Positions 1 through 64,000 of a stretch of DNA of 64,000 nt are shown here, one piece after another (the first letter of the stretch is position 1; each line of letters begins with the position of its first letter). Position numbers and translations under genes: made by a program. This DNA is from Camelus ferus (lineage: Eukaryota), in assembly GCF_009834535.1 (NCBI RefSeq), contig NC_045696.1, forward strand, positions 85,748,001-85,812,000. The letters run 5' to 3'. The notes below the pieces were generated by a model that worked only from the letters and a program-made list of their open reading frames with translations, was not told the DNA's origin and ran no database searches.

Positions 1-299
1 CAATAAATATTTTAATTCTTCTGTGCTGACTACATGACAACAGAATAGACTAATTACACAAAGGACAGGAACCTTTAAAAGAACGTGAACTTACAATAAT
101 GTGTATTAATATGTGAATTTGATAAATCACAACTCAGAGCATCTGTCTTTGATAGGGTGTAATTTATTAAATTCATCAAATATTTATTGTTCTCCCAAGT
201 GAAAGGAACAAAAGAATAAGTGATATTTTAACACATATATTTGAAGAAGTAAGATTAACAATACTAACCGTATAATTCCTTTTATAAATGTTTTATCAG

Positions 300-417
300 G
301 CACTTTGTGCAACTCGAGGTTGCTGCTGGAGACCATGGAATAATTCTGTTGTTCCTTGGTGCTTCTTCGTAAATAACCACGGCTATAATGTTGAGGGAAC
401 AACAACAACAAATACTG
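300..417 (+). CDS. SI: SI exon 4 (trefoil 1, C-terminal part)
   Basis: ttatcag|...|gtgaga; 118 nt; [39 protein letters not shown]. Confidence 0.95.
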
Positions 418-708
418 GTGAGAAATGTTCTATCATGGTGATCCAGTATATGTTAAGTTAAATGAAAAAATATATTTAAAATTTTTCTTTAGAAAAATAA
501 TTAAATAAAATCAAATGAGAAATAGGTACACAAGAATGTTTAAATTAGTTTTATTAAGGATTTATTTTTGCATAATTGTATCTTCCAAATAAAAAAAAAG
601 AGGTCATTATTTGTGAGAAAGGCAGTAAAATTAGAAAAATATGAAAATATTTAATTATTAATCTCTGTAAATAAAGTCAATGCATGAAAATTTTTTTATT
701 TCTCTAAG

Positions 709-818
709 GACTTGAAGCCAAATTAAACAGGATACCTTCACCTACACTATTTGGAAATGACATTAACAGTGTTCTCCTCACAACTCAAAGTCAGACACCC
801 AATCGTTTCCGGTTCAAG
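709..818 (+). CDS. SI: SI exon 5
   Basis: ctaag|...|gtttgg; 110 nt; [37 protein letters not shown]. Confidence 0.95.
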
Positions 819-1745
819 GTTTGGTTTTTGAGATTTCTAAAATAAGTTAACAATAAAACACATGTTATGAACACACCCTTCATCCTACCAAAATATTTTC
901 CTTCTTAAGAAATGTTTATTCCAAAGCAAGGAACTAAGTAGACGAGTTACTCCACTTGTCTGAACCTGTCTACTTAAATATAACATAAAACGTAGTTCCT
1001 CTAGCAGTTGTTTTTAGACAACTTAATAGTATAGTTTGTATATAGTATAATATTTGATACAGAGTCCTGAAAAGAATAAAAAATCAATAAACTTTAGTAA
1101 TTTTTATTATTCAACTATTAAACTATGATGAAAGATTAGTTCATCATAAAATTTAATTTGAGAAAGGTGCTAATTGTTCTATATAAATATGACTTACACT
1201 GACTAGATCTTTTTAGTGGTATCACTTGTAGTCATGATTTTAAAGAAACTTCTGCTGTTTTTTTGGCAAGTAGTTTACTAGCATGGTCTTTCAGATTTGG
1301 CAATGAAAATACTATAGCCACCTTTTAGCAACAATTTCACGAGGATTAAGTTCTTTTTAAACAATATTCAAGATCCTCACAGGATTTTTAAGCAGGTGAC
1401 CACTGAAATGCAACAAGGATAATTAAATTCATAAAAACCTAGTATTCAAGAATCAATATATAATAATACAATCATCAATTTTTATATTGGTCAATAAAAA
1501 TCTTTATTTGATATTGTACTTTTATAACCAGCTAATTCTATTAATGCCTTAATTTTTACAGTTTATTCTGAGCATAGCCATTCACTAGTGTTAAAGTTAA
1601 GTTTATGACTAGATTAACAGCTTATCTGTAAAATTATTAAATTTATTATTTGCCTTTGGAACCTGCATTTAATATCTAAGTCAGAATTGAAAAATTAAAT
1701 AATAGTTTTGAATCAAATAATGCTAATTTTAAAAAATCTTTACAG

Positions 1746-1897
1746 TTTACTGATCCAAATAATAGAAGATATGAAGTTCCTCATCAGTTTGTAAAAGAAT
1801 TTAGTGGATCAGCAGCTTCCGATACCTTGTATGATGTGAAAGTTATAGAAAATCCATTTAGCATCAGAGTTGCTAGAAAAAGCAATAATAGAATTTT
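1746..1897 (+). CDS. SI: SI exon 6
   Basis: tacag|...|gtaagt; 152 nt; [19 protein letters not shown]...[16 protein letters not shown]. Confidence 0.95.
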
Positions 1898-2595
1898 GTA
1901 AGTAATTATTTTACATTTATCTAAGTTTAAATAACTGGTCAATTTTATTCTATTTCATAGAATTATGAGTCTTAATTTCAATGCATTTTCACAAAGAATA
2001 AATTTCCTCCTGAAAGAGGGTGGGTGTACATGTTTGTAAGGATTATAATGTTAAAGAGATTTTGATTTCCCATGAATGAAAGATGCAAGACCATGAATTA
2101 AAATATAGAAATGGGACCAACCAAAGTTGAAGGTGGAAAGCAACACATACAATTTTAGCCTTGCCTATATTTTTGTATGCCTAGGACTCTTGTTGTGTCT
2201 TTTCCTCATTTATCATATTCTGTTTCCAATTTGTAGGATCAAATACAGAGAGGGAGTAATTTCTATAGTACTACTGAAGAATTTTTCATATATATATATG
2301 CATGAAATTAAATTTATATTTATATTTATATATAATATATTTATATATAATACATTTAAATTACTATATATAATTTAAATATTACCTAAATGCCCTCATT
2401 ATAATTGTATTTTAAGGGATGTTTGTGGCAAAGAATTTAGTAACTTTCAAGATGTCTGCTCTTGACTCTACCAGCAAGGTTAATTAAACAATTGTCAAGA
2501 TTGAATCTCAGCAATTACTTTTCTTGAGTATATTTTAATAACTTTCAATTGACTTTGTGTTAAATCACAAAAAAGAAATGTTATTTGAGACTTAG

Positions 2596-2651
<56 letters not shown>
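2596..2651. repeat. (GATA)14 microsatellite
   Basis: Perfect tetranucleotide run read directly. Confidence 0.95.
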
Positions 2652-2724
2652 TGCATAAAGCATACAACCTTTTTTCTTTTTGGAAAATGATTTTAAACTT
2701 AATTTTAGTTTATGTATTAGAGAT

Positions 2725-2930
2725 GTGGAAGCCAGTATAGTACTGTATTAAAATCCTATCTCTGAAGCAACGCAAAACTGGTGTGAAATTTGGCGCTACT
2801 GCCTACCAGTTTGTCACCTTGAAAGCATGAATAAATTTGTCCAATTTGTGCCATTTGTGAAGTGGAATTGATAGTGATAGTTGTGTTTTAGGTTTGTGGT
2901 GAAGATAAAAGGAGAGAACACATGAAGGAT
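2725..2930 (+). mobile_element. MIR-like SINE relic
   Basis: Degenerate MIR core (gtgaaatttggcgctactgcctaccagtttgtcaccttg...catttgtgaagtgg...gtggtgaagataaa); approximate bounds. Confidence 0.5.
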
Positions 2931-3082
2931 CATATTGGTGATGATGAAGCAAATTGTGTTGGTGGAATTAACAAGTTGTGGTTGTGGTATAATTCGTATG
3001 TTCCTAAGAGGTGATCACATCTAAAGATTGACATATTTAAATTGAAATATTCTGGATAATAACATAGACCCATATTTGGTAG

Positions 3083-3337
<255 letters not shown>

Positions 3338-4751
3338 TAAAATATTTGAGCAGATGATAATTTTCACCTATTTGGAACCATCATTTATTTGATGTCAGTG
3401 ACACATTTTCCAGAAGCTTATTTACTTTAGGGGAGAGGAGTGATATTGAAGTTCTAAATTAACTCAATAAGTGACCAATAGATTTTATGAATATTTATAG
3501 ATAGTTCCAGTTTACAAATGTTTTCTTTTTGTTTTCATTTTTACATTTTATCATTCCCATTTTGGTCACCCTTATATTTAAATCTATCCATGGCTAGTTA
3601 TTGCACTAGAATAATTCCAAACACTTAACTTGCTCTCCATAGCTTTGTATGCTATGTCATCTACCTGTCTGTTGGACATCATGCCCTGCATCTATACTTT
3701 TTCTTCTTCCATAACATATGATAATCTTTAATAAGTTCACATATTTTCGTAGAGGGTTGATTCTCTTTCTAAGTGCTTTGAAATTCTTTATTATTTTTAC
3801 AAGTCATTGAGAGCTCATTTGGTTTTATTTCATAAGAACTCACCTCAAAGTCCCCCATGCAGGATTAGTCTTTACTTTCCAATCCTTTATTCATATTTTT
3901 GTATGACAATTATCACAGCATATTATTTGTATATATATTTGTCTGTATTTCTAGAATATGCGATTCTTCAGGACAAAGACCATACCATTAAAAAAACTCT
4001 TTTTAAAAATTGATTCATGATTGCTTTAAGTCAAATGTTAGTGATTTTTTTAAAATATTAGTGTTAACTACTTCATTCCCCAAAATGAATAAATGAATTG
4101 TTTTTAATACCCTCATTTGGTACAAAAATATTAATAAATTCTATCAATCTTTTTTAACAGCATCATTGTTTGTGATAAATACCTAATAAACACCAGACTG
4201 AGAATCTCATAGCTGTTTTTATACATTTTTTCCTTTAAACCTCCATATCCAATCAGACAAGAAGTCTTTTTTCATTTACTGTTTAAGTGTATTTCCAATT
4301 TTCCTCCACCACTTCATCTACTTACCAGTTCTCAACAACTGTACTGCAGAAGTTCTTTGAGGGTGGACATCATCTTGGAATTCCCTGCAATACCTTGGGC
4401 AAAAATGGGACATAATGGATAAACATGCTATTGTCCTATCATGAATAGCTCTTTAAAACTCATTTAATCATAATAAAACATAAAGTATAGTTAAGTAATC
4501 TATGAATAGTATAATATATAGTTAAATAATATTTATGTTTTGATATATTCATAATTTTAAAAAGTTCAAGTGTTTCTTATGTACAATGTGTCATATGGTC
4601 CATGGAGTAGAGAATTATAGGAATATGGGAGTAAGCTAAATATGAGCAGTAAATTACAGAAACAAATTGGAATTCATAAAGGCCATTTTAAATATAGAAT
4701 CTATCTTTCAAAAATGTTTTAACTTTTAATTTTGAAATCTGTGCCTTACAG

Positions 4752-4851
4752 AATAATAATAATTTATATGGTCATCAAACATTCTTCATGTGCATTGAAG
4801 ATACTTCTGGAAAGTCATTTGGTGTTTTCTTAATGAATAGCAATGCAATGG
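4752..4851 (+). CDS. SI: SI exon 8
   Basis: tacag|...|gtaaga; 100 nt; [33 protein letters not shown]. Confidence 0.95.
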
Positions 4852-5717
4852 GTAAGAATAATTTACCTAATATTATGTTTAAATGAGACTTAACTTGAAG
4901 TGGTTTAACTCCTTTATTTATTCCAATCATAGATATCACATATCAGAGTAAAATTTGTTGTTAATGATTTAGTGTGTGAGATTATTATAAGCAGGTTTTA
5001 CAGTTAGTTGGACAATGGATTTTTGCATATCAGTGCTTCCATTTTGGGGACAGTATGCAATATTGTGATATTCAGGCCCTTCCTTTTCCCTCCAGATGAA
5101 CACTGAAACACATTCAGGCAAATAAAAAGTCCCATTCCCCTAGTCTTGTTTGTTAAATAAGTTAATATAAGATAAAAAAGAGAAAAGTCTATATGGGGAT
5201 AGAAAAATGATTTTTTAGTTTATCATAATTCAGGTAATGTAGAATCTTTTGTTATTTAATGTTGTGAATGCAAGACCTATATTTGATAGGTGAATCAGTG
5301 ATAAAAAAGTTACAAAAATTAATAATATTCCAGCAAGAGCACTCTACTATATAGGTTAGTCAAGCAATTACTATGTCCTACATATAGAAAAATTTAAAAC
5401 CTTTGTATTTTTTTCTTAGAAATTAACATGTGGTAATAAGATCTTTCAGAGAATCTTCAATTAAAATAACCAACTAAAATGCTATTGTAGAAAAAAATCT
5501 TTTTGTTGTAAAAGGACTGATCCTCTATCCCTTGCTAAGCAGTTACAAGAGGAACTTTTGCCAACATCCATAGAAAGAAACATCTGGAATATCCTATCAT
5601 AAACCTCATACATGGTGGCATTTTTCTCCTATATTCTTATCTTCAATATCTTATTTCCTCTTAATTGTATAAAAAAGACTGTAAAATTACGTGATTAATA
5701 TGAAGTACTTTAAATAG

Positions 5718-5957
<240 letters not shown>

Positions 5958-8558
5958 TAACATGTCCACAAATTTAAGTGATTTTAGCTAAAATATTTGT
6001 GACCTCTTAGTTAAGTGTAATTTTAAACCCTACCATTTTTCAGATATGAGAAGATAGTTTTATTTTCTTTTTCTTATATGACACCAATATATATTTAAAT
6101 GTCTATATTTCTGATATCACATTGTTTCTTGCTTCTACACAGCTGAGATCAGGAATTGAATTTCCCTAAGATATTGCATATTAAATATTTACTTATTTAT
6201 GACCTTCTTTGATGGGCTAAAACAGAAGGAAGTATCTTCAGGACTGAGCCTAGGCAATAGACATATATAGGTCATACATCCCTTTGGTAAGAATTCTAGA
6301 GGCAAGTGAGTTATAAGGAAGACTAGTGAAGCTTGCTGTTAACGTACAGTAGGTAAACTCCAGGTATACTGGCTCTTAAACTCAGGCTTAGAAGGGCAGA
6401 TTTTGAAATACAGTCGGAAATTTTACATCTTAAGGTTACTGTCTAAACAACTCTCACTTACCAATTAAACAACATCTTAGTGTACCTGAGCCCAGGATGG
6501 ACGTTAGAGAGGTGAGGAATCCAGGGTTTATTTTGAACGTGATTCTAAAATTTTCTCCCATGTAATTGTCCTCTGGTGACTGTTAGTGTATATAATTTGT
6601 GATGTCATGAAAAATAGATTATTTTTATTGGTATGAGATGTTTTTAACACCTTGTTTTATACGTAAATCTTTTGACATATAATTCCCATTTCCTAAATGA
6701 TTTCAAAAGGGAAGTAATTATCAAAAACTTTAATTAGGATGTAAAAATCTGAGATAAGAGTAGCTAGTGTTTTACACAATTGAATAATTTACACTAACAG
6801 TTCCCAAATTGCTGTTCATAAATTGAATTTCAGAAAAGCACACAAAATTTGCAGTGTTTATAATAAGCAATCATAATTACTGTGTATGGTTATCACACTA
6901 TCAAAACAGGCTGTAGCACATTTTTTTTAAAGAATTTGACATGTGATTTGTGAAATGTTAGTGGAATAGTTGTCTGTTACATGCTGAGTAATGTCTGTGG
7001 TCAGCAATAGTTGAGTTTGAGTCATGCTTGACCTGTGAGTGCTGCATGCATGTAACATAGCACTTACATACATCATTTTATGGGTGGACTTTCAGAAGCT
7101 TGAATTTAAGCAATAAGCTAAAAGACTCGTGTAGAGTATAGCACTATTAAGCACTGCTGCATTTCAGTGAGGCTCAAATTTTGTAGAGCATAGGCAAAAG
7201 AAACTTTATTTCTTGTTTGAAGGGAAACAAATTATCCTTTCTGTATAAGTTAACGCATTAGTGGTCCCAGATTTATTTAAAACATTATTCATTTGAATGA
7301 CCAGATAGTTTTATAAGTTTTAAAGATAATTTATGTATATAAAGTATATGATGAATAGTACACAAGTTAATATAATATATAATTATACATATTTTATATA
7401 CTTTTATAAAAATAAATTATGAATACATATAATGCACACACACAAAGAAATTTCAATCGCATGTCCAAATCTTTAAAGAAATTCTATGGAACATAAGATG
7501 TTTATGAATAGAGTTTAAAAATACTGAGTTTGGGGGAGTTATTTGATACCAAGTTATCTTAAAAATAAATTTAATCCTTAAACTGAATAGAATACAATAA
7601 CCCAACAGGAGTAATTTAAAAAATTTTATTTAATAGTTTTTAGACATACATGATGAAGAAATAATGGATGCCCCAAAATATAAATATAAATATTTATATA
7701 TAATATATACTTAAATATGTAAATATTATGAGTATTATAAATATTATAATATATATAAATATGTAAGCCAAAGAAAACCCAATATACCAAATAAGTTATT
7801 TGTCTTAACGTAACCTAACACTTAGTTTTCACTGAATAAATTAATGTCAGTTACACTCATTTCCATATCCAAAACCCTGTGCTCTGTTGTGATGAGACAC
7901 TGGTATTCTGTTATGTGTGGCACTGAGCCTGCTTGAGCCATCAGGGAGTGAGGAGAGGTCAAGTGTCCCATTTGGCCCTTGGGGGAAGAAAGAAACCAAG
8001 CCCCTATATGTGAATAAGATAAGTACCTTATGAAATAACTGGCTGAGAGCCTTGTAGACACATATTTCATTAATATTTTTGAAAACTAGAGAGAAACAAG
8101 TGTCAAAATGTAAGGGAATTGAAATCACATACTTTTAGACATCTTTTTCTTCCATTAAGACCATTCATTCATTCATTTTCTTGCTACAGGAAGTGGGAGT
8201 GTGGTGTGACAATTTATTTCTCTCTTATCTCTAAAGCTTTCTTTTCTTCTTTTCAACTTTCCATTGGGGCATAATATACTTTTGCAAATGCTACTTTTTA
8301 AAGTGCTACCTTTCTAGTTTTTTTTTTTTAACATAAAATGAACAAAAGATGAGTGACAGACATACACTTGTTAAGTGTTTCATAACAACATTTTAACAGA
8401 CTATCCATGACACATTTTAGAATGCAGATAACACTAAATCTTTGTTTAAATATGTAGTTAAACTCAAATCCATACTAGAGAAGTAACAATAAGGAGCATA
8501 TTAATATTAGTTTCTAATGCTCACTACAGAAACTAATAAAATATCCATTTACTTCAAG

Positions 8559-8684
8559 CTCATTGGACGACCAGCAATGCCAGCATATTGGAGTCTTGGA
8601 TTCCAACTGAGTCGCTGGAATTACAAGACACTTGATGTAGTGAAAGAAGTGGTGCAAAGAAATCGAGAAGCTGGCATACCATTT
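8559..8684 (+). CDS. SI: SI exon 10
   Basis: ttcaag|...|gtaagt; 126 nt; [42 protein letters not shown]. Confidence 0.95.
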
Positions 8685-9015
8685 GTAAGTGGGATGATAG
8701 ATTTGTGAGAGTATACACCAAGTTAAATATTGTCACGTAAGAATAAGTATGGGAAACTGTCAGGATTACCATATATGTTATATATGGTATATATACGTAT
8801 ATAGAGAGTATAGATAGATAATTAAGATTCATTTTAATGATAAAGTACACTTTATGTCCATTTGCAATGCCCACGCCTACCTGAATTTTGAGAACTGATT
8901 ATGATTTATACTAAAATAGAACATATGTTTAAATGTGAACAAAATTATATTCATTTTTTAAACAGACTTTATTTTTAGAATCTATATACTTTTTAATGTA
9001 GTAAAAATTTAATAT

Positions 9016-9196
9016 GGGGGAAAGGTGTAGCTCAGTTTGTAGAGTGCTTGCTTAGCATGCATGAGGTCCTGGGTTCAATCCCCAGTACCTCCATTAAAAT
9101 AATAAGTAAATAAATAAGAACCTAATTACTTCCCCCCAAAATAAAAAATAAAAAAAATTGACAAATAGAATTAAAAAAAATAAAAGTTAAAAAAAT
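9016..9196 (+). mobile_element. tRNA-derived SINE, camelid Vic-1-like
   Basis: A box (tagctcagtttg) and B box (gggttcaatccc), cttagcatgcatgaggtcctg body, cctaattacttcccccc and A-rich tail; resembles Vic-1 as recalled. Confidence 0.85.
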
Positions 9197-9441
9197 TAAT
9201 GTATTTTATGTAATGTGTAGGTTTTTGATTTTTATACAATGAACCCTTTATATGTGGGTTTATTATATGTATGACAATACATATCCAGTAATCATAACTG
9301 AAATACATGTGAATAATCACTTAATGCTTTTGTACTTCAGAATTAGAAAATCTTGTTTTATAAACTATATCATTGCATCTTTAGTGAAATAAAAGGGATA
9401 CAAGCTCATTTACCTTTTAATTGTTGTAGTTATAATACTAA

Positions 9442-9627
<186 letters not shown>

Positions 9628-9698
9628 TGAATACATTTTTAGTATTTACACATTTATAGATTAATAGATTTTCTATAGTTTCTTCTTTCTATTGTTAG

Positions 9699-9818
9699 GA
9701 CCCTGCAATTTCCATAGAGAAACGTACCAATGGAGCAGCATATGAAACCTATGATAGGGGAACTGAACAAAAAGTGTGGGTAAATGAGTCAGATGGGACT
9801 ACAGCAATTATTGGAGAG
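9699..9818 (+). CDS. SI: SI exon 12
   Basis: gttag|...|gtaaat; 120 nt; [40 protein letters not shown]. Confidence 0.95.
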
Positions 9819-10796
9819 GTAAATTATGATATTCACTAATATGTTGCTCCAATTTTCTATTGTGCAACAACAAAGTTTTTCAAAGTGTGTTTGTGTGTGT
9901 ATGTATTTGCTCTCAAATCTGGATTTGATATAATAATTGCATTGAGAAATTTTAGAGGAAATATTCCACTTAGCTCTAAAACAGTTTTTGCAAGAAGACA
10001 ATTTTCAATTATGTAAGCAATTAAAACTAATGGTAACAAAATATGAGATAAATTTAGATTATTATAAAAATTCTGATAGTTTGATATGAAATAATTACAT
10101 ATATAAATTGAGTATTTACATGCAGGTTATTAAGATTTATGGTTTACATCTTCATAATAGAATTGTGAGATAGCTATGATTAAAATTATTGCTTTACATG
10201 TGAAAAAAGTGAATTTAAGAGAGATAACTTTCTTCATATCACAGAACTAATAAGGAACACTATCAGAAAACTGCCTTAACTTCAAAAGGCATAATTTTAA
10301 ACCAGGATAACTATTCTTTTGGAGACAACTTTGTAAGACATATCAAAAACCATCAATATCTAGATACACTGACTTGATAATTCCACTTCTGTAATTTAGT
10401 CAAAGGAAATAAAACAGGAGAAATTATCAATTTATAGAAACATATTTATTGTAACATTGTCTACAATAATAAACACTATCCTAATCATCACTTTTTTAAA
10501 TCACATTCATCAAAGTTAAAATTTCTGATGAAAGCTTTCCTCAAATAATTATGAGTTCCATCAGGAATCAAAAACCAATATTCCTCCTCATAATGCCCAG
10601 TAATATCTCACAAAATACATTTTGTTAAGACCTGTTCTATTGAATTTGGATAGATCAGATTGCCAATATACATAATTTGGATATAAAACAGTATTAATTA
10701 TCCTAATACATTTGAAATTGAATTTCTGTTGCCTAATATCATTATGTTAAATTTTAATTAAAATAATTTCAAGAAGCACAAATCATAAAGTGGAAG

Positions 10797-11090
10797 CATT
10801 GTATATGTAATGTTTAATAACATGGACTCAGATATAAGATTGTCTAGGTTTGAATTTCTTTTGTGCCACTTATTAGTAGTGTGACTGTGAAAATGTTATT
10901 CAACTTCTCTGTTCATCCCTTATTTCATCTGTACAAGGAGTTTAATTATACTGCCTATCTCATCTGTAAAGGGATGATAAAAATAGTATCTATCCCCTAA
11001 AGTTCTAGTGAAGATTTAATGAATTAATAAGTATAAAAATAATTGGGACAGTACTTAGTACACAATAAGTGTCATATTCTCATTTGTTAA
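10797..11090 (+). mobile_element. MIR SINE with a repeated core segment
   Basis: ggtttgaattt...gccacttattagtagtgtgactgtg...tcatctgta (twice)...gtgaagatttaatga...cacaataagtg. Confidence 0.7.
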
Positions 11091-11514
11091 ATAAAAAATA
11101 AATACGTAAGGAATTCTCTTGCTTAAATTTCTTGGGAAAAAAATGCCTTTGGAAATGAACTAGTGTGCTTTATTTTATCAGACAATGACTATTATATAGT
11201 TTTTGTTTGTTTTTTAACTTAGCCTACTAGGATGCCAAGAAATAAGTTTAACTGAAGTCAAAAATAGCAGCTTCATTCCACGTTCTTATATTTTTCCCTT
11301 CTTAAATGCTTCATGTTCTCACTTTCTCTTTCTTTTCTTTAGCTACTTTCCCTTACATGCACTTTAAAATAGGCCTGAAATTATTATAAATATAGATAGT
11401 ACATGAGTCATTGTAACTTTGATAACTTTTAACTCTTTACTTAGTTCATTTGAATTTTTATTTATTTATGTTTCCTTTTATTTATGTATTTGTGTGAATG
11501 ATCTGTTCTTCCAG

Positions 11515-11628
11515 GTATGGCCAGGATTAACAGTATACCCTGATTTCACTAGTGCAAACTGCATAGAATGGTGGGTAAATGAATGCAACCTTTTCCATCA
11601 AGAAGTGAATTATGATGGACTTTGGATT
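11515..11628 (+). CDS. SI: SI exon 13
   Basis: tccag|...|gtaagt; 114 nt; [38 protein letters not shown]. Confidence 0.95.
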
Positions 11629-12686
11629 GTAAGTAGTCATTTGAGACCTGTGATTTTGGACAATGAATATAGATTTATTTTTCCATAAAATAATTACTAA
11701 GTTGCCAAGATATATTTTATAATGTATTGAACTTAAAAATAATGTTCTTATTATATTTTTCCAGAATGTATAGATCTCATACCTGTCATGTTCATGGGTT
11801 AGAAAAATAATAAAAAGTTAAAACTCTAAATTGAGGTCTGCAGTAGTCAAGCAATTGCAGCAACATGGACCTGAATAAGCCCTCACCCTTTAGAAACTTT
11901 TTTAGTTAGTTATGAAATAGAACACATCAAGATTGGCAATAGGTTAAGTGTTTTATCTCAAGGTAAACAATAACAACAGCAAATAAAATTCTAGATTACT
12001 GGCAAAGTTATTAAAGAAAAATACTAATGTTTAAAAATTTCTTTGGATGAAGTTTTATATCTGTAGCTATTGTTGCCTGCCACTAAATTTATTATTTAGA
12101 ATAATGCTATATGATAGTTAACAATTTAGTGTCTTTTGTTATGGAAACTATAACACCATTTGGGAAATGAAACTACTGGTAACCCTAGAATTCTGTATTC
12201 CAGAAAAAATGTATAATAAGCCTGAACACAGAGAGAACACCAAGGATGTTGTTCAAAGTATTACAACTGCCCAGAATTTTGGAAGGGGATATAATGGATG
12301 TCTAGAAATAGCTATATTTTCTTTGACTATTTAGGTCACAATACCTCTACTTTCCTGAAGTGCTCATTATTAATTCAGTCATTATTTAAATTATTCATTT
12401 AATCGTTTCAATTATTTATTTATTTAATCAATTAAAACTATTTATTTTGCACCATCATGACAACATGGAGTTGAGTAAGTTAGGAAAATCTTCAGAATTC
12501 CTACAATTGGTAGTAGAATGAAAATGGAGAGGATTTAGTCATTTGATGCAAAATTAGTGAGATTGCAATGATGATACCTAGCTTCTGGTAGAAATAACAA
12601 AAAAAAAAATTGTAATCTGCTCTTGAGTTTTGTTTTTAATTTTTGCTCCAATTTCAATGAACTATTTAATTTAAATTAAAGGTGCT

Positions 12687-12691
12687 TTTCC

Positions 12692-12724
<33 letters not shown>

Positions 12725-12826
12725 TAACTTCCTTCCTTCCTTCCTTTCTTCCTTTCCTTCCTTCTTTCCTTCCTTCCTTCCATCATCTTTCTCTCTTTTT
12801 TTCCTTCCTTATTTCTTTCTTTTTCC
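12687..12826. repeat. (CTTT)n/(CTTC)n compound pyrimidine repeat
   Basis: Read directly; explains the F/L/S/P-rich ORF at 12682-12873. Confidence 0.9.
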
Positions 12827-15414
12827 TGCATAAGAAACAGTTTGAGTCCTTTGGAGCAGAGTTAGAAGTATAAATGACACCTAGGAATAGTGAAAGAGAA
12901 TCTGATTGTACTATATAGAAAGATAGAATGCTCCATTTCCTGCATTAATTGAAGACCGAAATACATGATTCATCTCCAAAGAGAGGAAGAGGATGGGAGG
13001 AAGAGGAGCATCTGAGAAAGGCAGGGTAGTTATGATTCTAACACAGAAGCATTGTGACTCATGCTTTAAAAAAAACCCAAAACACAACATAATAATCAGT
13101 ATGATTTCATAGGTCAGTAAATATCACTGAATTAATTATACTATGTATAAGCAGTAGATATTCTGCTTCCAGCTTTTTCTTGAATAAGTACCGAATTCTG
13201 CTGCTATGTTGTTTCTCTAATACTTTCACTTTCTTCAGATTATTTTTTCTGATTGAAAAAATACATAGTAAAAAAAGTGTTATTTAAGTGATGAAATTTT
13301 ACTTTCATGTCAGATTCTAAAATAGTTTTATAATTTACTAGATTTCTAATTTAGGTTCAATGCTAAAGCTTTTGAACTTTAAGTTTAAATCACTTCAGAA
13401 AATGATAGCTTAATTGTAATTATAAAAGTAGATTTTGCATATAAACATGTTACACTTGAATTCTCTTTTTTTGTATCATTCTTAAGATAATTTCCTAATA
13501 TTTGAGAAATAAAAGCCTACTGTATTTGGTATAATTAAGACTGAAGCTGAGGTTTCAAAATAAAAGCATTAGTCAATATTTTTAAAATTCAAAGACCATT
13601 TTCATTTTTCTGAAAATATAAGTATGTTTTTGTGATCATGTTACTATTATAATTTTACTCTTTAAAATCTAAAAGCAGAATTCTTCTATAATAAAGTGTA
13701 ATAAGTTAATGTATAGTATTGGGAAACAAAATTCATTGAGAAGATATAGCCAAACATTTATATATCTAAATAATTGAGGCTTAATTTCTCATATTCCCTC
13801 TACATTTTATAAGATTTTTATAAAAATTGAAATATTTAAAATTTTCTATGAAAATAGGGTTATTTTTATTTAGATTTAGTTTAAATGTGAAGTTATGGAA
13901 TGCCACCAGCCTTTTATACAGTTTTCAATGGATTTTGGTGACAATGGTGACAATTCCTAGAAATGGTCATTACTAGATTTGAGATGATTTGAATGGTACT
14001 TGAATATCTGTAGGTGTACTTACTATCAATCCACTGAGTCCTTTGCTTCACAACTTAGAATACTTTGAATCTACTGACTGTAATATTGAAAATATTAATC
14101 AAATTCAGTTTTACATGACATTAAATAAGTGTAGCATCACTAAATCATTTGAATAGGTTAGGGAAAATATTTTCAGAATTTTCAAAGATGCAAAAATACA
14201 AAACACATTAAAAGAAATACTAATAAATTCTGTTAAATTATGAGTAGTAAGTTTAACCTGTTAAAAATACATTTTTGCCTTATAGACAAGACATTTTAAT
14301 AAAGGATAATCAGATGTCTGATGTTATATTTGTTGCAAAATATGGTTAAAATCATGTAAAAGTGTTTAAATTTTATTTTAAATCGTTATTATATTACATT
14401 TTAAATATTTTATTTTTATTCTTAAGCTACATAAATAATGTCTATCTTGAGTGAATGCTGGAAGAGCTTGCGAATTTTATTGCAAGTTTCATAATTCAAT
14501 TAGAATATATAATTCAAATAGAATAACATTAATTTCATAGTTAAGTGCCTTGTCATTGTATTTCCTCAGTGAATATTATATGTTAGAGGTATTAAAATGG
14601 CTTAGAAAAAGATTCTTAAAATTTAAAATAATGCAACTCAATTCCAGTTATGAGTTTCAGTAGTTAAAGCTGTTTTTTAATTTGATTCAGTTGGTGCATT
14701 CATGAAGAAAAAAATACTTAGGTTCAACTAAAACTATTGACTGTACAACTATAGTATGTCTTTGTATTAATTTTACTGGAGATAGGAACACAAATTAAAC
14801 ATCAGGTAATTTCAGTAAATGAATTTAAAAATGAATATATCAGTAAATTTCAGTAAACAACCCCAATGTATACTTTAGAAAAACTACATAATTGTCATTC
14901 TTTGTGATTACTAAGAAGATATTTAGGAAATGGAAACATTTACCTTTTAAAATCTGTATCACAATGAGAAATGTATTCTTTTCTCCCTTGAGCAGCCTTA
15001 ATTTCTCACATTAATTCCATCTGGGCATGATGTGGATGGGAGAAGGGGACAGTGTTAGAGAGAACATTCTTTTCTGAGGATAACAAAATTAACAAGGCAC
15101 TTAACTGAGTGTGATGCCTTTGTGAGAGCTGACAACATATTACAGAGATGTGGGAAATAAGGCTCAAAATGTACAGAAGTCATTTGGTGCAATTAACAGA
15201 CGAGTAAGAAATACATATTTCTTGGCCATGTGTAGTGTAATATATGATTTTACATGAATTATCCGTTTTTCAGTCTAAATATTTTACATAACTTGTTATG
15301 CGCATAGAACTAGTAAATAGCAAGACAGTATTGGGGCCTCAGTTTACATGGCAAGAAAATCCATAAACACAATACCCCACTATAATAATCTCTGACTCCA
15401 AGAGATGTTTAGGT

Positions 15415-15557
15415 CACTGGTTCTCACAATGTGACCCAGCAGCCATAGGGTTTCTTGAGACTTTTCCAGGGATTCAATAAGGTCAGAAACTATTTTCATT
15501 AGAATACTAAAAAGCTATTTGCTTTTATTCACTTTCATTCTCTCATGAGAGTGTAGG
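15415..15557 (+). mobile_element. hAT-Charlie DNA transposon end fragment
   Basis: cactggttctcacaatgtg terminal-like motif followed by aggtcagaaactattttcattagaatactaa, similar to Charlie1 as recalled. Confidence 0.5.
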
Positions 15558-15985
15558 ACTTGTGGGCTAGGCAGAGTGCAATGCCTAGCTGCTAGCAATG
15601 CACATCATAGAAGCTAGATATATGCCAGCGAAACTAATAAACTATGTTGAATAAATGAATGTGCTGGAACTATGTACAATAATAGACTCACAGTGAAAAT
15701 ACTGATACAACTATTTGGAAAAGACAGTTGCTTAATACTTCTAATGTAATTAGTGCTTTATAGGTATAGTTAAAACTAGGTAAATGAAATACATTTTGGT
15801 TGTATATAATTCCTTATTCTATCTAAAATACCTCTCTTATCTGGTATATACATGCATGCAAAAGCAAAAATATTTTTCTAAGTATAATGACTTGTCGATA
15901 CCCAGAGGTAGATCAGATAGTGGGTATAGTTAAGCAAGTTTGCAGGTTGTCATCTAGGACTTATGGAACATAATGGTTGCCCTAG

Positions 15986-16357
<372 letters not shown>

Positions 16358-17078
16358 TAAATTTTGGTGTAAAATATTGATTTATGTTTACCACTGATGA
16401 ATTGCCCATTATTAAATAATTAATGAAGACAAACAGAATTTGTTTGAAATCATAATTTAAGTGACCATTTTTTTTTCCATGAGCACTTTGCTGTAAGTCG
16501 CTGCAGTTTATTAGATGTACCTAATATGAAGAGTTACATCTCACGTATTCTAAGAACCTCTTTTCACCATTAAAATTGGGTAAAACTTTTACCAAACAAA
16601 AATAGGTGATCTTAGGGGAATATATCACTTTAAGGCAATCTGAAGAAAAATAACAATAATTGTCACAACATCATATATGTCTGCAAATTAAAGCAGAAAA
16701 ACTGAAAAGCAGAGATTTAAATGATTTATAATTGTGTGACAGGTCTGCATGTATGTAATTAGATTATATTTAAATAAATTATAAAGCTTTCAAATGGGTC
16801 TGTAGTTACATGATTTACAACACAGATGGATATATTTCTATACACATGTTAAAGCCTATTTTTCATATGATTGTAATTAGGAAATGGAATATTTATTACT
16901 ATAGTGCAAATCTAATGGTTAATCAATATGAGTGGAGACCTAATTGGAACTTGGTGTAAATTGTCAACTTTCATTATTTTTAACTAAATATGATATTACA
17001 TAGCATGTCATTTAAGGATTATAAAGTTTAAAATGGCAAAATATTTCTTAAGAAATATTCCTTTTATATTTTTTCTAA

Positions 17079-17198
<120 letters not shown>

Positions 17199-18540
17199 TA
17201 AGTGCAGTTTCACTCAGAAATCCCTTTCATAATTATTGCCTGATGTATATTTGGTGATTTACATATATTTGGATAATAATAAAAGTAAAAAAGCAAAGAA
17301 AGATAATATTTTCATAGTAAAAAATTAGAACATTAAAAACATCACTTCTTTTACTAATATTCACAAATTTGGAGCTTATTTATTAAGAACTATCTGGTAT
17401 ATGTATTTAGCTGTAATTCTGTTTTATTGTATAGATTTATCCTTTCAAATTTTGATTCAGTTTGCTATCTCTGAATATTTGTTCTAAGCATGAACCTCAC
17501 AACTGGCCTCAGAGAATGGTGCTTCTAGAACAAACCTTTATTTTTTATAAACAAGGGTTTCAACTAAAATGTAGTTTTTTATTTAGTATCTCAAAAAGGA
17601 ATTTTCTAATGGACTATGTTAATTGTATATTAAAAAGCAACATGATTACCTCCCCCCACCAAAAACAACAAAAAAAAAGCAAGATGATACAAAACAAAGG
17701 AAAAGATCAATCATATGTTGATTGCATACTATTTTCCAAGCATTGTAAAAGGATCTATGATGCAACAGTCAATAAAGCCTAGATTCTAGGTCAAGAAATT
17801 TTAAATTTTCTCACAAACAATTGTGATCAAATTTTAATACAAACTCATGTTTGGTCCCGAATCATACCATGATACCAAAAATTTTATACACTGTCTTCAT
17901 AGTGTTTATTTACTTCACTTAAACTCAGTTGAGCATTATATATCATAGTGCATAAGTAAATAAATTTTAGAAAAGAAAAAGCAACATTGTAGTTCATATT
18001 ATAAAGGTAATATTATAGAAAAAGCACCTGAGAATATTATTATATTTTTACTATGATAGTGTAGATAATTTTATATACTAAATTAATTTTTGTCTCCTTG
18101 TTCTGATTATTTTCTAATTATGGAAAAAAAATTGTCAGCAATATTCAGGTATCAACAGAAGTGAGATGAATAATGCTCGTATTTGTTGATGGTGAACTTC
18201 TTGAAACAAAATAAAATGCCTTTCAAATATGTAAATTTTATTTCAACATTGCTTGCTAATATTTGAAAATGCATGCATTAAGACATAAATAACATCATTG
18301 TGCCACAAAAATGTCTATCAGTTTCAAATTCTGATTATCACATTTTGTAGTATAAAGAGATTTCAATGAGTTTAAATCATACATTTCAAAAACAAATACT
18401 GAGTAGATACAAAAAGTACATGTTTAATTTGGTAGAAAAAAATCACTCATAAGTTTATTTTCTGTATCTGTGATTCTGTCTTTGTTTTGCAAATAAGTTC
18501 ATTTGTATCATATTTTTCTAGATTCCACAGATAGTTATGA

Positions 18541-18758
18541 TGGGATGGGATAAATTGGGAGTTTGGGATTTGCAGATACTAACTACTATATAAAAATAGA
18601 TAAAAAACAACAGGAAACTGTATTCAATATCTTATAATAGCCTATAATGAAAAAGAACATGAAGAGGAATATATATATGTATATATAGAATCACTATGCT
18701 GTACACCAGAAATTAACACATTGTAAACCGACTATACTTCAATAAAAAAGAAAGAAAA
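18541..18758 (+). mobile_element. L1 3' UTR fragment (artiodactyl-type) with poly(A) signal
   Basis: gggataaattgggagtttgggatttgcagatac...gctgtacaccagaaattaacaca...actatacttcaataaaaaag; homologous to the 3' end of the L1 at 45575-46262. Confidence 0.8.
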
Positions 18759-18982
18759 TTATTCAAAGTCTAGATCATTTCTAAAAGATTTCTTTTCTCT
18801 CTGTTGATTCAAATGTATTTAACTAAGTAAATATTGATAGCTAAATATGGAATTGATATAATATATTGATAAAATGGTGGCAAATAATATGGCTTGGCTC
18901 TAGGAAATGTAATATATGAATGTAAAATTAAGATATTATAATTGATAAATGTCAGTATTTTAAAATAAATGTTATTTATTAA

Positions 18983-19198
<216 letters not shown>

Positions 19199-19479
19199 TA
19201 AAAACAGTAATTACACTTAATTTTGTAATTTTATCTGAGTGACTTTTGGTAAAATGATTCAAGATATGTGACAGAAGATTTCAATCTTTATTCTTAGAGA
19301 ATTTACGAGAAAATTAAGAATGTGGATGATGACTACAACATTCAAGCTATTAAAGTGGGAATGAACAAAATTCAATCAAGTCAAACTAATTCATGAAACA
19401 AATATCAATATAAACAAGGCATAGAAAAAGCTTACATAATAAATATAAAGTACCAGAGAAAATGTTAAAGGAAAATTCA

Positions 19480-21760
19480 CATTTGAGATCATAATAAAAG
19501 TAAATGTCAAAAGTCTAGATATATTTAAAATACTACATAATCAGTTTAGGTTAAATATAATAAAGCTGTTTCTCCTATTTAAAAGATAAAATAAAAGGAC
19601 AGAAAAATGTATATGAGGCAATTCTAAACATAAAAAATCTGGTAAGTCCCTATATGAAACAAAGAAAAAATATACATTGTTGATATTCAACACTAAATAG
19701 AGCCATTACATAACAAAATAAATTTAGAATATCTAAGAAATCATAGTAATTCTTTATTCCTTCTTTCATATACATTGAACAAATTGAAAACCAAAAACAA
19801 ACCAAACAAACAAAAGAAAAGCTAACCCACACTGAGTTTTGAATTTGGAAACTAAAAAATAATACATTATCAAATGATTCACCAAAATAACTGAATGGAA
19901 ATGGGAAGAAAAATCTTAGAACTGAATGTGAACAATTTTATTTCATATCAAAACTCTGGGCTATCAGCTAAATTCATACTTAAAGGAAAAATTTTAGCCT
20001 TAAATGCTTAGATTAAAAATAAGAATGGTTAAATATTAGTGAAATGCATGATTAAGAATGCAGAAAGAAAAATCAAATAAAGCTGTAGGTAGTGAAAATA
20101 AGAGAAGAAATGAATGCAATGAAAACAATGTCTTTAGAGAAAAATTAACAAAGTTGAAGTACAAAGGTGTCTGAAAATTGAATAAAGTTACAAATTAATG
20201 GCAAATTTTGTTGAAAAAAAGAAGAAATAAGCAATGTTACAATGTATTTCAAGATAAGTTGTTAGTGTAGCAACTGATTAATAAACAATAGCTAAGAATA
20301 AATATTAAAACCAAGTGTAGGACTTTTTTGAGAGAATTTTAATAACTAAATAAATTAAAGATATACCATGTTTATGGATAAGAAGTCTCAAAATATTAGA
20401 AGTATGCATTCTCCCCAAACTATTGTCCAAATCAGCGATATTCCAATTTAAACTAAAGGGAATTTGGAGAACATAAAAGAATATTCTAAACTTCATGAGG
20501 AAGACAGTACAATTTAAAGAAGTAGAAAAGAGCACAAGGATTTACCTTACCAGATAAAACAGTAATATAGCACAGTGATACTTAACTGTGAATATTCAAA
20601 TAAATTAAGATGACAAAATAAGACATGGGTCCATGCGTTAATGAAAATGCGTTTAATGATAGCACTATCACTGTAAATCAACCATTCATATGAACAAATG
20701 ATTATCCGTTTAAGAAACCAAATAAAATGGATCCATGTCTCACACTGTACACAAAAATCAATCCCAGATGGACTAAAGACCTACATGTGAAAAGTAAACT
20801 TTAAACATCTAAGAAGAAAATATAAGTGGGTAAGTTTTTGACATAACGTTAAAAGAAAAATTTCTTAAACAGAACATAGAAGGGACAAATAATAAAGAAG
20901 CAAATTTGATTTCAACTAAATGAAAACTTCTGTTCATCAAAAGTCTATTTTAAAAAGTTAAAAATAAAATGTTGCCTACTACTGGAATTTATATTTTCAA
21001 TTCATATAGCCAATAAAGGATTAGTATTTAATTTGAAGTAAATTTTGTAGAAGATAAAAACAATAGAAAAATTAAAAAGAATATAAATAGGCTATTCTAT
21101 AAGAAGAGAAACCCATATGGACTCAATACAAATATGAAAATTTTTTCTGCTTTTCTTATAATTAGAGGAATGCAAGAAGTTTGGTAAGATATATTGTATA
21201 TATAGGTGGTAAAAATTAAAAGTCTAAAAATATCAAAAATTGTCAAGAAAATGAAGCAATTGGAAATTTTATGTATTGTTACTGTGATTATAAATGTTTA
21301 TAACCAGGTTTGATTAAACAATGTACATTTCCAATAAATCAAAAAAAAATCCTATGTAGATATATGTACTACAGAATAAGTAAATTTTTTACATATTCAG
21401 AAAGAAACCAATACACACATTTCATAAAAGTATATTTTATAGTGATAGGATCCCATAAAATACAGAACTACAGCTACATTAACATAATTAAATCTCACAA
21501 AAATAATGCTTTGTGAGAAAAATGAAATGCAGTGTAATGCATTCAACATATAATTTATATAAAGTGAAAAATCATGTAAAACAATGTTATATATTGTTTA
21601 TAGATACAAATGTACTATTTTGAAAAAAAAAAGAAATGCTTGTAAACAGTAAGTACTTAATTAAGGGTAGTAGTTTTTTCTGGAGGGTCCTTGAAGAAAA
21701 AGGAATGCAATTTTATATGAGTATATATCTGGCAATTTTTTTTTTTACTCTTTTATTCCT
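19480..21760 (+). mobile_element. Old, degraded L1 (L1M-type) ORF2/3' relic
   Basis: A-rich with ORF2-like motifs (aaaggaaaaattttagccttaaatgc; tctcacactgtacacaaaaatcaatcccagatggactaaagacctacatgtgaaa). Confidence 0.7.
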
Positions 21761-22039
21761 ACACTAATATATTATCAATGGGAAAAATCAAATCATAGGA
21801 TGTGAGCCTTGGATTAAGAAGCAAAACATTTTACTAATACAATTTCAGCTTTATACATTAGAGGCAAGTATATGGCAAAAATGGAAAATAAAGAAACTAG
21901 GCTAAGGAAGAGTGTGTGAAGACAGTAAAACATAAAGTTCCTAAATAGTGCAAATTAATCATTTGAGGCATAAAATGTGATGTTCTGGGCAAATCTGAGA
22001 ATCTATACATGATAAATTATATATATATATATAACTTAG

Positions 22040-22246
<207 letters not shown>

Positions 22247-22974
22247 TGAAAGTTTGTAGCATAATTCTTAAAGAAGAATTAGAGCTTATCTTCTCAAGGC
22301 CTATACATATTTTGTATATTAGAATATGGTCTAATAAGGAAATCATAGAACATAATATAGTCACACCATAAATATTTTATTCAAGCCTAAGGCATGTATA
22401 TTTTCAATTAAAGCCAAAGATTTTTGTGAGTCTAAATTCTTAGATTCTAACAATATAAATTCCAGGTGACTTTTCTTCCATGAAAAAATATAATATACTA
22501 TTAAGGATTTCTAGTTTTTGTTTCATTAAAGATACACAAGAAATTAAAGATATTGGAAAGCAGTTTGAGTCCAGAATCTTTCTATAATAAATAAAATTGG
22601 AATGACAGGTGGGGAAAAAATAAAACTAACACATTTACAACATGCATCTGAACCGATGGGGAGCTATTTTACCAACCCTGAGCACTAAGCATGCTGTAGG
22701 TTCTCATAGGCACATTTTTCAGAGGGAATGGGGAAATTAGGTGAAAACATAAGTCAACTAAGTGCATGTTGGTTGAGAAATTATTCACTCTTCACACAGT
22801 GGGGTTTAATTCTGTTTGAGAAGAGGGACAACCACTCAGAGCTCAGCCTGGAAGGAAGCATGATAGTACAGAAGTAAAAGGTATAAATTGAATGTTAGTC
22901 ACTTGCTAAACTGCCTAAATGATGCTTTCAAGAAATGTGTGTTATTGGGAAATCTTGGTATGAATTGCATTATA

Positions 22975-23420
22975 CTCTATGTTTATTTCTGTCCTCCAAA
23001 AAAGTAGATGCCAAGGCAGAATTAGACATGTTAGAGATTTACTGGTGAAAGGAAATGCTTGTGAAGGAAAAAGGAAAGGAAGCAGGAGAAGGTGGAGATA
23101 GCCTTCAGATCACAATCCAGGTCTGAACCTGATGAAGATATAGGCAAAGAAGGAGGTTTGATTGGGAGAGTCACATACTACAGTCCAGGTCTAAGGAAGC
23201 CTCTGTCAGCCCCGTGGGGAGACTCCAAGGCAAAGTTGGCCACTGGAGGAATCCTATATCTCCCAGGAATGGGCCTGAACAGTAGTCCTTCACTGCTCAT
23301 TGATTAATTGGGAGCAGCCAAAGGGAAATATGGCTTTAGGGTAAATATGATGGTGAATCCAGGGAGGCAATAGCTGGTACCCTCAGTTAATTTTGTTACC
23401 CATAACAGGCAATCTCAGTA
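22975..23420. mobile_element. ERVL LTR relic (LTR16-like)
   Basis: GC shift; agagatttactgg...gcttgtgaaggaaaaagg...ggagatagccttcagatcacaatccaggtctga pattern recalled for the LTR16 family. Confidence 0.55.
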
Positions 23421-23424
23421 AATT

Positions 23425-23833
23425 GCTCACATCGTTACACCTTGGCTGAGAGAGTCAGTTGATCTTGCTTGGGCTCAGCAGGGAGGCTGTCCTTCAATTT
23501 GCAAGCCTACAGGCTGGCCAGGCAGCTCTGTTCCCCTTATCCCTGGGCTAGCTGACCACCTGGGCTTATCGTTCTAATGGCAATGGAAAGGGACAAGGCA
23601 GCAAGTCCTCATGTAAGCACATTTCAAACCCTTCCTTGAAGGTGAAGGCGTCACATGTACTTAGACTCCATTGGCCAGAGTATGTCATGTAACTGAGCAC
23701 AAAGTCAAGTGGTGGGGCAGTACACTCCACCTTTAGAGGTAGAGACTGCAATGTTTATGTAAAAAATTATGTATGCAAAAATTGTGAGTACATGGAAGCA
23801 TGAAAATTGGAACCAGTAATTCAATCTACCACA
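23425..23833 (-). mobile_element. MaLR LTR (MLT1-like)
   Basis: ccattggccagagtatgtcatg...caaagtcaag motif; ends aatctaccaca, i.e. an LTR start TGTGGTAGATT on the - strand. Confidence 0.65.
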
Positions 23834-24055
23834 ATAATAGAAATAAAGAATTCTTCGTTAAAATATTTTTTCATTTTCTCTGTGTATGTTTAAATGAGAG
23901 ATGCCCACTTTACAATAAAGTTTAATTAATAATATATGTAAATGAATATATAAAAATAGAAATATTCGTATAATTTGATGATGGAAGTAGGAGTAATCAC
24001 AACTTTTTATAAACAAGCTGAAAAGTATTCAATTTGATTTTCAAAAATGGATTAA

Positions 24056-24277
<222 letters not shown>

Positions 24278-25120
24278 TGAGTATTATGTTCAATGTCTTT
24301 CAAATTATATTCAGACATATATTGAAAAATGAATGGAAGTAAATCAGATGTCAAGCAGATTTCTGCTGTTTGTTCTTACATTTGTATAAATGATTTGATG
24401 AATTGTGGAATGCTAGTAGTAAATATAATTAATTTGGTGAATTGGACAGGAATAATCTAGAAATGAAAGAATTATATAGAATTTAAAAGCAAAAGATATG
24501 TAGAATATATTAGAGAAATATCAGTAAGCAAGATGAAATACAGAATTATTAAAACATAATCATGCACATATTATGACAATTATCTAAATATAGATCGAGT
24601 ATACTATCATAACAAAACAACAAATTGTGCTTGTTTTGTATATCTTGTCCAAAGAAGGACCTTCCCTCAAGAAATAACTAAAGATCCTTTCAATCCAAGT
24701 TAAAATGGGGGTTTATAAAGAAAGAGTTTAAAGAGAAGAAAGTAGAATATGAAAGATTTCTGACACTTTATGAACCTATCTTATAGGAGAAAATGAATTA
24801 GCCAGAACAATTGTTTACTACAGATAAAATTGAGCCTTATCATATATGATAGATTTTTTTTTGAGTCCCAAATGAACCAATTTCCTCTCCTCATCTCTCC
24901 CCACTTTCTCATCTCTCTCCCTTCCTTCCTGCCATTCTTTTTTTTGAGTGTTAGATGAACCATAAGGATGTAAGAACTGTTGATTCAAAATGACATATCA
25001 AACAAGTAAAATTAGAGTTAATAATTATTCCCAGGGAAAAACTTAAAAGATAAACCAAATGAGAGATTTGGATAAACTTATTTTTTATCTTTATATTGTA
25101 AACATTGTTGTTGTTCTTAG

Positions 25121-25205
25121 ATTTTATGAGGATACTAACAGCTGGATTGAGGACACTCAATTCCTGTGGGGCCCCTGTTTACTTATTACCCCTGTCTTGA
25201 GACAG
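25121..25205 (+). CDS. SI: SI exon 19
   Basis: cttag|...|gtaggt; 85 nt; [28 protein letters not shown]. Confidence 0.95.
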
Positions 25206-25985
25206 GTAGGTTTTACAATTTTAATAAATTTATTGCTTAAAGGGAACTTTGTGTAACCAAAGCCACACTAAATTACAAAACATTTGGATAATAAATTTTA
25301 CTCAATAGACTGTTTCAGCCTGGTAAATGTCAAATTGAATTCTAAAATGTAGAAGAAATTTTGAAAAATTATAATAAATATATTAAGTAGACTTATGCTT
25401 TTCAAATATATAATATGTAACTGTAATTGGGGAGAAAATTATATACAATTAGTATTCTTCTCAAAAAGAGAACTATTTATGAAATCAAATCAAATCTTAT
25501 AATAATAAGAAGAAACTCTCATTTAAGTAGACAGACATTAAAATTTTGCTATATTGTAAATAAAGGAGGACTTGAAAAACAGTAGATCATATGAAAATGT
25601 TGAAAAACAGTAGAATGAGATATTTGTTTTTAACCTATTACTTAAAAGTCTGTATGTCATGGAAATATACAGAAATGAATATGTTCACACTCACAATTAC
25701 CATGTAGGTTATAATAGTACAGATGCGTGCATCCACTATTTTAATTGCCACTTAAATTCATTTCATTTTTGCTTTTGGAATATTTTATATTGTGATATTA
25801 TCTTAAACTAGTAAAATAGTCTTTTGAATATTACTTACAGAAATATTTAAGTGTAACAATACAAAGAAGGTTTTATTTCCCTTCACTATGAAAATCCAAC
25901 TTAATATTTGATGTGTTTCTCTTCTGTTAAGTACTGAAGTAAAAAAAAAATACATATGCATATAAATTATCTTGCTTTATTTTAG

Positions 25986-26042
25986 GGAGCAACTATAGTG
26001 AGTGCATACATCCCTAATGCTACTTGGTATGATTATGAAACT
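25986..26042 (+). CDS. SI: SI exon 20
   Basis: tttag|...|gtaagt; 57 nt; GATIVSAYIPNATWYDYET. Confidence 0.93.
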
Positions 26043-26928
26043 GTAAGTAACCTAATATAATAATAGACTCCAAAGTATTATATTATCCAACATCTGTAAA
26101 GGAAACTTAACTCCAAACACACAGCATATTTTATTTCAGTATTTGTTATTATTATTAAAATATTCTAAATTTTAACAATGTGTTAAAGTCTGTGCAGGTA
26201 TATATACATTTTGTTGCACACGATTAATATGAAGTTATATTCTTTAGTATAAAGGCTTATCTGTTTTAAATTGTGGAAATAAAAGGTCAAGAGTAATTTT
26301 AGGAAGAAGTGGTAACTTATTTTAATACTTTTCCTATTTTACATACTTATCTTATAGCCAAAAAAACTGAGTATTGAGCTAATCATAAACATTTGTTTTT
26401 ATACATTATATTGAAATGTTAGGGAAAGATTTTCATTTCAACCTTGAAAAGGCAACATAGCAGGATTCATACACACAGCCTATTTTTTTTTAATTCACCA
26501 GACCTTCTGAGAAGTATTTATTTTAAAGAGAAATATTTTGTATAGCATTTATATTTGCTAAGCAGGTTTATTTTATAAGAAACAGTGATGATTTAAAAAT
26601 CCTTTCTAAAGATGTGGTTAACTTTAAATGAGAACAAAAAATAAAAAGCAAGGCTAATTAAGAATATTGTTAATTATTGTAGAAGAGAAATGGATTTCTC
26701 TATGTTGATTTTTTTTGATAAAGTGAACTTATTTTCCTATTGATTAGTTCAGCAAACTGAAAAAAAAGTTTTCTTTGAAAGTTAGAAAACATGATAATAT
26801 TCATTAAAATGACATGAATTGCTAGTAATAAAAATTATTTATGTGTGTACATTCTATGCATAATTCTTGTGAAATGGGATTTAATATCCTTGAAATAATA
26901 AAAAATGTTTTTATCTTCCAAACATTAG

Positions 26929-27054
<126 letters not shown>

Positions 27055-27609
27055 TAAAATGAAACAACATTAACTGAAATCTGAAATATAATTCAAGTTT
27101 TAATGTTTCATATTTTATTAAGAATCAAAGACTCATGTTTAGTTTTTTCACCAGAAAATATTTGACATATGTAAGGAATTCTTAAATATAACCATCATAG
27201 TTTTGAAAAAGAAGAATAAAATTGTGTATATTACTACAAATTTCTTGATTTAAAAAATGAACAGATTAGAAATTTATTTCCTGTGCCAAAAGTGTACTGA
27301 CATTCTCTAAAGAATATGTATGATTAAATTGCTGATTCTTAATAAAAAATGAAATATTAAACTAAGTTATATAATTGATCAAATTGTAACTTTTTACATA
27401 CTTGGGTTTTCAAAACATAAATGTCACAATGTTTTTCTTTTGGCTAAAATATTTTAAGTTAACAAATGAGGTAGATATCCTGTTTAGGTAAAGAACAATA
27501 TAAAAACTAAGTTTGTCAGTAAGAATAAATTTCATAAATATTTAGAAAAAAAGAAGAAACTTGAAAACTCTGGTGCTTCACTTGGTAACATTCATTCTGG
27601 GCACCTGGA

Positions 27610-27920
27610 CAAGAACATGTCATGTTGAGTCCATATGTATCCCCATCTTCTACAACACCCCAACAGAGAGACGCACTCTATTCCTTACCCTGCTGTATCT
27701 TCTTCATAGCATTAAGAATATCTGGAATTATACTGTTTACTTGTTCTTGTATGTAGTGAGTCTCTTCCTCTAGACTATAAACTCCATGAAGGCAGAAATG
27801 TGACTTTTCACCACTTTAGTCCCCAAACCAATAATAGTGTCAACCTATTATGGAATAGGATTCTTATTTTCTCTGAATATTTGTTAAAGAGGAACAAGTT
27901 ACTGAGTGAATCAATGAGTG
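27610..27920 (+). mobile_element. L2 3' end
   Basis: ctagactataaactccatgaaggcagaaa...aatatttgtt...tgaatcaatga. Confidence 0.65.
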
Positions 27921-28646
27921 TTAGTAATTTCATTATTTTTGCATTCTAGAATTGGTTATTTTCGTACTGTAACTGTTTCATGACTATGTTCTCAAAAAAA
28001 TTGGTTTTACTCTAGTGCTATATTGAACAAGAGAAACATTCATTTTGATGAGTGTATGGTGGAAGAAATATATTCTGTATAGAGCAGTTACCTGGACTCT
28101 ATAGCTCCATGGGTACTATTTTAGGTTTAAAAACCTATAGTAATCTATAACTAAAAAAAAAATCATATGTTTCATTTCTCATGATAGAGTTAGCTTCATT
28201 TGTAAGATTATTAGAGATTCCACTTAGCACTTAAAAATTTTATCATATTATACTTCTCATTATTTTGTAACCTTGATACATTATAATTTAAGGTTAATTT
28301 ATATGTGCCAAATACATGTTGAATTGAGCATTCATAAGATATATTTAATTTTATTGTTTGGATTGAAATAGTATCACATTGTTTCATTTTTGCAGATGTC
28401 TTGGCCTCTAAGAAATTCCATATTATTTACTATATTTATTCCTTTTATTTATTTTCCACGTATATAAATTATTTTTCTCATTGATAAATTATTAAAAAGT
28501 ATAGACATGAATTTTATTAATATCAATGTTCTCATGTGAATGCAGAACTCCTACAAATCCATTCTGTTGAAATTGATTTATTTATAGGATATTTCACTAT
28601 TACAAATTTATTTTTAATCATATATACACCCTAACTTGCTTAACAG

Positions 28647-28735
28647 CCGAATGAACCCTCTAGGACTTATAGTTGCACTAGATGAAGATAACACAGCAAT
28701 GGGAGACTTTTTTTGGGATGATGGAGAAACTACAA
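28647..28735 (+). CDS. SI: SI exon 22
   Basis: aacag|...|gtaagt; 89 nt; [29 protein letters not shown]. Confidence 0.95.
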
Positions 28736-29449
28736 GTAAGTCTCAAAGTGATATGCTTTTAAATGTTCATTTTGATGATGGGAAATTTTGCCTTCATTAT
28801 AAAGTTGCATCCATTTAAAAAATGTGACAAGTTTTCATTTTTAATTTCTGTTTTTATCTATCTTAGGATTTTAAGTTACTTTATGGAGTTTAACATTGTT
28901 ATTTAAATTATATATATTTAATTACAATATTTAGTTTTGCCTTTTTGTTCATTGTAAAAGTCTTTGACAAGCATAGATATCTTTATTTATTAGATTATTA
29001 TTTTAATTAGTTAATAAATTCATAGATGTGTAAATTGCATCATATTTTTAACTATCTTAAATGATTATAGTGATTAAAATTAAAATTTTATTACTATAAA
29101 AGAAAACCAATATTAAAGCTTAAGTTAATTACTATCAAATTATTTAAGATAAGAATCTTAACATATAAATATTTCACAATTTATTTCAATTATTAAGTGT
29201 TTTTAATTTCATTTCATGAGACCCAAACTTGAGAATTCAGCACACCAAGGAAGTTAAAAAAAGAGTCATTTTTTTTTACTAATATCTAATTACACCATAG
29301 AAAATTTATGTTTGTATTTACTTAGTCAATTACAATTATCCTCATGGTTTAGATTTTTAAATCTTACTTCTTTTAATAGAGGGCTTTTAGGTATGTATTT
29401 GAAATATGTGTGTATAAAAAATTATAGTTTAGCTTCTATTATAGTTCAC

Positions 29450-30110
29450 TAGTTCTCAGACGTATTAAAGAATGTCCTATATGCCTTTATACATAGTATA
29501 TGAAACATCCAAATATCTCTAACTTAACTCCAAGAAGCTGTCTACTACATATGGATGTACTCTTACATTTGAAAATATGGAATCTGTGAAAAAAAAATCC
29601 TGTTCTTTTTAAAGTCTTATCTGTCTATAAAAATATAGATGATGACAATATATCTGCTCCACCATATAATGTATGTATGTATATGTATTGTCTTCCCCTT
29701 GTCAGTTGATGGTAATTTCATCTCTACAAGATGCCAAAAACTTTAGAGTTGACTCTCTTCTCTCACAGCCAAGGAGTTTCTCTTGGTAACACCTTGATCC
29801 AGGTTCTTTCATCAGCTCCAGTATTATTGTAACTACTTTTCATTTTAATTACTGTAGTAGCTCCCTAACAGATCTGTAGGTCAAAAGCTCTTGGCAGTCC
29901 CTTTTTACATTCTATTTACTACCTAGCAGATAGAGTAATCCTTTTAAAAGATGACTCAAATCATCACACCTCTGTTCAAAATCTTCTAATGATTCTCCAT
30001 TTTACCCAGTTAGGAGCCACAGTCTTTACCGAGAAATAGAGTGGTCACCATGTCCCCCTGTACATTTTAAGCACATCAGCCTTCTTGTTCTTTCTCAAAG
30101 CCTAAGCACA
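29450..30110 (+). mobile_element. L2 fragment
   Basis: cagatagagtaatccttttaaaagatgactcaaatcatcacacctctgttcaaaatcttctaatg motif; approximate bounds. Confidence 0.5.
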
Positions 30111-31171
30111 CTAGGTTGAGCTCTGCCATAAGAATAGGTTACAAGCATTTACCTCATAGAAATTCTATAAGAGTGGATTTCAGCAGAACTAAATTTTTTA
30201 TAATTTTCAGTTAAAGAATGTTGTTGAGATAATATCTCTATTTGTAGCACATGGGACTTCTAAGGTTATTATTATTTCTCAAATTTTATAAATATTCCAA
30301 ATGCATTCCTTTCTTTCTACTTGCAAAAATGTATATTGATAATTTACTTCATATAAGATGTTTAAAAATACGAGTCGTGATTTAATCAATCTGACATCTG
30401 TATACTTACATGTGTTAAAAAATTAAAAATCAGAATTTTCTGAATAATGAATCAGACATGCAAACAATAAAATGACTTTCAATTCAGATTCTGATTCAAA
30501 TTTTATTTCTTAGTTTTAAGATTTTAAGAAAATTAATGTTACTGAATATACTGCACATCAATTCTAGGATTCCCTTTATATTTTTCACTCTTATTTCTTT
30601 CTAATTATTTTAGTTATAATCTTTAGTTTACTGTTAAAGAAACATGTTGATATAAAGTTTTGTTACATATATGATGCAGAAAATAGTTGTTTTCTTCCAT
30701 TTTCCTTGTTAAAATTTATTTGAATCTTTAACATGTCTCCACAGTCACTCTTTCTTTCTTCAAATAATTTTTAAAAATTGAAAGATGCAAAAGAAAATTG
30801 TGGATTGTTGTATTCCTGAGATAAACTGAATGTTATATGGTTTACTAGAAAGAGATAAAATATCATTCAAAACAACAAATTTAGAATTATATGTATTTTA
30901 CTGTAAGCTTTGCATTCTCTGAATTTCCATAAATATTTAGCAGTATTTGAAAAATCGAACTAGGCGAATATGTACTCATTATCTTTAATTCCTCAGAAAA
31001 TAGGCTACCAAAATTGTTTCATTTGAAGATAATTAAAAATATAATCTATTTAATTTGCTTCCTTAGTAATTTCTGTTTTTTTCAAATTTCCTGTGTTGTA
31101 TAACTATAAAAATAAAACAGAGAATTTAACATTACATTTTGTTCTGATAACTTTATTTTTTCCTATTTCAG

Positions 31172-31221
31172 ATACTATACAAAATGGCAACTACATTTTA
31201 TATACATTTTCAGTTTCTAAT
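31172..31221 (+). CDS. SI: SI exon 23
   Basis: ttcag|...|gtaagc; 50 nt; TIQNGNYILYTFSVSN. Confidence 0.93.
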
Positions 31222-31926
31222 GTAAGCATTGTCCTTGGACACATAGTTAAATATATACCTTGTTTATATCTGGGTTATGCCTTTATTATGGACCTTCCTT
31301 GGAAAGATGTTTCATTTATCTCCAGAATTCGATGCAAAGAAATGCAGTGAACTGTTAAATTGCTAAATTATAAATAAATTACTGTAACTTATAAAATTTG
31401 AATATAATAGATGAGTTTCTGATAATGAAATTGATTCACGGAAATATTTAGACTTCTTGTAGCGCTATGTCTGATTTAAGCAACATGTCCTAGGAAAATA
31501 ATTTTTGAAAATGTTTTAATTTATCAATCACTGCAATATTTTGTCATGGATTTGGAGTGAAAATAGTAAAACTATGCACAAGGTTAAATTTTGAATAATT
31601 AGTAGCAGTGATTTTTGTAGATGTTGGATTTCTTCATACATTCTTTTTTGCCAAAGCTAAGTTATTCTTCACTAATGTTAGGGCTAGAATGAGAAGGGAT
31701 AAACACGAGTTGAATCATGCATAATTTCGATTATCTCTGAAAAAAAATTTAATGACATGTATACCAAAAATTTGAAAAGAGTTAACTAATAAGTATAATT
31801 TATATAGGGTACTTGAATGTGGAAAGCTGTTGAGAATGGAGGGTTAAATGATTGGTCCTTTTCCTATTATACTATATTATTAAATACTAAGTAATGCTAT
31901 AATTAAATACTAAATACAAAATAACA

Positions 31927-32140
31927 CTAAATTACTAGTAATATCAAATATCAAATAAATAAATTCTAATTTATGTGTAGGATAGAATATTTTATTAGAA
32001 TTTTGTCTAATTCCTAAGTCCTCTGGCCTAGAATTTTTCACTTAGCAATTTTCATAAAAATATGTTTGGTTAATTACTTTTTTATTCAGTAAATATGCTA
32101 TAATTTCTATATTTCTAGGACTGTAAGATTTAATCAATAT
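31927..32140 (+). repeat. Diverged local direct repeat, copy 1 (3' end of intron 23)
   Basis: Aligns by eye with 33139-33405. Confidence 0.8.
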
Positions 32141-32207
32141 AAATGTACACTTGTGCTATTTGTATTCTATGACTTTCTACTTGATATATTATATTCCTTT
32201 TTTTCAG

Positions 32208-32378
32208 AACAAATTAGATATTATATGCACACATTCATCATACCAGGAAGGAACCACTTTAGCATTTGAGACTATAAAAATCCTTGGGTTAATAGACACT
32301 GTTACAGAAGTGACAGTGGTGGAGGATAATCAACCAATGACAGCTCACTACAATTTCACTTATGATGCTTCTAACCAG
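32208..32378 (+). CDS. SI: SI exon 24
   Basis: ttcag|...|gtaatc; 171 nt; [27 protein letters not shown]...NFTYDASNQ. Confidence 0.95.
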
Positions 32379-33138
32379 GTAATCTTTTTAAGATACAATC
32401 TTTTAAGATATTTTAGCTGTCACATACTGTTAAATTTAACATTGTATAACCATTCAGGCTCTTGACTTTGTGATTTTTTTTCTTCATGATATATCCTTCT
32501 TTTCGATCCCTTTTGCTGCTGACATTCCAATATTTGGTCATTTCAATTTATGTTACCATGTCAAACTTAAGGGAAATCCATACTAATTCTCTCTTTCTCT
32601 TTCATTTTATCTTGGCTGTCACCAGTGAATGACTTCCTAATATTTTTATACCATTTCCCTAACCCTGAATTGTAACTTACCTATTGCATACAATAAAAAT
32701 CTACATGTTTCAGTTTCTCATTTAAGACTTCTCTAAGGTGTTGATTTAATCTGTTTCTTCAGTCAGTCTTCCTGCTTCTCCTTTCATGAACTCTCTCTTC
32801 TTTGATACATCTAGTGCTTTTTTTCCCCAAAATTTTGTTTACACTCTTCCCTTCTAGTAATCCTTTTCTTATCCTGTAATTTTTGCTTCTTTCAGCAGGT
32901 GTACTAAAGAGGGAAAAGGAATGGCAGAATTGGGCTGAAATTCCAGCCCTGCAGTCAGTGCATTTAAGCATAATAAATTAATCTCTTGTTATCTCACCTT
33001 CCTCATCTGTAAAATGTAATATTTAATAATAAATGTTATTGGGTAATAAATTAATGTATTTTAAATGTTAGACAAAAATAATTTAAACATTGGAAGTGAT
33101 TTTCATTGGTATTTGCTTTGCTACCATTCATATAATTC

Positions 33139-33330
33139 CTAATTATTAGTAATATCAGCATAAGTACTAAATTGCGATACAGAACATTTTCTATGGAGTA
33201 TTTCTGTCTAACTCCTAAGCCTTCTGGCTCAGAGTTTTTCACTTAAAAATTTTCATAAGAATATGTATTGGTTAACTATTTTTTTATTTAGTAAAGACAC
33301 TGTAATGTGTATATATATATATACACACAT

Positions 33331-33362
<32 letters not shown>

Positions 33363-33405
33363 TTATATATATATATTCCTAGGACTGTAAGAAATAATCA
33401 GTGTA
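33139..33405 (+). repeat. Diverged local direct repeat, copy 2 (intron 24), with an internal (TA)n/(CA)n expansion
   Basis: Shares tgtctaa.tcctaag...tttttcactta...ttttcataa.aatatgt...tggttaa...ctaggactgtaaga with copy 1. Confidence 0.8.
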
Positions 33406-33752
33406 ACTTAAATAATACAGGCTTATTGAGAACTTTATGACTCTAACAAAGATTATCAAGAGGGCATAATACAAAGTATTTTGGTTTGGTTTTTATAATC
33501 TCAGTTTATATTTTCTATTTTTATGCTTATGTAGAAATTTACACAGTTGTAGATACATGTTTCTAATTCTGCTGTGCTTAGACTGATATTTATATGAATT
33601 TTTATTCCTAAATTATTAAAGTTAAGTTAAATATAAATAAGTAAGCTATGCATATTATTCCCAAGGCATATAAACAATAACCAAACAAAAATTTACAATA
33701 TTCCAATACTGGAAATAACTGTGTACTAGAATTTGTGTCTGTGTGTGTGTAA

Positions 33753-33756
<4 letters not shown>

Positions 33757-33800
<44 letters not shown>
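33757..33800. repeat. (AT)22 microsatellite
   Basis: Read directly. Confidence 0.95.
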
Positions 33801-33802
<2 letters not shown>

Positions 33803-34014
33803 TCCATATATAGAATGTGTGTATTCTATCCTCTTAATTTTTTTCTTTTTGTATAATACCGTATTATCTTCCCTCTAACTTGTCTCTCAAATATTTATAA
33901 GCAGTGGATAAAACTACAGAAATAAATAAATAAATATTCTCCTCCTCTGACTCTGGGAGCTTCCAAATAAACCGGAGCAGTCAATTTTTTCTTCGGTTTT
34001 TCTTCCTTGTGGGA

Positions 34015-34235
34015 ATTAACATTTATTTCATACCGAGTATGCCCCAGGCATTGTGCTAGATGTATTAAATTTTATGTATTCTTTCTATATAGCAACCTAT
34101 TTTAGTAGGGATCTTTATCCCCATTTGACAGGGGGAGGAAATTGAAGATGAAATAGGATAAACAATTTCCCTAAAGAATCATGAGCACTAAATGGCAGAA
34201 CTGAGAATTGAACTCATGTCTGCATTTCAAGACAA
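34015..34235 (-). mobile_element. MIR SINE
   Basis: aacatttat...ccaggcattgtgctag...tatccccatttgacag...gaggaaattgaag...aatggcagaactgagaattgaactc. Confidence 0.75.
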
Positions 34236-34475
34236 TGTTTTTCATCAGTATTCTACAATTTCACAGTTTTCCTGTCTTGAGATTCTAGCTATTTCAGTGG
34301 CATGGCATTTTTTCTCCTTTCTAGTCTTTTCGTTTAATATTATATTAAAATTATTCACGATTTGATTTGAAAAACTTCTGTGGGGTTGCTGAATTTTATG
34401 AATATTAAGTATTTTTAAATTGTCCAGTAGTCACAAATACTCTTTAATGTTGTTTTTTTTTTTTTGTCTTCAAAG

Positions 34476-34631
34476 AATCTCCTAATTTATAATCTCAAGT
34501 TTAACCTTGGAAGAAACTTTACTGTTCAATGGGATCAAACTTTATTGGAAATTGAAAAATTTACTTGTTATCCAGATGCAGGAACTGCAACTAAAGAAAG
34601 CTGCGAGGATCGTGGCTGTTTATGGCAAACG
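34476..34631 (+). CDS. SI: SI exon 25 (end of isomaltase domain, start of trefoil 2)
   Basis: caaag|...|gtaata; 156 nt; NLLIYNLKFNLGRNFTVQWDQ...CYPDAGTATKESCEDRGCLWQT. Confidence 0.95.
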
Positions 34632-35244
34632 GTAATAAGAATTTTAATTATTCGTGACATAGCTGTCAATGTAAACTTTACATAGTTTAATTTTAATTCT
34701 ACTGCATGTAAATTAAATTCATCTAGAGAAGCATCTGAAATTTGAAATCAAGACTTTTGAAATTAGGAAATTAAGGATTACATAGAATCTATGCCACCAG
34801 AGAAATCGCCCCCATCCCTCTCCGTTGCTTGATAAAGCAGCATAATCTTTACCATTATGAACGTTTATGGAAGAATTGAAGAAAAGAAGTGAGGAAGGGA
34901 AAGAATTCTGAAATCAATAAAAGCCAAATAGTGAAGTATTTTTCCAATATACCACCAATATCTTCTCTTTAAATTGCAGCTCTTCATTCAACTCCATACC
35001 CATCCCCCATTGCATTCAGTCCAAGGTCATTTATTTCCATTATCAAAACGAATCTAAAGGATGGGTACTAAAGTTCAAATAACCTCTAACGAGAAAACTG
35101 TGAAAAATTTATTTTTTCCACTACTATTAGTGTTCAGCACCTTATAGATTTTTAGGTCAAATAAATGAAGCTTTAACATTAGAAGTCCATTAAATATGAT
35201 GATTTAAGGTACAGATAAAACTTATGTTTCTTTAGACTTTACTG

Positions 35245-37400
35245 TTGATTCATTGATTCATTTAAAAAATATTTGAGAACTACTATCTTCTAGGCACTGT
35301 TCTAGGTGAAAAAAACAAGCAAAAACCCTCTTCTCTGAAAGAGCTTATATTCTAGTGTGGAAAAAAAAAACAAATAATCTAAAAATTATCTGTTATGTTG
35401 GATAAGTATTACAGAGAAAGATAAAGCAGGAAAGGGGAAAGGCAGGAGGTGGAGAATGGCAATGATGTAATTTTAATGATTGTACAGAGAAAGTTTCTTT
35501 GAGAAGGTGGCATTTATTAGAAGAGATGAAGGAAAGAAAAGAAAGAACAATATTTAAGAGGAAAAAAAACCAAAAACCTGAAGTACATCTGAAGTAAGAA
35601 TGTACCTGGTATAGTCCACAAACAGCAAGGAACAGCAGAAGATGATATTATAGACATATGGAAACAGATAATGTAGACCAGTCACTTAGACCATTTTTAG
35701 GATTATTATTTTTACTGTGAAATAGAATGCTAATGGGGAGTTTTGAAGATGAATAAGAAGATTAATTTCCATCTTAATGGGACCATAATGGCTTCTGTGA
35801 TGAGAACAGACTGAAGACTAAGACAGGGAGACCAGGAAAGAGGCATTTCAGTTATCAAAGTAAAGTATTGGTAGACCGAGCCAGAGTGGTAGTGGTTGAA
35901 TTAGTAATAAGTGATTGACTTTTGTGCATGTTTTTGAGATAAAGCCATAAAGGGCTGTTACTTGATTGGATGTGGAATATGAGAGGAGAGAAGAGTAAAA
36001 GTGACTTGAAGTTCTTGGTTTAAACAACTGGAAAAAAAGAAGTAACAAAGATAGATCAGACTGGGGTGGGAAGGGACAAACATGGAGGGAAAGAGTTATG
36101 TTTTGGACAAATTAAGGTTGAGATGCTCAAATACAAATCCAAGTACAATTTTTCAATTGTGAGATATAAACCAAGGAAATTGAACATTTTATATCACTGG
36201 TAAGATAAAAAATTTAGATTCAACATATATACAGCATTGAAAGTCATGTAATAGGATGACATCATGAAAGGAATGAGCTTGGATAGAAAAGGGGAAAAGT
36301 TCAAAAACTAAACCCTGAGTCATCCAATATTCAGCCTCAAGCAAATGATAAGGAACCAAAACAATTGAGAACAAATTGTTAAAGAAATAGGTTGAAAGCA
36401 AAGAAAATGTTGGTTCCTGGAAGCAAAGTGAACACGGCATTTCAAGACAGAAAATTATCAACTGTGCAAATTATGCTTATAAATCAATAAGATAAGAACT
36501 GGAAGCTAACATTTATTATTTGGCAACATGGAAGTCTTTGGTAACTTTTATGAGAGAAATATTGATGGAGTCATGGGAGTAAAAGCCTGGTCAGATTGAG
36601 AATGAGATTCAACTGAGAATGAAGAGACAAATTGGAGCTAATGAGTATGGTGAACCTTTTGTATTTTACCCTAAGGAAAGCATGAAGAATAGAGCAGTAG
36701 TTGGAGAAATAAATGAGGTGACAGTTTCTCTTAAGATGGGAGAAATAAAATTGGTTTTTTCCATTGAGAATAACCTCTAGTGAATGGAACATTAGTGATG
36801 CAGGAGAGTTAAGACTTGCAGAAGAAATGTCTGTTGGCAAGAAGACATGGGATTGGGTGCACACATGACATGGTTCACTTTAGAACTTAGATAGAAGCAC
36901 AAGCAGTACATATTTTGTAACAGGAGATAAAGAAATGGGTGGGTAGATGTGGTGTTTTGCTCTGACTTTTGTTCTGATTGTTTTCCTTTTCATACTACAA
37001 TAACTAAGAAAATCATTAAGGGATGATGAGAATAGGGAAGACTTTTTGTTGTTGGAGAAGAAAGAAAATGTTACCCAAAAATGAATGAACTAGGCAAATA
37101 CAGTATGATTGGATCTTTTGGACAAACTCTTAACTTTCATGATTACATAAAGGGAAAGCAGTCTGCATGATTGTATGCATTTTTCAAGCCACATTCAGCC
37201 ACACTACTGCAGGTACTGAGAACGTTGAGGATAGGTTTTTTTTCCAGTATTGTTGTTCTGCAACTGAGCACAAGAATGCAAGTGAGGGGCATAGGGATTG
37301 AGATTATATGAAAAAGGGTGATTTGGAAAAGAAAGAAGCTTGTTGAGGAAGGAGGTGACGATATCAAGGAGTGAGGGTTAAATTACAGTTGTGTGGTTAC
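35245..37400 (-). mobile_element. L2 LINE, long degraded fragment
   Basis: Starts attcattgattcattt...ctaggcactgttctagg...gagcttatattctagtg (L2 3' end, reversed); purine-rich body. Confidence 0.7.
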
Positions 37401-39148
37401 TCTGGTCGTGGTCACTCAGCACATGACCCTTAATTTACCTATTCTGATAGGAAAACACACTAAAGAAAAAAAGTTAATCTTTTTGAAGGTTTAATATAGC
37501 AAAGAATTGTTGATACTTCCTAAATATTGATAATTTTAGAAAAATTTTATTTAGAACTTCCCAGTATCTCTCTGATTCTTCAAAATCATCTCTGTATTCA
37601 CCTAATTTCACATTTGTACTAAAGCTGACATCAGATCACATTAACTGTAAGGTTTCTATTGCTCTAATGCCATCTAAAAACCTTCGATTTAAAAATCTCA
37701 GAAATGATATTACAAGAGATAACTACTTCTCAAACATATAGATGTATGGAAAAGAGCAAGTTTGAACATTTAGAAAGAGAGAGAAAATACAATGATGCTT
37801 TTTAAATTTAATCAGTTAGATATTACTTGGGTAAGACAAATTTTTAAGGAATTATCTATTGACTACTTAGCCTATAGCAGTTATTACAGTTTCCACATTT
37901 AACGAGTAAGATTATTTTCATCCTAACTAAAAATATCAATGCTGATAAACTATCAAGAAAGATAAATAAGAATACTTATAAAATGATAACGGGAAAGAAA
38001 TAATGGGCAGAAAGGTAGCTACGAGGGCGATATATGCCGACTTTGCAATTTTCTTAAGTCTGTCCTTTTCCTGGTTCCACTGGCACTCAATTTCATGCAT
38101 TTGGAATGAGTACTGTAGTATTCCCATCAGTTAAGGACTGCTTGAAGCTGAGAGTATTGGAAACATAAAATTTGATTTGGTTAAACAAAATAAGATTTAC
38201 TTTTTTCTTACAAAAAAAAACCAAAAAACGAATTCCAGGCCTAATATTCTGTTACCTCAATGTCATGTGTCTCCTATTTATCATTTGTCTTTCATCCTCA
38301 AAGTTTTATTATGCCATTAAATATGCATTCCAGGCCTGGAAGGTAGAAGGCCAAAGAGCATCGTAACTTAATCAGCTTATACCCTTTTCTTTTACAAAGG
38401 TCTGTGTTGGGGCTGGGAGGTGACGGGGAGGGGGGTCACATACAACTTCCTTAAAAGAGACTGGGAAATGTAGGTGGGCATATTGCTCCTCCCAACAATA
38501 TATTAATTTCATAAATAAGAAGATGATAGAATGGATTGTGGTGAGGCAACCAGGCATCAGTGCCATAATGTATCATTCTTTTTCAGAGATCCTAGCTTCC
38601 ACCGCTATACAAAAGCTCTGATCTTTGATTGTAGTTCCTATTTTAAATACTGGTCAGGATGTAATTAACCAATATAAAGCCCAGTCATGAAATAAGGAAT
38701 CATACAGTTTGATTTGAACTGAAAGAAAAGAACTTTAAATTCATGACCTTCTAGGTTTGTTGTAGAGACATTTCACAGATAAAAATGGCAATAATCCATA
38801 CTAAGTGTAAAAACAAGCATGGGATCAAAATTTATGAGTAATACACTTAATTACTTTCAAAGGCAAAACAGTTATTCTATATTCTGAGTTGAAAAATTGT
38901 GGCATTTGATTGTTCTGCTCTACTGGCCTATCTTTAGGGTCAAAATACAAATATTCTATTTAACATTTTAGTACATAGTGTGTCATGTTGTATAATAAAT
39001 ATTTTGTGTTATGACTGCAGTTTCATTTTAGCATTAAACAATAAAAAGTGTAAGTCATACAACATGTAATTAAACATGTCTACTTTATTTTTTTATTTAA
39101 ATATTACAGTGCTTACATTTTCTGGCAATGAACATGTATTGTTTTTAG

Positions 39149-39355
39149 GCTCCTTTCGGATCCAAAGCACCTGAATGTTACTTTCCTAAAGAAGACAACT
39201 CTTATTTAGTCCATTCAACTCAGTACTCATCAGTGGGTATAACAGCTGACCTCCAGCTAAATACTGTAAATGCTCGAACAAAGCTACCTTCTGATCCCAT
39301 CCCAGCTCTTCGTGTAGAGGTGAAATATCACAAAGATGATATGCTGCAGTTTAAG
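39149..39355 (+). CDS. SI: SI exon 26 (contains the pro-SI cleavage Arg)
   Basis: tttag|...|gtatca; 207 nt; [17 protein letters not shown]...[29 protein letters not shown]. Confidence 0.95.
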
Positions 39356-39724
39356 GTATCATTTATAAACTATTACAATGGATGATTCATCTCTCAAGGC
39401 AAGAGATCTTTAAATAGGTTAGGTGCTTGGATTTTTAATGTAATATTAAGGATTATTAATTGGGTTGATGACATTTTGTTTCTATAAAAATAAAGCTTTT
39501 TTTGCTACAGAGCTTATAGCTAGATGCACGATAAATAAAACTTTTCATTTTTTGCTAACTTGAGAATAATTAGGCAGATAGTGGTGTTTTTTTAAAATTA
39601 TTTAATTCTTGATAAATCAACTAATCACTTAGAATTGGACTATATTGGTTGTCCTATTAAAATAAATGATTCAGAAAAAAAAATGCAACAGGATGCTTAC
39701 TGTTTTCCATTGTTTTTAAGTAGT

Positions 39725-41390
39725 GATATGAATTTTCTGACCAGTGCAATAAGAAATACAAGAGAGAATTTCTTTCAATAGTTACACTTAGCAATTATGT
39801 TTTACTTAAGAGCTCTGAGGAAATCCACTGAGAAAACTACTTAGAAATGGTAAGAAAGATCAGCAAAATTACTGGATATAAAATAGTTATCTGCAAAAAA
39901 TGTTTTACTGTAGACAATTACTCACCATTTAAAAGCTGAAATGTTGGCAGATCCCATTTGCAAAATCAAATGAGAAAATCAGTCCAACAAACAACAAAAA
40001 TATCAAAAATCATAGGGATAATTTGACTGTTTGTAAGAAAAAAAAACTATTAAAAAATGTTGATAGGTATTAAATAAGTACCAAAAAAATCCAAAGAAAA
40101 AAATCCAACTGAATTGCTTTAAAGTTAAGTAATTTTAGATCAATTGTTGCTTCTAAAGTATTTCCATAGACTCTTGGTAAAATATTCTTTGAGACTTAAT
40201 AGAATAACCTTTAAGTAAAATAAACATGACAATGGCAATAGTTAAAACTTAAAAACAAGTGAAGATGCTAAAATGTACAAAATTAAAACACTATGGAGCT
40301 GCAGGTAGAAATACCTGATAGTTTATTGAAAAAAGGATGTCATAGGAGATGTAATATATATTATTTTTAATAAATATATATGTTTACACATAAAATAAAT
40401 CAAACATAAGCCCAGATAAAAAAAATTAGCTGCATATTTATCTTGTATCTGCCTAGTAAAGGACTTTCAAATTACAGATACAAAGGAAAAATCCCATGGA
40501 TAAAATCTATCTTGTATTACATAAAAATTTAAAATATTTCAACATCAATAAACACCAGAGACAATTAGAAGGCAAACAAAAAATGGATAAGTATCTGACA
40601 CATATATGACAAATGGAAAACAATTTCAACTCATACAATCATGAAAAATATTAAGACCTCAAAAGCAGACATTCAACAGAAGAAGAAATAAAATTTGGAA
40701 CAAAATGTTAAAATACACTTATAAAAATGAAAAGAACAAAGCCAGATACAAAGAATAGGAAAACTAAATGTTGAATAATCATGTAGCAAAAGGTTTATCC
40801 TCATCAGCAAGAAAATAAATAACAATTTTAGAAATAAAAATGCTTTTTAATTTAACATAAAATAGTATTAAAGAATGCATTTGGGTGAGAGTATTAATTA
40901 GTACACTAATTCTGGAAAACAGTTTACCAACAGATATCATAGATCCTACAAATGTTAGTATACTCTGACCTAATACCTTCACTTCTAAGTAATGTACTGG
41001 GGAAAGACATAAATGAACATAAATTAGCATTAGCATTCATTGTAAGATCATACATAATAGCAAAAATATTGAAACAATTTTTTGTCTAATCATTAGATGG
41101 TAAATAACTTTGTATATCCAATATAAGAGAATGTTAGCTCTAAAAGTTATGTTTTTGAAAATTTCTCATTGTATGGAAAAATAAATTATAAAACATTAAA
41201 ACAGATAAAATGCAGTACATAATTTGATTCCATTACATGTCGATGTATGCATCTGGAATTCTATATAGATATATGGGCCATGGAGACTGAATTAGGAATT
41301 ATATAAATAAGAATTCTAAATATTCTTGTTTGAACCATTATTTAAATTATTTAATAATATGTACACAATATGTCAGCAATAAGAACAAAA
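39725..41390 (+). mobile_element. Old, degraded L1 (L1M-type) relic
   Basis: ccagtgcaataagaaa...aaaactacttagaaatggtaagaaagatcagcaaaattactggatataaaa ORF2-like segments. Confidence 0.6.
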
Positions 41391-41421
41391 CATATCTGTT
41401 GTCATTATTTCTCTGTGATAG

Positions 41422-41577
<156 letters not shown>

Positions 41578-42219
41578 TAAGTGACTGAATTATTTGACAT
41601 GAAGTATACTTTGATTTTAGCTTAGGAGGGAAAAAATTAGACATTATTTTCAGACTCTACAGTGCTAAAGTGTCATCAAACCAAAGGTCGTTTTAGGTGT
41701 ATTAAAGAACTTGGGTTATTTTAACATTTAAAACTGAAACATAGCAAACCTGTGAATTACCATTAAGGATTGGTCTAAAATTTCATTTACACTTTGGATA
41801 TGGTTGATTTCATTACTAAATATCAGACCCATTTTTCTAATCAAGTGGGGAACAGAAACTGAGAATCCTATTGAAAAAGCATGATAAGCGCTGGCAAAAT
41901 AGTAATGGAAATGTGTTATATAAATAATTTACTAGAACTGTTGAAATTGGAGGGATTTTTGGTCCTGGAATTTGATACAATTAAAACTATCTCTGCCAGG
42001 AATTGAGAAAAATAGATATCCAATATATTTCTTAACTTAGCCAAAAAAATGTATTGAAATAATTATCCATTTCCATTTGTATCTGGGTATGATAAGGTAT
42101 ATAGAGAAAAATACTATTGCTTTTCATATCACCTAACAAAGAAATACCATTATTATTTCTGATACTACTTGTATGTGTTTACAGAAATATAATTGTTTTT
42201 TGTTTTGTTTTGTTTTCAG

Positions 42220-42388
42220 CTGGGATTCTCGCCTACCTGGATTTGCTTTTAATAACCAATTCATTCAAATATCTACGCGCCTGCCATCAGAATATGTATA
42301 TGGTTTTGGGGAAGTGGAACACACAGCATTTAAGCGAGATCTGAACTGGCATACTTGGGGAATGTTCACAAGAGAACAACCCCCTGGT
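42220..42388 (+). CDS. SI: SI exon 28
   Basis: ttcag|...|gtaggt; 169 nt; [25 protein letters not shown]...[11 protein letters not shown]. Confidence 0.95.
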
Positions 42389-43843
42389 GTAGGTACCAAT
42401 ATTTGACTACCCCATGTGGCAACTAAGATCATGATTTGTATCCTAGCCACTTCTTCAATATTGAAGTAATGAAAGGGGCTAGAGATCTCCAGAGCAGCTA
42501 GAGTGATTTTCTGAAAAACAAAGAAGTCACCATAAATTACAAGTGAAAGTAGATGACTGGATAACATCATTGACCTCAGTGAGAAGTGAGATTGTGACCC
42601 AATTCCTTACCCTCTCAACTGCAAAGAAAGAACATTCAGATTTGGCATTCCCTGCCAAATCTATGTTTACTTCCAGTTTTTAGAAAATAGCTGGCTAGGG
42701 TTCTCCTTGGAATTTTTTTCTACTCCTTAGATAAAGATTTGATGCTAACTTTTTCCTTTGTTACCCCAAGCTGCAGCTGTGCATTTCTGTGAGGCTATAC
42801 TACTAGTTCCAGCTTTAGAAAATGATTTTATATGTTCATGACACTTTTCCCAATATTTTGCCTTATTAATGAAATATATTTCATGAATATTAATGCACTG
42901 CACATCTAATATTAACTATAATTATTCTAAACATATGAAAAATATATCTTAAATAAAAATATTAGCTCATTTCCATTTGTCACGTGTGATGTGTACTTAA
43001 AGGGTATATTCAGTATAATATTATAAATATGTATACTATCACAACACTTTAAGGTGTTCAAGCAACATTTATTTGTATCACAGTAGCTCAAACTTCGATT
43101 ATAAATGCTGTTTTTCATTTGTTCTAATTTGAAAGACTATGTTTCACCAAAATTTACTTCTTTAAAACCCTTCAATATTAGTTGGCATTATTAAGTTAAT
43201 ATAACCTTGATTCTCAATATATAAATTTTCTTTCACATGCTAACCAATTACTAGGATTCAGTGTGGGTCAAATATGTCAGTTTGAATAGGGATCATCAAC
43301 TTGTAAGTCTTGTAACCTCTGAGAAAACATTTCATGACCCTGAGTATAGGTTTTCTATTCTGAAAAAATGAAAAGATCTAGCTGAAAATGAAATTAAATG
43401 CTTTATATATAAACAATATATTATCATTTAAAATATCGTAAAATGTTACATTAACTTAAATATTATCATATTAAGTACTTAAGGGGTTTGATCATTTTAA
43501 TCATTTATAGGATATTTTATTATTGAAAAAGAAATACCAATTAATAAATTAATTAAGACACATAACCTGTGGAAAGGAACCCAATTATTCTAAAACCACT
43601 GGTTTCTTACATTAGTTATTGAGGTAGTACTTTAGAGTGTTAGACATTTGTATATTCATTTGCATGCTCTCATTGCAGTAACAGTCCAAATAATAAATTA
43701 TTTTCTAAGGGAAATGTGTTTGTGTGTGCAATAAAGGAACATTTGAATTCCTAGGCTCAGTCTTCTTGTGAACTTAAATATTACATTAACAAAATTCACA
43801 TGCTATCATTATTTAAAAATATATTATGTTTTTTAAATTTTAG

Positions 43844-43940
43844 TATAAACTTAATTCTTACGGATTTCATCCCTATCACATGTCTCTGGAAGATGAGAGC
43901 CATGCTCATGGAGTTCTCTTACTTAACAGCAATGCAATGG
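43844..43940 (+). CDS. SI: SI exon 29
   Basis: tttag|...|gtaaaa; 97 nt; [32 protein letters not shown]. Confidence 0.95.
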
Positions 43941-44019
43941 GTAAAACACTTTTTTAAAATTTCTCATATTTTATGTGACTCTTTAATGAAATTATAACTT
44001 ATACAGAGATAAAATTTAA

Positions 44020-44154
<135 letters not shown>

Positions 44155-44234
44155 TGAGTGTACTTTTTTATAAAAACATAAATTTTTTTATAATATAAAA
44201 TAATTCTCTTAACTCAGAAATAATTTTTTCAAAG

Positions 44235-44360
44235 GTAATTGGCAGACCAGTCATGCCACCTTATTGGGCTTTGGGATTCCAGTTATGTCGTTATGGGTAC
44301 AGAAATACTTCAGAAGTTCAGCAAGTATACAATGACATGGTGACTGCTCGGATCCCCTAT
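44235..44360 (+). CDS. SI: SI exon 31
   Basis: caaag|...|gtatgt; 126 nt; [42 protein letters not shown]. Confidence 0.95.
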
Positions 44361-45574
44361 GTATGTATATAAATTTTTAAGATATTATTGAACATGTCAT
44401 CTATAAAAGCAGAATGAAATAATCAAACATATGTACTTTAAAATTATTTTTAAACATTTGACAATAATCAATGCTTAGTAGCACAAAATGAATTGGGTAT
44501 GGTATTTTATTGATTGTCTTTATCAGGTGGATAAAGGAAATGGGATAATACCATTCCTTTTCATTGTTTCTCACCAGTTCAATGATTGTGAGTTGTACTA
44601 AACAAGTTATTATGCACTTGCTTTTCTTTCAGAACCTTTGGGTTTCATAAGTAGTCAAACACATTCCCCATATTCTCTTTAGATAAGAGTAAGTGTCCAT
44701 AGGAATCTCTTTCATCAACTGATGTGACAAATTACAAAAAAGGAGACAATACTCGTAATGTTAGAATACAGAATTAGAGGGCTTGCTGAGTATCATCCCT
44801 CACTGTTTGGGAAACTAAATATTCATAAGTGTCCAGAAATAATCAGTCCCTGTGGTTTTATTTTTAACAAGAATAAGGAACCCTAGCAATCCTCCTAGTA
44901 ACATTTAAACATTGAAATCTGGAATGCTTAGTATATAAGAACTCATTCTAAGAAGGATAAGAAGGACCTCATTTATAAGACATAAGTACATATAGTAGAA
45001 TCCAACATATGATTGCTGAATACTTTATTATGGGGAAATTAATTATATAGGTTGATGATGTAACAATACACAAGTGGAAATTTTATAAAGAGAGATTTTC
45101 CATTATTAGGTCTACTATGTCAGCCATATTTTTATAAAAGAAGTAATTGACCTAATATATATTAACAAAATAATTTTTAAAAAGGTTAGTAGGTCTAAGT
45201 TAAAGATTTTGTGATAAAATTAAAGCATTTATTAATTTAAACATATTTGTAAATACCTACATATGAACAATATTTTGCTTTTTTAAGCCTGGGCTATTAT
45301 TTCTCAAATGACTTTGGTGGATAATGAAAGAATAATTTTATAATAATTGGTGGATTTACTAATAATTCTTTTTTTCCTTTGGCAATGTTAGAGTTATTTG
45401 AAATTATTCCATATTTGCTACAATTGTGTTTCCAAAAATGGAGAAATACCTATTTCTGTATACTATATAAAATTCCAAACTGCCATTTAACATAATTTTA
45501 TAGCCTCATAAATTCTTTACTCCTGTGTCTTCCTATTTCCTTTGGTAATTATGTAACAAAAGATACTGATTTGA

Positions 45575-46262
45575 GTATAGAGATTCCTCAAAAGACTAAA
45601 AATAGTATTACCATATGATCCAGAAATCCCACTCTTGGGCATATATCCAGAGGGAACCTTAATTCAAAAAGATGAATGCACCTCAATGTTCATAGCAGCA
45701 CTATTTACAATAGCCAAGACATGGAAACAACCTAAATGTCCATTGACAGATGACTGGTTAAAGAAGTTGTGGTATATTTATACAATAGGATATTATTTAA
45801 CTATAAAAATTAATAAAATAATGCCATTTGCAGCAACATGGATGGACCTGGAGATTGTCATTCTAAGTGAAGTAAAAGCCAGAAAGACAAAGAAAAATAC
45901 CATATGATATCACTTACACGTGAAATCTAAAATGAAAGATGAACTTACTTACAAAACATAAACATATTCACAGACATAGAAAACAAACTTATAGTTACCA
46001 GGGGGAAAGAGGGTGGGAAGGGATAAATTGAGAGTTTCAGATTTGTAGATAACTAAATAATATATATATAAAATAGATAAACAACAAATTCATACTATAT
46101 AGCACAGGGAACAATATTCAGTATCTTGTAATAACCTTTAATGAAAAAGAATATGAAAACAAATACATGTATGTTCGTGTATGACTGAAGCATTATGCTC
46201 TATACCAGAAAATGACACAAGACTGTAAACTGACTATGCTTCAGTAAATATATATATTTAAG
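45575..46262 (+). mobile_element. 5'-truncated L1 (ORF2 C-terminus plus 3' UTR) with target-site duplication
   Basis: ORF 45635-45907 gives GIYP...MFIAALFTIAKTWKQPKCP...MPFAATWMDLE (L1 ORF2 C-terminus); flanked by aagatactgatttga and aagataactgatttga. Confidence 0.92.
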
Positions 46263-46527
46263 AAGATAACTGATTTGAAAGGATTTTTACTTCTATACCA
46301 ACATTTTACTTCTGTATCAACTTAACAAAACAAAACATTTATATGAACTTGCTCTTAGAATACTTTGTCTTTACATGCTACTTTTATTTCTTGCACATAA
46401 TACTACTTGACCAATTCTCTTAAGCATTGAAACTTTCATATTGCTATTACTTTCATAAGTCTAATAGAATATAATAAACTCACTCTTTTGATTCTTATCC
46501 CACTACCACAATTCTCATATCTTTCAG

Positions 46528-46656
46528 GATGTTCAATACACAGACATTGATTACATGGAAAGGCAACTAGACTTTACAATTGATGACGAATTCTGGGACC
46601 TTCCTCAGTTTGTTGACAAAATAAGAAATGAAGGAATGAGATACATCATTATCCTG
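46528..46656 (+). CDS. SI: SI exon 32
   Basis: ttcag|...|gtcagt; 129 nt; [43 protein letters not shown]. Confidence 0.95.
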
Positions 46657-47375
46657 GTCAGTATTTACATTTTATATTTTATCTGAGTGTTACTATCTTG
46701 ATTTTGTTAATATTTCTCTCCTGAATGATGGACGGAAAGGTGTTTCAGAATATGAAGTATGTAACTTTGGATTCTCCTCCCAAATCTAAAACCTTTTCCT
46801 TTAACACATTTTATTTATATGGTCTGCCACAAGGCTACCTCAGTCTTAGGTATAACCTTAGAGACCGAAGACTAAACAAAGCTAGGAGTCAAAGGCAGGC
46901 TGTTTTCTAGTTATTAGCCAAGTTACAAACTAGCCTCAATTTATGGAAGCTGTCACAAAGTGGTGATGGATTTTCTATTCCTATACAATTCTCAAATCAT
47001 TCTATGGGACTGCTTCTTATGCTTGTCACATTTAAAAATTCGCCTTCAAGTTACTGATTTTGTAGGGAGACTGTTTCATCAATATCTTACAGAAAGAAAG
47101 CTAGGCAGTCAGAAATCCCACTGGAGAAATAAAAACAAAACAAAAACACTAGTAATCTTGCTTGAAATCATAGCTAATACATTTTCAAAAGTTCTTAAAA
47201 TTTTCTTCTAGGGAATTCACAAGGCTATCTAGCTAGAACTCAGAAGTTTATACCATCAGTCCACTTGTCAGTCCACATGAGAATACAATGGAAAATTGTA
47301 ATGTTTCTTAACAGCTACCCAACTGGCTATACTTTTATACCATAGTTATCTGGCTTGTATTTTTTTTAATTTTAG

Positions 47376-47486
47376 GATCCAGCAATTTCAGGAAATGAAA
47401 CAAAGCCTTACCCTGCATTTGAAAGAGGACAGGAAAAAGATGTCTTTGTCAAATGGCCTAACACCAATGATGTTTGTTGGGGAAAG
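47376..47486 (+). CDS. SI: SI exon 33
   Basis: tttag|...|gtattg; 111 nt; [37 protein letters not shown]. Confidence 0.95.
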
Positions 47487-47701
47487 GTATTGAATTGATA
47501 TTTTGAAATAAAATAAGTATAACAATGCCATTTCATTGAAAGTTTCTATTTAACGAAGCAACTGTTAAAGACATATTCAGAGTAAGAGATGTAATGATTT
47601 AATAGCTAATAAATAAAAGAACAGGTACTCTGAGTTCAATCTCAATTACTAGAAACAGAGAAAGAATTCATATGCTATATGTTTAAATACTATTCGTTTC
47701 A

Positions 47702-47779
47702 TCTTTAAATTGCTATTTATTGTATTTCTTGGTACCTTTTTCTTTAAATTGCTATTTATTGTATTTCTTGGTACCTTTT
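47702..47779. repeat. Perfect 39-bp tandem duplication
   Basis: tctttaaattgctatttattgtatttcttggtacctttt occurs twice head to tail. Confidence 0.97.
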
Positions 47780-48069
47780 GTGTTTTATTATAAAACTACC
47801 ATTAATAAGATGGCTACTCATCATTCTATACTACAGGGGTCATTTAAATGTTTGTAACTTCTCTTAAAAGCATCTTATTAATAAAATAAAGAATGTTGTT
47901 AAAAGCTATACTTACATCCCTGTCCTGAACAAGGAATGTAATGCATTATATTTCATTTAAACAATAATATTCAGACCTGGATATATTAATATATAAAACA
48001 TCTTGAGTTGGCTTATATATAAAAGAGTAAAGAAAAAAATATCCACTAGTCATAACTAGAATGAAAAAG

Positions 48070-48345
48070 AATCCCGTAATGGGAGATGTAATTAAATGTG
48101 ATGTGGGATTCTTTTTGGAACTTGTACCAAAAATAGAATGTTAGTGATAAAAGTGGTGAAATTCGAACATGGCCTGTAGATTAGTTAATAGTGTGTTAAT
48201 ATTAATGTATTGGTTTTAATCATTGTTGTATGGTTATGAATATATTAATATTAGGGAAAGCACAATGATGGGTATAGGAGAACACTAGGTATAATGTGTG
48301 TGATTTTTCTATACATCTGAAAATATTTCAAAATTAAAGTATAAG
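48070..48345 (+). mobile_element. L1MC-like 3' UTR fragment
   Basis: aaatgtgatgtgggattc...gtggtgaaattcgaac...gattagttaatagt...tctgaaaatatttcaaaattaaagt. Confidence 0.6.
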
Positions 48346-49177
48346 AAAACAAAGTCTGTGATAAACTCAGTAAAAAAATCATAATATTTTAAGAAACATG
48401 CAAGTAGAGATTACGTGACTATAGAAAGAGATTTTTTTTCTTTCCTGCCTTCCTCTCCTCATTCTGTACTTCTATACAATTTCTCAGATTTCTACCTTTA
48501 CAGCACTATTCTCTGTCAGCAACTAGTCCCTTGTATGTAATTACTCCTTTGAGGATTATCTACATTTTTATGTGGAACTTTCTAGTTTCTACAACATAGA
48601 TTCAAATCCCAGAGCTTTTGGCATGCTTGAATTTGGGCTCTGTTTTGTGTTTGTGGCTGGCGTGGAAGAAAACATTGGTAGGCAGGGAGGCAAGAAAGGA
48701 GGATTTAGTAATAACTGTGAAAACCAAGAAAATATTTGCCTCAGCATTGCATCATCCAACTCATATGTTCAGTTCTTTTCATACAAAATTTTTTTATCTT
48801 TTTAGATTTTAATCCTGAGTGATTGTAGAAACTATTTTAATATACCACATTAAGTTAAATATAGTATATATTTTTCATATTTATTTTTGACCAGAGCTTT
48901 TGGTTATATGCATTGCTTTTAAATCATTACCTGCCACAAAGGTTGGTATTCTTTTCTTATTTGCCATATTAAAGAGGAGATTAATATGGAAAATGGGGCT
49001 AGTTTGCAAATGATACATATACCAAAACACAAACTAATAAAAATAATTGAAGGAATTATTGATCTGGAGCTCTTGAGTCTATAATACATTTCTAAAATTC
49101 TATTATACTTCATTTACAACAGTCATATCACACTGAATTTATATGAATTGGTTTCCCATTTTTTTCTCTCTTTGTAG

Positions 49178-49240
49178 GTTTGGCCAGATTTGCCTAATGT
49201 GACAATAGATGAAAGTCTAACTGAAGATGAAGCTGTTAAT
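49178..49240 (+). CDS. SI: SI exon 34 (insertion loop specific to the C-terminal subunit)
   Basis: tgtag|...|gtaagt; 63 nt; [21 protein letters not shown]. Confidence 0.94.
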
Positions 49241-49477
49241 GTAAGTTTTATACTGATTAACTATATAACTAAAAGAAATTCGGCACTCTGATTTAATGAC
49301 CACTTTGACCAATAATTCATTTTGAATGCTTTCCTTAAAAAAGTGATGGCTTATATTCTAATTCTCTATATCAAACCATATTAAATCAAATTTATTTACT
49401 TCTAAATACCAACCTGTTTCAGTTACTCTGTTAAGCAATTTACATTTTATTTTATTTAATCCAAGCAATAATTATTT

Positions 49478-51351
49478 TTTAAAATTTTTATTTTATTGAA
49501 TATTTAACATGACATTTACTCTCAACATTTTAAGTTTACAGTACAGCATTCTTCACCCTAGGGACAATGTTGTAGAGCAGATCACTAAAACTTATTCATC
49601 TTACATAATCAACACTTTATGCCTATTGAATAGCAACTCCCAATTACCCTTGGAACTCCAGTCCCTGGCAACTACCACTCAACTCTCACATTCTATGAGT
49701 TTGACTGTTTTAAATACCTCACATAAGTGGAATCATGCAGTATTTGTCCTTCTATGACTGGCTGATTTCACCCAGCATAATGTCCTTTAAGTATATTCAT
49801 GTTGCCCCAGTGTTTCAGGATTTCCTTCTTTTTAGAGACTGAATAGAATTCCTTTGTTTGTATATACCACATTTTCTATATCAATTCATCCATCAATGGT
49901 CATTTAGGTTATTTTGACATCTTTACTCTTGTGAATAGTGCAGCAACAAATGTGGGAGTTCAAATAGCTCTTCAAGATCCTGATTTCAGGTGTTTTGGGA
50001 TAAATGCCTGAAAATTGGATTTCTGGATCGTATGGTAGATCTATTTTTAATTTTTTGTAGACTCTTAATATTGTTTTTCTTAGTGGCTGCACCATTTGCA
50101 TTGATATCAACAGTGTACAGGGATTCCAATTTCTCTACATCTTTACCAACACTTGTTATTCTTTGGGGTTTTTTTTTTGGATAGTATCCATACTAACATA
50201 TGTGAGATGATACAACATTATGGTTTTTACTTGTGTGCCCCTAATGATAAGTGATATTGGGCATCATTTCATCTACCTGTTGGTCATATGTCTGTGCTCT
50301 TTAGAGAAATGTCTCTTCAAGTCCTTGCCCATTTTCTGTGTTATTAGTGTTTATTGAGTTGTAGGACTTCCTTACATACTTTCAAAATTCAGCTTTTATC
50401 AATACATGGTGTGCAAATATTTTGTCCCATTCTCTAGGTTGCCCTTTCACTTTGTTGATTGTTTCCTTTTCTGTGCAAAATCTTTTTAGTCTGATGTAGT
50501 CTCACTGGTGTATTCTGGGGTTTTTTTTACCTATGTTTTGGTGTCACAGCCATAAAATCTTTGCCAAGACCCATGTCATGAAGATTTTTCCTTATATTTT
50601 TTTCCTCTGAATACCTCTGCAGTTTTGGGTGTTACATTTAAGTCTTTAGTCAGTTTTGAGTTGAGTTTTGTCTATAGTATAAGACTCTAATTTAATTCTT
50701 CTGCATGTGAATATCCAGTTTGTTAAAGAGACTATACTTTCTCCATTGTGTATTCTTGGCACCCTTGTCAAAGGTCAACTGACTATATATGTGTGGATTG
50801 ATTTCTGAGCCATTGGCCTGTGTGTCTGTTTTTATGGAAAGATCATGCTGTTTTAATTGTTGTAGCTTTGTAATAAATTTTTGAAATCAGGAAATGTGAT
50901 GCCTTCAGCTTTGTTCTACTTTCTCAAGATGATTTTGGCTATTCAGGGACGTCTACATTTCCAAATGAACTCTGAAATGTTTTTTTCTATTTCTGTAATA
51001 GATGCTATTAGGATTTTGATAGGGGTTTCACTGACTCTGTAGATTCCTTTGGTACTATGGACATTTTAACAGTATTAATTCTTTCAGTCCATGAACATGG
51101 TTTATCTTCCTATTTGTTTCTTCAATATCTTTCATTAATGCTTTATAGTTTTCAATGTACAGATCTTTCACCTCATTAATCAGGTTTATTCCTAAGTATT
51201 TTATTATTTTTGTTGCTGTTGTAAATGGGACTATTTTCCTAATTTTCCTTTCAGATAGTTTATTGTTGGTGTATAGAGATGTAACTGATTTTTGCATGTT
51301 GATTTTGTATCTTACAACTTTGCTGAATTCATTTATTAGTTCTAATGTTTA

Positions 51352-51385
<34 letters not shown>

Positions 51386-53357
51386 CTTTGGTGTTTTCTA
51401 CATATAAGATCACATCATCTATAAACAGGGACACTTTTACTTCTTCCTTTCTGATTTGGATGCTTTTTTTCCTATTCATGCCTAGTTATTCTGGCTAAGA
51501 CTGCCAGTACTGTGTTAAATAGAAGTGACAAGAGTGAGCATCCTTGCCTTCTTCCTGATCTGAACTAAAAAGCTGAAAATTTTTCCTGAATGAACATGAT
51601 ATTAGCTTTGGGAATTTAATGTATGTCCTTTATTATGTTGAGGTAATTTCCTTCTCTTAGTTTATCAAGAGTTTTTATCATGAAAGAGAGTTGAATTTTG
51701 TCAAATATTTTTTCTGCATTTTTGTTGAGATGATCATGTGATTTTTATCACTTATTCTGTTAATGTGCTATATCACAGTCTATGACTTTTGTATGTTGAA
51801 TAATCCTTTCCTCACAGGGAAATCCCATTTGCTCATGGTGTGTGATCCCTTTAATGTGCTGTTAAATGTGGTTTGCTAGTATTTTATTGAGCATGTTTGC
51901 ATCTATATTTGTCAGATATTGTTCTGTAGGTTTTTTTTAGGGGGAGGGGGGTTTGTGGGGTCTTTGACTTTGGCAGCAGGGTGATATTCACCTCTTAAAA
52001 TGAATTTGGAAGTATTCTCTCCACTTCAGTTTTTTTCAGATGAATTTGAGAAGGATGAGCATTAATTCTTTCTTAAATGTTTGGTAGAATTCACCAGTGA
52101 AGCCATCTGGCCCTAGACTTTTCTTTGCTGGGAAAACTTTGATTACTGATTCAATCTCCTTATAAGTAATTTCTCAGATTTTGTTTCTTCATGTTTCAGT
52201 CTTGTTAGGTTGTATGAAACCAGGAATTTGTCCATTTCTTCTAGGTTATCCAGTATGTTGTATAATTGCTTATCATGGTCTTTTATGATCCTTTTTATTT
52301 CGGTGGCATCAGTTTAATGTCTCATCTTCTGTATCTGACTTTATTTAACTTTATATTTTTTTCTTAGTCTAGCTAACAGTTTGTAAATTTTGTATATGCT
52401 GTCTACAAGAAACTCAGTTTAGATTTGAGGACACACATAGACTGATAGTGAATGTATGAAAAAACATATTCCATAGAAACAGCAACCAAAAGAGAGCAGG
52501 GGAAGCTGTACTTATATCAGACAAAATAGACTTAAGTAAGAAACTGTCACAGGAGACAAATAAAGGCATTATACAATGATAAAAGAATCATTCTTCAGGA
52601 GGATATAATGATTATAAATATATGTACACCCAGCATCAGAGCAACTAAATGTATAAAGCAAACATCAACAGAACTGAAGGGAGAAATACATAGTAATACA
52701 AAAATAGTTGGAGACCTCAATATTTCACTTTCAATAATGGATAAAGCAACCAGACAGAAAATCAACAAAGAAACAGTGGACTTGAACAACACTATAGACC
52801 ATATGAATATGACAGACATATACAGAGCATTCTACCCAACTGGCAGAATATACGTTCTTCTCAAAAGCATATGGAACATTCTTTGGATATATTACATTGG
52901 GTCATAAAACAAGTATTAATAAATTTAAGAAAGTTGAAACCATACCAAATATGTTTAGTGACCATAGCAGAATGAAACTAGAATCAATGTCAGAAAGAAA
53001 ACTGGAAAATTCGCAAATATATGGATAATTTCCACAGCACACTTGCAATAGCAAGTGGATCAAAAAAGCAATCAAAAGGGGAGTTAGAAAATATCTTGAG
53101 ACAATGAAAAATGAAAATACAACATACCGTCTCTTACAGAATGCAGCAAAACCAGTACTGAGAGGGAAGTTTACAATGATATGCATTCATTAAAAAAAAG
53201 ACCTCAAATAAGCAACCTAAGATACACCTTCAGGAACTAGGAAAAGGACAAACTAGGTTCAAAGCCAGCAGAAGGAAGTTATAAAGATTAGACCAGAGAT
53301 AAATGAACTAAAAAATATCAAAGCAATAGGGAAAAAATCAATGAAACTAAGAGTTTG
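49478..53357 (-). mobile_element. L1 of about 3.9 kb with a 5' inversion (- strand 49478-52396; inverted + strand segment 52394-53357)
   Basis: T-rich tail at left; ORF2 peptides on - ([19 protein letters not shown]...KYLGINL) and endonuclease peptides on + (IVGDLNISLSIMD); diverged TSD gcaataattatttt / gcaatcaatctttt. Confidence 0.9.
51355..51384. repeat. (GT)15 microsatellite inside the L1
   Basis: Read directly. Confidence 0.95.
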
Positions 53358-54767
53358 GCAATCAATCTTTTAGGTAAATTGAGTTATCATAATTAAATCG
53401 CACACGTTCCTGTAAGTGTGAAAAATTAGAGGAGTATTCTTACTGAAAATTTACCGAATTATTTCTAAAGTAGAGTTCAAAGAATTATTGAATCATATTG
53501 TTGAGGGAAAAAGTCAGAGTTTTATTTCAGTTGGAGTTCTACTCATTAGTGTTGGGTAGTATTAGCAATACTGTAGAGGAAGGCATGGTTCTTTGTATAG
53601 ATTTTGGAGGATAGCTTCAATTTACAATGGCTTATGTAGAATTGCTTTGGATTCTCTTCCATAAAATTATAAAAGAATGTTGAATCACAGGTACCTGATG
53701 AAATTTATGGATATAAGCAATGATTTATATTAAAGGAATAAAAGCAGCCATGTGATAATAAAATACACAGAAAAATGAATAAATTGTGAAAACAGCAGAA
53801 CAATGAAAGTTAAGAAACAAAATATAGTGTTATCGTTCTTACTATTTCTTATTGTGATCTAGGAGAGATTCCATAGAAAATGCTTATTGAATATAACCTA
53901 TCTAAACCTTCTTTCTTTATGAGTAAAATGCATTTATTGGGCAAAGTGATGAAGTCCCTTTTAACTCTAAAAATATTCATGATACATGTTTTGTAAACCC
54001 CTATATTGTCTACTATGCATTTTTCTCTATGCACAATGCCCTCACATATTCTTGTTCATAGAGAAGACTGTTCTGGCAGTTACTGTGCAGTCAAAGTATG
54101 ACAGGAAAGCATGCAGGTGATGCTGTTTTTCAGGCAATTGATTAACCTGCAGAAAGTCCAACCTCTGCTAACACACAAACCTTGGAGTTTATACGGGTAG
54201 GTCAGCAAGTAGAGAATTTTCTTGGTAGGGAATGGAGTATATCACTTCCTCTCCACTGGGGAGGAGGGGGAAAGGGTTAGATGTGAGAGAGAAAGAGAAA
54301 GAAAGTTGGTTGAGTTGATGGAAAAATATGTTGGTTTCAGAAGGGCAGAAAGCTGAATAAACAAAGTTTTATCAGAAAAATAGGCTAAACCAAGGTCCTT
54401 TCCTCTCCCACATGCTCCATAAAGGTAAACCTGCAATGTAGGACTCTAAAAATATGGAGAAAAAAGTTCCCTATCACTCTAAGAAGCACTGGAAATATAT
54501 TTCTGTGTGTTCTGAACTGGTTCTTTGCAATCCATATAGAACCCCAAGGCTGCTCTCTTCTCTCTCCGTGTATACCTTTCTCCCTCTGCTCCCTGTTGCT
54601 GCTGGGGTGGTTGGGGGAAAATCATACACAATCATTCATTCAAGTTGCGATCAGGTTACTTTCACTTTCACTTATGCACAACTTGTGAGTCTGACAGATA
54701 AATGTCTAGTTAGTCACACATGATCTCTCTTATGACTTTCTCCATGTGGGTCTGAATTTTTTTACAG

Positions 54768-54884
54768 GCTTTCAGAGCTCATGTAGCTTTCCCAGATTTC
54801 TTCAGGAATTCCACAGCAGAGTGGTGGGCCAGGGAAATTATAGATTTCTACAATAATCAGATGAAGTTTGATGGCTTGTGGATT
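54768..54884 (+). CDS. SI: SI exon 35
   Basis: tacag|...|gtaagt; 117 nt; [39 protein letters not shown]. Confidence 0.95.
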
Positions 54885-56197
54885 GTAAGTAGCCTTTGAG
54901 CATTTTACATTTTAAGTGTAGTGATTATGCAAAATTCTTACTAGATTCTAATAATATTAAAGTATTCTTTGTGAAAATTAGCTCACTCGTTTTTTTTTCT
55001 GTAGAACTTTCTTATGCAAAGGTGTGCGATAAATACAGTTTTAACAATTTAATTTGTGTATACGGATGCTATTTCCTGAATATTAAAGTTGAGTATTTCC
55101 AATTTGACCAGGAAACCAAAATAGCCTCTTTTTCTAATGATTCATAAATGCTTATAAACATATGTTATTTTATTTTCATTCAATGTAAGAATAAATGTCA
55201 CACTCAACTGTCAGTCTTTGATGTAAGAAATCATAATCTCTTACAAATGTAGCAAAATCATTTGTTAAACAATCTCCTAATTTGAGGTTTAACTTTAAAA
55301 TGTTATTAATAAGATTTTTGATAAGATAATTTTGAGATAGCATAAAAAGAATTTACGATATCACAAGTAAATGTTTAACACAGGAGGTTTTACACAATAC
55401 TTCTCTAGATTTTTGAACATGACATTTCTACTCTTGATTTTTCAACACGTATGCATTAAATTACTTACCTTTTTAATTAAATAAACTTTATAGAGGCACT
55501 GTCATTTGCAAGCCTTGAGGATGTGAAAATGGATAAAGATTTTTTTAATTAATGAGAAATACAGGCTTATTTTATGTATAAAGTTATGTACTATAAAGGA
55601 TTCTATTAAGTATATCCCCAAGAATTATATCTGGATCCCCAAAAGATAACCTTCTTTATGATGAAAGAATCTCCTTTAAGTGGTAACTAATTTATATATT
55701 TACATGATAGTCCCTTTATATGTGGCTACTAAGATTCTGAAATGTATACTCAGTTAGAGATACTCTTTGAAGTTTTCTGTATTTGTAAACTGTATCTTGT
55801 GGTTTTAAAAAACACAAATTATTGTTTTAAAAAAATTGACACAAGGCTCCAGGGCAGAAGTGGAGGGAAGGACATTGGGAAACATACACTATTATAACTT
55901 AATTTTATGTCTAGAAACATAGAAAATAATTCACTTTCATACGTAGATTTTATCTACAAAGAAAAACAGGACATTTTGTTTTCTCAAAAGAAGATGTGAA
56001 TTGTATACAAGCTGAGAAACACCGAGCCTAAACTAAATTCTTTAGTATTGTTGAGATACCTTATATTTCTGTTCTTTAGAATAGTAAATGAGCTATTATT
56101 CAAATATGCTACGTTAATTTACTGGTTTCTAAATTAGTTCTTTTTAGAAGATACGCCCTAAATTTGTTTTTTGTTAACTTTTCTTTCTCTTTTTAAG

Positions 56198-56285
56198 GAT
56201 ATGAATGAACCATCAAGTTTTGTAAATGGAACAACTACTAATCAATGCAGAAATGAAGCGCTAAATTACCCACCTTATTTCCCAG
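56198..56285 (+). CDS. SI: SI exon 36 (first codon is the sucrase nucleophile Asp, human D1394)
   Basis: ttaag|...|gtataa; 88 nt; [29 protein letters not shown]. Confidence 0.95.
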
Positions 56286-56789
56286 GTATAATATTGCTGT
56301 TATACCGTTGAAGTTATCTTGTTATTATTATTTATTAATCAGCTTTGTATCCCTGAAAAACTGCATCTGGAACTTAGAAAATATGGATCAAAAGATAGTA
56401 TTGTTATAGCATTTGCCTGGCTGTTTACTCCAGGGCTTTATGTTACCAAATGGATTTTTTAAAAAATCTATTTAATCAATATTTCTCACTTAAATGCAAA
56501 AAATGTAGTAGACTTTTAGGAGTACACTAATTTTTCAGGTTTTTATAAATTCATATTAGTTAGTAACATTTTGGGTAATATAGTAAAGTTTTGTACATAT
56601 TTTTCAGTCACAGTTACAACTGCAATCATTTTTTTCATATATAATCAGCATAGACAAAGTGCACAAATGGTTAAAAAAATCAATATTTTCAAACAATGAT
56701 TGTTTTGCCAAAATATCTTATAGTTACAATTTACACATTCCAATATAGATAAAGTTTTATAATATTTTTTTTAAATTAATTTTTCCCAG

Positions 56790-56929
56790 AACTTACGAAA
56801 AGAACTGATGGATTACAATTTCAGAACCATGTGTATGGAAACCGAGCATATTCTTAGTGACGGATCATCCGTTTTGCATTATGATGTTCACAATCTATAT
56901 GGATGGTCACAAGTGAAACCTACTTATGA
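56790..56929 (+). CDS. SI: SI exon 37 with a +1 frameshift (premature TAG at 56855-56857)
   Basis: cccag|...|gtaagc; 140 nt. ELTKRTDGL reads in one frame and [36 protein letters not shown] in the next frame. Confidence 0.92.
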
Positions 56930-56999
56930 GTAAGCAGTCTTCACGATTATTCTTTCTATTACCTTTTAGATGTTAGATATAATGTTACCTACTTTAAGA

Positions 57000-57195
57000 C
57001 ACCTTCCTGCTGACCTTATCTTGCTTGGTCCCTTATGGCACTGAGAATAATTGTGCTTTTCTCTCTCTCTCTATCATTGTTTTATATTTTCATCCCAACT
57101 CAACAGAATACTGAGCCATTTAACTTTGTTCCCCAACATGTACTTAGCTCATAGCAGGTGCTCAGTGAATAATTTTGAATGAATAATTGAGTGAA
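57000..57195 (+). mobile_element. L2 3' end
   Basis: cttagctcatagcaggtgctcagtgaataattttgaatgaat. Confidence 0.55.
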
Positions 57196-57384
57196 TACTA
57201 TATAATTTGATGTCATTAATTAAAACATGAAAGCTTAGCTAAGCCTGTTATTTCAATCCATTATGAACGAATTAGAATGTGTCCATGACCTTGATCTCAA
57301 ACTTTAATATCCATGTTAAACAAGCTCTTATATGAGGCTGATGATGGAACACAAGCCATTCTTTGCGAATCAAGTCTGTATTAA

Positions 57385-57586
57385 CACTGTACAATAAAAT
57401 TTTCTGCAGTGATAGAAATGTTCTGTAATTCTGGATTGTCCAGTATGGTAGCCACTAGCCATATATGGCTGTTGGGTAATATGGCTAGTGCGACTCAGGA
57501 ATGGAATTTTTAAATTTTATTTAGTTTTCATAAATTTTAGATAAATAACCCCACATTGCTAGTGGCCACCGTATTACACAGTACAG
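57385..57586. mobile_element. MER3-like hAT-Charlie MITE
   Basis: ctgtacaata...ttctgcagtgatagaaatgttctgta...tggtagccactagcca...gctagtggccaccgtattacacagtacag, with internal inverted symmetry. Confidence 0.75.
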
Positions 57587-57594
57587 CTCTAGAT

Positions 57595-57736
57595 CACTGA
57601 TTCTTAACTCCACATTGCAACCAATTGGAGATTTTTTTGATAAATGCTAATTTAATTGGTCTATATTATAGCCTAAGCATCTGAAGTTTCAAAAATTCTC
57701 CAGGTGGTTCTAATGAGTATCCAGGATTGAAAACTG
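57595..57736. mobile_element. MER5-like hAT-Charlie MITE
   Basis: cactgattcttaac...tttaattggtct...ctccaggtggttctaatgagtatccaggattgaaaactg. Confidence 0.6.
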
Positions 57737-60700
57737 AAGTTGGGGAAAGAATGTAATGCCTTTTTGAGTAAAGAGTATGGGTAATATTTTCTCATTTAGT
57801 GAAACATGCTTATCTTATTTTAAGCATCAAACTCTTTTCAACCTACAATGAATAAATTATTTAAGATATTATTACATAAATTAATGAGTACAGATTTGTT
57901 TACTGGTTCACAATGTAAGGGCACCAAGATCATGCAGAAAGACTAGGAAATGTCATTTTTAAGAGTAAACAAACTGGTCTTCAACAGTGCCATTTTACTA
58001 GGGCAGATGTTTCTTAAATGGGACAATTAACCCTACTGGAACCTATTATTGGAGCACAATTATCATCAGCTGACCTCACTTTACGATAAAACTATAGATA
58101 TTAAAAGTAACAAAAATACTGAGAAATGACTGATGACCCCATTGGCAAAACTAATGTATTTAGAAAGGAAAGTATGTAGTTTAAGGGAAAATTGAAAGAA
58201 CATATTTTCTTCACAGAGGGCGGTAAATTGAATGTCTGGAGCACACTACGAAATCTAGCATGGGTCCTGAGACATTGTGGGATGCTTAGCAAATTTAAGT
58301 GAATCAATTATTATCCTACAACAACTATCAAAATTGTATAAATAAATTCAAGGAAAGAATAACAAAATTCTAAGGAGTTGAATTTAGTGATGTTTAAGAT
58401 CCATTTTTAACTCTTAAATAACATTATAAGGAAGATATCAGTACAATCCTCCAAAGAACATCCCTTTAATAGTGTTAATTTTTCTCCTGTCTGTAAAATT
58501 TTCCAGTAAAAGTTTAACCTTATTTGTTGTTTAGATTGAACAGATTAATGAATTTTAAATGTTGAGCTTAATTGCCCACTTTATGCATAGCCATAGACTT
58601 TTCATAAGTTTTAGAGATTAAATATAGTCATTATATGTTTAAGAACCTTGAAAAACATAAAGGGGTGCTATAAATAAATTAAATTCACATTTAGGCAAAT
58701 TATGGAGAGTAAAGACTTTTTATCATTGGAAAAAACTGAAAGGATTTTAAAATATATTTTTCCTTAAAGTTATTCAGACTAATATTTTATTGTTCTTTTT
58801 TGTGACTCATTTTTTGTTTCTCAAAACTGGAACAAATTTGACATTCAGCTAGTTCTTGTTATTGTGCTCTTTATTTAACATGAAACAAACAAGCAAACCA
58901 AGGAAAGAACAGTAGATAAATAATCAGCCTAAAAGATTCAAACAGTTTTATAGAAAGAACCTTGGATATCAGTGGCAAATGGAAAAGTTTCATATATAAA
59001 TCCCATATAAAGTTTTCAGTCTTCAGTTGGTCTCTTTTTTTAATTTAAAATTTAGTGTTGTACTGAAGTCTATGCTTCAAATGTAGGGAGAAATAAATTT
59101 TTAAAATTTCAAGTTGTGTGTTCAAATTTGAGATAATATTCAGGGATTATTTAGCTATGTAATCTGTATTTTCATCTTCAACAGTACCTTGAATGACTCT
59201 AGAAAATTCTACATATTTTTCATTAGAGATGACATAGAAAAATCAAAATCATTGACCCTTTTGGAAGTTCTGGTGGGGTTAAATATATAATTTTTAAGTA
59301 AATGCCTAAAATTTTTGTCATTGCAATCTAGAGTTAAATTTAAAAGTTAATAGATACAAACTCTTTTCTCACATATTCCTATAGACTGGCTTATTTAGTA
59401 TCTTGGAAAGTTATATTGCTTTTCTATGTTTAGTACATCTATCTACCTGGAAAAATGAGGTGCTTTTGCAATTTTTTTTAACAAAAAATAGGACTAGTGT
59501 AGATAAAAACAAACATGATGCAGCTCACTGTCCCACTTATTTGAAAGTTACAGCTGCAACTTTCTCTTACTTAGCTCTTAGTAAACTGAAAAAATACTGA
59601 ACATGCCTCTTAAATAATACTTCCTGATTAATATGGCTGAGTGGAACACTGATATAGCTGGTAACAGTGTTTTTAAAAAATGAGATCTGAACCCTTAAAA
59701 CTATTTCTGTGGTTTAGCCTTTCACATTCTTCTCACTAAAGGACATTTCAAATTTAAATTTTACATATACACTCAAAAACAATGGAAATATTTCAACATA
59801 CAAAAAGCTTGCTATCCAACTCTAACACTAAAACTAAAATTACATTTTCTGATCTAATAGTGAGTCTCTTTGAGATGAGAAATTGGCAAATTACTATTTC
59901 TAATGGATAATAAATATATAGTACTAATTTTTTGCTAAGAATGATTTTTAAAGTCTTTGATTTTCAAAGAGATATTTGAAATAAATATTGAGAAAAACCT
60001 TCTTGTAATAACTCTCTTTTCTTTGAACAATACTGGTCAATATTCTAAAATAATTTAGTATCACTCAATGAGAAGTATCTCAGGTGTATTTACCAGTTGA
60101 TTTCATCAATAATTAAAAGCAAGAATCAATTAAATTATTTTGAAATTATTATCTTTAGTAACCATGACAAAAGTAAAGGTATTTATTTACTGTAAGAAGC
60201 TTTAAAGTATGTTTTCAAATTTTCAATTTCATATTCACCTTTCACATCATCCACTTTTGTAATATGCGTGTATAGTTTTCTAAAAATCACTTTTTCCTTT
60301 TTGAAGGACTTTTTCCAGTAATTTGAGATACTTTTATAATTTTTATAATACTTTTCAAAAAATGCTCATGTAGACAGTTATAAACATGCAATAAAAATGC
60401 TTCTGTAAACAACATTAAAATTCTTTCTGTAAGGTAAATTTTCCAAAGTCAGCTGTTAACAGAGAGCAAACTTTCTTATGGTTTCTTAAAATTAAATTAA
60501 GTTCATTGTGACTAAACCATTTGTACAGGTGGAACATATCGGAAATATTAACAAAATATTTATAGTGACAAAATTTTAAATTACAGTTTTAGTGATAGCA
60601 AGTGATTTCTCAAATAAGAAATACTCTGTGATGGGTTACAAAGATTTTTCTAATACTAGAGGTGAGATTCCTCCTACAGGAAAATTATTGTGGAAATATT

Positions 60701-62360
60701 TTATGCAGAATTCTTCTTAATCAGAAATCTAAGAAGGCATAGTTTAGTTATTAATTTAAAGCCTTAGTGAAGATTTTTTTTGCAAAAGTAAGACATACAG
60801 CAGAAGAAAAATCCTTCAAGAGTATTTATTTCTTGCATGTGGACATTAAGAATTTGAGATAACTCTACTCTTGTAAACAAGTTTTAGTATTAGTTAAATA
60901 AAATGAATTTTTTTGCAAATTAACTTAACTTAGAATATATGATTCCATGCACATTTTAGATTGATCATCAATTTTTTATTACCTATATAAATATACATTC
61001 ATTCTTGTTAAATGTCTGCAAATATATGTGATTTATATTAAATACATTATTGTTCCTAAATTAACTAGATCTTTTATATTTGCTATAAAATTGAAGCAGT
61101 GAAGATGGTTTTCTTGTATGATCTTTTTAAAGAAACACATATATGCAAGTAGGAAATTTTAAGTTAACAAATGCAGTTTTGTCTCATTATCAACAAACGG
61201 TTCAATATATCAAATATGTGTGTTTAAAATATTTGCAGTTTCCTGTAGTTTTGAGATATTCATTAATTAAAAAATTTCTTACGCTGCTGTTATATGCCAA
61301 GCACTGTATTAAGTGTAAGGGATACAAAGAAGATTAAAGCAGCCCTTAACCTCATGAATCTCAAGGTCTCATTGAAGAAGCTTTATATATAAACAAATCG
61401 GTATAAACACTGTGATCTGTCTTTAACAAGGAAATGATTAGATATAGTTGATAACATGTTACTGGGTTACAAATCAGCCTAGTTAGGTATTTGAAGTATT
61501 TTCTCCTGATAAGTTCTGTAGTCCTTATTGATATACAATTTTTTTTAGTAATATAAAAATAAACATTTTATTTCTGATTAATATAATAGTGAAAAAATTT
61601 TATTTTGGATACTTTTATAATTGTAATATCAGAAACATAATTACAGCTAATACAGATAATATAAAATAATGCATTATTGCCTCATTCTCAGCACTAGAAT
61701 ATATTTTAAAATAAATAATGAATTAATAAAGTAGCTCTCCAAAGACTGAGGAGGGGAGAACAGAAAAATACATGATCTACTTTTAAACCCATTCTCTTGA
61801 GATCTGGCTTTGGACAAATTTTATGCTTGAAATAGAACAATTGCTTTTATTTTTAAGACCCAGGAAACCCTTGCTCTCTCTAAAGTACCCTCTAAAACAG
61901 AGAGTATTATAGCAAAGATTTTCTGCAGGGTAATACGGAGAATAAGTGTTAATAAGTTATAGTTGAGAAGCACTGCAACAATTAATAGAGCCTAAATCTT
62001 TATTCGAGAGAACATTTTTAAGTAGAATAAACTGAGTTCATTAAAAAAAACTCACATTATAATTAGTTGATTTGAAAATATCAGTAGTTGACTTAATTTG
62101 TATTCACTGAGCAAATAAATAAAGGCCACTTAGGCATGTCACTCTGGTAAATGTTGGAAGGGAAGAAAGATGTCCTTCATGCCTGTGAGGATTTTTTAGT
62201 GTAATGAGAGAAAACTCAATTATAAAGAGCTAGTTGTAATAAGAGACAGCATAGACAGCAAAAATCAAATCCTTTTTTCTTTAATGAAATGGTCCTAAGT
62301 AGAAATATCTGAAGAAAATACCTCATGTAAAAACTTACAGATCCTCTCCATCTATATTAG

Positions 62361-62494
62361 TGCACTGCAGAAGGCAACTGGCAAAAGAGGAATTGTTATT
62401 TCTCGTTCCACTTATCCTACTGCTGGACAATGGGCGGGACACTGGCTGGGAGACAACTATGCAAAATGGGACAGTTTGGACAAATCTATCATTG
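62361..62494 (+). CDS. SI: SI exon 38 (sucrase acid/base HWLGDN; Asp codon 62452-62454, human D1500)
   Basis: attag|...|gtatgt; 134 nt; [44 protein letters not shown]. Confidence 0.95.
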
Positions 62495-63481
62495 GTATGT
62501 GAGAGCCACCATCTTTATCATTCTTCTTTTAAATTTAAATTTAAATTCTTTTAAATTTTCTATTAGGTACTCACTTTTGCTAGTTCATATACTTTGTAAG
62601 TCCTTCTCTGAGATATGCTTTTGGCATCATATTTTATGACAAATAGCATTATGAAAAGGCAGTGGGCCAGAAAGCAGGACCTGGGGTGCTGTGTAGAAGT
62701 TAATGATATCCAGCTAGTTTATGTTGAGAAAATAATTTCATCCCTTTTGGTCTCAATTTCCCTGTTGGAAAGAGTAGAAACTGGAAAATATATAGAGGTA
62801 AGAAGAAATTCTAGATTCTAGGGAATAAGAATCACTCATAGATGCTAAAGTATGAAACATTTCATACCAAATTTTGAAAGTTTTCTGAAAGTGGTCGATT
62901 AAAGAGTAAAGAAAATAAAGTATCAAAGGAGAAATGGATTCTTTTCTGTTTCAGATCTAGACTTAAAAATACTTTACTATTTATATTAGAGTTCAAGGAA
63001 AACAATGTTTAGAAATATTCCTTTAAAATAAGAGCTGTGAAATCACATGCATTCTATTTTATTAAAGTAATCATTCCTTATAGGAGTTCGTCTAACAAGG
63101 ATAATTCAGTGATGAGACCTATGGTTAAATGATAATAGAGACAGCCTAAATTTATTTTAAAAACAGAACCAAGGAAACCACTAAGACTTTCTTCTCATAC
63201 TGTAATGTGTCCATAACAGTTTTGTGGTCTAAATGTGACATCTTGAAAATGTCAAGGAAGCGATATCGTGTCTTATTTTTATAAATGCCATTAACACTAT
63301 AAAAAATATATATATAAATTTCATTAGAAGAAATATTAGAAAAGTATATTAATAATCTGAAAAATGTTTCATTGAATTAGTGGTCAGTATTAGAAATAGA
63401 ATATACCAAAATCAGGAAAAAGCAAATGTTAAAATATATGAAGTAGTGGCTTTCTACAAGTTTATTCCTCTTTTTTTTAAG

Positions 63482-63516
63482 GTATGATGGAATTTAGTCT
63501 TTTTGGAATGTCATAT
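63482..63516 (+). CDS. SI: SI exon 39
   Basis: ttaag|...|gtaagt; 35 nt; GMMEFSLFGMSY. Confidence 0.93.
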
Positions 63517-63603
63517 GTAAGTATCTCTATTCCTTTTATGTTTATCACTTGTTAATATTAGGGAACAAACTGTACAAATTAATTAAATGTAACTATATTT
63601 TAG

Positions 63604-63801
<198 letters not shown>

Positions 63802-64000
63802 TGATCTGGAGATGAATGCTTTGAATCTCTTTACATTTACTGAGGGTCATCTGAGCCCATCACTTTGAGAAATTTCTGACTTGGGTTCGACTTGGTTAGC
63901 TTGCATACTTACTATTGTTCTGTGTAACTTCGGAGTAGCCTGGGGCAGTGGGGGTGAAAACTGCTTCTGCAGATTCTTAACAAGCTGGAACAGAAAAATT

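Follow-up and report, generated by a model that had tools for sequence, protein, structure and literature searches.

Does the stop codon that interrupts the sucrase-isomaltase (SI) gene in the present Camelus ferus assembly reflect the loss of a digestive enzyme, or was a single base inserted into the assembly consensus? The question is raised by the window, the whole stretch of 64,000 nucleotides that was analysed (G000:C1:85748001-85812000, in a genome of 2.09 Gb), which is AT-rich with a GC content of 0.27-0.33. A preliminary description of this window had reported a frameshift in exon 37 of SI and had proposed that it may remove sucrase in a camelid that ferments its food in the foregut, with an assembly indel as the alternative. 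Were the extra base real, sucrase-isomaltase deficiency would have a natural model in camels, and SI would exemplify a digestive gene in decay after a shift to foregut fermentation. An Old World camel would then also carry a natural null for all of pro-SI, caught before a second lesion had accrued.

Structure of the SI locus

The right-whale SI protein (P0003, 1825 aa) was aligned to the window by tblastn, and the search was extended into flanks of 20 kb upstream and 40 kb downstream. Together with a search for splice junctions, this alignment places exons 4-40 of the Camelus SI gene, or 37 of its 47 coding exons, at 300..63720 on the plus strand. Coding exons 2-3 precede the window by ~3.5-5 kb, exons 41-48 follow it at a distance of 2.2-13.2 kb, and the 47 coding exons span window positions -5031 to 77155. 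The first exon is presumably non-coding, as in the human gene, which brings this numbering into agreement with that of the preliminary description (15, 37). The coding exons are collinear with right-whale SI and share 91.2% identity with it over 1824 aligned residues. In the whale-guided search, every neighbouring exon pair is joined in frame by GT-AG junctions, and the sole failure is found within exon 37. The 10 coding exons that lie beyond the window (2 upstream, 8 downstream) are likewise open, in frame and bordered by GT-AG.

The translation of one 69-aa exon is 100% identical to a public fragment from Camelus dromedarius that is named sucrase-isomaltase (P0002). Identity to this fragment, which matches the Pfam families PF01055 and PF21365, is 100% on several shared exons and 95-98% in HSPs that run into introns. 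The translation of exon 38 (62361..62494, plus strand; begins in phase 2) matches the GH31 TIM barrel (PF01055, E 1.1e-10) as well as solved MGAM and SI chains. In GH31 enzymes, the Asp of the W-I-D-M-N-E motif acts as the nucleophile and the Asp of the H-W-L-G-D-N motif acts as the acid/base. In the isomaltase half of the camel gene, GLWI/DMNEV is divided between exons 13 and 14, and HWLGDN is found in exon 16. In the sucrase half, GLWI/DMNEP is divided between exons 35 and 36, and HWLGDN, with its acid/base Asp, is found in exon 38. The W-I of this motif is encoded at the very end of exon 35 (last base 54884, plus strand), and the 88-nt exon 36 (56198..56285, plus strand) begins with DMNEPSSF, which includes the nucleophile Asp, and ends in phase 1. 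Judged by these sequence features, the locus is the orthologue of SI and is predicted to encode a GH31 enzyme with two tandem catalytic halves.

P0002 itself is a fragmented model of 671 aa from another camel assembly. It begins at exon 22 and omits exons 23, 25, 29, 31 and 36-40, all of which, exon 37 excepted, are intact in the present assembly. The jump of this model from exon 35 to exon 41 was considered as evidence on exon 37 and was rejected, because the model is poor and also omits several intact exons. Open frames are also present in two introns. In intron 34 (window 50700-53200), either strand has reverse-transcriptase-like open frames, such as 51055-51348 (minus) and 52536-52907 (plus), which are LINE fragments that occupy much of this 5.5-kb intron. 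In intron 13 (window 12670-12870), low-complexity polypurine/polypyrimidine DNA leads to long spurious open frames on both strands.

The frameshift in exon 37

As assembled, exon 37 occupies 56790..56929 on the plus strand, with an acceptor (...cccag/aac) at 56789/56790 and a donor (ga/gtaag) at 56929/56930. These borders give the exon a length of 140 nt, compared to the 139 nt expected. In the frame that comes in from exon 36, the exon encodes 21 residues that are followed by a TAG codon at 56855..56857 (plus strand), which lies in the shifted frame and precedes the exon 37 donor by 72 nt. The frame one base on is open up to the end of the exon and encodes the conserved continuation of the protein. 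When deer SI was used as the tblastn query, two abutting pieces were obtained, one in frame 2 that extends to 56824 and another in frame 3 that starts from 56820, which places a +1 shift at the sequence caat (56816..56819, plus strand). At this position, an invariant His is expected. In an alignment with 27 other mammals, His is present in 11 of the 11 mammalian SI sequences listed for that stretch, and the lesion is therefore one extra A in the His codon, namely one of the two A at 56817/56818. The break is flanked by DMNEP at the start of exon 36 and by HWLGDN in exon 38. With an X at the break, the SI translation has 1827 aa, and a second stop or shift is absent across the 47 coding exons.

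The structural claims of the preliminary description agree with these results. The acceptor and donor positions confirm that exon 37 has 140 rather than 139 nt, and the junction search returns the same phases for the end of exon 36 (phase 1) and the start of exon 38 (phase 2), as well as the same length of 118 nt for exon 15, the intact isomaltase-half paralogue of exon 37 (17080..17197, plus strand). The extra A at 56817/56818 is recovered in the caat sequence and in the frame switch of the deer alignment, and the TAG at 56855-56857 is recovered by translation in the incoming frame. In the assembly, the frameshift does fall between the exon with the DMNE nucleophile and the exon with the HWLGDN acid/base, the other 36 exons in the window are open and in frame with GT-AG borders throughout, and skipping of exon 37 alone leaves the frame broken (140 = 2 mod 3).

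A single mRNA gives rise to SI as a single precursor. The premature stop falls in exon 37 of 48, with 72 nt between it and the exon 37/38 junction and with 11 junctions behind it. Based on the biosynthesis of SI, a real stop in exon 37 would be expected to remove isomaltase along with sucrase, because the single pro-SI mRNA carries both. The loss of sucrase alone would thus not be the expected outcome.

Constraint in the remainder of the gene

Invariant sites were defined as alignment columns that are unchanged in 27 other full-length mammalian SI proteins. The camel alone differs at 0 of 388 such sites in the isomaltase half, whereas the sucrase half has 4 camel-only changes among 368 sites (D1137E, I1329V, S1356F and N1507S). 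The same count in other species ranges from 0 to 8, except in two poor models with 20 and 22. In LG+gamma trees built for each half, the camel terminal branches (0.0495 and 0.0485) are among the shorter ones, and the root-to-tip distance of the camel is ordinary and also among the shorter ones. Neither the further lesions nor the relaxed constraint of a pseudogene were found elsewhere in SI. By these measures, the gene is not decaying, and both halves evolve at an ordinary rate. The flawless remainder of the gene, together with this rate, leaves no room for a long period of relaxed constraint. Since there is no second lesion, no excess of change and no unusual branch, any real lesion would have to be very young. 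Of the individual substitutions, S1356F (window 54768-54776, at the start of exon 35) loses the Ser of an N-A-S glycosylation sequon, and N1507S (window 62440-62470, exon 38) is found a few residues past HWLGDN.

Sequence reads, protein records and literature

Sequencing runs were compared with the assembly by means of 69 sampled words from window:56500-57200 (701 bases). All 14 DNA runs, which carry two organism labels, contain 0.91 of these words. This uniform share is what a few differences private to the assembly would produce, and it is a weak hint of a consensus error. The RNA runs contain 0.12-0.29 of the sampled words, a share that is not evidence of expression. From four of the 24 runs listed, which were placed on the window, came four short pieces that together cover 373 bases with 0 differences and all fall outside the exon 37 interval (56788-57050). 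The placement of reads drops contigs that resemble human DNA, and the empty exon 37 interval is therefore no evidence either way.

Among 146 and 35 candidates from protein searches, there was no camelid SI protein that covers exon 37. This absence is uninformative, because an identity of 91.2% to the whale representative would hide camelid records within its cluster of 90 members (40 members examined, 15 among the matches listed). No short ORF-sized proteins that distinguish the two alleles were found. In metagenome contigs, pattern matching for both alleles returned 0 stretches, and the 52-aa frame, used as a query, retrieved no relative. In the main text of Hecker et al. 2019 (PMC6386725), the words sucrase, camel and alpaca do not occur. 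A review places SI and MGAM activity in the small-intestinal mucosa of the dromedary and lists sucrase among the camel carbohydrases (PMC9315206), which lends weak support to a working camel SI gene. The primary studies on camel intestinal disaccharidases are Sir Elkhatim and Osman 1982 and Mohamed et al. 2007.

Frameshifts elsewhere in the assembly

Since the site itself lacks read cover, the frameshift rate of the assembly was measured instead. This rate was gauged from the lengths of open frames at Pfam matches in long exons that are expected to be open. In exon 11 of BRCA2 (G000:C14:17331500-17338500, minus strand; L016), seven BRC repeats were found, and these lie in three different open frames. 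The exon is composed of four abutting frames (2, 3, 2, 3) and thus contains three frameshifts of the single-base type in 5.06 kb. The pieces lack internal stops and are collinear with residues 657-1030, 1032-1657, 1647-1845 and 1846-2313 of a 3387-aa representative. By reading of the sequence, one break consists of an A added to a run of A and another of a doubled T. Loss of BRCA2 is lethal. Its three frameshifts must therefore be errors, almost certainly of the assembly, and they provide a useful quality marker for this genome.

A similar break is seen in desmoplakin, for which plakin-repeat domains A and B, the linker and domain C are all encoded by one exon. In the assembly, the reading frame of this C-terminal exon (G000:C20:5041500-5048000; L017) is broken after the linker, ahead of plakin-repeat domain C. 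The resulting frames of 794 aa (plakin-repeat domains A and B and the linker) and 308 aa (domain C) overlap by 71 nt, and the break is probably a frameshift error. Frameshifts in genes that cannot be null are thus found in the same assembly as the SI lesion, in BRCA2 and, probably, in desmoplakin.

The variable exons of the clustered protocadherins (C3: 98.32-98.86 Mb) were also inspected, and 46 of the 50 are open over 788-996 aa, whereas the remaining four are open over only 320-693 aa. Each of these four exons (G000:C3:98332100-98335800, 98369419-98373100, 98563285-98567000 and 98717884-98721600; L010, L011, L008 and L009) shows one switch from frame 1 to frame 2 relative to an intact neighbour. 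In three of the four, alignment of the DNA reveals a clean one-base insertion relative to the neighbouring paralogue, and one break reads as an extra A. The four breaks are either assembly errors or very young pseudogenes. Intact long exons include plectin-repeat exons of 2073, 1807, 1819, 638 and 860 aa, an exon of 1828 aa with Ki-67 repeats, exons with Xin repeats of 3128 and 1856 aa, RAG1 with 1056 aa, and eight non-clustered protocadherin-like frames of 829-1099 aa.

In total, ~8 events were counted in ~202 kb of long open exons, and 4 events were counted in the 76.7 kb of single-copy exons alone. The frameshift rate is thus 4-5 per 100 kb, or roughly one in every 25 kb of long coding exons. 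In the coding sequence of SI (5484 nt), 0.22-0.29 errors are expected, which corresponds to about a one-in-five chance of at least one. The count excludes weak Cadherin_2 matches that have short frames and an unknown exon structure (C37:59675491, C3:99192131 and C3:98812462), as well as a plectin-repeat locus at C25:859-874 kb, which is a tandem repeat and too repetitive. At this latter locus (G000:C25:859423-874179), near-identical tandem units contain frames of 2065, 648, 881, 1079 and 1221 aa. The locus is probably epiplakin, a name that we infer, and its breaks could be collapsed or mis-polished repeats.

Explanations for the extra base

The extra A in exon 37 is most probably a single-base insertion error in the consensus of the assembly, a conclusion that for this particular base is drawn from the assembly at large. 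Camel SI would then be an ordinary, intact gene that is maintained by selection and encodes a brush-border enzyme with two GH31 domains. The assembly indel, previously offered as the alternative, has become the best explanation because the same type of lesion is present in BRCA2 and in other long exons. The lesion in SI is single and is not accompanied by relaxed constraint, the assembly contains frameshifts in genes that cannot be null, and the extra A resembles the breaks in BRCA2 and the protocadherins, which include an extra A and a doubled T. The prior probability that one haplotype carries a real loss-of-function allele in a given gene is ~1%, and up to 5% under weak selection. When the expected error rate is compared with this prior, the odds for an error are about 5 to 20 to 1. 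Against an error, consensus errors are commonest in long homopolymers, and the insertion is not in one. A further six sets of long single-copy exons are intact, which implies that errors are sparse and uneven, and the 46 other coding exons of SI are free of any frameshift. In addition, genuine young pseudogenes could account for the protocadherin cases, and their paralogue-rich cluster may inflate the rate there. Finally, a real loss has an ecological rationale in that ruminants are reported to lack sucrase activity (PMC7828265).

This rationale also applies to the possibility that the extra A is real and very young, and is either found in this animal only, still segregating, or fixed of late in a single Camelus species. 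In that case, which we regard as unlikely, the pro-SI mRNA should undergo nonsense-mediated decay or yield a truncated precursor that misfolds, and both isomaltase and sucrase would be lost. As assembled, the lesion is unambiguous; it is not set in a long homopolymer and is uncontradicted at the site, the reads placed from four runs all being outside 56788-57050. Like the ruminants, which are reported to lack sucrase activity (PMC7828265), the camel is a foregut fermenter, and little sucrose should reach its small intestine. Such a young allele is, however, disfavored by the low prior probability that any one gene carries a real loss-of-function allele and by an assembly frameshift rate that predicts ~0.2 events per SI-sized coding sequence. 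Both a second lesion and an acceleration in rate are absent, and the review cited above puts SI and MGAM activity in the dromedary mucosa and counts sucrase among camel carbohydrases (PMC9315206). The original proposal of an old, adaptive loss of sucrase that is common to camelids as foregut fermenters has very little probability. It can draw on the ecological argument and on a stop that falls between the two catalytic aspartates, and on nothing more. A 5.5-kb coding sequence that had spent millions of years as a pseudogene should contain more stops and indels and should show a faster protein rate, as by now should even a pseudogene common to the Old World camels alone, but the 46 other exons are without a lesion, the changes at invariant sites number 0/388 and 4/368, and the branches are ordinary. 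Moreover, the RefSeq SI models of ruminants are full length, and a literature search found no report of SI loss in camelids. The suggested tie between sucrase loss and foregut fermentation is not supported for a gene of which the rest is flawless and both halves evolve at an ordinary rate.

It is also highly improbable that the base is real and yet harmless, through splicing at a downstream AG (56801..56802, plus strand) that would produce a 127-nt exon, restore the frame and shorten a loop by four residues. The arithmetic of this rescue is sound, as 127 = 1 mod 3 and no stop interrupts the frame that runs from 56803 to the end of the exon, and the loop does vary in length between the two SI halves (118 nt in exon 15 versus the 139 nt expected for exon 37). 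In a position-weight matrix derived from the 45 other acceptors of the SI gene, however, this AG scores -2.45 versus 11.53 for the canonical acceptor, and 49% of the 4893 AG dinucleotides in the gene region score equally well or better. It also sits 13 nt behind a strong first AG, and the residues that would be replaced are nearly invariant in mammals; it was therefore rejected as a rescue. With a consensus error as the preferred explanation, the locus has a cautionary value: a single-base 'gene loss' in this assembly needs confirmation at the level of reads before it is interpreted.

Comparison with known systems

Ruminants, like the camel, are foregut fermenters in which sucrase is not needed, and they are reported to lack intestinal sucrase activity (PMC7828265). 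Their SI genes are nevertheless not truncated, since the RefSeq models of buffalo, red deer and serow, among the matches listed, are full length at 1813 aa. Ruminant SI (P0132, P0134, P0137 and P0129) has a 14-residue deletion in the stalk, at camel positions 46-59. Ruminant-specific changes affect just 7 sites that are invariant otherwise, and those in the sucrase half include T1180M, V1481I and Y1789H. The lack of activity in ruminants is thus not due to truncation, and foregut fermentation does not predict a truncated SI. Exon 11 of BRCA2 in the same assembly is similar to SI exon 37 in that a conserved open exon is broken by single-base shifts without a second lesion. In contrast to BRCA2, SI could be lost without killing the animal. 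In human congenital sucrase-isomaltase deficiency, truncating SI alleles are documented in patients with enzyme assays. In these alleles, as in the assembled camel exon 37, the single pro-SI frame ends prematurely within its sucrase half; unlike them, the camel lesion is read from an assembly rather than established with patients and assays. A natural truncation of mammalian SI is provided by the vampire bat Desmodus rotundus, which has a sucrose-poor diet and a 1475-aa SI (P0089) that is cut short in the sucrase half, although this case belongs to another lineage and is known here by its record name ('truncated su...').
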